64,000 nucleotides of DNA from Methanomassiliicoccales archaeon (lineage in GTDB: Archaea > Thermoplasmatota > Thermoplasmata > Methanomassiliicoccales > UBA472): contig JAJRAK010000029.1 of the NCBI GenBank assembly GCA_028682895.1, positions 7,156-71,155 on the forward strand. The letters run 5' to 3'. Both the position numbers and the translations under genes were made by a program. Below the pieces are notes generated by a model. It did no database searches. It saw only the letters and a list, made by a program, of their open reading frames with translations, and was not told the origin of the DNA. This document shows positions 1 through 64,000 of this stretch, one piece after another. Position 1 is the stretch's first letter; each line of letters opens with the position of its first letter.

Positions 1-262
<262 letters not shown>

Positions 263-334
263 GCCTAGGAACAACGCCGGCCCCGCATCTCTGAGCGAAA
301 GAGAGGGGATGCGGGACCAGCACCTTAACGAGAA

Positions 335-376
335 AGGGTCAGGCTCGGATGCCTGGTGCCCTCTCTTTTAATTTTG
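335..376 (+). terminator. Possible terminator region between convergent gdhA and the DUF116 gene
   Basis: An imperfect hairpin (agggtcagg...cctggtgccct) is followed directly by the T-rich run ctcttttaatttt. A second hairpin cccgcatc/gatgcggg lies at 282-315. Confidence 0.3.
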
Positions 377-428
377 ATCTATGCATAATGGATAAAAAGG
401 CGCTGAGCGCAGAGACCCGTCGGCCCGT

Positions 429-1097
429 TCACGTGTGAGGAGATCTCAGCATAGCGATCGACATGAGCTCTTGCAGATCGGCCAGGGTCTCTACGCAACC
501 ATCGGTCTTGTTGATCACGCCCATGACGATGACCCCTATCTTATCGGCGAACTCCAGTCCGTCCTTGACCTCCCTTATGCAGCCGACACCGATGATGGCA
601 CGGGGCAGGTACTTCTTGACCATGCGGTTGATGAAGGTGGAACCTGGAACGATGAAGACCTTGTAGCCCATCCCTTCCAGCTCATCTATCGTGTGGTCCA
701 GCTCGCACTTCCCGCAGTGCTTGCAGAACAGTCCCTCAGGAGTGAGGTTGGCCGGGCACTGTGATGAGCGGAGGCAATGCGGAAGGAAGATGGCCCTGTC
801 CTTGAAATCGGTGTTGGCGAAATCGCTCTCGCTCATGCTGTTGTGCAATCGTATGAAGAAGACGGTAAGCTTGTTGTCCTCGACACCGGCGAACTTGCAG
901 ACGCTGCGCACGACGCCGTCCATGAACTTGAAACCGGCACGCATAAGTCGGGGAAAATAGAACTTGTCGTGCTTGATCGAGAGAAGGACAACACCAGCTA
1001 TACAAACGATGAATAGCAGGAACAGTACCAGGAAAAGGATCGTCGCTTCGCTCAACACCAACAAAAGTTGCGACAAAGAATTGGTCTCGATCACCAT
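429..1097 (-). CDS. DUF116 family membrane protein
   Basis: N-terminal TM segment, then the Cys-rich block CLRSSQCPANLTPEGLFCKHCGKCEL and a C-terminal GVGC...DGC region, as I recall for DUF116 proteins. Confidence 0.7.
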   Translation of the reverse strand: MVIETNSLSQLLLVLSEATILFLVLFLLFIVCIAGVVLLSIKHDKFYFPRLMRAGFKFMDGVVRSVCKFAGVEDNKLTVFFIRLHNSMSESDFANTDFKDRAIFLPHCLRSSQCPANLTPEGLFCKHCGKCELDHTIDELEGMGYKVFIVPGSTFINRMVKKYLPRAIIGVGCIREVKDGLEFADKIGVIVMGVINKTDGCVETLADLQELMSIAMLRSPHT

Positions 1098-1264
1098 GAC
1101 AACTCCGATGCTTAATTATCTCCAACACTTGGAAGGATATTACGATATCGATTATGGAGAAGGATGACACCGAAGCACATTTGCGATGATGGACGGGCCC
1201 GCGCGGATGAGGATGGTCCGAAAGAAAAGAGAAAGAAAAATGTTTGGATGGAAGGGGTTTGCGC

Positions 1265-4200
1265 TCACTTCACCCTTCTAGGGACCATCATCACGACCGC
1301 GGCACCGGCCATGGCGACGATGATGACTATGGCCACGATGATGAAGATGTCGCCGCCCCCGTTCAGGGTCTTGTCCATCTCCACCTCGTCCAGTGCTAGC
1401 GTCTCCTCGGCGGTGACGGTGATGTTCATGCTGAGCATGTCATAACCATCGCGCTCGGCGGTCATCTCGTACGTTCCGGTCGGGACGTCCTCGAATAGGA
1501 AGTGACCTTCCTCGTCCGTCGTCGCAGTCATGCCGTTGCTAAGTGTGATCGTCACATTCGCCAATCCACGTCCGTAGGCATCGACCAGATCTCCCTCGAC
1601 ATCGCCTGCGTCGATGGTGCTGAAGGCCCATGTCAGCGATACGGTGTTGCCGGCAAGGTCCTTTCCGCTCATGGTGACCGTGTAATCACTGTTGTATTCC
1701 AGATCGGAAGCGGGTATGAAGGAATAGGTCGTGCCGCGGCCGGATATGGCGCCGTCTACACCGCTGATGGTGACCAAGATCGTACTGGCGTCCATGTCCT
1801 CGGAGAACACCGCGATAATGGCGGAGCTGACCGCGGCGCCGCTGCCCATGGGTGAGTGCGCAACGATCGTCGGGGATACCGTATCGATGATCAGGTGGAC
1901 GATGCCTTCGTTGAAGTTGCCGGCCAGGTCGTACGCCCTGACGTATATGGTGTAGTTGCCATCGTCGAGATCGTTGAGCGCGTAGCTCGTTCCGTTCACG
2001 ACGGCCCAGTTCACACCGTCCGTGCTCACGCTGCAGTATAATATGCCGGAAGCATCGGTGGTGTTCCAGAATACCACCAGGTCAACATCGTTGGAGTGAG
2101 CACCGTCCGCGGGGGTCACTTCCAGGACCGGGGCGATGGTATCTACCACGAACGTCGCCTGTCCGTACCCGATGTTGCCGACGGCGTCCGTCGCCCTGAG
2201 CTGTACGGTATAGGTACCGTCAGCGAGGGTGGACAGTGCGTACGAGCTGCCGCTCACCGATGTCCAGGTCGTCCCATCCATACTGATCTCCGTGTGAGAT
2301 ATGCCGGACGTGACGTCGGAGGCCGTCCATGTGACCGTGACAGCTGGGTCGTTCAGATAGGAGCCGTTGCCGGGAGCTGTGATCACGACCGATGGAGCGG
2401 TCGTGTCCACGATGACCGTGATGACCATCCACTCGTTGTTCCCGGCCTTGTCGAACGCCCTGACGGAAATGATGTGCGTGCCGTCAGATGCCCCTCTAAA
2501 AGTGTAGGAAGTGGCGTTAGCGGGGAGACTTGTGATCACACCGTCCACGCTCACCCAGTAGTGGTCCACACCGCACCGGTCATCACTTCCGGTCCAGGTG
2601 ATAGTTACATTGCTGTCGGCATCGTAGGAACCGTCAGATGGCACTGTGATCGTCACCGACGGGTCGGTCCGATCGATGATGAACGAGATCGCGGTGATGT
2701 TGAAGTTCCCTACGTTGTCATATGCCCTTACGCGGACCGTGTAGTTGCCTTCGGCCAGGTCGGTAAACAAGTAGCTGGTGCCATTCACCAATACCCATTC
2801 CCCCCCGTTCACACTGATGCTGCAGTTGGCGATGCCGATGATATCCTCGGCCTCCCAGGACAGAAGGACCGTGCCCGGGTTAAGGCTCGTTCCGTTCGCG
2901 GGCGAGGTGATGTAGACCGTGGGATCGGTCAGGTCGATGATGATGACCATCGAGGTCACGATGTAGTTGCCGAGGGCGTCGGTGGCGTTGAAGTATATCG
3001 TATGAATGCCCTCGGAGAGCGTGCCGTTGGTGTAGCTGGTGACATCCGTTACATTGACCCAGGTGCCGTTGTCAAAGCGTATCAGGACGCTGCTGACCCC
3101 GGCGATTGCATCACTAACGGTCCAATTGACAGGCACCACACCGTTACCGTGGTACGAATCGTTCGCAGGGGATGATACCACGACCACCGGGGCGGTGGTA
3201 TCGACGGAGACGGTCACATTGGTCTCGTTAAAGTTGCCAGCGCGATCATAGGCCCTCACGAACAATGTATAGTTGCCATCGGCCAAGGAGAACATGTGCT
3301 CCGTACCGGTGACGTTCGTCCAGGTGGTCCCGTCAGAGCTGACGGCGTAATGGTCTATGCCAGAGAGGGTATCGCTGGCGGTCCATGTCACCATCACGCT
3401 GCCGGTACTGTTCACATAGCCATTTGCTGGTGCATCGATGGCCAGGGACGGGGCTGTGACATCGTAGATGAAGTAAAAGATGCCATGAACGCTATTTCCA
3501 GCCATATCGACGAAAGTACATTCAAAGTAGCCATTGCCCTCCGTGCTCAAGCCTATCGTGGCAATGATGCCATCATAGTTTGTGTAAAAGATAATGCCCA
3601 TAAAACTGCTAAGAGAACAATTCATGATACGCAGCCTCTCGAACCCTATAGGAGCGTAATCTGACACGTTCACGTAGATATCCAGGGTGTTCTGATTTGT
3701 ATAGAATGTCGAACCGTCCGCGGGCGTCAGAGAGAACGTGATACCGGTGCTGTACACCACTGTCACATTATCGGACAGGACGCGACCTAGGGCATCGGTC
3801 ATGGTGACGGTGATGTTGTTGGTCCCTTCCATGAGGCTCACGTTGCCAGTCCATGTTGTCGTACCGATGCATGATCCAGATTCATCGTTAGCATCGTTGT
3901 ACCACACGATCGACGTTATGCATGCGTCCGCCGCCTCCCCGCGGATGGTGATGTTGGAGATGTTGGTATAGGCTAACGTCGCTGGGGAGGTGATACCTAT
4001 CGAAGCGTTCGCGATCGGACGTAGGTCAGCATTCCCTGCGCCGCCGTCCAAGGCGTAGCTCACGTCAACCAAGCCGTCGTGATCGGCATCGGGATATGTC
4101 CGATCGCTCCAGAGGTTGCCATATGTGGAGTTCCATCTGTTGTCGCCGTCATCGTATGCCTGTACGGCCGATGAATTATAAACGACGCCTGCGCCGTTGT

Positions 4201-7200
4201 TGGATGTCAGTTCGTTCCCGAACAGCAGGTTTCCGGTCGATGCGTTCAGATAGATGCCGTAGCCGTCGCTCCCGTAGATGGAATTGGCGTTGATGCTGTT
4301 GTTCTCAGAATTATTGAGATAGATGCCGTTGTCCGAGCTGCTATTGACTGAGTTGCCGTACACGACGGTGTCATTGCTGTCATACAAAGATATGCCGTAA
4401 TCGGCCATTGCGATCATGTTCTCGTTGATGATGTTCCTGTGGCTTTCCTCGATCTTCACTCCCTCGCCGCATAGGCCGATGAGATTGGAGGAGATGGCGC
4501 TATCGTTGGTCTGATAGAAACATATGCCCATGTTAACGTAGATGATCTGGTTGCCTGTCACGTTGATGCCTGAAGATTCCGTGATGTTTATCCCGAAATT
4601 GTGGTTCGAACAGCTGTTCCCCACCACGGTGCTGTTCAAATTCGTGAACAACGCAATGCCGCAGAAGCTACTGGTGCAGCTATTGTTCGATACCAGGTTG
4701 TTTTGGGAGATCGTGCTCCCTTCCGAGCGGATGAAGATACTGATCCATGACCCTTCGCAGACGTTCCCGGTCACTGTGCTGCCTGAGGTGGAGTCGAGGC
4801 AGATGTCGCGCATGTTGTATTCGCAGGTATTGTTCCAGATGTCGCAATCAGAGGAATCGAGCAGATAGACCCCGTAGCCAGCTTCTGTGCCGTAGCAGTA
4901 CATGATGCGGTTCTCGAACACCTCGATGTTGTTGCAGGAGAACAGGTACGTACCGTTCGCGTTTTCATTGAGCGTGTTGTCATCGATATCGATATGATGA
5001 CAGTATTCCGCCCGGATGCCATCGGTGCTGTTGATGAGCGTGTTGCCTGTCACGTTCAGGTAGGAAGAGGACAGCAGGTTCACACCGGTGACGTTACTGT
5101 CGTAGAACAGGTTGTTCGAGATCGTGTTGCTGTTCGAACTGAATATCTGGACGCCCACTGAGTTGTTTACGAGCGTATTGTTCGTGACGATGTTGTTGAA
5201 CCCCGTGTCAATGCTGACACCTATGCTGTTGTTGCAGAGCAGGTTGCCCGATACGACATTTCTGCTGGAGTAGTAGACCCATATCCCATCCTGACCGTTG
5301 GGGCAGGTGTTGTTCATGACGACATTGTCATCGGAGTAGTAGAGATAGATGCTGTATGAGCAATCGATGTCCCCGTTACATGTGTTCCCCGAAATGGTAT
5401 TATTAAACGAGGAACCCACGTAGATACCGTAATCGGTATTGACGTTCCCGATGCAGGTGTTGTTGATGATAGTATTGAAGTTGCAATTGCTAGCCAATGA
5501 GATACCGATACCATCATTGTCAGAACAATTGTTCTCGGAGATGACATTACTGGAACAGGAACTAAAGAGCGATATTCCGTTCTGGGTGTTCTCGGTGCAG
5601 GTGTTGTTCGACACCAGGTTATCACCTGATGAATATGCGTATATGCCTATCATGCTACCATAGCAAGTGTTATTGGCTACCGTACTCTCCGTCACCGCAT
5701 TGAGGAATATCCCGTACACGGTGCTGTAGCAGAGGTTGTTGGTTATCGTCTCGTTCGTCGAGCTCTCGACGAAGATGCCCGAGCTGCCCGAATTGGTCGT
5801 CGTACAGGTGTTGTTCTCGAAATGGTTGTGATCACTGGAAACCACGACATAGATGCCCCTGTCCTTGTTCCCGACGAGATCGTTGTTAGCAATGTAGTTG
5901 CTGTCGGAGCTGTAGAGGTGTATGCCATTGGTGTTCCCGGTGCAGGTGTTGTTCGTTACTCTGTTGTTTTCGCACCCAGAGTATGCCAGGCATATGCCGT
6001 GCGAGATGAAGTTATTGCAGGTGTTGTTATCGATGATGTTGCTGAACGATGATTCCAGGCGGATGCCACTGTCGCTACCTGTGATACAAACGTTGTTCGA
6101 TACGATGCCGCCGTTTGAGCTTACAAGCATAATGCCGAAGTAGTCATTGTTGCACACGTTGTTCGTCACGATCAAGTTGGATGACGAGAGAGACCTGATA
6201 CCGCAGTCGTTCGTGTTGCCGTTGCAGGTGTTGCCTGTGATCGTAGTGTTGGGAGAGTACCCGACATTGATGCCGTTCGTGTTGCCGTTGCAGGTGTTGG
6301 CTACGACGGTGCAGTTGGACGAGGATAGGATGTAAATACCGTTCCTATCGCTATAGCAGGTGTTGTACGATATGGTGTTGTTGCTGGAGCCCCAGACGAG
6401 TATTCCGCCACGGATGTTGCTGTAACAGGTGTTGTAACTGACGGTGTTGAACGTGCTTCCGGATTCCAGCTGGATCCCGTTCCCGCTGTAGTCGTCTTCG
6501 TTGCGATTGGAGCTACGACATGTGTTGTTCGATACATCGTTATAGCTGGAAGAGCTCAGAAGGATGCAGTTATAGTACCCGCTGACGCAGGTGTTTCTTG
6601 AGACCGTATTATTGTTAGAGTATTCGAGGAGTATGCTGTGGAAATGACCGGTAAGCGTATTGCCGCTGATGATGTTGTGGTTCGAACCGGTGATGCGTAT
6701 GCCGCTGTCGTATGAACCGGTGGTGCAGGTGTTGCTGAGAATCTGGTTATAATGTGAATTTTCGACAAGGATGCCCATGTAAGTATTTTCATTCACGGTG
6801 TTGCCCGAGAGGGTGTTGTTGCTGCTGCCCCCGTACATGTGGATACCGTAATAGTTGCCGTTACAGTTGTTGTTCACTATGAGCACGTGCTGGACATTGA
6901 CCAGGACGATCCCGCCATCGGATGAGGCGCCGTGAAGATTGCAATAACTTATGGTGACATATGAAACGGTGTTGGCGATGTAGATGCAATAAGTGCTGGC
7001 CGTTATATCATAAGCTAGAATGCTGTAGGGGTTGGATGAAGATCCATCTCCACTCCATCCTTCCGACGCTGCCATGCTCACCAGTTGTGATTCGTTGTAG
7101 ATGATTATGGGTGAATGAGTGGTAAGTGTAGGTGCTTTAACAGCGTCCGTAGCGCTGGCCGTGCCAGACGTTCCGACTGAAATAAAGATGGCGGCCATGA

Positions 7201-7246
7201 ATAAAACGAAAGCTATGCTCAGCAATCTCTTAGAAATGCTCCTCAT
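1265..7246 (-). CDS. Giant (1993 aa) surface protein: signal peptide, long right-handed parallel beta-helix (PbH1/NosD-like) region, tandem Ig-like domains, CarboxypepD_reg-like domain, C-terminal TM anchor
   Basis: Uninterrupted 5.98-kb ORF. N-terminal signal-like LLSIAFVLFMAAIFISVGTSGTASA. Dozens of ~22-aa N-x-[IV]-x-x-N-x-C/I units. Repeated VDTTAP...W..SD..SG[IV]..Y...DG..W..V.G.SY....L.DG.Y...VRA.D.AGN modules. C-terminal IFIIVAIVIIVAMAGAAVVMMV followed by PRRVK. Confidence 0.9.
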   Translation of the reverse strand: MRSISKRLLSIAFVLFMAAIFISVGTSGTASATDAVKAPTLTTHSPIIIYNESQLVSMAASEGWSGDGSSSNPYSILAYDITASTYCIYIANTVSYVTISYCNLHGASSDGGIVLVNVQHVLIVNNNCNGNYYGIHMYGGSSNNTLSGNTVNENTYMGILVENSHYNQILSNTCTTGSYDSGIRITGSNHNIISGNTLTGHFHSILLEYSNNNTVSRNTCVSGYYNCILLSSSSYNDVSNNTCRSSNRNEDDYSGNGIQLESGSTFNTVSYNTCYSNIRGGILVWGSSNNTISYNTCYSDRNGIYILSSSNCTVVANTCNGNTNGINVGYSPNTTITGNTCNGNTNDCGIRSLSSSNLIVTNNVCNNDYFGIMLVSSNGGIVSNNVCITGSDSGIRLESSFSNIIDNNTCNNFISHGICLAYSGCENNRVTNNTCTGNTNGIHLYSSDSNYIANNDLVGNKDRGIYVVVSSDHNHFENNTCTTTNSGSSGIFVESSTNETITNNLCYSTVYGIFLNAVTESTVANNTCYGSMIGIYAYSSGDNLVSNNTCTENTQNGISLFSSCSSNVISENNCSDNDGIGISLASNCNFNTIINNTCIGNVNTDYGIYVGSSFNNTISGNTCNGDIDCSYSIYLYYSDDNVVMNNTCPNGQDGIWVYYSSRNVVSGNLLCNNSIGVSIDTGFNNIVTNNTLVNNSVGVQIFSSNSNTISNNLFYDSNVTGVNLLSSSYLNVTGNTLINSTDGIRAEYCHHIDIDDNTLNENANGTYLFSCNNIEVFENRIMYCYGTEAGYGVYLLDSSDCDIWNNTCEYNMRDICLDSTSGSTVTGNVCEGSWISIFIRSEGSTISQNNLVSNNSCTSSFCGIALFTNLNSTVVGNSCSNHNFGINITESSGINVTGNQIIYVNMGICFYQTNDSAISSNLIGLCGEGVKIEESHRNIINENMIAMADYGISLYDSNDTVVYGNSVNSSSDNGIYLNNSENNSINANSIYGSDGYGIYLNASTGNLLFGNELTSNNGAGVVYNSSAVQAYDDGDNRWNSTYGNLWSDRTYPDADHDGLVDVSYALDGGAGNADLRPIANASIGITSPATLAYTNISNITIRGEAADACITSIVWYNDANDESGSCIGTTTWTGNVSLMEGTNNITVTMTDALGRVLSDNVTVVYSTGITFSLTPADGSTFYTNQNTLDIYVNVSDYAPIGFERLRIMNCSLSSFMGIIFYTNYDGIIATIGLSTEGNGYFECTFVDMAGNSVHGIFYFIYDVTAPSLAIDAPANGYVNSTGSVMVTWTASDTLSGIDHYAVSSDGTTWTNVTGTEHMFSLADGNYTLFVRAYDRAGNFNETNVTVSVDTTAPVVVVSSPANDSYHGNGVVPVNWTVSDAIAGVSSVLIRFDNGTWVNVTDVTSYTNGTLSEGIHTIYFNATDALGNYIVTSMVIIIDLTDPTVYITSPANGTSLNPGTVLLSWEAEDIIGIANCSISVNGGEWVLVNGTSYLFTDLAEGNYTVRVRAYDNVGNFNITAISFIIDRTDPSVTITVPSDGSYDADSNVTITWTGSDDRCGVDHYWVSVDGVITSLPANATSYTFRGASDGTHIISVRAFDKAGNNEWMVITVIVDTTAPSVVITAPGNGSYLNDPAVTVTWTASDVTSGISHTEISMDGTTWTSVSGSSYALSTLADGTYTVQLRATDAVGNIGYGQATFVVDTIAPVLEVTPADGAHSNDVDLVVFWNTTDASGILYCSVSTDGVNWAVVNGTSYALNDLDDGNYTIYVRAYDLAGNFNEGIVHLIIDTVSPTIVAHSPMGSGAAVSSAIIAVFSEDMDASTILVTISGVDGAISGRGTTYSFIPASDLEYNSDYTVTMSGKDLAGNTVSLTWAFSTIDAGDVEGDLVDAYGRGLANVTITLSNGMTATTDEEGHFLFEDVPTGTYEMTAERDGYDMLSMNITVTAEETLALDEVEMDKTLNGGGDIFIIVAIVIIVAMAGAAVVMMVPRRVK
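1880..3475 (-). repeat. Six tandem ~265-280 bp coding repeats (Ig-like modules) inside the 1993-aa gene
   Basis: Each unit starts with a D-[VTL]-T-[AD]-P boundary (DVTAP, DTTAP, DLTDP, DRTDP, DTTAP, DTIAP, DTVSP) and carries the W..SD..SGI and VRAYD.AGN blocks. Coordinates are approximate. Confidence 0.75.
4150..6950 (-). repeat. Parallel beta-helix (PbH1-type) coding repeat region of the 1993-aa gene
   Basis: Continuous run of short degenerate units such as NNTCxxNxxGIxLxxSxxNxIxxN. Coordinates are approximate. Confidence 0.7.
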
Positions 7247-7491
7247 AAGTCGATCCCCCTGATACCGATTGAGGAGGGTGAGGGCGGAAAGGGGATATTT
7301 AGATACCGATTCCTAAAGAGTGAACTTTGAACGACCCGGGGCTTTCATCGGTGTGTTTTTTCAATGAAAATCGGTCATTTTTCAGCTTTAACACGAGTTA
7401 CGTACAATCCAGTTAAATACCAGAGACGTTATCGCAATTCTATCTTACGACCGCAAGGAAGTAGGAAATAACAACATAGGTAGTTTAGTCA

Positions 7492-7674
7492 ATGTATGGC
7501 AACAGAGGTAATTCCGGGGGCTTCCGCCCCAGAAACGACGGGCCCCGCGAGATGCACGATGTAGTTTGTTCCGACTGCGGAGCAAAGACCCAGGTCCCTT
7601 TCAAACCGACTGAGGGCAGGCCTGTTTACTGCAGGGACTGCTTCCAGAAGCACAAGCCGAAGGACAGGTTCTAA
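7492..7674 (+). CDS. Small CxxC-x17-CxxC zinc-ribbon protein
   Basis: 60 aa with an RG-rich N-terminus, then CSDCGAKTQVPFKPTEGRPVYCRDCF, which fits the CxxC-x17-CxxC domain pattern. TAA stop. Confidence 0.75.
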   Translation: MYGNRGNSGGFRPRNDGPREMHDVVCSDCGAKTQVPFKPTEGRPVYCRDCFQKHKPKDRF

Positions 7675-7693
7675 ACTAGTATCTGAAACCTTT

Positions 7694-7731
7694 TTGGGGC
7701 GAATGCCCCAAATTCCTTAATTTTATCTTTT
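7694..7731 (+). terminator. Hairpin plus T-rich tract downstream of the zinc-ribbon gene
   Basis: Perfect 7-bp stem ttggggc / gccccaa with loop gaat (7694-7711), followed by ttaattttatctttt. Confidence 0.5.
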
Positions 7732-7891
7732 AATTTCCTGGATCGTCCGATTATATCCATATATGATCATTGGATGCGACCGTTCACTTGCCCCTATCTG
7801 ATCCATGTTCTTCCGGATTTGGACATGAATATCGCTTGCACCGCACCGTTTTAATACCGCACCAGGAATGAAACCTTAGGGATGGGAGCAG

Positions 7892-8617
7892 ATGACCGAG
7901 TTCAAGGATTCAGACTGGACGGACGGCGATTTCGTGGACGGGTTCCTGGACGCCGTGGACCTGAAGATACCGCAACGGCAGAGAATGTTCGACCTTGCCG
8001 CTTCGTATTACAGGCACTTCCTGTCGGGCAAGAAGGGCAATTCGATCATGGACCTGGGTTGCGGGGACGGAGTGCTCACCCGGAGACTGCTGGACGTCGA
8101 CGGGACGATATCCGCGGTGCTGGTGGACGCCTCCCCTGAGATGATAGAGAAGGCCAGGAAGAAATTGTCAAATCATGAGCGGGTGAAATACGTCAACACC
8201 AGCTTCGAGGAGATGATAAGGACCGATGCTAGGATGGGGCCGTTCGACCTGGTGATCTCATCCCTTGCCATCCATCATCTTACGCTCAAGGACAAGAGGC
8301 GCATGTTCCAGCTCATCTATCGGAACCTGGGCCCGGGAGGACATTTCGTGAACATAGACACCATGCTTCCGCCCACGGAATCGCTGGAGAACTGGTATCT
8401 AGAGCTGTGGGAGGAGTGGATGCGCCGTCGTTGCGACGACGCCCAGTTCACCGAGGGCATGGCCCTGATGAACGGGCATCATCAGGTCGAGGCGCACCAC
8501 GCCTGCCTGGACACCTTGACGGACCAGTTGGCCCTTTTGAAGGACGTTGGATTCACCGATGTGGATGTGGTGTTCAAGGACGGCATATACACCATATACT
8601 GCGGCCGCAGACCTTGA
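7892..8617 (+). CDS. Class I SAM-dependent methyltransferase
   Basis: Motif I IMDLGCGDGVLT, post-I VDASPEM, and the later LVISSLAIHHL and GGHFVNID blocks. Confidence 0.8.
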   Translation: MTEFKDSDWTDGDFVDGFLDAVDLKIPQRQRMFDLAASYYRHFLSGKKGNSIMDLGCGDGVLTRRLLDVDGTISAVLVDASPEMIEKARKKLSNHERVKYVNTSFEEMIRTDARMGPFDLVISSLAIHHLTLKDKRRMFQLIYRNLGPGGHFVNIDTMLPPTESLENWYLELWEEWMRRRCDDAQFTEGMALMNGHHQVEAHHACLDTLTDQLALLKDVGFTDVDVVFKDGIYTIYCGRRP

Positions 8618-8646
8618 GCACCATCCATCATCGACCGGCGGTGAGC

Positions 8647-9501
8647 TCAGACCAACCTAATCACCGATACTGTCCACTGCACCCCTAAAAGCCCGACGGT
8701 GGTCCAGATGACCTCCTTGCGGACCTCTTCCCCGGAAGTTATGAACGAATAGCTGCCGACGCCGCTGCTCTCGTCGACCATCCTGTGGGCGATGGCCTTG
8801 ATCTCAGTGAAGTTCTCATATATGGGGTCGGTGAAGGTGTTCCTTCCGATCTGGCCCTCGTCAATGTCGTAAAGGACGACGCCGTCCTCCTGCAAGGTCA
8901 TGATGCTTAGTTCGTCGTTCGCCTGTGCCTCGGTGATGTTGCCGATCATCCAATCAGGACGGAACATGGGGGCGATGGTTCCGTTGATCTTGCCCTCATC
9001 ATCGAAGACCGGGTAGACCATGTACACTGCGTAGTATCCCTGCACCACCCAATCGAGGGGACTGATGGCGGACCGTCCTTGTTCCAACGCCAGTTCCATG
9101 GTGTCCTGATAGCTGATGTCCATCCCGATGATGTTGGAGAACGATGATGGTTGAACGGTAAGGATGGTGCCGTTGACGTCGGTCGTGAGGACGCTCACAA
9201 TATTAGATGAAACGTTGGCGACGGCCCTGAGGACCATGCCAGCATTACTATCGTTCAGATCGCGCCCCTGAAGCTCGGTGGCCGCCTCGGATGTGGCATG
9301 ATCTATCAGGACGAGCTCCTGCTGGATATCGGCAGAGACGTTCACCAGGTATTGGGTCGCCTCCACCTCCAATATCTGTTCGTCCAGGTCGTCGGAGACC
9401 GATGCCATGCCGCCCCATACCATCGCCAGAGCACCTGCTTCAACGATCACCAGTGCCACGAGTATTGCTAGAATGACATTGATATTCTTACTGTCGCCCA
9501 T
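8647..9501 (-). CDS. Membrane-anchored extracellular Cache/PDC-like sensor-domain protein with no output domain
   Basis: Single N-terminal TM (INVILAILVALVIVEAGALAMVW), then ~250 aa resembling the periplasmic Cache fold (tandem alpha/beta modules with GY.AVYMVYPVFD..G..NG). The protein ends right after the sensor region. Confidence 0.55.
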   Translation of the reverse strand: MGDSKNINVILAILVALVIVEAGALAMVWGGMASVSDDLDEQILEVEATQYLVNVSADIQQELVLIDHATSEAATELQGRDLNDSNAGMVLRAVANVSSNIVSVLTTDVNGTILTVQPSSFSNIIGMDISYQDTMELALEQGRSAISPLDWVVQGYYAVYMVYPVFDDEGKINGTIAPMFRPDWMIGNITEAQANDELSIMTLQEDGVVLYDIDEGQIGRNTFTDPIYENFTEIKAIAHRMVDESSGVGSYSFITSGEEVRKEVIWTTVGLLGVQWTVSVIRLV

Positions 9502-9657
9502 GTTCCTACCACCTCAAAACGACGGGTGATGGCCCAACGGTAATTAATTATTTGCTGGCGATGACGGAAATAAGAAAAAAGGTGGTTTGAGCGCCCTCAT
9601 GTCGTTACCTCATCCGTAGGGAGGGCGCTTTGGTCCCGGGACCGTCGAGACCGGGGG

Positions 9658-10848
9658 TCACCTATCCTTCTGATGAGAGAGCCAGGTCTCTACCGCCCAG
9701 GTCAATGCCAATGCCACTATTGTATAGACCACCAATGCGGTCAGCTCCCCCATGCATCCATCCCAGCCCATGCCACTGACCATTACCGAACGGCCACCGA
9801 CGATGGCATAGGTAAGAGGATATAGGTACGAGATCGGCAGCAGGTATCCGGGCAAAGCCGATACGGGGATGACTATGCCCCCGAGCAAGATGGCCGGATA
9901 GATCAGCAGGGGCAGTATCACCATTGTCACCTGCGGAGCCCGGCCGTTGATGATGGACAGGAACCGGCCCATGCTGAAGCTGGCCAATGCCAATATGGTG
10001 AAGACCGTGAACGATGTCAGGTCGTCCCCGACCGTCATCACGCCATAGAGGTCGAACGTGATCAGCGCAATGGACGAGAGCACCATACCGATCACGCAAG
10101 CACGGACCGACTGGGCGAAGAGCGTCTCCCCGAGCGTATGATCGTCATCCTCCCTCTTGCCATTGGGGGACATCATCGCCGAGAGCAGTACGAGCATGAA
10201 TATCACCAGGCCTGCGATGGCCGGCGCCATGAAATCACGGGAGTCCGTCCCTTCGCCGTAGACCACGTCGATGGAAAAGCTCACTGGCTGCGATAGATTG
10301 AACATCGCCACCAGCACCTTTTGCATATCACGCTGGACCTCGATGCAAACAACACTGTACACCGAAGGATTGCTGCCGTCGACATATATCACCAGCGGAA
10401 TGGGAGCGCTGGAAGTGCCGTTCTTGGCATTTGTCAGCCATATCATGATGTCCCTGGTGAAGTTCTCGTTGAAGACCACGACCGCTTCGACATCACCGTC
10501 ATCCAGAGCGTCCAAGGCATCGTCAATGCTCGATCCGCCCTCGACCGTCACATCAAGCGTGGTGGTGTTTGACATGACGCCGATCACCGCGGATGAGATG
10601 GACATGTTGTTGAACCCCTGGTCCATGTCGACGACGTCGATGGGAATGTCACTGGTCGGTCCTTTCTCGAATGCCAGTGTAAATATGTTCAGTATCAGAA
10701 ATGTCATAACGGCGAGCACGGCAAGCTGTTTCAGGAACCTGCCGTCCATCTCATTCTTGATCGCGCCCTTCAACCCACTGTATCTCATCTTTGCACCATT
10801 CCTTCGTAATAGTAGGTAGGCCGCCGTTCTAGCTGCCGACCGGGCCAT
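9658..10848 (-). CDS. ABC-2 type transporter permease (YhhJ-like, large N-terminal extracytoplasmic loop); no ATPase gene adjacent
   Basis: One N-terminal TM, a ~150-aa loop, then about 5-6 C-terminal TM segments typical of ABC-2 permeases. ATG 10848 lies ~23 nt from the TATA-like box at 10865-10876. Confidence 0.7.
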   Translation of the reverse strand: MARSAARTAAYLLLRRNGAKMRYSGLKGAIKNEMDGRFLKQLAVLAVMTFLILNIFTLAFEKGPTSDIPIDVVDMDQGFNNMSISSAVIGVMSNTTTLDVTVEGGSSIDDALDALDDGDVEAVVVFNENFTRDIMIWLTNAKNGTSSAPIPLVIYVDGSNPSVYSVVCIEVQRDMQKVLVAMFNLSQPVSFSIDVVYGEGTDSRDFMAPAIAGLVIFMLVLLSAMMSPNGKREDDDHTLGETLFAQSVRACVIGMVLSSIALITFDLYGVMTVGDDLTSFTVFTILALASFSMGRFLSIINGRAPQVTMVILPLLIYPAILLGGIVIPVSALPGYLLPISYLYPLTYAIVGGRSVMVSGMGWDGCMGELTALVVYTIVALALTWAVETWLSHQKDR

Positions 10849-10864
10849 GATTGAGGGGCTACGA

Positions 10865-10876
10865 TTGATATAATTG
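10865..10876. promoter_or_regulatory. Single TATA-like element (ttGATATAATtg) shared by divergent genes
   Basis: Centred ~23 nt from ATG 10848 (minus strand) and ~26 nt from ATG 10897 (plus strand). The whole intergenic space is only 48 bp. Confidence 0.45.
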
Positions 10877-10897
10877 TTGTAACTTTGAGAGTTACAA
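10877..10897 (+). promoter_or_regulatory. Perfect 8-bp inverted repeat TTGTAACT-N5-AGTTACAA, candidate TrmB operator
   Basis: The arms at 10877-10884 and 10890-10897 are exact reverse complements. The repeat lies between the TATA-like box and the trmB ATG, over the expected transcription start. Confidence 0.5.
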
Positions 10898-11676
10898 TGT
10901 TTGAAAAACTGGTCAAGGAGCTCATGAAGTTAGGACTGTCCGAGTACGAAGCGAAGGTCTACTCCGGGCTCCTAGGCCTGGGAGAGGGAACTGCCAGGCA
11001 GGTCCACGAGGCCAGTGATGTACCTAGACCGAGGGTCTACGACATCCTGGAGTCCCTGGAGATGAAAGGTTACGTCGAGGTCTGGCAAGGATACCCGAAG
11101 AGCTATAGGGCCATTGACCCGGGGGACCTGATGATATCCCTGAGAGAAGGACTGGAAAGGTCCATACACCTGGCCACCGCGGAACTGAACGACCTCAGCC
11201 TGCAGGCGAAGAAGCGAACGTTCCCCATATGGCACATCAAGGGGGAGTTCGGCGTACGGAACCAGGTGAGAACGATGATCGCCGAGACGAACGACGAACT
11301 GCTCGTCATCTGCACCCGCTCATCGACCATGAGGAAGATATCCAAGGACCTGGTGAAAGTAGCGGAGAAGGCCGAGGTGCGATGCTTGTTGACCGATGGT
11401 GCCGATGCTTTCAGGAAGGCGATGCCGGGCGTCACCATAATCGAGCCAACGAGATTCACCGATCCATTGGCCAAGGCCTATTTCGAGGCGTACAAGGGCA
11501 AGATCGAGAAGAACGACGAAAGGTACCGACCTGAGCTTCTCATGGTGTTCGATGGGACCCGGTCATTGCTCACATATCAGGCCAATGATGAATGGACCGT
11601 CATCGTCTTCGAGCTTCCGCTGATAACGCAATTGCAGAAGAGCGCCATCGTGAACATGATGGAAGAAGGGCATTGA
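10897..11676 (+). CDS. TrmB family transcriptional regulator
   Basis: N-terminus MFEKLVKELMKLGLSEYEAKVYSGLLGLGEGTARQVHEASDVPRPRVYDILESLEMKGYV is the TrmB winged-helix signature. I chose ATG at 10897 over the TTG at 10885 because of the TATA spacing. Confidence 0.85.
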   Translation: MFEKLVKELMKLGLSEYEAKVYSGLLGLGEGTARQVHEASDVPRPRVYDILESLEMKGYVEVWQGYPKSYRAIDPGDLMISLREGLERSIHLATAELNDLSLQAKKRTFPIWHIKGEFGVRNQVRTMIAETNDELLVICTRSSTMRKISKDLVKVAEKAEVRCLLTDGADAFRKAMPGVTIIEPTRFTDPLAKAYFEAYKGKIEKNDERYRPELLMVFDGTRSLLTYQANDEWTVIVFELPLITQLQKSAIVNMMEEGH

Positions 11677-11709
11677 TCCGGATGATGGGGAAATGGTGTC
11701 CTCGGGACC

Positions 11710-13818
11710 TCATTTGGCCAAGCCATCTTCATCCCTGAAATAGAACATGCCCTTAGGCACGGTCATAAGGAAACGCACACCACGACCTGGCTCACCATGC
11801 TCTTCTATCGATATCCCCGTGATCTGAAGTATTTCCTTGGTCAGGAACATGCCCTGGCCTGTGTTCCTGCCCATCCCCTGCTTGAACAGGTTCTTCTTGT
11901 CCTCGAATGATATCCCTTCCCCATCGTCCTCATAGACCATTTGGAGCGTCCCATCGTCCTTGGGCTCGTATCTTAGGGATATCGACTTGACGCGGCCACC
12001 GTGACGGAGGGAGTTCTCCAGCAGATTATAGAAGACCTTTTCCAGCATCGTGTCGGCGAATACGTTCAACGGCCGTTGTTCGGTCTTGATATCGATACCG
12101 GTGAGGTCCAATTGGATGGTGGCCCGTTCGAACACCGTACCGACGTTCTGCCATACGGGCGCCTTCACCCCCAATTGTTCGTAGTCCTTGGCGAACTCGA
12201 TCAGTTCCATTATGGATTGGGTGTTCTTCTCCAATTTCAGTAGAATCTTCGTTTGGCGCTCCTTGTCCTCGACCCCTTCCAGTAATTGTATGTAGCTCCC
12301 TACGACCGTGAACCTGTTCAACAGGTCGTGCCGGGTGATGCCGGAGATGAGGCTCAATTTCTTGTTAGCTGCTTTCAACGATTCGGCCATCTTTCGGTCG
12401 CTGATGTCCCTGATAAGTAGCAGCATGTAGTCCTGATCATCGACCGTGATAGGTATGGCCGCCAGATATGCCCAGATACTTTTATCGCCCTTACTTTTTA
12501 CGAGGGTCTCGAAATCATTCACCGCACCCTCGTCCACCAATCTGCTCGAAAGGACCTTTATGTCATCGAGAGTGACCAGGTGGTCTGTCACCTTGGTCTT
12601 GAGAAGCTGCTCGTGTTCGCCCTGCAGCAGCTTGTCCATCTCAGGGTTCAGATAGACGAACGAGCCGTCGTTCCGATCGATGAGCGCCAAGGGCAACGGT
12701 ATGTTGTCGAGGAGCGAACGATATCGCAAGGCCTTGTGTTGGATGGCCGTCTCCAGGTTCTTGTGGTCGGTGATGTCGCGCATGTACAGTAGCGTGCCCA
12801 TGCTCATGCCAGCCTTGTCCTTCATCGCTATCGTGTGCGCATCGAAGAACCTTCGGAATCCTTCCTTGCCCAATTCGATCTCGACCTTGCCGGGCGGTGC
12901 CTTCGAGAGCAGACCTATGAGCCCCGGTTCGGAGGCGAACAGGTCATTCGCAGATGCTCCATTGAACGCCTTGGCATCGATCCCGATCACCTCACAGGCG
13001 GCCCGGTTCGCGTCAAGAACCCGTCCGGAACCATCTATCAGGAAGGATGGATCAGGAGTGTTGTCCCAGACGACGCTCCTGGCGATCGGGGTGATGTCGA
13101 ACAGATGATATCGGAACATGGCGAACATCAGGATGACGCCCATGAAGATGAGCAGGACCGGGGCGAAGGACATTCCGGGCCCGGGAGTGATGCCGACCAT
13201 CAATGATGCATCGCCAATGAAGGGAAGGGCGATGCCAACCGCCACCATGATGTCCCGCCTGCGGTAAATTCCCTTGACCTGGCCCATGTGGCGGACGAGC
13301 AGCGCGGTGGACGCGATTATTGCCAAGTAGGAATAGATCGCGGTGGAATAGAATACAGGGCCGAACCCGTTCGTCAGTACCAAAGAGCCGTCGTTGGATG
13401 AGAATACATATTCTGTGAAGAACAGCTGATGATAGCCGTTCGTGATCAAGATGATCATATTGACGATGGGTAATATGAACACGCTGAGACAAAGTCTGTA
13501 GGTGGGCTTTCGGGACGGATCGATATAGAAAATGACCGTCAGCAGTGCCATCACCGGTATCAGGATACTGAACGAATATTGGACCAGTTGCAGAACGATC
13601 TTGGTCGATTCCTCTGTCGACAGCAATATCAACGAGCTTGAAAGGGACCATCCGGCACTGAGCACCATCAAGCCAATGAATGGTATGGCCGAATGGTTCG
13701 CCCGATAGCGCCAAGAGTATGTGGCCAGGAACAGCAGGATCAATGTCGCCATGATCATTACGGTCATGAATACTGTTGTATCGATCGTCGCAGTGAGATC
13801 GATCTGCGGGGTTGCCAT
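11710..13818 (-). CDS. Sensor histidine kinase: N-terminal ~7-TM domain, two PAS-like domains, H-box (ITRHDLLN), HATPase_c
   Basis: Multiple N-terminal TM helices. H-box SGITRHDLLNRF. N-box FYNLLENSLRHGG. G-boxes DDGEGI and GQGMFL. ATG 13818 sits ~27 nt downstream of the TATA-like ctcTTTATAC (13841-13850, minus strand). Confidence 0.85.
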   Translation of the reverse strand: MATPQIDLTATIDTTVFMTVMIMATLILLFLATYSWRYRANHSAIPFIGLMVLSAGWSLSSSLILLSTEESTKIVLQLVQYSFSILIPVMALLTVIFYIDPSRKPTYRLCLSVFILPIVNMIILITNGYHQLFFTEYVFSSNDGSLVLTNGFGPVFYSTAIYSYLAIIASTALLVRHMGQVKGIYRRRDIMVAVGIALPFIGDASLMVGITPGPGMSFAPVLLIFMGVILMFAMFRYHLFDITPIARSVVWDNTPDPSFLIDGSGRVLDANRAACEVIGIDAKAFNGASANDLFASEPGLIGLLSKAPPGKVEIELGKEGFRRFFDAHTIAMKDKAGMSMGTLLYMRDITDHKNLETAIQHKALRYRSLLDNIPLPLALIDRNDGSFVYLNPEMDKLLQGEHEQLLKTKVTDHLVTLDDIKVLSSRLVDEGAVNDFETLVKSKGDKSIWAYLAAIPITVDDQDYMLLLIRDISDRKMAESLKAANKKLSLISGITRHDLLNRFTVVGSYIQLLEGVEDKERQTKILLKLEKNTQSIMELIEFAKDYEQLGVKAPVWQNVGTVFERATIQLDLTGIDIKTEQRPLNVFADTMLEKVFYNLLENSLRHGGRVKSISLRYEPKDDGTLQMVYEDDGEGISFEDKKNLFKQGMGRNTGQGMFLTKEILQITGISIEEHGEPGRGVRFLMTVPKGMFYFRDEDGLAK

Positions 13819-13938
13819 TACCAATCTATTCGATTTTTGTGTATAAAGAGTGAACTACACGAACATTTGATTGGTACTATTATCCTGAACGTCCGACCGC
13901 ATCGCATTGAAATGATGGCCGGCCCCTCGTGCGGTTAA

Positions 13939-15666
13939 TTACATCACATACAGAGCTGGCCGGTCCATATCTGGCATACTTTGATCGTTCGTTGGGACAG
14001 CCCTGAAACGACCTTTGGGCACCAGTATCTTGAACGTTACCCCTTTCCCTTCCTTCCCTTCCTCGCTCACACGGATCCCGGTCATGTCCAATATCTCCCT
14101 TATCAGGAAGAAACCGTACATGTGGCTGCCTCCGAAGCTGTTATGGAAGAGCAATAGTTTCTCATGCGCGGGTATGCCGTTCCCGTCATCGGTATAGACC
14201 AGTAGCAGGTCATCCCCTACGTAGCGCTGTGTGAGGTCTATCCTGGTCACATGACCACCGTGGCTCAGGGAGTTCTCCAACAGATTGAAGAACACCTTGT
14301 CGAGCATGGGGTCCGCCAGTATCTCGACCTTCACGGCCGATCTCACCTCCACACCTAAGAGCCCGAACGATGCCGCCACCGATGAGAACGAATAATCGAC
14401 GTCCAGCCACCGCGGGTCCCTTTCCCCCAGCTCCTGATAGTCCTTCATGAAGGATATCTGAGCGTCCATGGCGTTGAGTATCTCCTTGAACTTGGAGAAA
14501 CGAACTTCGGGGATGGAAGATTCCTTTTCCATAATCGTCAAACACTCGCTCATCGCCATGACCTCATTGGCAAGGTCATAACGACTGATGCGGTTCATTA
14601 TGCTCATCTTCTTCAATGTTCTTGCCATTCGATTGGAGGCGTTCTTGATATCAGTGATGTCATGGATGATCATCACGTGACCTACCACCTGACCCTTCGT
14701 GTTCTTCATCTTGTTGACGCTCAGATTGAACGACCGGCCTGGGACCAGTTCCACGTCCGACATGGACGCGTTCATCGACTCGGACCCGTTCCCGAACAGA
14801 TGGGATGGTATCGTCGGTAGAAGCTCGTTCACCGGGACGCTCATGCGATCGTTGGCATTGACGCCCAACAGCGAGCTGGCGAAGGTGTTCATGTACATGG
14901 GTCGGTTCTGATCGTCCAATACCAGCATCCCGTCCTTTGACGACCTGACGACGGCGTCGATGGTGAAGGGCACCGCACGGAACATGTCATAGTACATGAT
15001 CCCGAGGAATATCACCAGACTGCTGACGAGTATGCTTGCGATGAATATTATCGTCTGAGGCAGGTCGTGCCAGAACGGCATCAGTAGAGACATTAATATG
15101 GTCGGCGCGAGGAGCGATATCAAAAGCACCTTGTGCTGAGCCTGCAAGACCTTGGCGGTGGTGATGTGACTTCTCCATATTATGCTGCAAGCTGCCACCA
15201 TCTCACCGATCATCAGAATTACGATCGGATAGAACAGGACGCCGTGCTCGGCATCGAAGGACCTCAGCGGATCATCGGCAAGGACCACGCTGGTGTATAC
15301 CAGTTCATGATAGGAGTTTGTCGCCATCGCTGCGAGGAGACCGAAAGAGACCAGTGTCAGCGCTAATACGATCTTGTTCACCAGGTTCTTGTCCATCCCT
15401 GTGAACTGCATCACGAACATCAGCGACAGCAGAGGGATGAAGAGATTGCCGAAGTATTCCAGGTTGTTCCAGATCAATTTGCCTTCGATCGTAGGAGAAT
15501 AGACATCAGACACGTAGCCCAGCATGAACAGGATCACGACCATCTGAATGATGGCATACGTATAGTGATAGGGTTGCCGACCTAGCCTCAGCACCATCAG
15601 TAGAAGGAATACGGAGAATACCGCGGTGGTACTGATGAAAAGGGCCAATATCGTATCGATGTCCAT
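13939..15666 (-). CDS. Sensor histidine kinase paralog (7-TM, PAS, HATPase_c) with Tyr in place of the phospho-acceptor His
   Basis: Same architecture as the neighbouring kinase. N-box FFNLLENSLSHGG and DDGNGIP are present. The H-box position reads ISRYDLAN, with a TAT codon at about 14578-14580. Confidence 0.85.
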   Translation of the reverse strand: MDIDTILALFISTTAVFSVFLLLMVLRLGRQPYHYTYAIIQMVVILFMLGYVSDVYSPTIEGKLIWNNLEYFGNLFIPLLSLMFVMQFTGMDKNLVNKIVLALTLVSFGLLAAMATNSYHELVYTSVVLADDPLRSFDAEHGVLFYPIVILMIGEMVAACSIIWRSHITTAKVLQAQHKVLLISLLAPTILMSLLMPFWHDLPQTIIFIASILVSSLVIFLGIMYYDMFRAVPFTIDAVVRSSKDGMLVLDDQNRPMYMNTFASSLLGVNANDRMSVPVNELLPTIPSHLFGNGSESMNASMSDVELVPGRSFNLSVNKMKNTKGQVVGHVMIIHDITDIKNASNRMARTLKKMSIMNRISRYDLANEVMAMSECLTIMEKESSIPEVRFSKFKEILNAMDAQISFMKDYQELGERDPRWLDVDYSFSSVAASFGLLGVEVRSAVKVEILADPMLDKVFFNLLENSLSHGGHVTRIDLTQRYVGDDLLLVYTDDGNGIPAHEKLLLFHNSFGGSHMYGFFLIREILDMTGIRVSEEGKEGKGVTFKILVPKGRFRAVPTNDQSMPDMDRPALYVM

Positions 15667-15950
15667 TTATCACACTAACTAAGGTTTCGAACGCTGGTCA
15701 GAATATAAGCACATAACGATACATCTATTCAGAATCGATAATCAGACCCAAAATTATCAAAAAAGATGCCCAGAAAGTTTAGATGTTCCGAATGGTCGCA
15801 CATGAGGGACCTTTTTTACAATGGCACGACCTATTTGTGAGGAGCGCGTCATCATGGTTCGGCGACCAAAGATTATTTTTATCCCCGAAATGATGGAACG
15901 GCACTGACGAACGCTCCTGACTAGGAGCGGTCGAGGCGGGGAAGCGTAAA

Positions 15951-17249
15951 ATGTCCAAGAACGACCCGTTGGATCTCATGATAGAGGAGATAGCTCGCAT
16001 CCACAAGATCATGGGGCCTGACAAGGAAGGATACCGTCACGGAAGAAGGCTCATGCTCGACGCCGCCGACCAGCTGGACTACAACACCGGTTGGGCGCTC
16101 AGGACCATGCGCAAGGCGCGAAGGTCGTTCGAGGACGAGTGCCAGCTGATACGACGCTACAGCTCGTTCAAGAAGAAGTGGGCCCTCATGGACTCTTTCC
16201 ATTTCGGGGAGGAGGAAAAGGGACTGGAGCGTGAGCTGAACCGATTGCTTGGCAACGGCGATTTCGACGATTGCGAACCAGTGCTGGCAGATCTGGAGAG
16301 GTTGTTGGACCAGGACGTCTCGGACCATATCGAGATCGGGCTGCTGATGGAGGTCGCCGACCCGAACGTACAATTGGGAAAAGGGACGACCCTGACAATA
16401 ATGATGCACAACCACAGTGCCTTTCCCATACATGTGGACGCCCTGACCGGGCGCTCGGAACAGGCAACGATAAGCGTCCTCGATTTCTACAAGGGGGAGA
16501 TGCCATCGGCCAATGACCGCGGTTTCCAATTGAACGTCATACCAAAGGTCGAGGGCGACATCGCCGTAGAGGTAGAGACGACCATCGAGAACGATGGCCG
16601 CATGATTATCGTTCGCAAGTGCTTCTCGCTCAAGGTGTCATCCCCGCCGCAGGTGATGCAGGCGGTCCAGACCATCGCTCCTAATGATGTGCGGTACGCG
16701 AGACCGGCCTTCGCCATCCAGCCCCGCACCTCATCGTACGACCCATTGGAACTGGTGTCCTCAGGCACCGTGGACCAGTGGGCCGACTGCATAGAGGTCT
16801 TCGCCAGGGTGAGGACACCGATCGACCTGTCGGACATCGTGAAGAAGGAACCGGAGTTCATCAAGGCGGACGGGTACGCCAACCTGTTCAGATCATTGCT
16901 GGCGATGCCTTACGACCGTTCCATCGATTGGGACGTGTGGTTCAACCAGGCCGGTTTCGTAGGAGAGGACTTTACCAAGCGGTGCGCCAAGCTCCTGTTC
17001 CGCATGAGCTTCGATCGCTCGGTGGAACTGGAGATGGACGGCAGCGTGGGCAGCTCCAACATCGAGAATCTGATCGGGGCCATGCAGATCGCCTCCGGGG
17101 ACGTCAAAAGGGAGGAGCGGTCGCGCAAGTCGTGGAAGGTGGACGGTGAGATAGACGGGAACGCATTCTCGCTCACCGTAGAGAAGTCGGTAAGAAAGGA
17201 CGAGGCCGGGAAGGCCAGGGCGGCGATGTTCCGCATCGTCTCAGGCTGA
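15951..17249 (+). CDS. Hypothetical protein, 432 aa, no recognisable domain
   Basis: Long ORF with ordinary protein-like composition. Its 3' end overlaps the convergent 265-aa gene by 9 nt. Confidence 0.6.
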   Translation: MSKNDPLDLMIEEIARIHKIMGPDKEGYRHGRRLMLDAADQLDYNTGWALRTMRKARRSFEDECQLIRRYSSFKKKWALMDSFHFGEEEKGLERELNRLLGNGDFDDCEPVLADLERLLDQDVSDHIEIGLLMEVADPNVQLGKGTTLTIMMHNHSAFPIHVDALTGRSEQATISVLDFYKGEMPSANDRGFQLNVIPKVEGDIAVEVETTIENDGRMIIVRKCFSLKVSSPPQVMQAVQTIAPNDVRYARPAFAIQPRTSSYDPLELVSSGTVDQWADCIEVFARVRTPIDLSDIVKKEPEFIKADGYANLFRSLLAMPYDRSIDWDVWFNQAGFVGEDFTKRCAKLLFRMSFDRSVELEMDGSVGSSNIENLIGAMQIASGDVKREERSRKSWKVDGEIDGNAFSLTVEKSVRKDEAGKARAAMFRIVSG

Positions 17250-18038
17250 ATACATCCTGTCGATGATCTCTTTTGCCTTCTTCGAACTGCTGGCATCTCC
17301 CGTCGTCGAAGAGTCCACCAGTGAGCTTACCGCCCTCCAGCCCTTCTGAGGGACCGTTAGCGGCAACTTCGTCAGCACTAGGTTGCACTGCGTGTCCTGC
17401 AGGGACAGTGGCGGTTCGCTCAGGAATGCTATCGGCACGATGCCCAGATTTATGTCCAGGAACTTGGACAGCATGTACCCCAAACGTATCCTGTCCTTCT
17501 GCTCCGTGCCGCGGCAGGTGACCACGAACTTGATCTTCGGGTCCTTGGTGTAACCGTCGACGAGCCGGTTCAGGGTCGCCTTGGAGATGAGCGGCCTCAA
17601 TCCCTCTATCTCCTTCTCGAACGGGACCGGTTCCCATGATAGCTCCATTGGTGCCATCTCCCCGAGCGGGATGCCGTTGGCCTTCTCGTGCTCGTCTATC
17701 GCCCTTTCCACGTCCTGATATGAAAGGCCTTGCTCCAGGGCGCTGCGCGGGACGAGCAGCGTGTGCGTCAGTATCCCGCTCCTGCCCTTTTCGTCCAGCT
17801 TGCTGCGGCGGAATATCTTGGAGAAGTACACCCCTTCCGAACCTGAGGCGGAAGCAACGAGACGAGCCTCGCTGTTGTACATGTCCTCGGCGCTCACGTA
17901 GGCCGGGTCTATCGGGATGTAGTAGCCCAGGAACCTCTCGTACTCCTCGGGGTTGATGTTGGCGGACCTTGCCCGCTTAGCATAGCCCTTCTTCGGCACT
18001 GGACCGTAGATGAAATGCTCCACCTTGACGGTGCTCAT
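17241..18038 (-). CDS. Hypothetical protein, 265 aa, translationally coupled to the upstream GTPase gene
   Basis: The ATG at 18038-18036 overlaps the TGA of the 348-aa GTPase gene (ATGA). No domain I can name with confidence. Confidence 0.7.
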   Translation of the reverse strand: MSTVKVEHFIYGPVPKKGYAKRARSANINPEEYERFLGYYIPIDPAYVSAEDMYNSEARLVASASGSEGVYFSKIFRRSKLDEKGRSGILTHTLLVPRSALEQGLSYQDVERAIDEHEKANGIPLGEMAPMELSWEPVPFEKEIEGLRPLISKATLNRLVDGYTKDPKIKFVVTCRGTEQKDRIRLGYMLSKFLDINLGIVPIAFLSEPPLSLQDTQCNLVLTKLPLTVPQKGWRAVSSLVDSSTTGDASSSKKAKEIIDRMYSA

Positions 18039-19081
18039 CCCTTTACGCCCCTGAACTCCTGGTCCTCCTTGACCTCGTCAGGCATCTTATGGGCGATCTC
18101 CCGGAAGCGGTCGATGAAGCCCTTGTACTCATCGTAGGAATAATCGAGCTCGTGGCTGCCCTTCTCCGTCCTCAGACGGGGTATGACCTCCCCGTCCTCG
18201 TTCTGCTCGGTGTGTATCTCACTGAAGAAGTACGCGGACCTGTCGAAGGAGACGTTGGCGATCGCGGCACCCTTGGACAAGGCCATGGTGTCCTTGTAAT
18301 ACTTCATGAGGATCTCCTTGGCATAGTCCTCCTTGGTGAAGTCCGCCTTCTTCTTCAACATCGCGCGCAGGCCGCGCTCGTCGTTGCCAAGGTCGTCGAA
18401 CGTGTCAGGCCATCCGTTCGCCTTTATGATCTCCTTGTCCAGGAGGTCGAACTTGGTCAGCACGAATACGGGGTAGATCTTGGCCTTGTCCTCGTCCTTG
18501 TCATAGACCTGGGACTTGTACTTGGAAACGGCGGATATCAACGTGGCCATGAACACGTCGTAGTTGCGCATCTCGATGAAGCGCTCCGAACGGGCCTCGG
18601 CGTTGATCTTGCTCAGGTCGATGAGGAACACCAGGACGTTGCACTTCAAGAGCTCCTGGAACGACGTGCTCAACGAATCGAAGTTGAACTCACCCTTGTA
18701 CGTGCCGGTGGATATGGACTCGCGGTACTGCTCGATGGAGCGAAGGATGTCGAGGTCCTCACCGGCGATATCGTATACGGTGAAGTCCATTATATCGAAG
18801 CGGGAGGACGCCTTCTCTCCGACGGCGAAGAATCTGCGGTAGCCGTACTTGAACTTGTACTTGGCCATGTTGCCCTTCAGCGTGGCGTCGGCCCACTGCC
18901 CCTTCATGAGGTTGGTGCGGTGGTTGCCGAAGATGCTGGTGAAGGAGGGGTCCGTGGTGAAGCGGAACTCACCTGGACCGGAGTTCTCCCTTGAGTTGGT
19001 ATAGCGGACCTGTGACTCATACAAAAGACTGAGGAAGATCGTCTTCCCGCAGGATCTGTCCCCGAATATCGCGACCGGCAT
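18035..19081 (-). CDS. P-loop GTPase (TRAFAC/Ras-like motif set), 348 aa, unassigned family ('GTPase-A')
   Basis: G1 GDRSCGKT at residues 7-14, G3-like VYDIAGED, G4-like VLTKFDLL. A TATA-like box at 19105-19118 lies ~31 nt upstream of the ATG. Confidence 0.75.
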   Translation of the reverse strand: MPVAIFGDRSCGKTIFLSLLYESQVRYTNSRENSGPGEFRFTTDPSFTSIFGNHRTNLMKGQWADATLKGNMAKYKFKYGYRRFFAVGEKASSRFDIMDFTVYDIAGEDLDILRSIEQYRESISTGTYKGEFNFDSLSTSFQELLKCNVLVFLIDLSKINAEARSERFIEMRNYDVFMATLISAVSKYKSQVYDKDEDKAKIYPVFVLTKFDLLDKEIIKANGWPDTFDDLGNDERGLRAMLKKKADFTKEDYAKEILMKYYKDTMALSKGAAIANVSFDRSAYFFSEIHTEQNEDGEVIPRLRTEKGSHELDYSYDEYKGFIDRFREIAHKMPDEVKEDQEFRGVKG

Positions 19082-19104
19082 GATGATTGTGAGAGCCTGG
19101 CGGG

Positions 19105-19118
19105 AATAAATATATTTT
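19105..19118 (-). promoter_or_regulatory. TATA-like box for the GTPase-A / 265-aa operon
   Basis: The minus strand reads AAAATATATTTATT, centred ~31 nt upstream of ATG 19081. Confidence 0.4.
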
Positions 19119-19310
19119 CAATGTAACAGGTCGAATAGAAATGCTTGCGAAATGAGGTCGGTTCGGCATGCCAGCCCTCGAACTTCCATTGGGAATGTCC
19201 GTGTTTCATGCCATTCAGGCGGCACGGATGCATTGAATAACAAAAAACACATTAACCTCCCGAGACCGGTGTATCCTGGCCTCATAACAGGACGTTCGGG
19301 AACGATCTTC

Positions 19311-20141
19311 ATGGACCTTTTCGGCGGGAAGAGGACGGACAAGGCGCAGGAGTCTAAGCGCATCAAGGACATCCAGCAGTTGATCCGCGATGTCGCCGGG
19401 GATGTGGACGAAGAGCGCGTTGACGTCACCGAGGTCCATGAGATGATGAAGGCCAAGCAGGCGCAACAGACCGCCGAGACCAAGGAGGTCCAGGCCGCTC
19501 CAGCACCGACCCCGAGGACACAGCCTGCGATCGAACCGCGGAAGATCGAGCCGGCCCCAGGGAAAGAGAGCGTGACCGATGCCACCAGGACGAGCAAGGT
19601 CCCGGAAGAAAGTGGCCTAAAGCTTCCACCCAAGGGATACGTCGAGAGCGTCCCGGAAGAAAAGAGGAACGAACCCGTCCCGCCAGTGAAATTGGGGACT
19701 GCCCCTGAACTTAAGAAGGTGGAGCCGACCCTGGATGTCAAAAAGGTCGAGCCGGAGAAGCGGCGTTCCTATGAACCGGTCTTCTGCATCCATTGTGGCA
19801 CGAGGCTGGCCGAAGATGGTTCCGGATGCCCGAAGTGCCCGGTAAAAAGAGGGTCGGCAGGACCGCCGGTCAGCATGCCTCCGAGGCCTTCGCCTGTTCC
19901 TCAGCAACAGCCGAGGACCGTACCTATGGCTCCAGCACCGCAACGACCGGTGTTCTGCATATATTGCGGCACACGGTTGCCACAGGACGGTTCGGGATGC
20001 GCCAAATGCTTCAGCCAGAGATGGCGCAGATGCCAGAGCTGCGGTGCTTGGGTCAGGGCCACGGACATATCATGTCCGGTCTGTCACAGGGTCCTGTCTA
20101 TCGAGCCGGGAAGGAACGATGACCGTTATATGAGGCGTTGA
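19311..20141 (+). CDS. Triple zinc-ribbon protein with charged N-terminal helix and Pro-rich linker, 277 aa
   Basis: Three CxxC-x10-12-CxxC units: FCIHCGTRLAEDGSGCPKCP, FCIYCGTRLPQDGSGCAKCF and CQSCGAWVRATDISCPVCH. I chose the start at MDLFGGKR (ATG 19311); the longer ORF from 19152 would run into the divergent promoter. Confidence 0.65.
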   Translation: MDLFGGKRTDKAQESKRIKDIQQLIRDVAGDVDEERVDVTEVHEMMKAKQAQQTAETKEVQAAPAPTPRTQPAIEPRKIEPAPGKESVTDATRTSKVPEESGLKLPPKGYVESVPEEKRNEPVPPVKLGTAPELKKVEPTLDVKKVEPEKRRSYEPVFCIHCGTRLAEDGSGCPKCPVKRGSAGPPVSMPPRPSPVPQQQPRTVPMAPAPQRPVFCIYCGTRLPQDGSGCAKCFSQRWRRCQSCGAWVRATDISCPVCHRVLSIEPGRNDDRYMRR

Positions 20142-20147
20142 AGGATA

Positions 20148-21068
20148 TTATGATCTCGTCCTTCGGACCTTGGTGCCCGTCTGCCCTTCCGCCGTCCTTC
20201 TGATGACCTTGATCAGAGATCCGTATCCGCCGACGGCATAATCGATGCACACCTGACCCTTGTCGGTGACGGAGACTGGCACGAGATCACCTTCGCTCCC
20301 TTCGGTCCGCATCCCACTGACGATCACCTCGACCGTCCCCTTCATCCCTTTCGGCCGCTGTTCCTCGAGCACCTTGGCCACCTCAGGATAGTTTGCTCTC
20401 AGGAACTCGCCTGCGGTCTTTTGAACATCCTTATCAGCGATATCGATCCTGCCCACCAGGTCGAACTTGGTCAGAACGATCACCGGACAGGGGACGCATT
20501 TGCATGAACCATCCCTGATATCCCTGGCCTTGAGCCTCATCATGACACCGATGAGCGAGGCGTTGAGGGCATCCGCCTTTTGAAGGGACGACCGGTCGTC
20601 GCCCTTTCCTGCCTTCACCATGCTGGCATCGAGAAGAAGAACTACGATGGTGCCCCGGAGCGCGTCCAAGAGGTCCTCGCTGAGCGCCCCTGGGTCGAAA
20701 TGACCGCTGTCGGGGCCGGTCATCCCTTCCAAGGCCCTGGCATCCCTTTTTCCGACCTCGACCGCCTCGACGGTGACAGTACTGAACTCCTTGGATGGTA
20801 GCAGCCCGAGGAAGCGGCCTTTTCGAAAGCCGATGTCCATCGTACAATCGGCAATGCCCTGCTTCCGTTCGTTCGAAGGCCATCTTTTGGAAATAAGGTC
20901 AAGCCTGACGTCCCCCAGGCATTTGGCCGTACGAGGATCGCAGATGAAGCGGACCTCATCCTTCCCCTCGTTCCCTTTGGCAGTGGTCATTTGCACCAGC
21001 GTCTCATATAGAAGACCGAGGAAGACCGTCCTACCGCACCCTTCCACCCCGACGACCGTGACCTTCAT
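20148..21068 (-). CDS. Paralog of GTPase-A with degenerate catalytic motifs, 306 aa ('GTPase-B')
   Basis: N-terminus MKVTVVGVEGCGRTVFLGLLYE aligns to MPVAIFGDRSCGKTIFLSLLYE of GTPase-A, with Walker Lys replaced by Arg. VLTKFDLV is retained. There is no DxxG at the aligned G3 position. ATG 21068 lies ~29 nt from the TATA-like box at 21093-21102. Confidence 0.7.
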   Translation of the reverse strand: MKVTVVGVEGCGRTVFLGLLYETLVQMTTAKGNEGKDEVRFICDPRTAKCLGDVRLDLISKRWPSNERKQGIADCTMDIGFRKGRFLGLLPSKEFSTVTVEAVEVGKRDARALEGMTGPDSGHFDPGALSEDLLDALRGTIVVLLLDASMVKAGKGDDRSSLQKADALNASLIGVMMRLKARDIRDGSCKCVPCPVIVLTKFDLVGRIDIADKDVQKTAGEFLRANYPEVAKVLEEQRPKGMKGTVEVIVSGMRTEGSEGDLVPVSVTDKGQVCIDYAVGGYGSLIKVIRRTAEGQTGTKVRRTRS

Positions 21069-21092
21069 CCAGGTAAGGATGTGCGTGTGTTC

Positions 21093-21102
21093 GTTTATAT
21101 GA
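21093..21102 (-). promoter_or_regulatory. TATA-like box for GTPase-B
   Basis: The minus strand reads TCATATAAAC, centred ~29 nt upstream of ATG 21068. This supports the internal start over the 358-aa ORF. Confidence 0.4.
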
Positions 21103-21332
21103 TTAGGTCGCCACCCCTGCCAATGTATTCGTTCTAGAACGCTAGGAGGCTGCCGATCAGAAAGTACGGGCCTGGACGTCCATCGCGATGATGTCGGTCC
21201 TGCCGGACATCTCGATCGTATCAAAGGCTGGGCTACCTATCTTGCCCGGGGACGTGTTCATGGACCGCCCTCCTAGAGCATTAAAAAGATTCACAATCAT
21301 TAAACACTCAAAAGGGTGATGATAACACTGAC

Positions 21333-23243
21333 ATGAAGCTCCTTGGCAGAGTGCTCTCACAATATCTCATAATCGGCCTTGTTGTGATATTGATAATGAG
21401 CGCTGTGCTCTCTTCCATCCTAAGGGACCAGGAGATCGATGATATCTCAGATGATACCATGGAATCACTGGAGTCCATCGATTTCGCCCTGAGCACGTTC
21501 ATAGAGAGCGTGGAACAGGATGTATTGGGGCTATCGATGTACGAGGACGTCCTCACCCCTTACGATGACAACTTCACCAGTTTCCTGAACGCCACCGGGG
21601 CGAACTTCACCTATTCTGACGACCCGCTGGAGCTGAAGATCGTGGAGATCTTCAGATCCTTCCAGCAATCTCACCCTTACGTCAACTCCGTATACATGGG
21701 AAGGGAGAACGGGGCCTTCGTCAGGTCATACCCCCGGGCAGAGCCGACGCAATACGACCCCCGGAACAGACCATGGTATGAGATCGCGTTGGAGAACCCG
21801 GGCGAGATAGTGAGGACCGCCCCATATTCGTCCGTGACAACTGATGATGTGAACATCGGCATCGTCATCACCATATACGATACGAACGAGACCCTCCTTG
21901 GCGTGGTCGGATGCGATATCACCCTCGAGGAACTGACCGATTATGTCGTTTCCACCGGGGGGACCAACGACGGGAGCATGATACTCATAGATGGATCGGG
22001 GACCATCTTGGCATATGAGAACGAATCGTACCTGTTCGAGAATATCAGCGCTGTACTGGGCCTTTCGACGAAAGACATCCTGGATGCTGAGAACGGAAGC
22101 ATCCATGTGAACGATTCCTATCTGGTGTTCTACACCTCCCCACAGCTGGGATGGAAGCTCGGGAGCATGATCCCGTCGGTCGTCATAGAGGAGAAGATCA
22201 ACGACCAGGTGATGACCACGTTCTTGTTCGTCATACTGACGCTCGCCCTCATCAGCATCATCACCCTCATCCTGATCCATTACACCATCATCCGACCGCT
22301 GGGCGCCCTGACCGGTACGAGCGAGATGATCGCTGAGACGGGTGATCTGAGCAACAAGATAGAGGTCCATGGATCGGGGGAGATCGAGATACTGGGCCGG
22401 TCCTTCGCTTCGATGATGGAAAGGTTGAGCTCGGAGAAGGAAAAAAGGACCGAGGTGCTCAAAGAGCTGGAGCTCTATCGTGACCATCTGGAGGAGATCG
22501 TCGAGGTAAGAACGCACGAGCTGGAGAAGGCCAAGGAGGCGGCTGAGTCGGCCGACCACCTTAAATCGGCCTTCCTGGCCACCATGTCCCACGAGCTTCG
22601 CACCCCATTGAACTCGATCATCGGCTTCTCCGGCATCCTGTTACAGGAACTGGCCGGACCATTGAACGAAGAACAGAGGAGACAGCTCAGTATGGTGGAG
22701 GGAAGCTCCGAGCACCTCCTTGCGCTCATAAACGATGTGCTGGACATATCCAAGATCGAAGCGGGCCAGCTGACCATCTCCATGGCCCCGGTGAGCGTTC
22801 CCGATTCCATAGATAAGGTGGCGCGCACCATCCGTCCTTTGGCCGAGCGGAAGGGACTAAAGCTCGAGACCGTTGTAGATCGAAACATCAGCAATATCAA
22901 GGGAGACGGCCGCAGGGTGGAGCAGGTGCTCCTCAACCTGCTATCGAACGCTATCAAGTTCACCGACCAAGGCCGCGTCGGTGTGGAATGCGAGCAGGTG
23001 GGTGACGAGATCGTGATCAAGGTCAGCGACACCGGCATCGGCATCAGCAAAGAGGACCAGAACAAACTGTTCAAGCCGTTCAGCCAGGTGGAGTCGGGAT
23101 TGACCAGGCACTATGATGGTACTGGACTGGGACTGTCGATAACCAAAAAGCTCGTCGAGATGATGGATGGCAGGATAAGCATGGAGAGCGAACCGGGGAA
23201 GGGGAGCGTGTTCATCGTTACCTTCCCTGTCATAAGAACGTAA
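21333..23243 (+). CDS. Sensor histidine kinase (TM, dCache-like domain, TM, HAMP, HisKA, HATPase_c)
   Basis: Cache-like block [16 protein letters not shown]...RPWY...[12 protein letters not shown]-box [17 protein letters not shown]-box [13 protein letters not shown]-boxes DTGIGI and GTGLGLSI. Confidence 0.9.
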
Positions 23244-23298
23244 AAAATCAGCAAATGATTTATAAATATTACAAGGCATGATAATAATGGGGGTTGGG

Positions 23299-23694
23299 TC
23301 CGTGAACAAAACGAAGATACTGTACATAGAGGACAATGACCAAAACTTCTATCTGGTCCATTTCATCCTAAATGCCAATGGTTTTGATGTTCTCAGAGGT
23401 CGCGATGGCAAGGAAGGTATCGACCTGGCCACGACCATATCACCGGACGTGATATTGCTGGACATACAGTTACCGGTCATGGACGGATATGCTATCGCCC
23501 GCGAGCTGAGAAGACTTCCGGCGACGTCCGTCACACCGATCATTGCCCTCACCTCCTATGCTATGGCCGGGGACCGCGATAAGGCCATGGCCGCCGGATG
23601 CACTGGATACATAGAGAAGCCCATCAACCCGAAGACGTTCATCGACCAGATCAGCAGATACCTGTCATCGCACAATACGGGAGTTGACCGATGA
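23299..23694 (+). CDS. Single-domain response regulator (CheY-like receiver)
   Basis: KILYIEDND...VILLDIQLPVMDG...IIALTSYAM...GYIEKP. A GTG at 23299 lies ~30 nt downstream of TTTATAAATA (23259-23268). The ATG at 23278 is an alternative start. Confidence 0.85.
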   Translation, partial: SVNKTKILYIEDNDQNFYLVHFILNANGFDVLRGRDGKEGIDLATTISPDVILLDIQLPVMDGYAIARELRRLPATSVTPIIALTSYAMAGDRDKAMAAGCTGYIEKPINPKTFIDQISRYLSSHNTGVDR

Positions 23695-24830
23695 ACAATG
23701 CTCTCATCGTCGACGACAACGTACAGAACCTCTACATGCTGGACACGATCCTCAGATCGGCCGGTTACCATGTAGTGATGGCAAAGAACGGCGAAGAGGC
23801 GCTGGATGCTGCCAAGAAGAACCAGCTGGACCTCATCATCTCGGACATCCTGATGCCGGTCATGGACGGCTTCCAGTTCTGTCAAAGATGTAATGCCGAT
23901 GATTCGCTCCGGGACATCCCGTTCATTTTTTACACTGCGACGTACACGGACGAGAAGGACGAGAGGTTCGCCCTGGGCCTGGGAGCGGACAGGTTCCTGA
24001 TCAAACCGATGAAACCGGACCAGTTGCTCGCTGCTATCAAGGAGGTGCGGGAACGACCGCATAGCGAGAGCAAGAAGGTGGCCGAGAACGATCCCACCGT
24101 TCTCAGGGAATATGGCGATATACTGTTCCATAAACTGGAAAAGAAGGTCATGGAACTGGAGAAGGACATCGCCGAGCGCAAGGCGGCCGAGACGGCGTTG
24201 CGGGAGAGCGAGGAGCGCTTCAGGAAGGTCTTCGAGAGCGGTGCGGTCGGGATCGCCATCATCGATCTTTCTGGCAGAGTGACCCGCGCCAACGACGAGC
24301 TATGTGATATGCTGGGGTACGTGGATACCGAGCTGATAGGGATGGACCTGCTGGACATGGCCCATCTGGACCACCGCCAGGACCTTAAAGAGAGCAGCCA
24401 ACGGATGAGGGCGGGTGACATACCGGCATACACCATGCAGGCGCGCTTCATGCGGAAGGACGGTTCCATCGTCTGGTCCCTGCTGAAGGTGTCCATAATG
24501 AACGATGCCGAAGGCCATGCGCAATATTATCTCGCCTTCGCCAGCGATATCACCGAGTACAAGATAATGCGGGAAAGGGAAAGACAGGCCCTGTCCCAGA
24601 TAGAGAGGAACCTGGAACAGCTGGCCACATTGAACGATCAGATACGGAACCCGCTATCGATAATCGTAGCGTTGCTCGCCTGCGAGGAAAGACCTGATAC
24701 CAAACAGAAGATACTCGACGCCGTGCGTTCCATCGACGATATCGTACATGCGCTGGACATAGGATGGTCGGAATCGGCCAAGGTCCGTGAGTTCCTGGAA
24801 AAAAACCAACAGATCAACAGGAGACTGTAG
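23691..24830 (+). CDS. Response regulator receiver + PAS domain protein
   Basis: Receiver motifs ALIVDDN, LIISDILMPVMDG and FLIKP, then a coiled linker and a PAS block (FESGAVGIAIIDLSGRVTRAN...GY...). The ATG overlaps the upstream TGA (ATGA). The stop is TAG at 24828-24830. Confidence 0.85.
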   Translation: MNNALIVDDNVQNLYMLDTILRSAGYHVVMAKNGEEALDAAKKNQLDLIISDILMPVMDGFQFCQRCNADDSLRDIPFIFYTATYTDEKDERFALGLGADRFLIKPMKPDQLLAAIKEVRERPHSESKKVAENDPTVLREYGDILFHKLEKKVMELEKDIAERKAAETALRESEERFRKVFESGAVGIAIIDLSGRVTRANDELCDMLGYVDTELIGMDLLDMAHLDHRQDLKESSQRMRAGDIPAYTMQARFMRKDGSIVWSLLKVSIMNDAEGHAQYYLAFASDITEYKIMRERERQALSQIERNLEQLATLNDQIRNPLSIIVALLACEERPDTKQKILDAVRSIDDIVHALDIGWSESAKVREFLEKNQQINRRL

Positions 24831-25421
24831 ATGGCCAGGGTACTGTGCGTCGACGATAATGTGGAACTGATAGAGGTGCTCATGGAGATGCTGCGCACCT
24901 CCGGTCACGAACCATATCGAGCGCTGGGGGGAGAGGAATGCCTGGAACTTCTAAAGAACGGTAAGTGCACGCCTGACATCATCATGCTGGACCTGATGAT
25001 GCATCCAATGGATGGATGGTCCGTACTGAAGGCGATACGGGAAGATGACCGGTTCGACGCCATACCCGTGATCATCCTTACCGGAAAGTATCCCACCATG
25101 GCCGAGGTGGTCGAATACTGCACCATGTTCGAGGGCTACCTGATGAAGCCGTTCGCCATCGACAGGTTGATGGAAGAGATAGAGGGGGTGCTGCAAAAGG
25201 TGAGGACAAGGGAGGAGGTCATCCGCAGGGCGTCCCAGAAGGGCATGGACCAGAGCATGCTCGACGAGTACAGGAAACTATCCTCCACCGCCATCGTCCT
25301 GTCCCAGTTCGAGACGATAATCACCGACGGGACCTTCACTAGGAAGGTGTTCTCGGGAATGGAGAAGCGGTTGGACAATATCGAGGACTGGCTCACGCAG
25401 CTTGGGGTGCTGGTCCATTGA
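24831..25421 (+). CDS. Response regulator receiver protein with short C-terminal helical extension
   Basis: VLCVDDN, IIMLDLMMHPMDG, VIILTGK, GYLMKPF. The ATG immediately follows the upstream TAG, in the same frame. Confidence 0.8.
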   Translation: MARVLCVDDNVELIEVLMEMLRTSGHEPYRALGGEECLELLKNGKCTPDIIMLDLMMHPMDGWSVLKAIREDDRFDAIPVIILTGKYPTMAEVVEYCTMFEGYLMKPFAIDRLMEEIEGVLQKVRTREEVIRRASQKGMDQSMLDEYRKLSSTAIVLSQFETIITDGTFTRKVFSGMEKRLDNIEDWLTQLGVLVH

Positions 25422-25811
25422 TCAGGTCTGCCGCCTGATCCTTGCCGCCGCCTCGGAATCGATGGTGGCCAGCAGCCGGATCAGACGGGCTCCCTTCTCG
25501 ATCATCTCGTCCTCGGACAGCGTATCGGCCTCCGGGCATAGCTCGTCCAGCACCAGATCCCCGTCCTCGTCCAGGTTCACCGGGTATATGCAACAGCCCA
25601 GCGGACGGGAGGCGTATTCCTTGCACCTCTTCTTTTCCCGGTCGAAGAAGTGGCAATGCCCATCGACGTTCCGCAGGCGGGGTATGCCATCGATCCCTAT
25701 CTCGCAAAAATCAGCGGCCTTGTGCCCGCGCCGTTCCAGCCTGGAGATGTCAGCTTTGCAGAGCTCCATCTTCGTGTCCTGACAGCATTTCTGACAGTGG
25801 GAGCAGCGCAT
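25422..25811 (-). CDS. YkgJ/UPF0153 family cysteine-cluster (putative Fe-S/Zn) protein
   Basis: N-terminal CSHCQKCC motif plus the downstream CHFF...KRCKEY..RP..C..YP pattern. Confidence 0.7.
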   Translation of the reverse strand: MRCSHCQKCCQDTKMELCKADISRLERRGHKAADFCEIGIDGIPRLRNVDGHCHFFDREKKRCKEYASRPLGCCIYPVNLDEDGDLVLDELCPEADTLSEDEMIEKGARLIRLLATIDSEAAARIRRQT

Positions 25812-25856
25812 CGTTTTCCCTTCACGCCGTGGGAATAATTGAACCTTTACCCCGCG

Positions 25857-26432
25857 TCACATCTGCTTTATCATGTTCATGCTCTTGATCTCGAAGCCCA
25901 GGGACTCATAGAGGTGCAGCGCCGTCCTGTTGCTGGCGAACACGTGCAGCGCCAAAGAGCTGAAGTCCGCGGCCTTGGCCAGTGAGATGAGCGCCAGCAT
26001 CATCGCCTTTCCGTATCCTTTCCCGCGGTGCTCGTCCTTGATGAAAACGTCATAGATGAAGGCCTTACGGTCGCTTCCTGGCTCCTCCTTGAACCAGATA
26101 TGACCAGCGACGGTACCGTCGGCCGGGTCCACCGCATTGTAGAAATGATGACCCTCCGTGCTCAATCCCTTGGGAAGCACCCTATCATGCGTTTCCCGGG
26201 ACCGTTTGAGCGATTCGTCCGTCGTCCAATATCCCGCCTTCACGTTCTCCTCGGCATATCTTATGATGCCTGCGACCATCATCTCATTGAAGTCGTCTTC
26301 CGTCATCGGTGACAGGTTGATCTCTACCAATCTCTTCCCCCAGCGTCGGAACATGAATGCATCGGATGATTTATAATTGAAAGGTCTGGGTCCGTTCTTT
26401 GAGAACGATGATGTAAATGATCCGATGGGCAT
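25857..26432 (-). CDS. GNAT family N-acetyltransferase (start uncertain; an internal Met is possible)
   Basis: Acetyl-CoA binding block VFIKDEHRGKGYGKAMMLALISLA. Confidence 0.75.
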   Translation of the reverse strand: MPIGSFTSSFSKNGPRPFNYKSSDAFMFRRWGKRLVEINLSPMTEDDFNEMMVAGIIRYAEENVKAGYWTTDESLKRSRETHDRVLPKGLSTEGHHFYNAVDPADGTVAGHIWFKEEPGSDRKAFIYDVFIKDEHRGKGYGKAMMLALISLAKAADFSSLALHVFASNRTALHLYESLGFEIKSMNMIKQM

Positions 26433-26495
26433 CTTACAAAAATAAGGTGATGAAGAACAGTAAAAAGGTTTATAAGGAAAGAATTGAGGGCTTGT

Positions 26496-26705
26496 TCAGC
26501 CCTTGAAGCAGCGGTACACCCAGTACTCTTTGCCGTCAACGTTGATCTTCTCGGGCTTGGCCCTCGGGTCTCCAACGGAGTAGTACGGCGGGAAGTTCGG
26601 GTTGGCCTTGGTGACACGCAGTGCGTCCTTCTCGTCCTTGAATTTCTTCTTTACCTCTTCAGCGACCTTGTCCGGTACACCGAAGGTGAGTTCTACGTCA
26701 ACCAT
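26496..26705 (-). CDS. Small Lys-rich hypothetical protein, 69 aa
   Basis: The ATG is preceded by GGAGGAAATCAC (a Shine-Dalgarno-like GGAGG ~8 nt upstream). No recognisable domain. Confidence 0.5.
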   Translation of the reverse strand: MVDVELTFGVPDKVAEEVKKKFKDEKDALRVTKANPNFPPYYSVGDPRAKPEKINVDGKEYWVYRCFKG

Positions 26706-26850
26706 GTGATTTCCTCCTTGTGGGCGGCTTTCACCGTCATCATGGTCAACGCCCTCCTAGGGGTATAAGGCTTTGTTACACGAACGTGCAACCAGTTCCA
26801 TATGGGAGATACCAGTGACCCGCTCGTGCATCCGATGACGGCCGAACGCA

Positions 26851-27138
26851 TCAGGGACCGGCGTGGGCGGTCTGCTGAATAAGGTCCAGATTGATGCTGC
26901 GGGCGGAGAGACGATAGACGATCTCCTTGCTGTCCTCGCTATACAATTTCACCAGGAAGTTGCACTTGTAGAGGACCTCCAGCTCGCGGTATATGGTCGT
27001 CCTCTCCCTGCGATCGGGGAACCTCTCGTTGTATGCCTTGTACACGTTCACCGCTGAGGACTCTCCCTCGGCCAGCACTTTCAATATATTCAGGCGCGTG
27101 TCGGAGGACAGCGCCTTGGCCACTTCCTCGATCTCCAT
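26851..27138 (-). CDS. ArsR-type winged-helix transcriptional regulator
   Basis: SSDTRLNILKVLAEGESSAVNVYKAY...TIYRELEVLYKCNFL fits the ArsR/SmtB HTH layout. Confidence 0.7.
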   Translation of the reverse strand: MEIEEVAKALSSDTRLNILKVLAEGESSAVNVYKAYNERFPDRRERTTIYRELEVLYKCNFLVKLYSEDSKEIVYRLSARSINLDLIQQTAHAGP

Positions 27139-27186
27139 CTCGGCGGAGCATGGCTTTCCCGGTTAATAAGCGTTGGACCCGAACCA

Positions 27187-27648
27187 TCATCGGTGCCTGG
27201 TCAGTGTGAGGAAGTTGAAGGGCATGTCGTTGAGCATCACCTTCTCCCGGCCGATGATGCTGAAACCTGCCTTCTGGTAGGTGTGGAGCGCCCGCCGGTT
27301 CAGCTCCCATACCCTTATTATGAAAACCTCGTGGTCGTACTTGGAACGGGCGAGGTCCAGGCTCGCCTGCATGAAGGCCGCGCCATTGCCCTTCCCGGTC
27401 AGGTCCGGTCGCATGGTCAGCCCGATCTCCAACCCCCTCTCCGTCGACGTGAAGGAGAACTCGCCGACCAGTTCGTCCCCGTCGAGCACGGCGTATATGC
27501 TCCTCCAGTTGTCCGGATCGGTCACGTCCCATTCCTCTTCGGCCCAGTTGCGCATGCTGTAGAAGGAGTATATTCCATCGAAGCACCAATCGAGTATCTT
27601 CTGGGCATGGTCCCCGTTCATCGGCACGGTCCTGAGGTCCATGCGCAT
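27187..27648 (-). CDS. GNAT family N-acetyltransferase
   Basis: Motif A-like MRPDLTGKGNGAAFMQASLDLA and C-terminal ALHTYQKAGF. Confidence 0.8.
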   Translation of the reverse strand: MRMDLRTVPMNGDHAQKILDWCFDGIYSFYSMRNWAEEEWDVTDPDNWRSIYAVLDGDELVGEFSFTSTERGLEIGLTMRPDLTGKGNGAAFMQASLDLARSKYDHEVFIIRVWELNRRALHTYQKAGFSIIGREKVMLNDMPFNFLTLTRHR

Positions 27649-27682
27649 GGATGGTCCTGATGATTGATTTCATTTATCATCA

Positions 27683-28582
27683 ATGGCCATCGGAATCATT
27701 CATTACGATGGAACTTGTTCACTGTCAGGAGCGTTTCCCTTGAGCAGAATGACCATGCTGTACGTCCGCATCATCAACAGCGGCTTCCGTCACCGGTCCA
27801 GTTTAGCAAAACTGACCCGATGGCCATTGCTCGGCCGCATGATGGACAAGGCCTTATTCGATGGCGATGACATCTACATCCTGCCCAAGGATTCCGTTTT
27901 ACGTACCACCGAGATACCGCTGGACATACCCGCCCCGGAGCGTCAGGACATTGTGCTTCCTTCAGAGGTGATCAAGCACTTCATCGAGCGGTCCAGATAC
28001 CATTTCGTCATGAACAGCTGCATCTGCCGCAATTCCGCTGAATGCAAGGACTACCCTCGGGACCTGGGTTGCCTTTTTCTTGGAAAAGCAACTCTCAGCA
28101 TCGACCCCAAACTGGGGCGTATGGTCAGCAAGGAGGAGGCCTATGAGCACCTGAGGAAGTGCGAGGAGGCCGGGCTCGTCCATCTTATCGGCCGAAACAA
28201 GATCGACAGCGTTTGGATGTCGGCCAAGCCCAAGGAGGACCTGCTGACCATCTGCAACTGCTGCCCCTGCTGCTGCCTCTGGAAGGTAGTGCCCCAGTTA
28301 GACCCCTCGATATCCAGCAAGCTGACGAGGCTACCGGGGGTCAGCCTGAGCGTTGATAGCAGTAAATGCATCGGCTGTGGCAAGTGCGTGAACGGCTGTT
28401 ATGTCAGCGCCATCGCCCTCGTGAGCGGTAAGGCGGTCATAGACCAGGAGCTGTGCAAGGGTTGCGCCCGCTGCGCCCATACCTGTCCCCGGAAAGCGAT
28501 CACTCTTCACATGGAGGACGTGGATTATATCGTCCACGCGGTGGAGAGGATCACCCCCCTGGTGGACGTGACCAAAGAATGA
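27683..28582 (+). CDS. 4Fe-4S dicluster domain-containing protein (start uncertain)
   Basis: C-terminal CIGCGKCVNGC and CKGCARCAHTCP ferredoxin motifs, plus an upstream Cys-rich region CNCCPCCC. Confidence 0.7.
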   Translation: MAIGIIHYDGTCSLSGAFPLSRMTMLYVRIINSGFRHRSSLAKLTRWPLLGRMMDKALFDGDDIYILPKDSVLRTTEIPLDIPAPERQDIVLPSEVIKHFIERSRYHFVMNSCICRNSAECKDYPRDLGCLFLGKATLSIDPKLGRMVSKEEAYEHLRKCEEAGLVHLIGRNKIDSVWMSAKPKEDLLTICNCCPCCCLWKVVPQLDPSISSKLTRLPGVSLSVDSSKCIGCGKCVNGCYVSAIALVSGKAVIDQELCKGCARCAHTCPRKAITLHMEDVDYIVHAVERITPLVDVTKE

Positions 28583-28688
28583 AGTTGCACATGCTGACGA
28601 TTATATATCCTGCCCGACAATAGTATAGGATGTGAGGTCCCGACCGATGGCGGTCAGCCATCAACGGTCGGATAGGGGGTAATTTAGG

Positions 28689-29207
28689 ATGCGCAGCGTT
28701 CCATACGAGATGGTGCGTCACATGGGGGAAGCGGAGATCAGGAGATACGGAGAGTTCGTCATGGTCACCGTCTTTGACCTGGACGATGTGGAGGCCTCCG
28801 ATCTGCTCTCCAAGTACATGGACGGGGAGAACGATCCGGGGGTCACGATACCGATGACAGCACCGATCGTCACCAGGACGAGGAACCCGGCCGAGCATGA
28901 ATGGGGACTGTCGTTCCTGCTCCCTACGGATATGGCCTTCGAGAGCGTTCCACGCCCGAAGGACCCCAGGGTCATCCTGGAAAGGAAGAACGGAGGACTG
29001 TTCGCCGCCATACGCTTCCGCGGCCCAGGCGAGGGTGGGGACGTGGAGAGGATGACCAACGAGCTGTCCGTGGAACTGGCCGAGGCCGACCTCAAGATGG
29101 ACGGGAGACCGTTCCTTTTGCAGTATAACTCTCGATTGACGCCAGGCTTCATGCGGCGCAACGAGGTCGCGGTCAGGGTCGTGCCTGTGGCACCTCGGAA
29201 CGAGTGA
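28689..29207 (+). CDS. SOUL heme-binding-like protein
   Basis: The YE.V......EIRRY....V.V start, the IPMTAPV-like block (IPMTAPIVT), and the length and beta-rich pattern fit the SOUL/HEBP family. Confidence 0.6.
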   Translation: MRSVPYEMVRHMGEAEIRRYGEFVMVTVFDLDDVEASDLLSKYMDGENDPGVTIPMTAPIVTRTRNPAEHEWGLSFLLPTDMAFESVPRPKDPRVILERKNGGLFAAIRFRGPGEGGDVERMTNELSVELAEADLKMDGRPFLLQYNSRLTPGFMRRNEVAVRVVPVAPRNE

Positions 29208-29729
29208 TCATCGATCCTCGGTCCGTCCTCCGCTGAGCATTGCCTCGATGGCAGTGTTGAGCTCCTCAGGCCTTTGGGAGCCGATCAATATCGTTCGCCC
29301 ATCGGACAGCCATAGTCTGACGGCGCTATCCCCCTTTACGTTATATGCCCGGTCCATGGACCATCCTCTGATGCCCCAGCCACCATAGTCCAGGAGGGGG
29401 TCGTACCGCGTCGCTTGGGAGCGCTTGATCTGCTCGGGGCGGACGATCCTTGGTCGGGGCATGAAAGGGAAGAAGCGTATCGATATGCGGTCCGTCACGA
29501 TCACCGTCAGATGTATGTTCAGCAAGAGCAGCGGTAATACGATACCGATGGTGAGGACCATTGCCACCATGACGGTATCAGAAACGGGATCGCTGCCCAA
29601 TGGTTCCCCGAGAACGAGCTGCTGCAGCGCGCCCAGCCATGTAATGACCGTCGGTAAAAGGATGATCAGTACGAGCCACCATGGACGTGTCCTCTGGACC
29701 TCGTAGTAGCGGACGGACTGGGATGCCAT
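29208..29729 (-). CDS. Membrane protein, 2 TM + PH-like C-terminal domain
   Basis: Two hydrophobic helices followed by ISIRFFP....I....I......YDP..DYGGWGIR... Its stop abuts the SOUL-like gene stop (TGATCA). Confidence 0.5.
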   Translation of the reverse strand: MASQSVRYYEVQRTRPWWLVLIILLPTVITWLGALQQLVLGEPLGSDPVSDTVMVAMVLTIGIVLPLLLLNIHLTVIVTDRISIRFFPFMPRPRIVRPEQIKRSQATRYDPLLDYGGWGIRGWSMDRAYNVKGDSAVRLWLSDGRTILIGSQRPEELNTAIEAMLSGGRTEDR

Positions 29730-29818
29730 ATCATGGGCGAACGCCCTCTTATCATATTATTTTTTAGCCAGGGAGCAAGCGAGATAAATATGCGGTGCCA
29801 TATCTGCACCGGGCGAGC

Positions 29819-30211
29819 ATGAGGCGAAAGGTGGAGAGGACCGACGAGGAATGGAAACGGGAGCTCGGGGACGAGGAGTACCGCGTCCTGCGCCAGAAGG
29901 GAACGGAGGCGCCTTTCACCGGTGAGCACTATCGCAACAGCGACAACGGACGGTATGTCTGCGCCGGCTGCGGTCGCGAGCTCTTCTCCTCGGATGACAA
30001 GTTCGACGCTGGATGCGGTTGGCCCAGCTTTACCAAGCCCATCGATGATATCGAAAAGAAAATGGACACCGGCCACGGAATGGTCCGTACCGAGGTTCTC
30101 TGCCCGGACTGCGGCGGCCATCTCGGTCATGTCTTCGACGATGGACCGAAGCCCACCGGACAACGATATTGCATCAATTCCGCATCATTGAAGTTCAAGG
30201 CCAGGAAGTGA
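29819..30211 (+). CDS. msrB: Peptide-methionine (R)-S-oxide reductase
   Basis: [24 protein letters not shown] and [21 protein letters not shown] motifs. ATG 29819 lies ~32 nt downstream of the TATA-like gATAAATAtg. Confidence 0.9.
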
Positions 30212-30218
30212 TTGGACC

Positions 30219-31295
30219 ATGGAGATGAAGACCAGACTTTTACGCCGGCATATAAATAAGAAGGTAGGTCTGCCTCCGGGCTCGCTCGTATATGTTGGCG
30301 ACGGAGGGCCGTCCCCGACGACGGTGTCCGTCATCGATTACACGGAGACAGAGGTCATCGAGAAGACCGGCATAACACTGGAAGAGTGCATGCCCCTCAG
30401 GGACAGCCCCAGCGTGACCTGGCTGAACTTCTCTGGACTGGCGAACGTGGATGAGATACGCAAGCTCGGCGAGGCCTTCGGACTGCACCCACTGGTCATG
30501 GAGGACATCCTGCATGTGGGGCAGCGCCCCAAGCTGGAGCTGTACGACGATTATGTCTACATGGTCGTAAAGATGATAACCCGCGGGGATAACGGAAACG
30601 ATGTGACGTACGAGCAGCTGTCCATCGTGCTTGGCAAGAACTATGTGCTCTCGTTCCAGGAGCGGCCGGGTGACATCTTCAGCACCACGCGCGACCGCAT
30701 CCGCAACAACAAGGGCAAGCTGCGTAAGAGCGGCGCCGATTATCTGGTCTATTCCATGATCGACATGGTTGTGGACAACTATTTCCCGGCACTGGAGAAG
30801 CTGGGCGAGCGGGTGGAGAACATCGAGGAGCGCATCACCAACGACCCGGGCCAGGAAGTATTGGGCGAGATCTACCTCCAGAAGAGGGAGGTGCTCTTTT
30901 TACGCAAGTCCATCTGGCCGATGCGGGAGGTGGTGGCAGCGCTCATGCGCCAGGACACCGAACTTGTGAAACCGGCCACGTACACCTATCTGCGTGACGT
31001 ATACGATCATTCCATACAGGTGATGGATGTCGTGGAGACGAACACCGACATGCTGTCCGAACTTCTCGATGTATACATGTCAACGGTCAGCAACCGCATG
31101 AACGAGATCGTGAAGACGCTGACCATCATATCCACCATATTCATCCCCTTGACGTTCATAGTCGGCGTGTTCGGAATGAACTTCGAGTACATGCCGGAAC
31201 TGACCAACGAGCTCGCATATCCAGCGGTGTTGATCGGCATGACCGTCGTCTCCGGTGTGATGGTATTGTACTTCCACCGCAAGGGATGGTTGTAA
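30219..31295 (+). CDS. corA: Magnesium/cobalt transporter CorA
   Basis: C-terminal two-TM region with the signature GMNFEYMPEL (GMN motif). Confidence 0.9.
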   Translation: MEMKTRLLRRHINKKVGLPPGSLVYVGDGGPSPTTVSVIDYTETEVIEKTGITLEECMPLRDSPSVTWLNFSGLANVDEIRKLGEAFGLHPLVMEDILHVGQRPKLELYDDYVYMVVKMITRGDNGNDVTYEQLSIVLGKNYVLSFQERPGDIFSTTRDRIRNNKGKLRKSGADYLVYSMIDMVVDNYFPALEKLGERVENIEERITNDPGQEVLGEIYLQKREVLFLRKSIWPMREVVAALMRQDTELVKPATYTYLRDVYDHSIQVMDVVETNTDMLSELLDVYMSTVSNRMNEIVKTLTIISTIFIPLTFIVGVFGMNFEYMPELTNELAYPAVLIGMTVVSGVMVLYFHRKGWL

Positions 31296-31305
31296 AGGAG
31301 CGTAG

Positions 31306-32334
31306 ATGGACGCCCTGTTCCTGTTGGCGGCGGCGGGGATACTCATCTCACTCTTCTTCGCGTTCACCAACGGTTATAACGACGCTGGGGCCGACGTCGC
31401 AACGATGGTATCGTCCGGGGCGGCGTCCGTCAAGGGCGCGCTGCTCACGGCCTCCTTGGCCAACTTTGTAGGTGCTTTGATCGGCGGGACCGCGGTCGTG
31501 CTGACCCTGCAGGGAGTGCTTGCCGACGATCTGGGGGATGACAGCGCCCTGATGATCTTTTCCGCAGTGACGGCGGCCAGCGTCTGGAACCTGATCACCT
31601 GGTATTACGGCATACCATCATCTTCCACCCATGCGCTCGTCGGCGGGCTGGTCGGTGCGGGCGTGGCGTTCCTGGGGCCGTCGGGCGTGGTCTGGGGGTT
31701 CGATGAGCTGCTCGCCGGTGAGCTCACCGGCGTCACCAAGGTCCTGTTCATCCTGCTGCTCTCGGTCGTGATGGGCTTCGTCGGCGGATATCTCCTTATG
31801 AAATTGGCCCGGGTACTTCTCAGACGGGCCGATCGGGGCATCGGGACCTCACTGAAACGATTGCAGTGGTTCACCACCGGCGTTCAGACCTTGGCACATG
31901 GGGCCAACGACGCGCAGAAGCAGATGGCCCTGATCGCCCTTTTTCTCGCTACTATGGGCTCGGGAGACATCGGTGTGCCCTTCTGGGTACGATTGGTCTG
32001 CGCGGCGGCGATAGCACTGGGCACGTTGGGAGGAGGATATCGCATCATGAGGACCGTCGGCCGCAAGATATTCAAGATCAGACCGGTGCACGCCCTTGTG
32101 GCGCAGACGAACACCTCGCTCACGGTCATCGCCTCCACCCTGGCCGGTGCGCCCGTCTCCTCCACGCAGGTGGTCACGTCCAGCGTCATGGGTGTCGGTA
32201 CGGCGGAGAACCACAAGCTGGTCCATTGGCGCGTAGGCAAGGACCTGGTGGTGTCCTGGTTCATAACCTTCCCGATCACTGCGATCATCTCGGCGATACT
32301 GGTATTAGTCTTGAAGGTGCTGATAGGTGTCTGA
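31306..32334 (+). CDS. Inorganic phosphate transporter, PiT family
   Basis: GYNDAGADVATMV and HGANDAQK signature repeats. Polytopic. Confidence 0.9.
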   Translation: MDALFLLAAAGILISLFFAFTNGYNDAGADVATMVSSGAASVKGALLTASLANFVGALIGGTAVVLTLQGVLADDLGDDSALMIFSAVTAASVWNLITWYYGIPSSSTHALVGGLVGAGVAFLGPSGVVWGFDELLAGELTGVTKVLFILLLSVVMGFVGGYLLMKLARVLLRRADRGIGTSLKRLQWFTTGVQTLAHGANDAQKQMALIALFLATMGSGDIGVPFWVRLVCAAAIALGTLGGGYRIMRTVGRKIFKIRPVHALVAQTNTSLTVIASTLAGAPVSSTQVVTSSVMGVGTAENHKLVHWRVGKDLVVSWFITFPITAIISAILVLVLKVLIGV

Positions 32335-32335
32335 T

Positions 32336-32959
32336 ATGCAAGAGAAGAAGGGTCTGTTGGACGGGCTTTTCCCGCCGAGATACGATTTCAACACGGTACT
32401 GGCAGAACAGGCAGATTCGACCGCCAGGGGAGTGGAGCTGCTGCTGGCGTCACTGAAGGGAGAGACGGACAACCTGGAGCCGCTCGAGGACCTGGACCAG
32501 AGGACGGACGGATTGCGCTACGAGATGGAAAGGAACTTGGAGGCGGTGTTCTCCACCCCGTTCGACAGACAGGACATATACAGCATGTCGCGGCAGATGG
32601 ACATGATACTGAACTTCGCCCGGACCACCCTCATGGAGATGAGGGCGTTCGATGTCGAGCCGGACCGCTGCATGATCGACATGACAGAACATCTGTTGAT
32701 AGGATCGCGCGAGGTCGTCCTGGCGGTCAAGGACCTGGGCATGGAAAAGAACAGGACGGACGAGCTGATCAAGGTGATGAGGGAACAGGAGGCGCTCATG
32801 GAAGAGATCTACATCGCCGGCATGAAGGACGTCTTCCTGCTGCCCGATCACATAATCATGCTGAAGAAGAGGGAGATCTACCATCATCTGAAGGACGCCG
32901 GGCGGGCATTGAGTACCACCGCGGACATACTTCATCGGACGGCGTTCGGCATCGGTTAG
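32336..32959 (+). CDS. DUF47 (PhoU-like, TIGR00153) protein, the usual partner of PiT transporters
   Basis: Helical protein directly downstream of the PiT gene. An ATG lies 2 nt after the PiT stop; the alternative GTG at 32327 overlaps it. TAG stop. Confidence 0.75.
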   Translation: MQEKKGLLDGLFPPRYDFNTVLAEQADSTARGVELLLASLKGETDNLEPLEDLDQRTDGLRYEMERNLEAVFSTPFDRQDIYSMSRQMDMILNFARTTLMEMRAFDVEPDRCMIDMTEHLLIGSREVVLAVKDLGMEKNRTDELIKVMREQEALMEEIYIAGMKDVFLLPDHIIMLKKREIYHHLKDAGRALSTTADILHRTAFGIG

Positions 32960-33930
32960 AGGTCGATGGTACCGACGATACGAAGCTTGCCGCCTTCCAG
33001 ATAATGTACGACGACGCGCGAGCCCGTTGCATATATGATCGGCTTTTCCAGCTCCAGCGTTGCCTCGGGATGCCTTGCGTCACCGGTCACGGTCTTCACG
33101 CGACAGGGCAGGAACTGCATCCAGTGGCCCAGGTGCATGACCATCCCTTCCTTTATCGGCGCCTGCCAGTATTTGACCAGGTCGATCTTCGCCTTGACCT
33201 CGGAGGACACCTTCATGTCCAGATCGTTGGTGAGGACGAAACCGCGGTCCAGGTCCTCCGCCTCTATTCCCTTCAGCGCTAGTCCGACCCGGTCGCCCTT
33301 GTGGGCATCCTCGAAATCATCGTCGTGCTTCTGGATGGAACGGACGAGGGCGGTGCGGTCCGTAGGCAGCACCTTCAGGTTGTCATGCTTGTTGATGACG
33401 CCCTTTGCCACGTATCCGAGTATGACCGTCCCGACGCCTTTCACGTTGAAGTGGTGGTCTATCGGCACGATCCCCTTCCCTTCCCCGTGCGGCTTGACCT
33501 TCGACGCCTCGTCCAGAAGGAACTCGCGGATGGCAATCGGGTCATCGGCCATGAAGGTGTAGTTCATCATCACCGTGTCCTTGATGAGCGGCGCGATGCG
33601 GTCCGGGGTGAGATAGTTGCGTAAGATGAAGACGCCGCGCTTGACGTTGGCGCAATCGAGCATCAGTATCGTCTCGCCCAATGCGGCGTTAATCTCGTCG
33701 ACGACCACCAGGGCCATCTCGGCCAGGTTCACGCAGAAATAGAGAGAGTTTATCCTTTCCGGATACTTGGTCGGCTCCAAAATGCTGACTGTGTCATGAC
33801 CCTTCTTCATGTCATAGATGGTGATGTCGCTGACGGTGCCTTTCTTTCCCAGGTCCTTGGCGTAACCGAGGGTACCTACCGCCGCCACGTTTAGATTTCC
33901 CATGGATGGAGTCAAGCTCTGGAGGCTCAT
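32956..33930 (-). CDS. EF-Tu/SelB-like protein with degenerate G domain
   Basis: Clear EF-Tu domain-2 beta-barrel (KGVGTVILGYVAKGVINKHDNLKVLP...GDRVGLALKGIEAEDLDRGFVL). The N-terminal region lacks canonical GxxxxGK[ST], DxxG and NKxD motifs. Confidence 0.6.
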   Translation of the reverse strand: MSLQSLTPSMGNLNVAAVGTLGYAKDLGKKGTVSDITIYDMKKGHDTVSILEPTKYPERINSLYFCVNLAEMALVVVDEINAALGETILMLDCANVKRGVFILRNYLTPDRIAPLIKDTVMMNYTFMADDPIAIREFLLDEASKVKPHGEGKGIVPIDHHFNVKGVGTVILGYVAKGVINKHDNLKVLPTDRTALVRSIQKHDDDFEDAHKGDRVGLALKGIEAEDLDRGFVLTNDLDMKVSSEVKAKIDLVKYWQAPIKEGMVMHLGHWMQFLPCRVKTVTGDARHPEATLELEKPIIYATGSRVVVHYLEGGKLRIVGTIDL

Positions 33931-33986
33931 ATTCCTTTCGCCGTACCAACCGTTATCTATGGAGCTGATACTTTCTTAACAACATA

Positions 33987-35489
33987 ATGTTCGAGCACGT
34001 CGACGCGGCCAAGAGCCTGGACCAGAAGGAGTACGACCGGGTGGCGCCAGAGCTCAAGGAGAGGTTGGGCGAACTGCAGCGAAAGGCACGTGACGCCAGC
34101 ATGCCAGTGGTCGTCGTCTTCGAAGGCTGGGACACGGTCGGGATGAGCGAGATCGTGAACAAGTTCATCCTGCCCCTGGACCCGCGCGGTTTCTTAGTAC
34201 ATCCTATCTCCGCTCCGAACCAGGATGAAAGGTCCCGCCCGTTCCTATGGCGATTCTTTGTCCGCCTTCCCGCCCGAGGGCGCATCGCCGTCTTCGACCG
34301 TTCCTGGTACTTCCGTTCCTTGGCCAGGGCGACGGAGGACAAGGACGAGGGAGCTAGACTGGCATGGCATGAGATCGCTCAGTTCGAGCATATGCTGTCC
34401 CAGGACGACCATCTGATCATGAAGTTCTTCCTGCACATCGGGAAGAAGGAGCATAAGAGGCGTCTGGAGAAATACCGAGATTCCGACCTGGACCGGTGCG
34501 CCATAAGCAACATCGACCTTGATTTCTTCAAGAAGTACGACAAGATGATGCCGCTCATCGAGGAGATGATCGAGAAGACCGACCGGGAGTACGCCCCCTG
34601 GACCATCGTCGAGGCCGAGGACGGGAAGTTCGCCTCGGCCAAGATACTGAGCACGGCGGTGCGCATGATGGAGTACGGCCTTTCCAAGATGGAGGCGAAG
34701 AGCCAGCTGAGCATGGACGCCAACCCACTGATGAAGAACGGGCAGATGTTCAACTCCTCACGGGGTGGCATCGACCTGAGCAGGAAGCTCGCCCAGGACG
34801 AGTACCGTAAAGAACTAGAACAGTTGCAGGACCGTATCGGCGAGCTGCAATGCTCCCTTAATCGGGCAAAGGTGCCGACGGTCATCGTGTTCGAAGGATG
34901 GGACGCTGCCGGGAAGGGAGGGGTCGTGCAGCGCCTGACCACGGAGATGAACCCACGCGGGTACGAGGTCGTCCCCGTAGGCGTCCCGACCGCTGACGAA
35001 AAGGCGCATCACTACCTCTGGAGGTTCTACCAGAAGCTCCCTCCGGGGGGTCATATCAGGATATTCGACCGCTCCTGGTATGGACGAGTACTTGTTGAAA
35101 GGGTGGAAGGATTCTGCTGCACCGAGGAATGGAAACGGTCGTACCAGGAGATAAACGAGTTCGAGGAGATGCTGGTGGACAACGGCACCAACCTGGTCAA
35201 GATATGGCTGGAGATCGACAAGGACGAGCAGCTGAGACGATTCCAGGACAGGGAGAAGGACACGCAGAAGCAGTGGAAGATCACCGAAGAGGATTGGCGC
35301 AACCGGGAGAAGTGGGACTTCTACGGACGGGCGGTGGACGAGATGCTCTTCCGCACCAGCACTAGCAAGGCGCCGTGGACCATCGTGGAGAGCAATGACA
35401 AGTACTACTCCAGGGTGAAGACGCTGAGGACCATCGCCCAATCGATGGAATCGCATTTACCTAAAGGTAAGAAAGGTCCAAATGATTAA
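33987..35489 (+). CDS. ppk2: Two-domain polyphosphate kinase 2 (PPK2; polyphosphate:AMP/nucleotide phosphotransferase type)
   Basis: Two tandem PPK2 modules. The first has a degenerate Walker A (VVVFEGWDTVGMSE). The second is canonical (VIVFEGWDAAGKGG...FDRSWY). Confidence 0.85.
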   Translation: MFEHVDAAKSLDQKEYDRVAPELKERLGELQRKARDASMPVVVVFEGWDTVGMSEIVNKFILPLDPRGFLVHPISAPNQDERSRPFLWRFFVRLPARGRIAVFDRSWYFRSLARATEDKDEGARLAWHEIAQFEHMLSQDDHLIMKFFLHIGKKEHKRRLEKYRDSDLDRCAISNIDLDFFKKYDKMMPLIEEMIEKTDREYAPWTIVEAEDGKFASAKILSTAVRMMEYGLSKMEAKSQLSMDANPLMKNGQMFNSSRGGIDLSRKLAQDEYRKELEQLQDRIGELQCSLNRAKVPTVIVFEGWDAAGKGGVVQRLTTEMNPRGYEVVPVGVPTADEKAHHYLWRFYQKLPPGGHIRIFDRSWYGRVLVERVEGFCCTEEWKRSYQEINEFEEMLVDNGTNLVKIWLEIDKDEQLRRFQDREKDTQKQWKITEEDWRNREKWDFYGRAVDEMLFRTSTSKAPWTIVESNDKYYSRVKTLRTIAQSMESHLPKGKKGPND

Positions 35490-35530
35490 TATCCTTAGGC
35501 TTATGCCCTATCAGCTGAAAAAGTGATATA

Positions 35531-36955
35531 ATGGTAACTTTCCAAGATTTCGGTCTCAGAGATGAGATACAGAAGGCCATCGACAAAATGGGTTTCGTCG
35601 AGCCTACCCCGGTGCAAGAGCGCACCATTCCAATCACCATGAAGGGCAAGGACATGATAGCCCAGGCCCAGACCGGCACGGGCAAGACCGCTGCCTTCGG
35701 TATCCCGATACTCGAGGCGTTGACCAAGGGGGTCAAGCCTTTCTCATTGATATTGGTCCCCACCAGGGAACTGGGCGCGCAGGTGTGCGACGAGATAAAG
35801 AAGCTCTCCTACTTCATGGACGACGTACGAGTGCTCTCCGTGTACGGCGGTAAGTCAATCGATGACCAGATAGACGCGTTCCGCAAGGGAGTGGACATTG
35901 TGGTCGGTACTCCTGGACGTGTCATAGACCATCTGCACAGGGGAACGTTGAGCTTGAACGAGATAGAGGTGCTGGTGCTGGACGAGGCGGACCGCATGCT
36001 GGACATGGGGTTCATCGAGGATATCGAGTATATCGTGTCCAAGGTCAAGACGCCGCGCCAGACCATGCTGTTCTCCGCCACCATACCGAATGGCGTTCGC
36101 GAGATAGCGGCCAAGTACATGTCCGATCCGGAAATAGTCATGATCGGCGAGGAGCAGATAGTGCTGCCGACGACAAAGCAGGTCTATTTCAACATCGAGA
36201 GGAAGAACAAGATCTGGGCGCTGTGCCGCGTCCTTGATGCTTACAGACCGAAGGCCATCGTCTTCGTGCAGACGAAGGTCATGGTCGACATCCTGGCCAA
36301 GCGATTGTTATCGTACGGATATCCGGTCGGTTCCCTTCACGGGGACCTTACCCAGTCACGTCGGGAGAAGGTGCTCAACGACTTCCGCAGCGACAAGACC
36401 CATGTGCTCATAGCCACGGACGTCGCCGCCCGCGGATTGGACATCGAAGGTGTGACGCATGTCATAAACTACGACATACCTGAGGACCCAGAGATCTACG
36501 TCCACCGCATCGGACGTACGGGAAGGGCCGGCAAGGAAGGTGTGGCGATAACTTTCATCACTTCCAAGGAAGTGCATCTGCTGAGAAAGATCAACGAGTT
36601 CGGCGTGACCGAGATCGAGCATCTGGAAGTGCCGGAGAGCGGCCGCAAGGACGTCATCCGGAAGGTCATGGACTTCGAGGACCAGGCGGACCTGTACGGC
36701 ATGGTCCTGTTCCAGATCAGCGCCGAGGGAACGCCAGTGGAGCGCGGAGCGCTTTTGGACATGCTCAACCGCAAGCTGCGCGTGCCTGAGATCGCCGTGG
36801 GCAACATCAACCTGTTCGACGACCGGACGGAGTTCGAGATACACAAGGACTCGGCCAAGAAGGTGCTCATGGAGCTGAAGTCGCTGCGCGTGGCGGACAA
36901 GAAGCTGAAGGTGGAGATCGTCCACCGCGAGCTGCCGCCAATATCGATGCAGTGA
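35531..36955 (+). CDS. DEAD-box ATP-dependent RNA helicase with DbpA-type C-terminal RNA-binding domain
   Basis: Q motif F..LGL....A......PTPVQ, AQAQTGTGKT, PTRELA-like, DEAD, SAT and HRIGRTGRAG. Confidence 0.92.
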   Translation: MVTFQDFGLRDEIQKAIDKMGFVEPTPVQERTIPITMKGKDMIAQAQTGTGKTAAFGIPILEALTKGVKPFSLILVPTRELGAQVCDEIKKLSYFMDDVRVLSVYGGKSIDDQIDAFRKGVDIVVGTPGRVIDHLHRGTLSLNEIEVLVLDEADRMLDMGFIEDIEYIVSKVKTPRQTMLFSATIPNGVREIAAKYMSDPEIVMIGEEQIVLPTTKQVYFNIERKNKIWALCRVLDAYRPKAIVFVQTKVMVDILAKRLLSYGYPVGSLHGDLTQSRREKVLNDFRSDKTHVLIATDVAARGLDIEGVTHVINYDIPEDPEIYVHRIGRTGRAGKEGVAITFITSKEVHLLRKINEFGVTEIEHLEVPESGRKDVIRKVMDFEDQADLYGMVLFQISAEGTPVERGALLDMLNRKLRVPEIAVGNINLFDDRTEFEIHKDSAKKVLMELKSLRVADKKLKVEIVHRELPPISMQ

Positions 36956-37002
36956 ACGCCTAGACAACCAACAGTATCTATCTATTGCACTTGCACCGGA
37001 GT

Positions 37003-37262
37003 CTCGTTCTTCGTGATGACCGCTATGACGTGAGGCGGCCGTACTGTCCTGATCGGTGTTGTAGAAGGAAGCACCTGCCAACGGTGTACTGTCGATGTTC
37101 TGCAAATCGTTTACTGTATCGTTCAGTTGGCACTGAAGGGCAATCGCGCGCGGAAGGATGATAGTGTTCATGCCCTGCTGGAAACGCGCGTTGGTGGAAC
37201 TGATGTTCAAATTGATCAAAACACTTGGTCATCAGTGTAGTAACAGTATACGCCCGTTGATA
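37003..37262 (-). pseudogene. Decayed ~87-codon fragment homologous to codons of the 2370-aa gene (copy of 39208-39478)
   Basis: Alignable by eye to 39208-39478: STGVYCYYTDDQVF*-INLNISSTNARFQQGMNTIILPRAIALQCQLND... versus STGVYRYSADDQVFLINLNVSSANARFQQGMNTIILPRAIALQCQLND.... It carries an in-frame TGA (37216-37218) with a 1-nt indel, and a 5-nt deletion near 37033-37043. Confidence 0.8.
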
Positions 37263-37309
37263 ATGAATAACGACTGTGGACGTGATTGTGGGGACGGGCC
37301 ATATTTGCT

Positions 37310-38850
37310 CACGGTTTAAGACATCTTAAAAGGTCATGAATTATCTTAAAGCATGTGAAGATGGACAATAATGTAATTTATATATATATTAAATATAAAT
37401 TTTAATCTTTATATTCAAACATATTCATCTCCATGATATCTTCGAATGAATAATCCTTTCTTTCATTTTTATATGAACAGATAGTTCCATAACCCATATC
37501 ACAATTATATTTTTTTATTGGGATTGCCCACTGATTTCTTAATACATTGATAATATCGTTAATTGTACTCGGCGGTTTAAAACCGAGATTAATTCTTTTT
37601 CCATTCTTTAATATTAATACTATGGAAACAGGGGAATTCTTCCATAATACCCCCCGATGCTCATCGATAAGTTGGGTCATGTTACCACGAATAATCGATG
37701 CATTACGGATAGTATCCCGAGGAACTTCGATAGTATTAATGTTGGAACGATATAGACGCGGTGATGGAACGATAATAGAATCGGTTTTAATGATTATTGG
37801 TATACTTCCATCCAATTCTCTTTTTAAAATTTTTTCTGTTGAAAATAAAAAAATACCCAAGAACGTCAATATTAATAAAGTAAAAAAATATATAAATTCA
37901 AATGTGATAAAAGCTATCAGTGAAGCATATAATGCAACAATTATTGTTAATAATATTACAAGTCGAAGGATCCATTGAATCCTAATAATTTTATTTTTAT
38001 CAAGTTCGATTCCGCGAAAATCATATTTCGGCAATCTTTCCCTGAACAGTATTTGTTTTTCCAATACAATCACCAATCATTCATGATAATGGTTAGATAT
38101 TGTCGAAGCTAATGCCGTTGCATCGATTGCTATACTAGCGATAGGGCTTATTTTTACAATTGCTTTCCATATTGGATTTGAAAATGGATTAATGGGGAAT
38201 GCCAATGATACAAGATAACTTGCGATTGATATTACTAATCCAGTAACACCAAATAGGATACTAGTTGAATAATCGTTTATTTGTGTTGCGGCTATAGCAA
38301 GAAAAACACTAAATAAACTTACAGCTAGAATAAAAATATCATTAGCAACCTTTTTATGAGCAACATATGCGATAATAGCTCCTATCAGTGATGTAGCCAC
38401 CGCAAGAAAACCCTCGAATAATATTGATTGATCATCCCCCAACATTTCCCAAACCCAATCCCCCCAATTATCGATAGCAAAATAGAAAAGCATTACTAAT
38501 GGAGTTGCTGCTAAGAAATTTATTAACTCTCCGAAGAGAATATCCCCGATAAAACTACACGGTATTGAACGATATAATATTGTAGTAATTAATAATATTA
38601 TTAGACTCGATATAGCTAAACAATTAATCATATCGGAATTAAAAATAGAAATGCAAATATCATCTACATCTGCTTGACTGACTTCATTATTATTATAAGC
38701 CTGTGAAGCCTTTGATACCTTTGAATTGAGGCTGTTAAAACAAGGTTCGTTACTATCGGTTATTGTTTGTTTTTCCTGATTTAGCTGCTCGCCTAATAAA
38801 TAGCGAATGAAATCAACAATCCAATCCACGAAAGCGCAGAACCCATCTAC
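37310..38850. other. Strongly AT-rich compositional island (borders approximate)
   Basis: For example, 37801-37860 has 13 G+C of 60, whereas 39601-39660 in the same gene has 39 of 60. The island covers the 224-aa gene and the last ~260 codons of the 2370-aa gene. Confidence 0.8.
37402..38076 (-). CDS. Small membrane protein (2 TM + PH-like soluble domain), 224 aa, AT-rich, non-ATG start
   Basis: The ORF begins TTG GTG immediately after the TGA of the giant gene (38077-38079), and there is no ATG for >100 codons. It has two adjacent hydrophobic helices, then a beta-rich domain. Confidence 0.6.
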   Translation of the reverse strand: MVIVLEKQILFRERLPKYDFRGIELDKNKIIRIQWILRLVILLTIIVALYASLIAFITFEFIYFFTLLILTFLGIFLFSTEKILKRELDGSIPIIIKTDSIIVPSPRLYRSNINTIEVPRDTIRNASIIRGNMTQLIDEHRGVLWKNSPVSIVLILKNGKRINLGFKPPSTINDIINVLRNQWAIPIKKYNCDMGYGTICSYKNERKDYSFEDIMEMNMFEYKD

Positions 38851-41800
38851 GATGAAATCCACAGCATCTTCTATTACAGAGATTGCAGTAGAGATGAGGT
38901 TCGCTACGATCTCCAGCCCTATGATCATTAAGTGAGCCCATAGCAGCAACACCCCGCCGGTCGCGATCCATATCAGGAAGTCGAACACCAGGTTCGCTAT
39001 GTCGCTTATCACGTCCAAGGGATCGAAGAAGTTAGGCGCCCCTCCGAGCCCGGAGTTAGTGATGGACGTCGGTATCGACGACAGTATGTCTTTCGGAAGG
39101 TGCATGAGGTAGACGGACGTGGACGATATCGTCACGTTGTTGCCTATGCGTGCGCCGGTCGAGTTGTGCGTCAGCATCTCTAGGATCGCCTCTGCCTGCT
39201 GATAGGTCACGTTCTTCGTTATGACCGCTATGACGTGCGATGATGCCGACGCACTGTCCTGGTCGGTGCTGTAGAAGGAAGCGTCGGCAAGCGGCGTGCT
39301 GCCGATGCTCTGCAGGTCGTACAGCGTATCGTTCAATTGACATTGTAAGGCGATGGCACGGGGCAGGATTATCGTGTTCATCCCTTGCTGGAAACGTGCG
39401 TTGGCGGAACTGACGTTCAAATTGATGAGGAAGACCTGGTCGTCTGCGCTGTAACGGTACACGCCTGTGGAGACCTGATCGAGACCGTAATCCCCGTCGT
39501 CTCCCGTCCCGTTCACGACGATCACCTTCGCCTTCTCGGCGACAGTGCGCTGCAGCCCGACCTTCATGTACCCGTCCGCGTCGTTGTCGAGCCAGCCGCA
39601 GGTGCCCTGGAACGACGTCTGGTACTGCGTCGTCGACAGCGTCCAGGTCACCGTGTGCTCCAGGTTGCTCGTCGAAGATACGTCCAGCTTGATGTCGTCG
39701 CCCGGCACCGTCCCGGCGTTGTCGGCGACGGCGTAGAATATGACGGAGACGGACGTCACCGTCTCCGCGATGTCGATATCGTACGTCCATCCCGGATAGT
39801 ACAGCGTGTCGGTGTGCGCGGCCATGCGCTTGGTCGAAAGCATCTCGCCGTTGTACTTTATGACGAAGAAGATGGTACGGTCGTCGTCGTAATTGATGTC
39901 CTCCCTCGTCCGGTACTCCAGTATGGAAACGCGCAGCACCGCGTCGCCCATGTACCTGTCGACGTTGTCGTTGTAGCCGTCGTCGTCCGTGTCGGCGCGC
40001 GTCGGGTCAGTAACGTAACTGCATAATGTAATCCCAGATACCTCGTTCCCGTCGGAAACGCCATCGCTGTCGCTGTCCGAGGAGCGCGGGTTGGTGTACC
40101 AGCCGTCGATCCCGAAGTTCACCTCCTCGCCGTCCGATAGGCCGTCATCATCGGAGTCTCTGTCCAATACGTTCGTCGTCCCGTTCACCTGCAACCGTAC
40201 GTACTCCACGCGGCCTTCCGTTCCTGCCGTGATATCGGTGACGTTGATCTTCCAGGTGCTGGCCGACGTCAGGTCGCTGGCGGAGTACGGTGACGACAAT
40301 GAGAAGAGGTTGACCAGCGCGTAGTAGTTCGCCCCGCTGCCGGTGCCTGAGGCCTTTATCGTCTTGGTCGTCCCGGTCGCGCCCTTGGACATCTGCACGC
40401 GCAGCTGCGTCTCCGCCCCGTGCATTATCCCGATGACGAGGCAGAACGACGATATGGTGCCGGATATGGCCGGTACCGATAATGAGATCGTCACCTTCGA
40501 AGAGCCGTCCGGTATCAAGTGCGATTCGTCCGTAGACCATGTGTACGAGTACTTCTCTGAACCGTCCGTCAGGTCGTCGTTATCGGAATCGGCGTCCGTC
40601 GGGTCGGTGAGGTACGAGCTCGTTCTTTCCACGTTGTCGTTCAGGCCGTCCGTGTCGGTGTCGGCGGAGAACGGGTCCAGGTCGTAAGTATGCGTGCCGA
40701 TGGCCGACATCGTAACGCGCAACGCCTCGTACGCGTCGCTGTAGGTGTCGCCGTCGCTGTCCTTGTATACGGTGATGGAGTCCACGGCTACCGTTGTCGT
40801 GGACGTTATCTCGAACATTATGTTGATCTGTCCCCCGGCCACCGAGTCGTATGTTATGGCGGATGTCACGAACATGTCAGTGCGCCAGGCGGTGCCGGTG
40901 GTGAACGATCCCAAAGGCGCGGTTCCGGTACTGTTGATGAACTGCTTGAGCGACGTGGTGCCGGACGTGACCTTGTACGTTATGCTTATGAGGTACTGAG
41001 CATCGCTCTCCGCCCCGTTCAGGTAGAAGTTGGCGTTGTTCCCGCTTACAGTGTTACGCCAGTAGACGCTTCCGCTGGAAGTGATAGCACCCCATTCGCC
41101 GTTGTCCAGCAGGCTTATGCCTGGCGTATGCGACGATCCTGTCGTATCTCCGGAGACGCCTACGTCCGTATAATATCGGGATGTCCAGAGAACCACGCGG
41201 GTGAGGTTCTTTATCGCGGAGGTGAGCTTGATGCGCACGGTCGATCCGGGCGTCGTTCCCTGTGCGTCCGTGTACGTCGGATTGAGCTGCACGACGGCGG
41301 ACGTGCCCCAGCTCTCCAGCGTGCCTATGCTTGCGTAGGCGGAGGTGACGTACTGCTGCACGCCGATGCCCGTGTACGAATCGAGACCTACGAACTCTAG
41401 TAAGTACGTCTGGTCGCTGCGCGGCAGGGTGATCAGTAACGTAGCAGAGACGGAACCGTTGACGACGGCGTCGTCTATGGCCCAATTGTTCTCCAGCATG
41501 ACGCCGGGGTAGTTCTGAGAGGTGCCGAAGAAGTCTGAGACGTACGCAACGGCGACGGCGTCGATGCTGTCGACGACGATGGCGTACGAGAAGCGGAGCT
41601 TGACGTTGCATGCGAAAAGGGTACCGGACGAGTCGGTAAGCCATTCGCTCTTGAGAACGAAGCTGTAGGTGTTGGCGGCGGTGCTTCCCGGAAGCGTGGT
41701 CACGGTGACCCATGAGTCACCGACGAGCATCTGGACGCCGACATCGGCCGAGGCTGTGTAGGCGATCGAGAGCTGATAGTAGGTACTCGACTGGTACGTT

Positions 41801-44800
41801 CCGTCGTATATGTTGAGAAGGAAGCAGCTGTTCTCCACCGCTTGCCTGCTGCCGCCCGAGGCCGTGCCCCAGCCAGTGCCATTCAGGATGTTCAGTCCCG
41901 GAAGGTTTTGCATGAGGTAGTTATCGCCTGCGGAACCGACGTCAACGCTGAAGCGGTCGCTGCCCCCTAATAATCTGACCGACAATGAATAGGAGCCCTG
42001 GTTCGTTCCGGCGTTGTGGTACAGCCGTACCTTCCAAACGCCGGAAGCGTTGACCGTGAGCTGAACGTTCTCGTCGACGCTGGTGCCGCCGGTGGACGAT
42101 GATGCCAGCGTTCCGGAGGGGTTGTACAGATAGAGCTGATAGTCGAATGACGTGGGAACGTCGAGAGCGACCCTTATCGTCTGGCCGTTCAGAAGAGGTA
42201 CCCCGTAATAATCGTTGACGTCCAATGCGGAATCGAGATATCCCAGATACGTGCCTGGTGTCAGGAGCGAAGCCGTGCCGATATCGTCCGCGGCATCGAC
42301 GCCCAGCCCGGCATCGCCGACGATCTTGGTGCTGAACGTAAGGTCGGTGCTCTGTTCGTTAACATTATTATCGCCGGTGTACGCGGTCGTCACCTTGTAA
42401 TGATAGGTTGCACCTCCAGTGAGATCGGTGATGTCCACCGTATGAGATGTATCGCTGGTACCAGTCGCGGTCGTGCCGTAGGATGACGTGAGGCCGTATT
42501 GAACGACCGATGTAGCTGCGTAGTTCGTGGTCCATGTGATTCGCACGGAATTGAGATCGATGAGCGCAGACACGGGCGAGCTCATTGTGAGGTCGCTGGT
42601 CGTGAACGTGCGATCGGTACTCGATTTTGTATATCCGGATGTGGAGGATTGCACCTGATAATGATATGTGGTGCTCGTGGCTAAATTGCTCAATATCCTC
42701 GAGTGATATATACCATCAGTTCCTGTGCGGGTCGTGGTGTACGATGTTGTCGTTCCGTACTTCACGACCGTGGTGGACTCATAGTTCGTGGTCCAGGTGA
42801 TTTTCACGCTATTTGGGCCATTGAGGGCGGACGATACGGAGGTTATGCTGAGGTCCTGCGTAGTGAACGTATCATCACCGCTTTCGTTGGAACTATTGGT
42901 ATCAGCTGATGCCGTGGACATGACATAGAAATGATATGTCGTGGTCGTAGACAGTCCGGTGAGATTCACCGTATGATATGTGCCTGTGTCTCCGCTCGCC
43001 GTGTGGCCATATGAAGTGGTGGTGCCGTAACAGACCGTACTGTTGGCCGCCACGTTCGTCTGCCAGTTGATACGTGCTGAAATGGGGCTCGTCAACGTGA
43101 CATCGATATTGCTGATGGTGATGATGACCTGGGCCGATGTGAATGAACAATCGGTGGTGTTCGAAGCGATCGAGAATCCGTTCATGGAGTAGGTCGAACT
43201 TACCTTGTAATGGTACACCGCGTTTGAACCGAGATCGGAGATGGTCAATGAGTGAGACGTGGTCAGGGTACTGGATTCGACGTGATTACCATAGGAGGAA
43301 GTAGTGCCGTAATCCACCCGGGAATCCGATTCCACATCAGTTGCCCATGTGATGTTGGCACATCCAGAAGCGGTTGTTATGGAGATCGAGTATATACTAA
43401 TCTGATCTGGATAGGTCATAAAGGACGTCGGTGAAGTCCATATGTTTTCCCAATATGATGTGGTCGTACTTTGTATCGCATAATATGTAGTGTTACTGCT
43501 CAGACCAGTAATCGGTGCTGTGTAATCATTAGTGCCCCAATTTTGGCTCATTGTAGCTACAGCATAATTTGGCAGGGTAGATGTGGACGTGCCCCAGAGA
43601 ACATACATTATCGCCATCGAAGAAGATGTCCATTGAGCCGTAGCAGTGCTGTTCGTGATGTCAGATATAACACAGCTGGATAGAAGACTAGAGAAGAAAC
43701 CTGATGCACCTACGGTGGAAGTGATGCCTGTTGTAGAAACATCGTCTGTTGCTGTTGCGGATACTGAAACGAGATTGCGAACTATCACGTCCTGTACATC
43801 CTCAATCCCGTCCAGATCGGCATAGGGTGTGGAGACGAAATAGGAATCCAGTTCATCCCTCAGGTCCGAGGCGTTCTCGATCGCCAATGCCTCCTCGCTG
43901 TTGTTGCGGTGGGCGATGATGTTACCGATCCGTTCGTTCAGCTCGGACATGGAATTGTTACCATGCCTGAACTTCTTATGATCGATCGAGGATATGTAAC
44001 TGGAAAGGCGCGTGATGTCCGGTACGACGTATTCGATGTCCTGACTCATGAACAGTTCCTGCGTATCGGAATGCTCTTCTGCGTAGACGCAGGAGAAGGA
44101 GCCGGATGTTATCGAGAAGATAGCCGGTGAAAAGGCATCGAGACCGGAGGTGGATATCTGCTTGGCGTCGCCTGCGTTCCCCTGCAGGTCGCACTCGGTG
44201 ACATAGACGCTGGAGCATCCGTCTGTAACGACGGTGTAAGCGATGCGCAGAGAGCTTCCGGACGCTGCCAACGAGGCCTCGGATATCGTATCGTTCAGCT
44301 CGATGACGGTATGGGAAATCCAATTGGATGCGGCGCCGAGGCAGCATGCCAGCATGATGCTGTCGTTCTCGACGTAGAGGATGCGCTCGTGACCGTTCAC
44401 CGACATGAGGTCGACGGAGCTTCCGCCGTCGGTCCTGCTTACCAGCGTAGGATCGGTGACGACCGTGCCGTTGTCCGTGATCTGCATGAAGTACAATGCG
44501 TCGGAACTATCCTCGATCATGGCCACGTTGAGCATGTCGTCGAAGAAGGCGATGTCACCGTCAGACGCCGACACCGGGAGCGCCGCCAGCAGCGTGGCAT
44601 TGACCGAACCGTCGATGAGCCTGAACGCCGCCAGCGAGTATCTCGTCGCTTCGTCGGAGATAATGTTCATGGCGATGTATACGGCATCGCCGTCTGTCGT
44701 CAGCGAGGGAGAGCTGCCGACGGACACGGCATAAGCGGTGCTCCAGTCATCGTCGTCCTCAGAGTAGAGGAAATATACGGACGGCATGGCGTCGGCCGTG

Positions 44801-45189
44801 AGCTTTCCCTCGAAAGCTATGGCCGTGCCGAAGGCGCTGCCGAGGACGATGGAGATGTTGGAGATGGAGTAGAAGGAGGTGGAGATCGTCTCATCGGAGG
44901 TGAAGGTGCTCATCGAGTCGTTGGAACATTTCCAGGAAACGCTCTGCGAGCCTATCCGTCCGTCGACCCAAGCTATATGAGCGGTACTGTCCGGACCTAC
45001 GGCCACGCAGGGCGACGATGCCATCGAATTGGATATCGTGATGCGCCTGTCATTATGTTCGATGTTCGAGATGATCTCGTCGACATCGTCGTCAGGCAGT
45101 GCTACTTCCTCCGCGCTCACGTCCGCGGTCATCACGTAGAACGCGGCTATAACCATGAGATAGGCGCAGGCTACGCTGGTCCATTTCAT
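38077..45189 (-). CDS. Giant (2370 aa) mosaic surface protein: signal peptide, BNR/propeller-like region, FN3-like repeats, PPC domain, jelly-roll modules, TSP3-type Ca-binding repeats, P-domain-like module, polytopic C-terminal membrane domain
   Basis: Uninterrupted 7.1-kb ORF. Signal-like VACAYLMVIAAFYVMTADVSA. Five to six ITW.T....S.V.YG.T.SYG......HS..L..L...T.YHY.V repeats. PPC-like DDIGTASLL.PG.Y.GYL....DVNDYY...L..GQTI.V.L. D-x-D-x-D-G-x-x-D repeats. About 6-7 C-terminal TM helices. Confidence 0.9.
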   Translation of the reverse strand: MKWTSVACAYLMVIAAFYVMTADVSAEEVALPDDDVDEIISNIEHNDRRITISNSMASSPCVAVGPDSTAHIAWVDGRIGSQSVSWKCSNDSMSTFTSDETISTSFYSISNISIVLGSAFGTAIAFEGKLTADAMPSVYFLYSEDDDDWSTAYAVSVGSSPSLTTDGDAVYIAMNIISDEATRYSLAAFRLIDGSVNATLLAALPVSASDGDIAFFDDMLNVAMIEDSSDALYFMQITDNGTVVTDPTLVSRTDGGSSVDLMSVNGHERILYVENDSIMLACCLGAASNWISHTVIELNDTISEASLAASGSSLRIAYTVVTDGCSSVYVTECDLQGNAGDAKQISTSGLDAFSPAIFSITSGSFSCVYAEEHSDTQELFMSQDIEYVVPDITRLSSYISSIDHKKFRHGNNSMSELNERIGNIIAHRNNSEEALAIENASDLRDELDSYFVSTPYADLDGIEDVQDVIVRNLVSVSATATDDVSTTGITSTVGASGFFSSLLSSCVISDITNSTATAQWTSSSMAIMYVLWGTSTSTLPNYAVATMSQNWGTNDYTAPITGLSSNTTYYAIQSTTTSYWENIWTSPTSFMTYPDQISIYSISITTASGCANITWATDVESDSRVDYGTTSSYGNHVESSTLTTSHSLTISDLGSNAVYHYKVSSTYSMNGFSIASNTTDCSFTSAQVIITISNIDVTLTSPISARINWQTNVAANSTVCYGTTTSYGHTASGDTGTYHTVNLTGLSTTTTYHFYVMSTASADTNSSNESGDDTFTTQDLSITSVSSALNGPNSVKITWTTNYESTTVVKYGTTTSYTTTRTGTDGIYHSRILSNLATSTTYHYQVQSSTSGYTKSSTDRTFTTSDLTMSSPVSALIDLNSVRITWTTNYAATSVVQYGLTSSYGTTATGTSDTSHTVDITDLTGGATYHYKVTTAYTGDNNVNEQSTDLTFSTKIVGDAGLGVDAADDIGTASLLTPGTYLGYLDSALDVNDYYGVPLLNGQTIRVALDVPTSFDYQLYLYNPSGTLASSSTGGTSVDENVQLTVNASGVWKVRLYHNAGTNQGSYSLSVRLLGGSDRFSVDVGSAGDNYLMQNLPGLNILNGTGWGTASGGSRQAVENSCFLLNIYDGTYQSSTYYQLSIAYTASADVGVQMLVGDSWVTVTTLPGSTAANTYSFVLKSEWLTDSSGTLFACNVKLRFSYAIVVDSIDAVAVAYVSDFFGTSQNYPGVMLENNWAIDDAVVNGSVSATLLITLPRSDQTYLLEFVGLDSYTGIGVQQYVTSAYASIGTLESWGTSAVVQLNPTYTDAQGTTPGSTVRIKLTSAIKNLTRVVLWTSRYYTDVGVSGDTTGSSHTPGISLLDNGEWGAITSSGSVYWRNTVSGNNANFYLNGAESDAQYLISITYKVTSGTTSLKQFINSTGTAPLGSFTTGTAWRTDMFVTSAITYDSVAGGQINIMFEITSTTTVAVDSITVYKDSDGDTYSDAYEALRVTMSAIGTHTYDLDPFSADTDTDGLNDNVERTSSYLTDPTDADSDNDDLTDGSEKYSYTWSTDESHLIPDGSSKVTISLSVPAISGTISSFCLVIGIMHGAETQLRVQMSKGATGTTKTIKASGTGSGANYYALVNLFSLSSPYSASDLTSASTWKINVTDITAGTEGRVEYVRLQVNGTTNVLDRDSDDDGLSDGEEVNFGIDGWYTNPRSSDSDSDGVSDGNEVSGITLCSYVTDPTRADTDDDGYNDNVDRYMGDAVLRVSILEYRTREDINYDDDRTIFFVIKYNGEMLSTKRMAAHTDTLYYPGWTYDIDIAETVTSVSVIFYAVADNAGTVPGDDIKLDVSSTSNLEHTVTWTLSTTQYQTSFQGTCGWLDNDADGYMKVGLQRTVAEKAKVIVVNGTGDDGDYGLDQVSTGVYRYSADDQVFLINLNVSSANARFQQGMNTIILPRAIALQCQLNDTLYDLQSIGSTPLADASFYSTDQDSASASSHVIAVITKNVTYQQAEAILEMLTHNSTGARIGNNVTISSTSVYLMHLPKDILSSIPTSITNSGLGGAPNFFDPLDVISDIANLVFDFLIWIATGGVLLLWAHLMIIGLEIVANLISTAISVIEDAVDFIVDGFCAFVDWIVDFIRYLLGEQLNQEKQTITDSNEPCFNSLNSKVSKASQAYNNNEVSQADVDDICISIFNSDMINCLAISSLIILLITTILYRSIPCSFIGDILFGELINFLAATPLVMLFYFAIDNWGDWVWEMLGDDQSILFEGFLAVATSLIGAIIAYVAHKKVANDIFILAVSLFSVFLAIAATQINDYSTSILFGVTGLVISIASYLVSLAFPINPFSNPIWKAIVKISPIASIAIDATALASTISNHYHE
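42325..43690 (-). repeat. Tandem FN3-like (purple-acid-phosphatase-N-like) coding repeats, ~95-100 codons each
   Basis: Recurrent blocks A.I.W.T...A.S.V.YG.T.SYG....G....H.V.L.GL...T.YH[FY].V. Coordinates are approximate. Confidence 0.7.
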
Positions 45190-45319
45190 CTTTTGAGAAT
45201 TCGTCCAGCTCCCCCCTCGAACTTCCGAGAGTAAATACGTTTTTTTTTGTTATATAACGATTATCTTTGGATTCTAGAAAATAAAATGAAAAATGAATAT
45301 ATTAAATAATATAAGTTAT

Positions 45320-45362
45320 AAAAAGATAAAAAAAGAACGATCGAGTGGCCAGACAGGCCACC
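45320..45362 (-). terminator. Hairpin plus T-tract downstream of the ABC-2 operon
   Basis: Perfect 6-bp stem gtggcc/ggccac with a 5-nt loop at 45344-45360. On the minus strand it is followed by tcgatcgttctttttttatcttttt. Confidence 0.5.
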
Positions 45363-45375
45363 CGATTTTTATTGT

Positions 45376-46677
45376 TTACTTCCGCTTCTTGGCCATCCCC
45401 AGCATCATGTCGATGAGTGGGAACCCGGTCTTCTTATCCGTCCTGGACACCTTGCCCGTCAGCAGTATGTCCTTCCTGAACAGGTAGACGGCGATGAACA
45501 TGGTCACCAGGGCGAATATCAGCGAGTAGGCGATACCGGACAGCACTAGCGTGTAATCGTCGAACATCAGGGCACGCATCGCGATCATCGGATGCGAGAA
45601 CGGTATGGCGAAGAGCACGACCTGGGCGAACAACGGCAGTGTGTCGAAGTCTGTCAGCATGGTGGCGAGCATAGGTATCATGGCCAGGAACGTGATGGGC
45701 ATGGTCATGGTCTGAGCGGCCTTGTAGTTCTTGGCGAATATGCCCATTATCATGCACAGCCCCAGACCGGACACCAGCGCGGCGAAGAGCGATATGCCGA
45801 TCAGCGTGTAGTCCAGCAGGTCCAATGTCATCCCGTAAGAGGCAAGGTCGACCGTCGAGGACCCCAGCAGCCCGGAATAGTAGTAGCTCATGCCTATCAT
45901 GTAGATGACGGCCATTATGAGACCGACCACCGCGGCACCTAGCAGCTTACCGAACACGATGGACGTGCGCCGGATGGGCATGGTGAGCAGGGTCTCCAGG
46001 GTCTTGTTCTCCTTCTCCGTGCCCATGGAAGATATGACTATGCTCCCGGAATAGATGATAACCATCATCACGATGAGCGGCATGACCAGGGATTGCTGCG
46101 AAAGGACGCTGGCAATGGTGGTCGGTGAGATGCCGTCCATCTCCTTGCCCTTGAACACCGTCGTCTCCGTGTAGGATGTCGGGTCGAGGATGATGGAAGC
46201 ATTGTCGCTCATATCATAGGAGATGAGGGTGGCCGCTATGGTCGTGTCCACGTTGCTCAGCAGGGAGCTGGCCGCTGCGCTCGGAACGCTGTCCATGATG
46301 CCTGCTCCTTTCATCATCCAGTAGACAGTGATGTTCCCAGTCTGGTTGCTCAGGATATTTTCTGTGAAATCTGACGATATGATGAAAAGAGATGTGCCGT
46401 CCGTATCCTCCAGCGTATCCAAAGCTTCTTGGACGCTCGTACCGTTGTACACTATCTCCGCACCCTGGTCGAACACGGAATATGCTATCGCGCCCAAGGC
46501 ACCTTCGTCGTTCATGATGACGGCGATTTTCTGCTCCTCGCTCAGTTCGTCCTCGACCCCGCCCATCATGTCACCCAGAGAGGCGAAGATGATGGCGATG
46601 ATGATGATCGGGACGAGGGTCGAAGGAGTGAGCATCTCCTTGATCTCCTTCTTGGCAATCTTGGAAAGGTTGCTCAT
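45376..46677 (-). CDS. ABC-2 type transporter permease (NatB-like, large extracytoplasmic loop)
   Basis: N-terminal TM, ~170-aa loop, then 5-6 C-terminal TMs. Its start overlaps the ATPase gene stop by 4 nt. Confidence 0.8.
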   Translation of the reverse strand: MSNLSKIAKKEIKEMLTPSTLVPIIIIAIIFASLGDMMGGVEDELSEEQKIAVIMNDEGALGAIAYSVFDQGAEIVYNGTSVQEALDTLEDTDGTSLFIISSDFTENILSNQTGNITVYWMMKGAGIMDSVPSAAASSLLSNVDTTIAATLISYDMSDNASIILDPTSYTETTVFKGKEMDGISPTTIASVLSQQSLVMPLIVMMVIIYSGSIVISSMGTEKENKTLETLLTMPIRRTSIVFGKLLGAAVVGLIMAVIYMIGMSYYYSGLLGSSTVDLASYGMTLDLLDYTLIGISLFAALVSGLGLCMIMGIFAKNYKAAQTMTMPITFLAMIPMLATMLTDFDTLPLFAQVVLFAIPFSHPMIAMRALMFDDYTLVLSGIAYSLIFALVTMFIAVYLFRKDILLTGKVSRTDKKTGFPLIDMMLGMAKKRK

Positions 46678-47393
46678 TCCTTCACCGCCCTGACGAAGAC
46701 CTCTTCGATGTTATTGGCACTGTACTTCCGCTTGAGCTCCTCGGGAGTGCCCTCGGCGACGATCTTACCGTCATCTATCAAAGCGATGCGGTCGCAGAGC
46801 AGCTCCACCTCCAGCATATTATGTGACGATAACAGCATGGTCGTCCCCTGCGCAGCATAGCTCTTGACGACCTTACGTATCTCCTGCGCGTTCAGCACGT
46901 CCAGGCCGGACGTCAGCTCGTCCAGTATGGCGAGCTTCGGCTTGATCATGAGGGCACGGGCCACCAGAAGGCGTCGAGCCATTCCCTTGCTGTACGTCTC
47001 GACCTTATCGTCGATCCTCTCCCCCAGGTTAGCGATCTCCAATCCGCGGGCGACCAGCACCTCGGCCTCCTTGCCCTCGGCAAAGAACTGGGCGATGAAC
47101 TTGAGGTACTCCCGGCCCTTGAGATGCTTGTACGCACCGGCGTCCTCGGGGAGATAGCTGATGATCTTTCGTACATCCTCGGGCTTCTCCCTGAGGTCGA
47201 CGCCGTGGACCATGATGCTTCCACTGGTTACCTCCAATAGAGTGGAGAGGACACGCAATGTGGTGGTCTTCCCTGCCCCGTTGGGGCCTATGAGACCATA
47301 CACCTCCCCCTCCTTGACCGAGAACGATATTCCCTTGACCGCTTGGTAAGAGCCATAGCTCTTGACCAGGTCCTTGACCTCTATAGCGTTCAT
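46674..47393 (-). CDS. ABC transporter ATP-binding protein
   Basis: Walker A GPNGAGKTT, signature-like YSKGMARRL, Walker B LAILDE and an H-loop SSH. I chose the start at MNAIEVKDL; an upstream ATG at 47426 is possible. Confidence 0.9.
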   Translation of the reverse strand: MNAIEVKDLVKSYGSYQAVKGISFSVKEGEVYGLIGPNGAGKTTTLRVLSTLLEVTSGSIMVHGVDLREKPEDVRKIISYLPEDAGAYKHLKGREYLKFIAQFFAEGKEAEVLVARGLEIANLGERIDDKVETYSKGMARRLLVARALMIKPKLAILDELTSGLDVLNAQEIRKVVKSYAAQGTTMLLSSHNMLEVELLCDRIALIDDGKIVAEGTPEELKRKYSANNIEEVFVRAVKE

Positions 47394-47503
47394 TGTTGAA
47401 TCCCGGACGTGATACTGATTCCTCATAAAAGAAATATTTCCTGTTTTACAAATGTTGTAGAAAATCGGTGAAAGATAAATATTGATAAAATTTATCGAGG
47501 GTC

Positions 47504-48124
47504 ATGGAGCAGGAGGAGCAGGCCAGGATAGGAGCGCTGGCTGGCATCTTTGGTGCGATGACCTTCTATGTGCTTTTAGCTCTGGCCATATGGTCGAGCG
47601 GGGATTGGCGGTTCGGATATGATTTCCTGAGCGACCTGGGAGCCTCTGGGCCATATGGATGGTTGTTCAATTCCGCGGTCGTGATCCTTGGCGCCCTGGG
47701 GATCGCGTTCACCTGGTTCCTATACCCGTTCGTCTCCTGGAGCAGGTTGGGAAAGACAGCCACCATCACCTTCGATCTGGGCTGCGTCTTTCTGATGCTC
47801 GTCGGGATCTTCCCCATCGACACGGGCGATCTGCATGATAAAGTCAGCTGGGCGTTCTTCATACTGATCGTCCTCTCGCTTATGCTGATGATGGTCCCGT
47901 TCCGTGACCATAGGACTCTTGGCCGGCCGGGCTTCATCGCCACCTTGGCCGTCGTCCTGCTGACCATCATCGACCTGCTGATGGTCTACTCCGGACTGAT
48001 GCGCTATGAGCTCTGCGAGGCCTTGGTGGTCCTGTGCCTCACCACGTGGGTCATGGTAATATCCGTGTTCATACTGTACAAGCTTAGAACAGACAGCTTC
48101 ATCGTGAACACCGGTAATGATTGA
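47504..48124 (+). CDS. DUF998-like polytopic membrane protein
   Basis: About 6 TM helices with the G.W.FGY..LSDLG motif near the first loop. Confidence 0.6.
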   Translation: MEQEEQARIGALAGIFGAMTFYVLLALAIWSSGDWRFGYDFLSDLGASGPYGWLFNSAVVILGALGIAFTWFLYPFVSWSRLGKTATITFDLGCVFLMLVGIFPIDTGDLHDKVSWAFFILIVLSLMLMMVPFRDHRTLGRPGFIATLAVVLLTIIDLLMVYSGLMRYELCEALVVLCLTTWVMVISVFILYKLRTDSFIVNTGND

Positions 48125-48221
48125 TCATAGTGCGCATCGTCGGGCATCATCCATATGTTGATTTTAGGGTACCTTTTCTATAGCCTATAACGTAAGAAAA
48201 AAGAACTAGTCGGGAGGCGAT

Positions 48222-48845
48222 ATGCTGGTCGTGGAGAAGAACGGACTGATAAGGTGGGGCTCGATCGCCGGCATAGCAGGCGCCATAACATTCCTTACGT
48301 TGTGGGGAATGGCCATAATCGTCGATGGACACTGGATATTCGGGATCGAGACCCTGAGCGAACTGGGGGGAGACCGACCGGGCAGGTTGTTCTTCAACTC
48401 CGCCGCCATCATCATGGGGGTCGCCACCCTGCTCTTCGCCTCTGCCCTCTATAGAAGGATGAGACGCACATTGCTCGAGAAGGTCTCCACCTTGACGTTC
48501 GCCCTGTCGTCCATCTTGCTCGTCGGTGTGGGCCTATTCCCGATCGACACCGGGGCGGCCCACACATTCTTCAGCTGGTCGTTCTTCATCGTGGTCATCG
48601 CATCGCTCACCTTGATGTTCTTTCCATGCCAGAGGAACATGGGACTTAGGAGCATGGGGACCATCGCTTTGACGGGAGTGCTCGTCATAGCCTATGTGAC
48701 GATGACCTTGGTGGCCCTTGACATCATCGAGCTGGCAATGAGCGAGGCATTGATCGTCATAGCTCTGAACGTTTGGGAAATCACGAACGGGTTCCTGATA
48801 TTGTTCGATCAGGAACGCCAGGTGATTCCCTGCGTCAGCACATGA
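48222..48845 (+). CDS. DUF998-like polytopic membrane protein (tandem paralog)
   Basis: Same length and TM layout as the preceding gene. DGHWIFGIETLSELGG and LFPIDTG blocks are shared with the neighbour (FPIDTG). Confidence 0.6.
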   Translation: MLVVEKNGLIRWGSIAGIAGAITFLTLWGMAIIVDGHWIFGIETLSELGGDRPGRLFFNSAAIIMGVATLLFASALYRRMRRTLLEKVSTLTFALSSILLVGVGLFPIDTGAAHTFFSWSFFIVVIASLTLMFFPCQRNMGLRSMGTIALTGVLVIAYVTMTLVALDIIELAMSEALIVIALNVWEITNGFLILFDQERQVIPCVST

Positions 48846-48847
48846 TC

Positions 48848-49327
48848 CTACCTTATCCGCTCCACCTTACCCACTGTGGACATGGCCAACCTCATATGCT
48901 CGGCCTCGGCCTCGATCAGCTCGTCCAGATTCGTGATGATGAAATCCCGGGCCTCCAACGACAGCCAACTGGACGTATCGGAAGCAAGGATGGCGCCCCT
49001 GATGTTAGTATATGTATCAAAGGCCAGCTTTTCGTTGTTGGCCAGCATGCGCATGACCTCCAGTTCCTCCTTCCCTGAGAAATCGAAGGTACGCTGTCGC
49101 AGAGCTGGCGTTTCCTCAGAGGGCAACCCGAGCCTATCGAGCATGTCCCCGACCATGGTAGCATGATGCTCCGACTCGGATATCATCGTGAACAGGGTGT
49201 CGCGAAATATTTCGGACTTTGCCTGGACATATCCCTCCCAATGGGCCATGTTCTCGAACCCCCTCTCGATCTCCAGGGCCTTCTTCAACAGGCCAGCTAG
49301 CTCTTTCCCGTTGCGGAGTTGTATCAT
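48848..49327 (-). CDS. Ferritin-like/rubrerythrin-like four-helix-bundle protein (tentative)
   Basis: Two E..H-type pairs (ESEHH, EAEHM) spaced as in ferritin-like diiron folds. TAG stop. Confidence 0.45.
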   Translation of the reverse strand: MIQLRNGKELAGLLKKALEIERGFENMAHWEGYVQAKSEIFRDTLFTMISESEHHATMVGDMLDRLGLPSEETPALRQRTFDFSGKEELEVMRMLANNEKLAFDTYTNIRGAILASDTSSWLSLEARDFIITNLDELIEAEAEHMRLAMSTVGKVERIR

Positions 49328-49452
49328 ACGCTAATAATAAGCTAGCTGTTCAAGTATAATGATATGCGCCTGATTACGTTCTCAGAAAATAATGTGATCG
49401 ATCGCTCCCTCAGGCCGCTGGACGTCCCCGTTGGTGCCCCGATGCGAACCGC

Positions 49453-50529
49453 TCAATCCTGACGGTAACGGTAGCTGATGTTGCAGCTGCCTTCGCGGCT
49501 GACCATGCACGGCCCCATCGGCCTTTTCGGCGAGCATCCATGACCGAACGCCGGGCATTCTGGCGACGTAATGATGCCGCGTAGCACCTCGCCGCAGCGG
49601 CAACCGCCCATATCCTCCTTGACCACCGGTGCATCGTTCAGTGCGTCCTCGTACACCAGCCGTGCGTTGTGCTCGGACAGCGCGTCGCTCACCTCAAGGG
49701 CGCTCATCGGCAGTACCGGGAACCCGCGCCATGCCTTGTCGACCTCTTTGAAGGCCCGGGACATCAGCTCCAGCGCCTTCGGGTTTCCCTCAGGGGGCAC
49801 GACCCGGGGATACTCGTTCTCCACCTCGCACCTTCCCTCCTTCACCTGCTTGGCCAACATATAGACGGCCATGAGAAGGTCCAATGGCTCGAACCCGGTC
49901 ACTACCTGCGGTACGCCGTTGGGACCGGCGAAAGGCTGGAACGGCCCCATGCCGATGATGGCAGCCACGTGTCCCGGTTGGATCAGACCGTCTATTCGCA
50001 CCTCGCCCATGGAGAACAGCGCTCGGAGCGCCGGAGGCAGGAGCCTGTGGCAGCTCAGGACGCTGAAGTTGTCCGGCGGTGAATGCAGAAGGGAATATGC
50101 CGTGGACGGACAGGTGGTCTCGAACCCGATGGCCATGAACACCATCTTGTCCACGTCCCTGCTCATGCGCACCGCGTCCTCGATGGAATATACGACACGG
50201 ACGTCGGCGCCCTCGGCCTTGACCTCGGCCAATGAACCTATAGGAGTAGGCACGGCCATCATGTCGCCGAAGACGGTGATGGAAACGCCGGAACGGGCCA
50301 AGGTGATGGCCTCGACGACCTCCTTGGTCGTAGTAACGCACACAGGACACCCGGGACCCTGCCCGATGGTTATCCCGACGTCCTTCAGCATCTTTTCCAG
50401 GCCGAACTTGACCAGGGTGTCCTGGTGAGTGCCGCAGACGTGCATGAAGCGCAGGTCCAGGTCCATCGTTCCGAGCTTCTTGATTATCTTTGCCGCCGTT
50501 CCCTCGTCGCGGTATCTGAGGTCCATCAT
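49453..50529 (-). CDS. hypD: Hydrogenase maturation factor HypD
   Basis: CGTHQD, GPGCPVCVT, GFETT and PGHV motifs. I chose the start at MMDLRYRD, whose ATG overlaps the hypA stop (ATGA). Confidence 0.9.
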   Translation of the reverse strand: MMDLRYRDEGTAAKIIKKLGTMDLDLRFMHVCGTHQDTLVKFGLEKMLKDVGITIGQGPGCPVCVTTTKEVVEAITLARSGVSITVFGDMMAVPTPIGSLAEVKAEGADVRVVYSIEDAVRMSRDVDKMVFMAIGFETTCPSTAYSLLHSPPDNFSVLSCHRLLPPALRALFSMGEVRIDGLIQPGHVAAIIGMGPFQPFAGPNGVPQVVTGFEPLDLLMAVYMLAKQVKEGRCEVENEYPRVVPPEGNPKALELMSRAFKEVDKAWRGFPVLPMSALEVSDALSEHNARLVYEDALNDAPVVKEDMGGCRCGEVLRGIITSPECPAFGHGCSPKRPMGPCMVSREGSCNISYRYRQD

Positions 50530-50897
50530 TCCTGCACCACCTTCAATGAAGTGACCCGGCACGATTGTCCCTTGAGCACCCTGACCTTGCCCTTGCACTT
50601 CGGACATACCAGCGAGGGCATGGACATGCGATATTCCGCACCTAGCTTGTCCGCCGGTCCCTGATATCCACAGGAGACGCATTGAAGCTCGGTCTCCTCG
50701 GGCTCGATGACCAGCTTGGAACCCTCAAGAGATGTATCCCTGGTGATGATCTCATAGGCGAACTGCAATTGCTCCTCGCCCAGGTACGTCAGCTCTCCCA
50801 ATGTGAGCTGCACCTCCTCTACCCGGATCACCTGATGCTTCTCAAGCTCCTTCAGCACGCTCTCCACGATGCCGGACATCACCGATACTTCGTGCAT
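50526..50897 (-). CDS. hypA: Hydrogenase nickel-insertion protein HypA
   Basis: Canonical MHEVSV N-terminus (Ni site) plus the CVSCGY...CPKCKG zinc site. Confidence 0.85.
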   Translation of the reverse strand: MHEVSVMSGIVESVLKELEKHQVIRVEEVQLTLGELTYLGEEQLQFAYEIITRDTSLEGSKLVIEPEETELQCVSCGYQGPADKLGAEYRMSMPSLVCPKCKGKVRVLKGQSCRVTSLKVVQE

Positions 50898-51019
50898 TCG
50901 ATACGCCAATCCACCAACGAATATTAATCAATGCCTTCCCCAGCACATATGACGCACGAAGGGAGGCTGGCGCTAAGCAAGCTAGAAATATGTCCAGGTA
51001 AATACGAAGTCCGTTCATT

Positions 51020-51304
51020 ATGCCAGAGGATGCTCCTAGGAACGACAGCGCCATCGAATCGATAATCGAGGGCAAGAAGATGGAGGCTTATGCGGAGCAC
51101 CGCACCAAGGACATGCATTGCTGCGCCCTCTGCGGCAACATCGGATACCGCAAGCGCCCCATGCGACCTGTCGGCTCCAAATGGATATGCATCGATTGCC
51201 TCCGCGCGCTCAAGGAAGTGCTGGAAGGACTGGACCAATGGGAGGCGGAGATCCAGCTCGAGAAGGAGATGTCCAAGAAGATAGACGAGTCCCTGCGGAC
51301 CTGA
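51020..51304 (+). CDS. Small hypothetical Cys-rich protein, 94 aa
   Basis: CCALCG...CIDC pattern and a C-terminal charged helix. Its stop abuts the convergent nth stop (TGATCA). Confidence 0.4.
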   Translation: MPEDAPRNDSAIESIIEGKKMEAYAEHRTKDMHCCALCGNIGYRKRPMRPVGSKWICIDCLRALKEVLEGLDQWEAEIQLEKEMSKKIDESLRT

Positions 51305-51952
51305 TCATCCCTTTTTATCGTTCTTTGGATAAGCGCACTCTTTGTTCAACGGGCATTCCGAGCAACGCGGGTTCCGCGGCAGACATACCTTCTGGCCGAA
51401 GCGGACCATCGTAGTGTTTATGTCGCACCAGAGCGACCGTGGGAACGTCTTCCGCAGCGCCTGCTCGGTCTCGTCCGGCGTCCTGCAGCTCACTATCCCC
51501 AGGCGGTTGCTGATGCGATGCACGTGCACGTCCACGCAGATGGCCGGTTCCTTGAAGGCATAGGCCATGACGCAATTCGCCGTCTTCCGTCCGACCATTG
51601 GCCATTTCGTCATGGCCTCGATGTCCTTCGGCACCCCGCCGTTCTCCTGCACCAGGCGGGCGATCTCCTTGATGGCCTTTGCCTTGGCACGGTAGAAGCC
51701 CACGGGACGGACCAGTGACTCCAGCTCTTCCAGCGGTGCGTCAGACATCTCCGCGGGGGTATCGAACCGGTGAAAAAGGTCAGATGCGGCGTTGTAAGTG
51801 TTGATGTCCCTGGTGCGCTGCGAGAGCACCGTCGCCACCAGGACGTGGAATGGATCTCTTACCCACCAGGTCTCCCCTTCATCGATGAGGCCGGGGAACG
51901 CCTGGCCTTTCACGGACGACCTCATCTCAGTGAGAAGCCATCTAAGGTCCAT
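51305..51952 (-). CDS. nth: Endonuclease III
   Basis: HhH-GPD block (WPMVGRKTANCVM) and the C-terminal 4Fe-4S loop CLPRNPRCSECPLNKEC. Confidence 0.9.
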   Translation of the reverse strand: MDLRWLLTEMRSSVKGQAFPGLIDEGETWWVRDPFHVLVATVLSQRTRDINTYNAASDLFHRFDTPAEMSDAPLEELESLVRPVGFYRAKAKAIKEIARLVQENGGVPKDIEAMTKWPMVGRKTANCVMAYAFKEPAICVDVHVHRISNRLGIVSCRTPDETEQALRKTFPRSLWCDINTTMVRFGQKVCLPRNPRCSECPLNKECAYPKNDKKG

Positions 51953-53222
51953 TCCCGCCCTCCAGGAACTGCATGGCCTCGCCCACGGTGTACAGGGAGC
52001 CGCAAATCATGACGAAACCCTTGGGACCGGCCTTGCGCATGGCTGCCTTGACCGCTTTATCCACGCCCGCAATGGCGCGGCAGCTCTTGTGACCGGCGCA
52101 GGCGGCCTTCATTTCCTGGGGGGACAGAGCACGGTCGGAATGGGAACTGGTGCAGATGACGTGGTCGAATTTCGGCGACATGATGGTCATGGCACCCTTG
52201 GCGTCCTTGTCCCGGAGCATTCCGACCACGAGCACGCGGGGGGAGCCGGGGAACATGTCCAGTTCGCTGGACACCGCCCTTGCGCCGTCCGGAGTATGCG
52301 TCACGTCCAGGACCGTCAGCGGAGAGTCCCGCACGATCTCCAGGCGACCGGGCCATCTTACCTTTGACAATCCCGCGATGATGCTCTCATGAGATACTTC
52401 GATGGTATCGGCCAGCACCATGGCGCACTCGGCGGCCAGGGCGACGTTCTCGCATTGATATCTTCCGGGAAGACCGACGCGGACCTGCATCCCCAGGGAC
52501 GACAGGGCGACCGTGACCCCGTTCATATCCCGTTTCACGCAATCGGCAAGGAAATGGTCGCCCAGCACGCTGAGGGGGGCGGCGCGGCTCTTGGCCATCC
52601 AAGAGATGACCTTCATCGCCTGCGGTTCCTGTGGCGAGGATATCACCGGCACACTGTCCTTGATTATGGACGCTTTCTCGTAGGCGATCTTCCCCAAGGT
52701 ATCGCCCAGGAAGCCAGTGTGTTCCATGCTGAGGCGGGTGATGACGCTGCACCTGGGCTTGATGATGTTGGTGGCGTCAAGTCTCCCGCCCATGCCCACC
52801 TCGATAACCGCCTCCTCCACGTTCTCATCGGAGAAGTACAGGAACGCCAGGGCCGTGGTTATCTCGAAGAACGTCAGCGGATGGGGGAACTGCCTGCTGT
52901 CCAGGAGCTCCCTGACCTCACCTATCATCTTACTCAGGCGAACGTCGTCCATCTCATTGCCGTCAACGGTCATGCGCTCGGTGTACCTGACCAGGTGCGG
53001 GGATGTGTACAGTCCGGTGCGGTAGCCTGCCGACCGTAGTATGGACGCGGTCATGGCGGAGACGGAACCTTTCCCGTTGGAACCGGCCACATGCACCGTG
53101 CCGAAACGGTCCTGGGGATCACCGAGCATGCTCAGCAAGGAGCGGATGTTCGAAAGGCCGAGCTTGATACCCATGTTCTCCAAGGAGAATAACCAGTCGA
53201 TGTCCTCCTTGATGGCGCTCAT
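51942..53222 (-). CDS. folC: Folylpolyglutamate synthase/dihydrofolate synthase-type Mur ligase
   Basis: GIKLGLSNIRSLLSMLGDPQ...VHVAGSNGKGS...GLYTSPHL. The ATG at 53222 overlaps the upstream TGA (ATGA). TAG stop. Confidence 0.85.
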   Translation of the reverse strand: MSAIKEDIDWLFSLENMGIKLGLSNIRSLLSMLGDPQDRFGTVHVAGSNGKGSVSAMTASILRSAGYRTGLYTSPHLVRYTERMTVDGNEMDDVRLSKMIGEVRELLDSRQFPHPLTFFEITTALAFLYFSDENVEEAVIEVGMGGRLDATNIIKPRCSVITRLSMEHTGFLGDTLGKIAYEKASIIKDSVPVISSPQEPQAMKVISWMAKSRAAPLSVLGDHFLADCVKRDMNGVTVALSSLGMQVRVGLPGRYQCENVALAAECAMVLADTIEVSHESIIAGLSKVRWPGRLEIVRDSPLTVLDVTHTPDGARAVSSELDMFPGSPRVLVVGMLRDKDAKGAMTIMSPKFDHVICTSSHSDRALSPQEMKAACAGHKSCRAIAGVDKAVKAAMRKAGPKGFVMICGSLYTVGEAMQFLEGGNGP

Positions 53223-53977
53223 TCGATCCCCTGCACCCATTCAGATAACGGAACGCCTTCCCTGGAGGCCATCCTCTTCATGGCGTTCATGATGCCGGAA
53301 CCGTACTGGGCAGCTTTCTTGGGAGAACTGGAAGATGATAGCCCGAGATCCGATGCCAGGCGTCGTAACGGAAGCTTGTTGCCCTCCGGTCCGATCAACT
53401 CACCGGGCGAATAAAGTCTGGCGATGATCATGACCTTCGGGCAGAGGTAGGGGCAGGACAGTGTTTTTCCGAATGCCTTGGCCAACAGAGCCTCTCTCGG
53501 ATAGCCTTCGGCGACGAGTCGGTCCTGGTCGCCCCTCATCGCCTTTCCCCTTACGTCGTCATTCATAGATACGTATCGGGCGTATCCTCCGAAGAGCTCG
53601 TCGGCGCCCTGGCCGCTAAGCAACATAGGTTGAGGGACGGACGAACAGACGAAGTACATTGGAAGTTCGAATGATATCGTCAACGGGTCGTGTAGCTGTA
53701 GCGTCGATCTTAGGAAAGATATCCCGGCCCTTACCTTGCTATCATCGATCAGTATCGGGTACCAAGGAAGCCCCATCTCCTTGGCCATCTTCTCTCCGGC
53801 CTTGAGGTCGTGCGAGCCTTCGTATCCGACCGTGTACAACGACAAGGAAGCATAGGACGCCGCCAGGTGCGTAACGAGCGAACAGTCCAGGCCACCGGAG
53901 AAGAGCACCGCGACATCTGAGACCAGCTCCCGCTGGACACAGTCCTTCAGAGATGATGACAGTTCATCTTGGCGCAT
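53219..53977 (-). CDS. Asparagine synthase-related PP-loop ATP pyrophosphatase (no glutaminase domain)
   Basis: PP-loop VAVLFSGGLDCS. C-terminal KKAAQYGSGI block. Confidence 0.65.
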   Translation of the reverse strand: MRQDELSSSLKDCVQRELVSDVAVLFSGGLDCSLVTHLAASYASLSLYTVGYEGSHDLKAGEKMAKEMGLPWYPILIDDSKVRAGISFLRSTLQLHDPLTISFELPMYFVCSSVPQPMLLSGQGADELFGGYARYVSMNDDVRGKAMRGDQDRLVAEGYPREALLAKAFGKTLSCPYLCPKVMIIARLYSPGELIGPEGNKLPLRRLASDLGLSSSSSPKKAAQYGSGIMNAMKRMASREGVPLSEWVQGIE

Positions 53978-54069
53978 GTCTTTCTGCAGTATGCCCGACC
54001 CCCAGATAATTATATCTTACATGTCTGAATAGCATTATTAATAATTAGAATGATACCGAAGTGAGCCCT

Positions 54070-54519
54070 ATGGACAATGTGACCAGGATCGGTGTTTCGT
54101 TAGAACCAGATCTGCTTGAGGAATTCGACAAGCTCATCGACAAGAAAGGGTATATCACGCGGTCCGAGGCCATAAGGGACCTCATCCGCAGCTCGCTGGC
54201 AAAGGAGATCATAAAGGAAGATGAGAACGCCATAGTGTTCGGTACCATCACCCTTTTCTACGGTCATCACAAGGGCGGGGTGAAGGAGAGATTGATGGAG
54301 ATCCAGCATGAGCATCACACCAAGATACTCTCCTCGGTCCATGTCCATCTCGATATGGAGCAGTGCCTGGAGGTGCTGATCGTGAACGGCACCGTCAAGG
54401 AGGTCAGACAATTGTCTGACGAATTGGGCAGCGTAAAAGGGGTCACTCACCGCACCCTGCACCGCACCCCGGTCAGCATCAGCGAGGACAGCGACGCACC
54501 GCATCCTCATTTCCATTGA
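54070..54519 (+). CDS. nikR: Nickel-responsive regulator NikR (ribbon-helix-helix + ACT-like Ni-binding domain)
   Basis: RIGVSLEPDLLEEFD RHH N-terminus. The H...HH...HVHLD...CLEV metal-site pattern. ATG 54070 lies ~28 nt from the AT-rich TATA-like region at 54033-54047. Confidence 0.85.
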   Translation: MDNVTRIGVSLEPDLLEEFDKLIDKKGYITRSEAIRDLIRSSLAKEIIKEDENAIVFGTITLFYGHHKGGVKERLMEIQHEHHTKILSSVHVHLDMEQCLEVLIVNGTVKEVRQLSDELGSVKGVTHRTLHRTPVSISEDSDAPHPHFH

Positions 54520-54697
54520 CACTGTTCATCATTAAAATATAATATTAATATAATTAATTGGCAATAGACAGGGATCGCGGCAAATGAGTTGATGCTGTAA
54601 AGATCTGTTCTCCCGATCGGATTAAAATGTAGGCGTTGGTATCGAGAGCATACGACCGCCCATATCATTTCAGGAGGCGATGTGGGAACGGATAAGC

Positions 54698-54706
54698 TTT
54701 TTAAAT
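54698..54706 (+). promoter_or_regulatory. TATA-like box upstream of topA
   Basis: TTTTTAAAT centred ~29 nt upstream of ATG 54731. Confidence 0.4.
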
Positions 54707-54730
54707 GCTAACTCTTGATGCCCCCCTGCT

Positions 54731-57253
54731 ATGAAGAGGCTGGTCATCTCAGAGAAGTCCAACGCCGCGGCGCGCGTGGCCACCATCCTTTCGGACGGTA
54801 GCTCCAAACGTAAGAGCGTTCAGGGAGTTCAGGTCTTTAATTTTGAGAAGGACGGGGACGAGTATTTCGTCGTCGGCCTGAGGGGTCACATCATCGAGCT
54901 GGACTATCCACCGGAGTTCAATGACTGGTCAAAAGTGGACCCGGCCGAGCTGGTCAAAACGAGCCCGGCCAAGCGGGTCACCGCGCTCAACATATTGAAC
55001 ACGTTGAGCGAACTGGCGAGAGATTGCGACGAGGCCATAATCGCCACCGACTTTGACCGCGAAGGAGAACTTATCGGTCTGGAGACCGTCACATTGATGG
55101 AGCGTCAGCCTCGTTCCATCAAGAGGGCGCGCTTCAGCGCCTTGACCAAGTACGAGATCGAGAGGGCGTTCAAGGAGCTCACCGATCCAGACCATCGCCT
55201 GGCCGAATCTGCCGAGACAAGACAGGTGATCGACCTGGCCTGGGGGGCGGTGCTAACTAGGTTCATCTCATTGGCCAGCGGGCAGATGGGCAACAACTTC
55301 CTCTCCGTGGGAAGGGTGCAGAGTCCTACGCTGACATTGATCGTCGATAGGCATCGGGAGATCACCGATTTCGTTCCTGAGCCGTACTGGACCGTATCGG
55401 CAAAGATGGAGAAGGACCAGGAGTTCTTCGGTGGCCATAAGTCAAATCCGTTCAAGGACGAGAATCTTGCCGAGCAGTCGCGCAAGAACGCCGATTGCGG
55501 GACCGGTAAAGTGGTCTCATTGGAGAAGAAGGAGAAGGACGAGTACCCGCCCGCGCCTTTCAACACCACCTCGATGCTGAGCGAGGCCAACAAGATGGGG
55601 CTCTCACCGTCCATGGCCATGAAGGTGGCCGAGGACCTGTACACTGCCGGTTACATATCATACCCCAGGACGGACAATACCGTATACCCCCGTTCCCTGG
55701 GCCTGAAGAACATCCTGGAGAAGCTGAAGAAGTCCGACCTGGGAAAGGAGGCGGAGGAGATACTGGCACAGGAGCACATACGGCCTTCCCGCGGCCGGGT
55801 GGAGACCACCGACCATCCGCCTATCTATCCCACCGAGGCGGCCACCAGCAAGGAGCTGAAAGGCGCCAAGTGGACCATCTACGAGCTGGTGACCAGGAGA
55901 TTCCTGGCCACGTTGGCACCATCGGCCCGTTCCGAATCGACCAAGTGCGAGCTGGACCTGGGCGGGGAACCGTTCCAGGCGGACGGATACCGTCTGCTCT
56001 CGCTGGGATGGAGGAAGTACTATCCGTACTGGAAGGTCACCGAGACGTTCCTTCCGGAGATGAAGCAGGGCGACGAGGTGGCGCTGAAGGAGGTCCTCTG
56101 TGACCGTAAGGAAACGAGGCCGCCGAACCGCTTCTCCCAGGGTACGCTGCTTCAGGAGATGGAGAAGCTCGGTCTTGGAACGAAATCCACCAGGCATGAC
56201 ATCATCCAGAAGCTCTATGACCGCAAGTACGTCAACGGCAACGACCTGATCCCGACATTGAGCGGTGTGGCCGTGGTGAGCGCATTGGAGAAGCACGCCA
56301 AGATCGTCACCGAGAGCCGCATGACCGCTCAGCTGGAAAAGGACATGGACCTCATAGCCAACGGCGAGTCCACCTTGGCCGATGTGGTCGAGGAGTCGCA
56401 GGCCATGCTCTCCGACATCGTAGCCGTGATGACCAAGAACAAGGAGGTCATCGGCAATGAGATCCGCTCCGCGATGCTGGAACAGCGCTTTATCGGCACC
56501 TGCCCCAAGTGTGGCAAGGACCTGCATATCGTTCGCTCCCGCAAAGGCAGTGAGTTCATCGGTTGCTCCGGCTACCCGGAGTGCAACGTCACCTTCCCGA
56601 AACCAGGCGGAGCGCTCGTTCAGCCTACGGAGGAGAAGTGCGCCGAGTGCCAGCTTCCCATGGTCAAGGTCATCAGGCGCGGTTCGCCGGTGAAGGTCCA
56701 ATGCATCGATCCCGATTGCAAGAGCAACCAGGGCAAGGAGAGCGTAGGCGACTGCCCGGTGTGCGGAAAGGAACTGCGCATCCTATACTCGAGGGCGGGC
56801 AAGCGCTTCATCGGCTGCTCCGGCTATCCGGAATGCAAGCGGACGTATCCGCTGCCGCAATATGGCATGCTGGAGTTCCTGGGATTGAAATGCCCGGAAT
56901 GCGGCGCGCCGGTGCTGAGGGTCAAAGGAAGGGGCGGATGGCAGTTCTGCGCCAACATGGAGTGCCCCACCAGCAAGAAGGCCAAGAAGAAGGACGAGAG
57001 AGGCGAGGAGAAGCCAGCGCCTAAGAAGACCGTCAAGAGGACCGCCGTAAAGAAGACCGCCAAGACCGAGGACGGCACCGAGAGCGGTAAGGTGAAAAAG
57101 GCGACCAAAAAGACCGTCAAGAAGACCGAAACGGCCGATGATGGCGCGGCTAAGAAAAATGTCAAGAAGACCGCGAAGGCAACGACGGCCAAGAAGCCAA
57201 CGGTAAAGAGAACGGTCAAGAAGGCGACGGAGAAGGTCAGCCCAAGCGAATGA
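54731..57253 (+). CDS. topA: DNA topoisomerase I (type IA) with four C-terminal zinc ribbons and a Lys-rich tail
   Basis: Toprim start LVISEKSNAA, active-site region GYISYPRTD, four CxxC...CxxC ribbons, and a tail rich in KKT[AV]KKT. Confidence 0.92.
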   Translation: MKRLVISEKSNAAARVATILSDGSSKRKSVQGVQVFNFEKDGDEYFVVGLRGHIIELDYPPEFNDWSKVDPAELVKTSPAKRVTALNILNTLSELARDCDEAIIATDFDREGELIGLETVTLMERQPRSIKRARFSALTKYEIERAFKELTDPDHRLAESAETRQVIDLAWGAVLTRFISLASGQMGNNFLSVGRVQSPTLTLIVDRHREITDFVPEPYWTVSAKMEKDQEFFGGHKSNPFKDENLAEQSRKNADCGTGKVVSLEKKEKDEYPPAPFNTTSMLSEANKMGLSPSMAMKVAEDLYTAGYISYPRTDNTVYPRSLGLKNILEKLKKSDLGKEAEEILAQEHIRPSRGRVETTDHPPIYPTEAATSKELKGAKWTIYELVTRRFLATLAPSARSESTKCELDLGGEPFQADGYRLLSLGWRKYYPYWKVTETFLPEMKQGDEVALKEVLCDRKETRPPNRFSQGTLLQEMEKLGLGTKSTRHDIIQKLYDRKYVNGNDLIPTLSGVAVVSALEKHAKIVTESRMTAQLEKDMDLIANGESTLADVVEESQAMLSDIVAVMTKNKEVIGNEIRSAMLEQRFIGTCPKCGKDLHIVRSRKGSEFIGCSGYPECNVTFPKPGGALVQPTEEKCAECQLPMVKVIRRGSPVKVQCIDPDCKSNQGKESVGDCPVCGKELRILYSRAGKRFIGCSGYPECKRTYPLPQYGMLEFLGLKCPECGAPVLRVKGRGGWQFCANMECPTSKKAKKKDERGEEKPAPKKTVKRTAVKKTAKTEDGTESGKVKKATKKTVKKTETADDGAAKKNVKKTAKATTAKKPTVKRTVKKATEKVSPSE

Positions 57254-57650
57254 GCTCCTTCTCCTCGACCTCGAGGTCCTCGATGACTATGGACGTGGAG
57301 CCGACGAAGCAATGCTTGCTGCACTCGGCCACGATGCTCATCAGGTCTCTCTTCTTCAGACCGTATTGCAGGACGTTGACTATTATGTCCACGCTCTTCA
57401 ACGGCGTTTCGAACCGACCGCGGCAACGGACATGGGCGTCGTGGTCTGTGACGCTGCATGCTATCAGCGTATCATCGTTCCCGACCACGCTCTTGATGTG
57501 ACCGATGAGCCTCGTTCCCGCCTCCAGACAGTCCATGGCCACACCGCTCATGAACGATTCCAGCATGTCCTGCATGGCGTTCGGTGCCATCTGCTCCGGG
57601 AACGTTATGCGGACGCGGGCGGCGTAGGCGGCGAAGTCCTCGGTGATCAT
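57237..57650 (-). CDS. Hypothetical protein, 137 aa, ATGA-coupled to the CobW-like GTPase
   Basis: Its start overlaps the upstream stop (57647-57650). Its 3' end overlaps the convergent topA by 17 nt. Confidence 0.55.
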   Translation of the reverse strand: MITEDFAAYAARVRITFPEQMAPNAMQDMLESFMSGVAMDCLEAGTRLIGHIKSVVGNDDTLIACSVTDHDAHVRCRGRFETPLKSVDIIVNVLQYGLKKRDLMSIVAECSKHCFVGSTSIVIEDLEVEEKELIRLG

Positions 57651-58246
57651 TGCCCCACCAGTGTCTCGACGAATTTGTCCACGTTCGTTCCGTTCACCGA
57701 GGAGACCGGTATGATAGGTTTGTCACCGACGAACGGCCTGGCGTACTCTTCCATCATCCTTAACCTCGTCTCGTCCACCTCGTCGGACTTGGTGAGAAGA
57801 AGTATGTCGGCCACGCGCAGCTGCAAGTGCAAGGGGTTCTTCATGGCCTGGATCAGTATAGGGAAGCGGACCGCATCCAGGACAACGACGGTCTTGATGC
57901 TGCCGAGCGGCGGTCCGCGGTAATGCTCCATCGTGGCCAGTATGGAATCGGGATCTGCTATTCCGGACGGTTCCACGACTATCAGGTCCGGATTCATCTT
58001 ATCATGTATCATGCGCACCGTCTCCAGGAAGTTCGGTCCCAGCGTGCAGCAGATGCAGCCGCGGGGAAGCTCCTGGACCTTCAGCCCGTACTTCTCCATG
58101 ACCTTTCCATCGATGCCTATGTTGCCGAAATCGTTGACGATGATGGCGATCCTCTTCCCGGCCCGCTCGGAGATGCGCCCGATGCTGTTCAAGATCAGAG
58201 TCGTCTTTCCGCTTCCCAGGAAGCCCGCGATGATGACCATGTCCAT
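57647..58246 (-). CDS. G3E-family (CobW/HypB/UreG-like) P-loop GTPase, short form lacking a CobW C-terminal domain
   Basis: GFLGSGKTTL Walker A, GCICCT metal-binding motif, VVEPSGIADP, LLTKSD. Confidence 0.85.
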   Translation of the reverse strand: MDMVIIAGFLGSGKTTLILNSIGRISERAGKRIAIIVNDFGNIGIDGKVMEKYGLKVQELPRGCICCTLGPNFLETVRMIHDKMNPDLIVVEPSGIADPDSILATMEHYRGPPLGSIKTVVVLDAVRFPILIQAMKNPLHLQLRVADILLLTKSDEVDETRLRMMEEYARPFVGDKPIIPVSSVNGTNVDKFVETLVGQ

Positions 58247-58327
58247 ATTATCGTCCCTGCCTGGAGAATTTAATCCAGCGTTGAATATTTGAACATTGCC
58301 GAAAAAATGTAAGGTGACGGAGGGGGT

Positions 58328-58654
58328 TCAATCCCCCTCGCGATCGTTATATTCGTTGTCCAGGTCCGCGTGCTCCATCGCCACACGGCGGTTCCGGCAA
58401 TGACGGCACTCCACCGGTTTTCCCATCTGGCGGCGCCTGTTCACCGCGCTCTGGTCCAATCGGACCAATGAACCGCATGCACAAAGGACCGTGGCCCCGC
58501 GCCACTCGCCGAACAAGGACCTAGACCCAGCACTCTTTTCGGTATGGATGTCGTAGGGCAAGGCCATCCCGACCCTTCCCCTGATATCCAGGCGAGGTTC
58601 CAAGACCTCCCCGCCGAAATTGAGCGTAGCTTGCGCTATATTCTCGTTTCGCAC
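58328..58654 (-). CDS. Hypothetical protein, 108 aa
   Basis: ORF only. It has CAC...CRHC cysteines and no recognisable family. Confidence 0.35.
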   Translation of the reverse strand: MRNENIAQATLNFGGEVLEPRLDIRGRVGMALPYDIHTEKSAGSRSLFGEWRGATVLCACGSLVRLDQSAVNRRRQMGKPVECRHCRNRRVAMEHADLDNEYNDREGD

Positions 58655-58938
58655 TAAACCCCCTCTTATTCAGAAGATGCTGTCCCCTAAACCAGCAGCC
58701 CACAAGTTACTGGACGGAAGACTCGACCCCACGCAATATTCTGAACGAAAACGCCATAGAGTTGCTACCATTTTAAAGATTTCCTTAACGTCATAAAGCG
58801 GTTTTTTATGTTATCCAGTACGATAAAGTGCATTCTGATTTTTCATATAAGAACGATATCGGTTTCTACATAAAAAATTACGAGCTACTGAACAATCCGT
58901 TGACCTTGGTCCGGGGACCGATGCCGCCAGGACCGTGG

Positions 58939-59397
58939 TCAATCGTCCTTGACCGTGGCGAAGCAGGTGCAGGTGAGCGTTCGTCCCACACCATCCATCT
59001 GTCGTATCTTGTCAATGACCAGATCGCCGATGCGCTCCATGGACTCGCCGCGGACCTTCAGCAGGATGTCGTGCTCCCCGGATATCAGGTGCACCTCGTG
59101 CACGCCGTCCAGCTTGCTGATGCGGTCTGCCAGCTCGCGCTGGGAAAGATTATTGTTGGATAGGAACGACACCAGGATGAAGGCGGTCACCGGCTCTCCT
59201 AACTTACCGAAGTCCGGCACGACGGTGAAGCCCTTGATGATGCCCTTTTCGGTCATGCGCCTGATGCGCTCATGCACCGTCGCCCTTGGTATGTTCAGGT
59301 CCTTGGCGATGGACTTGGTGCTGCGCCTGGAGTCCCTCTCCAGCTCCCTCAGGATGGACCGGTCCTTCTCGTCGAGCATGCTAAGAGCTAACGACAA
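58939..59397 (-). CDS. Lrp/AsnC family transcriptional regulator
   Basis: LDEKDRSILRELERDSRRSTKSIAKDLNIPRATVHERIRRM HTH plus the C-terminal RAM domain. Confidence 0.9.
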   Translation of the reverse strand: MSLALSMLDEKDRSILRELERDSRRSTKSIAKDLNIPRATVHERIRRMTEKGIIKGFTVVPDFGKLGEPVTAFILVSFLSNNNLSQRELADRISKLDGVHEVHLISGEHDILLKVRGESMERIGDLVIDKIRQMDGVGRTLTCTCFATVKDD

Positions 59398-59407
59398 ACC
59401 ATATAAT

Positions 59408-59845
59408 TTATTTTATGCCTGGAATTATTGGTTCCACGGAGACCTTGATATCTATTCCTTCCTTCACGGCGGCGCTGACCGTACAGAAGTCCTGGAATAG
59501 GGGGATGCACCGCTCCAGTTTCGCCGGCTCGTCCACCTCGGGATTTATGACAACGTCGATCCCGGTGACGCGCAATCGCCCCGCCTCATTGCGTCCGAGC
59601 GTGGTATGGACCGTGGCCTTGATGGATATCGGTTCGGAATGGGCCCTGCGCAGGCAGAAGGCCAGCGAGGCGCAAAGGCAGTTGCCGATGGCCGCGGACA
59701 GGTATCGCACGGCGTTGGGGTACTTGCCTTCCCCCAGAGGCTGAGGTTCATCAGACCTTATCTCGGGCATTCCCTCATCGTCGAAGGATATGAGGAACTG
59801 GTAGTTCTGCATCATCTCCAGTTCGGTCAGGAACTCCTCTTGCAT
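59408..59845 (-). CDS. OsmC family peroxiredoxin-like protein
   Basis: The size and the paired Cys regions (GNCLCASLAFCL ... FCTVS) fit OsmC/Ohr. Confidence 0.75.
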   Translation of the reverse strand: MQEEFLTELEMMQNYQFLISFDDEGMPEIRSDEPQPLGEGKYPNAVRYLSAAIGNCLCASLAFCLRRAHSEPISIKATVHTTLGRNEAGRLRVTGIDVVINPEVDEPAKLERCIPLFQDFCTVSAAVKEGIDIKVSVEPIIPGIK

Positions 59846-59854
59846 CTCAGCACC

Positions 59855-61039
59855 TCAGATGGACATTCCCTTCAATTGCTGCAGCACCCTTTCCCGGATA
59901 TGATCCGCCCGCTCCTCGGGAACGAGGCGTCTTCCCTTCTCCAGCACCTTGACCTCGGCCCATCTCATCTCCTTGCCGCAGGAACATCGAGGAGGAGCGT
60001 TGCGGTCCAACGTCACTTCGTACTCCAGGCAATCGGGGCATCTGAAGACGTACTTGCGTCCGGCGAACTTCCCCCTCTTGGCGATCGGCATCCCGTCCTT
60101 CTCCACGATGTCCATGGCGAAGTCGACGGTGGGGGCGTTGCTTATCGAAGTACCTACGCCGAAGCCGTTGGCACCGGCAGCGGCCAGCTCCTTGACCTTG
60201 AACTCGTCCAGTCCACCGGTGACGAACACTCCCACCTCGGGATGTCCGTGCAGGTCCAGCTCCCAGCGCACCTCGCGCACGATATCGGCCATGTTGCCAC
60301 GGCGAGAACCAGGCGTGTCCAGACGGACAGCTTGCAGCCCGGGCATCTCCTCCACGGCCATCATGGCCTCGACCTTCTCATCATAGAACGTATCGACCAG
60401 AGCGACCCTGGCCACGCTAGGGTCCATGGTCTCGCCGTAAGCGCGGAACGCGGCGCGCTGGTCGCCCATCATGATCACCAGGGAATGCGGCATGGTGCCG
60501 CTTGCCTTCGTCCCGACCACCTCCGCCCCCTTGAGGGATGAGACACCGTCGCATCCTCCGATGAAGGAGGAACGATCGATAACAGGCGCCATCGCCGGAT
60601 GCATGCGCCTCACTCCGAAGGAGAGCACCGAGCGTCCGTCGGCAGCCAGCTTGCAGCGTGCGGATTTCGTCGCCACTCCGGAAGCATAGCAGATGAAGCC
60701 AAGGGCGGGCGCCTCGAACGAGCAATATTGGCCGTAAGGCCCTTCGATGCGGGCCACCGGCAGCTTTATCCCCTTCTTGGTCCGGGCGGTGAATACCGAT
60801 CCTTCGGGAAGGGCGTAGAGGTCCACGTCCTTTCCCTCGAACATGCGGACCATCTCCTCCGTGCCGCAGAGAACGGCCCAGGGCCAGCTTTCTGGCAGTG
60901 AGGCGACCGTGAACTCCGCTAACGTATGGACGCCCAGCAGTCCCCGGGAGCCGAGGATCTCCTCGGTCCTCTGAAAATAAACGTCGGTCGTCAACCCTCT
61001 CTGGATGTCCTCGTCGTTGGCTGTGAAGAATTTCCCCAT
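59855..61039 (-). CDS. Nicotinate phosphoribosyltransferase (archaeal type)
   Basis: TDVYFQRT N-terminus, GTMPHS, RLDTPGSRRG, GFGVGT blocks and a C-terminal Cys4 ribbon. Confidence 0.85.
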   Translation of the reverse strand: MGKFFTANDEDIQRGLTTDVYFQRTEEILGSRGLLGVHTLAEFTVASLPESWPWAVLCGTEEMVRMFEGKDVDLYALPEGSVFTARTKKGIKLPVARIEGPYGQYCSFEAPALGFICYASGVATKSARCKLAADGRSVLSFGVRRMHPAMAPVIDRSSFIGGCDGVSSLKGAEVVGTKASGTMPHSLVIMMGDQRAAFRAYGETMDPSVARVALVDTFYDEKVEAMMAVEEMPGLQAVRLDTPGSRRGNMADIVREVRWELDLHGHPEVGVFVTGGLDEFKVKELAAAGANGFGVGTSISNAPTVDFAMDIVEKDGMPIAKRGKFAGRKYVFRCPDCLEYEVTLDRNAPPRCSCGKEMRWAEVKVLEKGRRLVPEERADHIRERVLQQLKGMSI

Positions 61040-61099
61040 GCGATCCCCTAGCTGGGGGACTAACCGCTTACGCGATTATCAATCTTCTTCACTGACCGT

Positions 61100-62371
61100 T
61101 CAAAGGAAAGCGCCCCGGCCCATGAACTTGGCCCGGGAGCCCAGCTCCTCCTCGATGCGCAGCAGGCGGTTGTACTTGGCGGTGCGCTCCGTCCTGGTCG
61201 GCGCCCCGCTCTTGATCTGCCCGCATTCCAAGGCCACGGCGATATCGGCCATCGTCGTGTCCTCGGACTCTCCGGAGCGGTGGCTGACCATCACGTTGTA
61301 GCCATGGCCGAAGCATATCTCCGCCGCCTCCATCGCCTCGGATATCGTACCGATCTGGTTGACCTTGAGCAGCATGGCGTTGCCGGCGCCCATCTCGATC
61401 CCCTTGCGCAGTCGAACGGGATTGGTGACGAAGATGTCGTCGCCCACCAGCTGCAGCTTGCTTCCCACTTTTTTCGTCAGCTCGGCCATGACCTCGAACG
61501 ATTCTTCCTCGACCGGGTCCTCCAAGCTTATGAGCGGATATTCCTTGCTGAGAGCGACGTAGAAGTCGACGATCTCGCCTGGCGACATCTTCTTCCCGTC
61601 CAGCTCGTACACGCCGTCCTTATGGAACTCGCTGGCGGCGGCGTCCATGGCCAAGCATACCTCTTTCCCGGGGGCGTACCCGGCCCCTTCGATAGCTTTT
61701 AAAAGGACGTCCATGGCCTGGCGGCTGGTGTCGAACGGAGGGGCGAACCCGCCCTCGTCACCGACGTTGATGGCCAACGGCCCCTTCTCCTTCTTCAATA
61801 CCTGTTTCAATGAGTGGTAGACCTCGGTCCCGGCGCGCAATGCCTCGGTGAAGTTCGGCATGCCGCAGGGAACGATCATGAACTCCTGGATCCTGAGGTT
61901 GCTTCCGGCGTGCTTACCGCCGTTGATGACGTTCATGCATGGAACGGGCAACACCCTGCTGCCGCTGGCCAGGTGCTCGTATAGCTCCACGCCCTTCAGT
62001 ATCGCACCGGCCTTGGCCGCCGCGTACGATACGGCCGTGGTGGCGTTCCCCCCTAGGCGGGCCATGTTGTCCGTGCCGTCCAGCTCCTTCATGGCAGCGT
62101 CGATGGCCTTCAGGTCTGTGACGTCCATGCCCTTCAGCTTGGGGGAGATCAGCTCCCTGACGTTCCCGACGGCCTTGAGCACGCCCTTGCCTAAGTACCT
62201 AGGACCGCCGTCCCTGAGCTCGAGCGCCTCGAAGGTGCCAGTGGAAGCTCCGGACGGTGCGATCGCCGTCACACAGACGGCCTCGGTCTCGACCTGGGCC
62301 TCGACCGTGGGATTGCCGCGAGAATCCAGGACCTCTCTGCTCCATACTCTGGTAATGCTAAGTTCGGACAT
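61100..62371 (-). CDS. eno: Enolase
   Basis: SRGNPTVE, SGASTG, EDP, LLLKVNQIGT-like (MLLKVNQIGT) and SHRSGE signatures. Confidence 0.95.
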   Translation of the reverse strand: MSELSITRVWSREVLDSRGNPTVEAQVETEAVCVTAIAPSGASTGTFEALELRDGGPRYLGKGVLKAVGNVRELISPKLKGMDVTDLKAIDAAMKELDGTDNMARLGGNATTAVSYAAAKAGAILKGVELYEHLASGSRVLPVPCMNVINGGKHAGSNLRIQEFMIVPCGMPNFTEALRAGTEVYHSLKQVLKKEKGPLAINVGDEGGFAPPFDTSRQAMDVLLKAIEGAGYAPGKEVCLAMDAAASEFHKDGVYELDGKKMSPGEIVDFYVALSKEYPLISLEDPVEEESFEVMAELTKKVGSKLQLVGDDIFVTNPVRLRKGIEMGAGNAMLLKVNQIGTISEAMEAAEICFGHGYNVMVSHRSGESEDTTMADIAVALECGQIKSGAPTRTERTAKYNRLLRIEEELGSRAKFMGRGAFL

Positions 62372-62392
62372 GCTTCACTACTCTCCAGAAGT

Positions 62393-63367
62393 TCATTGGT
62401 GGGAAGGCTGGTTCCCCTCGATTATCTCCATGTTACGCTCCAGCAGGGCCAGTTCCCTGACCTCTAAAGTGCGCGGGTCCACGGACAGAATTAGGCGGGA
62501 CCGGTTCTCCATGACCGCCTCGGTGATATGATGCAGCATCCTGAGCACCTTGTCAAAGTCGTTGTTGACTATGAGGAACTCTATGCCGTCGATGAGGATG
62601 ACGCCGTCCCCGCTCTTCTCCACGAAGCGGACGATGGTGTCGCTGAGTATTCCGATGTTGGATGGGTTCACGTAGACCTTGCCCAATTGATTGCTCAACC
62701 AGATTATCGGGGTCTTCTCAAGCCCCCATTCCTTCCTGATGATAGTGGGGTGCTGACGCGTGACGCAGAGCCCCTGGATGTTATGGGTCACCTGGTCTTG
62801 GAATATCTCGAACGCCTTCTGCGGCTTGGTCTCCTTGACCAGATAGGCGAAGCCACGGCGGAGCTCATAGACCTTGGCGCTGGCGATGGGCGCCTCCATG
62901 CCCCCATCATGCTGAGGAGGCTCTTCCTTCTTGCGCAGCATGGAGAAGAAGCTCTTCTTTGGCAGTTCCTTCTCCACCTTCGGTTCCTCGACGACATTGG
63001 GCTGGTCCTGCAGCACCTCCTTGAGGCGTGCGCCCAGCTCGTCGTTGTTGAACGGTTTGCGGATATAACCGGATACGACGTCCTGAAGGCCGAATATGTC
63101 AGTGCCTATCTCGGTCGTCGCGGTGAGCATCATTATCTTGGTATTGTCGGCAAGCCCTCGCTCCTTGAGGGTCCTGAGGACCGTCCATCCATCCATGTCG
63201 GGCATGTTGATGTCCAGCAGCACCAGGTCGGGGCTCTCGCTGGCTACCATGTCCAGGCATTCCTTTCCACCGGTGGCGGTGATCGGCAGATAACCAGCCG
63301 CAGAGATGAGCTCTGAGACCACCTCAAGGATCGCGGCATTGTCATCTACGACCAATATCTTCTTGAT
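62393..63367 (-). CDS. Response regulator receiver + DUF835 domain protein (start codon unresolved)
   Basis: Receiver KKILVVDDN...LVLLDINMPDMDG...MLTA...YIRKPF, then a DUF835-like C-terminus (VILIDGIEFLIVNNDF...). The only upstream ATG (63541) lies inside rpl40e. Candidate starts are ATC 63367 (GGGGGT 6 nt upstream) or TTG 63355. Confidence 0.7.
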   Translation of the reverse strand: MKKILVVDDNAAILEVVSELISAAGYLPITATGGKECLDMVASESPDLVLLDINMPDMDGWTVLRTLKERGLADNTKIMMLTATTEIGTDIFGLQDVVSGYIRKPFNNDELGARLKEVLQDQPNVVEEPKVEKELPKKSFFSMLRKKEEPPQHDGGMEAPIASAKVYELRRGFAYLVKETKPQKAFEIFQDQVTHNIQGLCVTRQHPTIIRKEWGLEKTPIIWLSNQLGKVYVNPSNIGILSDTIVRFVEKSGDGVILIDGIEFLIVNNDFDKVLRMLHHITEAVMENRSRLILSVDPRTLEVRELALLERNMEIIEGNQPSHQ

Positions 63368-63480
63368 AGAGATACCCCCGATACAATCGGACGAATGGTC
63401 ATGGGTGAATCGAATTATTAAATCTCTCCCACGAATATCGATACGAAGAAGTAACGGATGGAAATGGTTTGGTGTTAGGT

Positions 63481-63630
63481 TTACGCCTTGCGGCTCTCTT
63501 TCGCCTTCAGGCGCAACGAGGTGTAACCGCACTTGCGGCACCTGGTGGCCTTTACGGCATTACGGGCATAGCAACTAAGGCATATCTTTTTGTTAAGCAG
63601 CCTTTCGTCAGCTTCCTTGAAACGTGCCAT
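63481..63630 (-). CDS. rpl40e: 50S ribosomal protein L40e (49 aa; below the ORF-track length cutoff)
   Basis: Manual translation gives [49 protein letters not shown], with the L40e C4 zinc ribbon. GGAGG lies 5-9 nt upstream of the ATG, and TTTTTATATT (63661-63670, minus strand) lies further upstream. Confidence 0.85.
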
Positions 63631-63682
63631 ATGACTCCTCCCGCCTTGAAATATGGAGCCAATATAAAAACATTGGCAAGCC

Positions 63683-64000
63683 CTAGTCCTTGCCTACCAT
63701 CGCCAAGTAGGCCAATAACGCCTCGAGCTGGATGCGCTCGTTGCTCCCCTCCACCAGACGGAACTCTATCTCTCCGGTCCGGTCGATGAGGGCGATCTTG
63801 TCCCTGTCGGATATGTCAAGGTCGTAGAAGGAACGGTGTATCTGCTTGACGATGTCCTCGCCGCTGAGACCATACGTTATCATCATCTCGTCCAGCTTTG
63901 CCCGGGCACCGACGAAGTCACCGGAGAGGGCGGTGTTCACCATGTCCACGATCTCGTCAGGTCGGGCGTTCCCGGTGGCCTGATAGACCACGTCGACGGT
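63683..64000 (-). CDS. rfcS: Replication factor C small subunit, C-terminal fragment (5' end beyond the window)
   Basis: The ORF is open to the window edge. [14 protein letters not shown]...AL.GDF..AR..L..MM...GLSGEDI..QIHR matches the RFC small-subunit C-terminal helical domain. Confidence 0.8.

Follow-up and report, generated by a model that had tools for sequence, protein, structure and literature searches.

The giant gene and its AT-rich end

The reverse strand of the window, the whole 64-kb stretch of DNA analysed here, carries at 38077..45189 the gene of a giant surface protein of 2,370 amino acids. From the open reading frame list, the translation and Pfam, the protein is composed of an N-terminal signal or anchor helix, four FN3-like Pur_ac_phosph_N domains, D-rich repeats of the Ca-binding type, a conserved arm and a tip; paralogy with the other giant open reading frame of the window (1265..7246) was not found. 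The arm, delimited by homologue alignments and GC content (38812..39549, reverse strand; codons 1881-2126, about 246 amino acids), contains an extracellular α/β module (…QQGMNTIILPRAIALQCQLNDTLY…HVIAVITKNVT…MLTHNSTGARIGNNVTISS…HLPxDILSxIP…), a conserved TM helix and an amphipathic helix that terminates in the junction motif AVDxIVDxFxAFVDW. The hypervariable tip that follows (38080..38811, reverse strand; codons 2127-2370, 244 amino acids) is of type T5 and was defined by its GC content, a hydrophobicity scan, comparison with other tips and a profile search. According to the scan it starts with a hydrophilic linker of about 60 residues and continues with 5-6 TM helices, and the arm contributes 1-2 hydrophobic helices more. 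This confirms the polytopic C-terminus described in an earlier note on this DNA, where about 6-7 helices had been counted.

Immediately downstream lies the cognate partner gene (37402..38076, reverse strand), characterised by its sequence, homologue searches and an AF2 model. In the encoded protein of 223-224 amino acids a TM hairpin stands between a basic N-terminus and a soluble, possibly PH-like domain. The stop codon of the tip, TGA, is directly followed by the TTG/GTG start of the partner gene (TGA-TTG-GTG), an arrangement that suggests translational coupling of the two genes. An exact database look-up of the 224-residue sequence, with either L or M as first residue, gave no record because the called gene begins one codon later; P0034 is the window's own partner protein. 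Behind the partner gene an AT-rich spacer (37257..37401), delineated by its sequence and the inverted repeats I6, I8 and I9, has at 37370-37401 a palindromic stretch rich in (TA)n. The locus is bounded by a convergent DEAD-box RNA helicase gene (35531..36955, forward strand; Pfam DEAD, Helicase_C and DbpA) made of native GC-rich DNA.

Between spacer and helicase gene there is a decayed second copy of the arm (36995..37256, reverse strand), detected by the direct repeats D1/D2, alignment A1, three-frame translation and tblastn (83% amino acid identity over q41-105). This GC-rich remnant corresponds approximately to arm positions 27-115, has its frame shifted by deletions of 1 and 5 nt, and ends in …HVIAVITKNETPVQVQ and a stop codon about 40 bp short of the helicase gene. 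Its counterpart within the intact gene (39206..39467, reverse strand; codons ~1908-1995) was delimited by D1/D2 and A1, so the tract is bracketed by a direct repeat of about 260 bp with 80-94% identity, a feature absent from the earlier note. Judged from its sequence, the downstream arm copy is a mark of recombination. The features of an integrase-mediated island (integrase or transposase, tRNA or att target, short flanking repeats) were not found: there is no tRNA gene within the window, neither integrase nor transposase is encoded by the flanking genes, which are housekeeping genes, and no att-like short repeats were detected, the sole flanking repeat being the diverged copy of the gene's own arm. 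The earlier note had likewise seen no such flanking genes. The window flanks show no synteny with those of related loci, so the locus occupies a different genomic place.

The tract comprising tip, partner gene and spacer (~37,260-38,890) has a mean GC content of about 0.31 (0.315) against 0.559±0.045 for the remainder of the 64 kb (z = -5.4). In 300-nt steps GC stays at 0.26-0.36 between ~37,200 and ~38,900 and at 0.55-0.62 in the flanks; over the 64 kb scanned no value below 0.40 occurs outside the tract, and the runners-up are intergenic. The fall sits within the 2,370-codon frame and persists across the 224-codon frame of the partner. The deviation affects all codon positions, the third most: from arm to tip GC3 plunges from 0.73 to 0.23, with 0.26 for the partner, whereas GC2 changes only from 0.39 to 0.36; the overall GC values of arm and tip are 0.55 and 0.33. 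Five native membrane proteins of the window (ABC-2, PHO4/PiT, CorA and two DUF998 proteins) have a GC3 of 0.77-0.81; hence the shift is one of codon usage, and amino acid or hydrophobic content does not explain it. On these points the earlier note had been accurate. Its counts of 13 G+C in 37801-37860 and 39 in 39601-39660 are exact on recount, sliding GC and GC3 agree with a sharp drop inside a single frame, and the following gene does belong to the same discrete cassette; only the extent had to be corrected, since the tract takes in the last ~270 residues of the giant protein instead of 330. The switch itself was located at 38860..38920 (reverse strand) by the GC profile and by sliding GC3, which drops from 0.6-0.8 to below 0.5 near codons 2095-2105. 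It is completed within about 30 codons, some 25 codons upstream of the junction where amino acid variability begins, and is likely the left-hand crossover zone.

At the composition of the tract, open frames of 270 and 224 codons have chance probabilities of ~8e-10 and ~8e-9, and tip and partner are thus real coding sequences. The same result bears on a trivial origin of the composition break, a chimeric assembly, which might be suspected given that the source is probably metagenome-assembled (P0034 lies on a 93.7-kb contig). The frame stays open through the junction for 270 AT-rich codons (p ~1e-9) and both architecture and junction are repeated in at least 12 independent assemblies, one of them with a 1.95-Mb contig, so that the likelihood of a chimera is negligible.

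Conserved arms, variable tips and co-varying partners

Across 33 homologues the arm has an amino acid identity of 42-88%, nearly all alignments end at position 243-246, and beyond it identity falls to about 20-25%. At the nucleotide level the main gene of the window is 81-86% identical to that of locus L005 as far as the junction only; homology stops at position 25194 of the reverse-complemented window (WINrc), 5 nt beyond it. The window protein and the homologues P0002 and P0003 have near-identical N-termini, yet carry three different tips. At least 16 types were distinguished among the 31 tips compared, with T5 being 53% identical to the orphan tip P0001 of locus L001 and about 12-25% identical to the other types. 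Despite this divergence the tips constitute a single homologous family, constant in length and architecture and devoid of invariant polar or catalytic residues. A tip profile matched 277 protein clusters (50% identity), with the match invariably C-terminal and often on a giant surface protein; among the 150 clusters listed, at least 19 are proteins of 1,400-3,600 amino acids, and the N-terminal parts of 20 retrieved tip-bearing proteins were diverse. The topology that had been called unusual is accordingly what this family, of 277 clusters or more, normally shows. An AF2 model of the C-terminal 490 residues (pLDDT 62) gave no Foldseek match at E≤0.001, and a sequence profile search of the PDB gave none either. 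Tip, arm and partner had no credible match in Pfam (also at E≤5), NCBIfam or PADLOC, and no toxin, immunity or defence family of these collections was matched by the proteins of the locus.

The partner has three close homologues among 5.8e9 proteins and 14 by profile. Its AF2 model (pLDDT 59) shows a helical hairpin, seven strands and a C-terminal helix, and the best PDB folds are PH domains, with E values of 5e-3 to 0.1 that fall short of the significance cut-off; from this low-confidence model the top matches include the bacterial DUF1696 proteins 3dcx and 3hsa. Bacterial PH (bPH) membrane proteins, for instance of DUF1696 or YdbS/YdbT type, may be its counterparts in fold: the predicted topology and secondary structure of the partner would suit their TM hairpin, β-sandwich and C-terminal helix, but by sequence it matched none of the bPH families in Pfam. 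In every intact cassette a two-TM open reading frame of 150-240 residues stands right behind the tip, and tip and partner vary together. Whenever tip identity exceeded 35% partner identity did so as well (7/7 cassette pairs), with no discordant pair; the Pearson correlation was 0.94 and the Spearman rho 0.19, the latter low because most pairs lie at background identity. For a common family of class A and class B partners, profile-profile comparison gives weak support (hhalign probability 36%, E 4e-4).

All sequence relatives of the locus come from Methanomassiliicoccales MAGs. The GC dip was present in 18/18 cassettes from 11 loci (arm 0.52-0.60, tip 0.33-0.51, partner 0.27-0.47), and the same layout and dip recur in two distant loci, L017 and L018. 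Whether the host genome has 42%, 55% or 63% GC, its cassettes are poorer in GC than the host; candidate sources of this AT bias are a shared pool of low-GC cassettes and mutation bias in fast-evolving DNA. Tandem orphans, each consisting of an arm fragment, a tip and a partner, were found in L001, L002, L003, L005, L009, L010 and L018; their reading frames are intact and they retain partners of their own. Terminal arm remnants occur in L003, L006-L008, L010, L014 and L015. The T5 cassette, attached in the window, is an orphan in L001/L016 (tip 53% and partner 58% identical to those of the window), and tip and partner do recur as a pair, a point that the earlier note had raised; the window and L001 copies are ~70% identical over 1.8 kb of nucleotide sequence in different contexts. 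A further partner homologue, P0035, closes a differently located array adjoining a PDT/ACT-domain gene; the gene upstream of it has 129 amino acids on the contig.

In L012 and L013 the main gene stops inside the arm, before the tip. An ancestrally tipless gene that acquired its end by Campbell insertion was considered on account of these two loci and rejected: the truncation points vary by locus (q63-153), which favours independent decay. Evidence on whether the arms of one genome evolve in concert is mixed; the orphan arm of L009 shares 90% identity with that of L011, but 58% with its own neighbour.

Origin of the cassette

The AT-rich segment with its tip and partner is, with high probability, an exchangeable cassette of a polymorphic locus on a giant surface protein of Methanomassiliicoccales. 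Most likely it was placed by homologous recombination in the arm rather than by integration of an island. There is good support for the arm acting as homology arm, and likewise for an Rhs-like C-terminal displacement. In the model, an incoming cassette would bring a fragment of the conserved arm, perhaps on a circular or other recombination intermediate, and this fragment would recombine with the resident arm, replacing the attached tip ('C-terminal displacement' as for Rhs). Older arm fragments and tips would be shifted downstream as orphans and then decay. In the window the frameshifted arm fragment would be the sole leftover; with no intact orphan present, displacement at this particular locus is a reconstruction.

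The earlier note had seen the tract as foreign-looking, with a donor lineage to be sought. Horizontal transfer of an islet from a low-GC lineage and its chance fusion with a native adhesin gene at the 3' end would account for the strongly atypical composition at all codon positions and for the rarity of close partner homologues. Such an origin is, however, largely refuted, and we consider it very improbable: besides the missing integrase, transposase, tRNA and att-like repeat, the homologues of tip and partner all belong to the same gene family, at the same position, in Methanomassiliicoccales. Mobile-element relatives were absent from IMG/VR and no blastn match was obtained in INPHARED phages or PLSDB plasmids. 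Moreover, the fusion point coincides with the family-wide junction and is thus non-random, and low GC, taken in the note as a foreign mark, is a regular property of these cassettes in GC-poor and GC-rich hosts.

That no donor was found, and that GC depletion grows with variability from arm through tip to partner at each locus, in hosts that differ widely in GC, would also agree with a low GC arisen in place without exchange, through fast evolution, weak constraint and the universal GC-to-AT mutation bias. This is scarcely credible given the sharpness of the switch, the nucleotide identity of attached and orphan T5 cassettes, the arm repeats and remnants indicative of recombination, and incongruent relationships such as those of the L009 orphan arm. 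Mutation bias may nevertheless contribute to the composition of a shared cassette pool.

A further alternative takes the tip as a mere membrane anchor or assembly platform and the partner as its insertion or assembly helper, the variability being fast neutral drift and the orphans and remnants duplication debris without any part in conflict or recognition. The invariably C-terminal position of the tip behind a conserved juxtamembrane module, the absence of conserved catalytic residues, the suggested translational coupling and the main genes truncated before the tip are all compatible with it. Neutral drift of an anchor is nonetheless inadequate to produce an identity that goes abruptly from ~80% to ~20% at one motif, different tips on near-identical main genes, orphans with intact frames and their own partners, or one cassette type at different positions and loci, and we regard this alternative as improbable.

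Possible roles and known systems

Co-translated tip and partner would form a specific membrane complex through physical binding. In the preferred working model the tip would be an effector and the partner its neutralising, immunity-like protein; the giant adhesin would draw cells into contact, the tip would harm or mark any membrane without the matching partner, and many types would be kept by diversifying selection. Toxicity, immunity and cell-to-cell transfer are all implied by this model, and the assignment of an effector/immunity function, suggested by the sequences, is put forward with more doubt than confidence; the statement as a whole, displaced cassette plus effector/immunity pair, falls slightly short of an even chance. 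Several points speak against the effector role. The tips form a single homologous family without invariant polar or catalytic residues, so that a recognition or structural role fits equally well or better than a toxin, no toxin, immunity or defence family was matched in Pfam, NCBIfam or PADLOC, and 5-6 TM helices behind a stop-transfer helix are expected to lodge in the membrane of the producing cell itself. The neighbouring genes encode no route of delivery to other cells.

The same cassettes could instead hold the lock and key of a self-identity (kin-recognition) system in which tip-partner pairing signals 'self' when cells touch. Homologous tips of conserved architecture and hypervariable sequence with no catalytic signature, the embedding of both co-varying proteins in the membrane, a possible PH-like cytoplasmic domain suited to binding or signalling and an adhesin-like ectodomain fit for cell-cell contact all speak for it. 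Arrays of silent orphan cassettes are nevertheless typical of toxin/immunity loci, and the known bacterial identity systems require a transfer machine, of which none is seen at the locus; we judge self-identity rather unlikely as the main role.

Leaving aside the choice between conflict and self-recognition, we find it evenly balanced that the family, with at least 277 clusters at 50% identity, represents an archaea-specific polymorphic system of several lineages whose specificity would be read inside the membrane. The system seems to be missing from Pfam, NCBIfam and PADLOC and is apparently undescribed, though the family may already be listed by Makarova et al. (2019, mBio 10:e00715-19). The locus type is a concrete, widespread and easily recognised candidate, with its arm, ~250-residue polytopic tip, co-varying partner and orphan arrays, and the GC3 dip can be used to find such loci. 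To our knowledge very little is known about competition and recognition in archaea, and the polymorphic toxin systems predicted in archaea are few and await experimental proof. Should effector/immunity or identity pairs indeed act within the membrane, they would bring a new mode of specificity to polymorphic systems and a handle on the strain-level ecology of Methanomassiliicoccales, which are methanogens from digesters, sediments and guts. The cassettes also explain, with no need for foreign islands, a class of abrupt AT-rich anomalies in which giant archaeal genes change composition at their 3' ends.

Jackson et al. (2009, PMC2935791) described Rhs elements in which tips are displaced via recombination with core-bearing circles and in which the core fragments belonging to dissociated tips show up as GC peaks. 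Like these and like polymorphic toxin systems in general (Zhang et al. [quoted passage not shown] Further features in common are downstream arrays of dissociated tips, each behind a core fragment of variable length (in related loci, the window holding just the decayed arm fragment), the alternation of GC-rich core fragments with lower-GC tips, and, most likely, exchange by homologous recombination without integrases. Likeness to Rhs in particular goes no further than the way in which tips are displaced and the pattern of GC: the 2,370-residue protein has no RHS/YD match in Pfam, and the YD/Rhs repeat shell, the PxxxxDPxGL core end and PAAR/VgrG/T6SS or another known delivery system are missing. 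The tips are one hypervariable polytopic family instead of many unrelated toxin folds (nucleases, deaminases, peptidases, pore-formers), and the partner is a TM-hairpin protein, possibly PH-like, that belongs to no known immunity family. Neither a dedicated export or delivery apparatus (T5SS/T6SS/T7SS/PVC) nor its N-terminal trafficking domain was detected; what was found were a signal peptide and FN3-like domains only.

CDI systems have a giant filamentous adhesin, a pre-toxin motif at which sequences switch and orphan cdiA-CT/cdiI modules with homology arms. In membrane-active CdiA-CTs, such as the ionophore type of E. coli EC93, a hydrophobic CT is paired with a small integral-membrane immunity protein. 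The archaeal locus is similar in its giant adhesin-like protein, conserved pre-tip motif, hydrophobic end with membrane partner and orphan pairs, but is not known to have two-partner secretion, FHA repeats or a VENN motif, and the prediction for its tip is a stable domain of 5-6 TM helices held in the membrane of the producing cell. IdsD and IdsE of Proteus mirabilis are adjacent, co-varying membrane-associated proteins whose cognate binding defines identity and whose variable regions lie in or near TM segments; they are delivered by T6SS and are not known to be joined to a giant adhesin or to form orphan arrays. The likeness is in the neighbouring co-varying membrane protein genes, whereas the archaeal tip is fused to an adhesin-like protein, is accompanied by orphan arrays and has no T6SS. 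Polymorphic TraA of Myxococcus is a looser parallel for self-identity.

Within archaea the comparison is with VARTIG of Thermococcales, a module of family arCOG07710 in which a large Ig-domain protein has a hypervariable extracellular Ig domain at its C-terminus and for which no counterpart outside Thermococcales was reported (Makarova et al. 2021, PMC8416519). Both are lineage-restricted hypervariable modules of large secreted multidomain proteins whose C-terminal region is swapped by recombination, both are followed by variable genes, often for membrane proteins, that track the subtype of the upstream gene, and both have no recognisable toxin domain and are open to the same three functional hypotheses. 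The present family is distinct from VARTIG: its close relatives are all Methanomassiliicoccales, its variable part is a polytopic membrane domain, and its orphan cassettes bear homology arms.

The AT-rich island and its encoded proteins

The GC content of the locus falls from 0.55-0.62 in the flanks to 0.26-0.36 between ~37,200 and 38,900, giving an island mean of 0.315 against 0.559±0.045 (z = -5.4), the sole such excursion within the 64-kb window. The low-GC stretch begins within the ORF of the giant surface protein (38077..45189(-), 2,370 aa), in agreement with the sharp drop inside one ORF described in the earlier note, whose two 60-nt G+C counts were exact on recount, and extends across the next ORF (37402..38076(-), 224 aa), which encodes its partner. 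The GC3 is 0.73 in the 246 codons of the arm, the conserved segment preceding the C-terminal tip, 0.23 in the last 244 codons of the giant ORF, which encode the tip, and 0.26 in the partner gene. GC2 is nearly constant across the arm/tip boundary and GC3 is 0.77-0.81 in five native membrane proteins of the window; the drop is caused by codon usage and not by amino-acid content, so that hydrophobicity does not explain it, as that note had argued. Since the chance of open frames this long is p ~1e-9 for the tip and ~1e-8 for the partner, both are real genes. The GC3 switch starts ~25 codons ahead of the amino-acid junction, at ~38,890; therefore, the last part of the arm travelled with the cassette, formed by tip and partner. 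Elsewhere in the giant ORF a moderate, far shallower dip (0.44-0.52) lies at 42600-43800, and the lowest GC outside the island (0.40) is at 45050-45500; this stretch covers the ORF start (45189) together with DNA immediately 5′ of it and is probably the giant gene's promoter region.

In the giant protein a signal/anchor helix is accompanied by four Pur_ac_phosph_N (FN3-like) domains, and the arm includes one or two hydrophobic helices. The TGA of the tip is followed without a gap by the TTG/GTG start of the partner, whose N-terminus is basic and which further comprises a TM hairpin and a soluble domain. Its low-confidence AF2 model (pLDDT 59) has seven strands and a C-terminal helix, and its best PDB fold matches are nearly all PH domains, including bacterial DUF1696 (E 5e-3 to 0.1), which is only suggestive of a PH-like soluble domain. 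The tip model (pLDDT 62) gave no fold match, and neither tip nor partner matched Pfam, NCBIfam, PADLOC or PDB sequences. Three close homologues of the partner were found among 5.8e9 proteins, and a profile search raised the number to 14; a shorter class (~150-205 aa), whose motif resembles RPxxVxIxDDG, is only weakly linked to that of the window (hhalign E 4e-4, probability 36%).

Tip variation, pairing and orphan cassettes

A search with the C-terminal 474 aa of the giant protein found 33 proteins, the few with a source name coming from Methanomassiliicoccales MAGs. They share the arm at 42-88% identity, and nearly all alignments stop where the motif AVDxIVDxFxAFVDW lies, at arm position 243-246. 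With a 40% identity threshold, the tips beyond this junction (237-277 aa) make up at least 16 types, mutually only ~20-30% identical yet colinear and weakly homologous; all are built of a linker and 5-6 TM helices, and an invariant polar residue is absent. The homologues P0002 and P0003 have N-termini almost identical to that of the window protein and different tips, and the related locus L005 is 81-86% identical to the window DNA along the gene, homology ending at the junction. In P0002 (805 aa) and P0003 (825 aa) (L002, 10001-12478), ~residues 166-1734 are absent and the N-terminal domain is joined directly to the C-terminal ~640 aa; the gap may represent a genuine deletion or a collapse of repeats during assembly.

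An HMM built from tips only, run against 1.84e9 representative proteins, retrieved 277 clusters at E≤1e-3 and 125 at E≤1e-10, the tip being C-terminal in every case. A polytopic C-terminus is thus general in the family, and not the unusual topology previously supposed. At least 19 of the 150 matches listed are 1,400-3,600 aa long, and the N-terminal parts of 20 retrieved proteins were varied; precomputed Pfam annotation gives PKD repeats in P0066 and weak TIG matches in P0153. The architecture and the GC dip are general to the tip family, because two distant loci also show both. In L017 (42% GC) the giant is PKD-rich and precedes a two-TM partner of 149 aa with GC 0.29. L018 (63% GC) combines a giant with a two-TM partner of 204 aa and an orphan of 653 aa, and GC3 there goes from 0.82-0.93 down to 0.60-0.73 in the tip.

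Several related loci are ordered as main gene, small gene and at least one orphan ORF, each orphan consisting of a partial arm (starting at arm positions 18-149), a different tip and its own small gene (L001, L002, L003, L005, L009 and L010). Many loci, like that of the window, terminate in an arm remnant ending at arm position 63-153. The window cassette carries tip type T5. In L001/L016 a cassette of this type, partner included, is present as an orphan (53% identity in the tip, 58% in the partner; ~70% at the nucleotide level over 1.8 kb), so tip and 224-aa protein do recur as a pair. P0035, 64% identical to the window partner, closes an array at a different location, adjoining a PDT/ACT-domain gene; its contig reaches only 129 aa into the gene upstream, and the comparison covers the partner alone. 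Partner identity exceeds 35% in 7/7 cassette pairs with tip identity >35%, the remaining pairs being at background (~23%): tip and partner always go together. The earlier proposal of a foreign cassette is retained as regards a mobile unit including the next gene, but not as regards a foreign donor: the 185,579 GTDB species genomes gave 10 matches, all in MAGs of Methanomassiliicoccales, Methanomassiliicoccaceae or, under a broader label, Methanobacteriota, and IMG/VR, phage and plasmid collections held no relatives. In all 18 cassettes GC is 0.52-0.60 in the arm, 0.33-0.51 in the tip and 0.27-0.47 in the partner, the window cassette and its L001 homologue being the most extreme. The AT bias could reflect a shared low-GC cassette pool or AT-biased mutation in fast-evolving DNA.

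Other arrangements were also observed. In L002 an IS (DDE_Tnp_1 transposase) directly follows the last orphan tip (16118-17119), with AT-rich ORFs beyond it; the near-identical array of L005 has a 158-aa partner gene at that position. The main genes of L012 (4235-10294) and L013 (9065-10231) end inside the arm (~positions 87 and 76) in otherwise GC-normal surroundings, tipless or truncated, with no tip or partner downstream. L003/L004 (9989-13815), present on 13 contigs from several samples, adjoins genes for family-B DNA polymerases and one Rad51-like gene; its two orphan-type cassettes come with an arm remnant at the end, and the vicinity has no giant main gene.

The traits seen here, arrays of orphans, strictly paired genes and coupled translation, are those of toxin/immunity modules, and bacteria offer well-known examples of hydrophobic toxins accompanied by membrane immunity proteins. 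For this reason we favour, tentatively, a tip acting as effector in the membrane with an immunity-like partner. The pair might instead be a lock and key of self-identity, which fits homologous, non-enzymatic tips at least as well, though we regard it as rather unlikely. That the tip is a plain anchor and the partner an assembly factor seems improbable, as it leaves the junction, the tip switching and the intact orphans unexplained.

Displacement model and known systems

A ~260-bp direct repeat (80-94% identity), missed in the earlier note, brackets the AT-rich island. The upstream copy (39,206-39,467) lies within the giant ORF, at codons ~1908-1995. The downstream copy (36,995-37,256), just downstream of the island, is GC-rich and has lost 1 nt and 5 nt in two deletions. 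Its translation, read across frames, gives …LINLNISSTNARFQQGMNTIILPRAIALQCQLNDT…HVIAVITKNETPVQVQ*, and it stops ~40 bp short of a convergent DEAD-box helicase gene. It represents a second, decayed copy of a portion of the giant gene's own 3′ region. In the most economical history of the locus, an arm-bearing T5 cassette would have recombined with the resident arm through a crossover upstream of ~38,890, and the previous 3′ end, displaced downstream, would later have been deleted down to the frameshifted 260-bp arm fragment.

Directly after the partner stop codon, a (TA)n-rich overlapping palindrome (37370-37401) might stop transcription or mark a site that is fragile or prone to recombination. 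The neighbouring genes are housekeeping genes, and the 64-kb window has no tRNA. Genes for CorA, for a phosphate transporter of the PHO4 family and for a PPK2 polyphosphate kinase with two domains are grouped within 5 kb (30219-35489) and may form a phosphate/Mg handling cluster; two DUF998 membrane-protein paralogues (206 and 207 aa) stand in tandem at 47504-48845. A second giant surface protein (1265-7246(-), 1,993 aa), unrelated to the 2,370-aa one and with no AT-rich dip at its 3′ end, combines a signal peptide with long beta-helix-type repeats rich in N/S/T, repeated ~100-aa modules and a single C-terminal TM anchor.

C-terminal displacement has been described for Rhs elements (PMC2935791), and the locus pattern matches it point for point: (i) a conserved body with a sharp, motif-marked junction; (ii) numerous tip types, whose downstream genes co-vary with them; (iii) arm fragments of variable length ahead of orphan tips; (iv) GC-rich arm fragments alternating with AT-richer tips, and (v) no recombinase. 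[quoted passage not shown] In contrast to classical PTS, all tips here are homologous polytopic membrane domains, neither toxin fold nor delivery machinery is evident, the partner is an integral membrane protein and the hosts are archaea. This is an Rhs/PTS-like displacement locus, of a variant apparently uncatalogued in the literature covered. Its nearest archaeal analogue is VARTIG of Thermococcales (PMC8416519), which varies an extracellular Ig domain instead.
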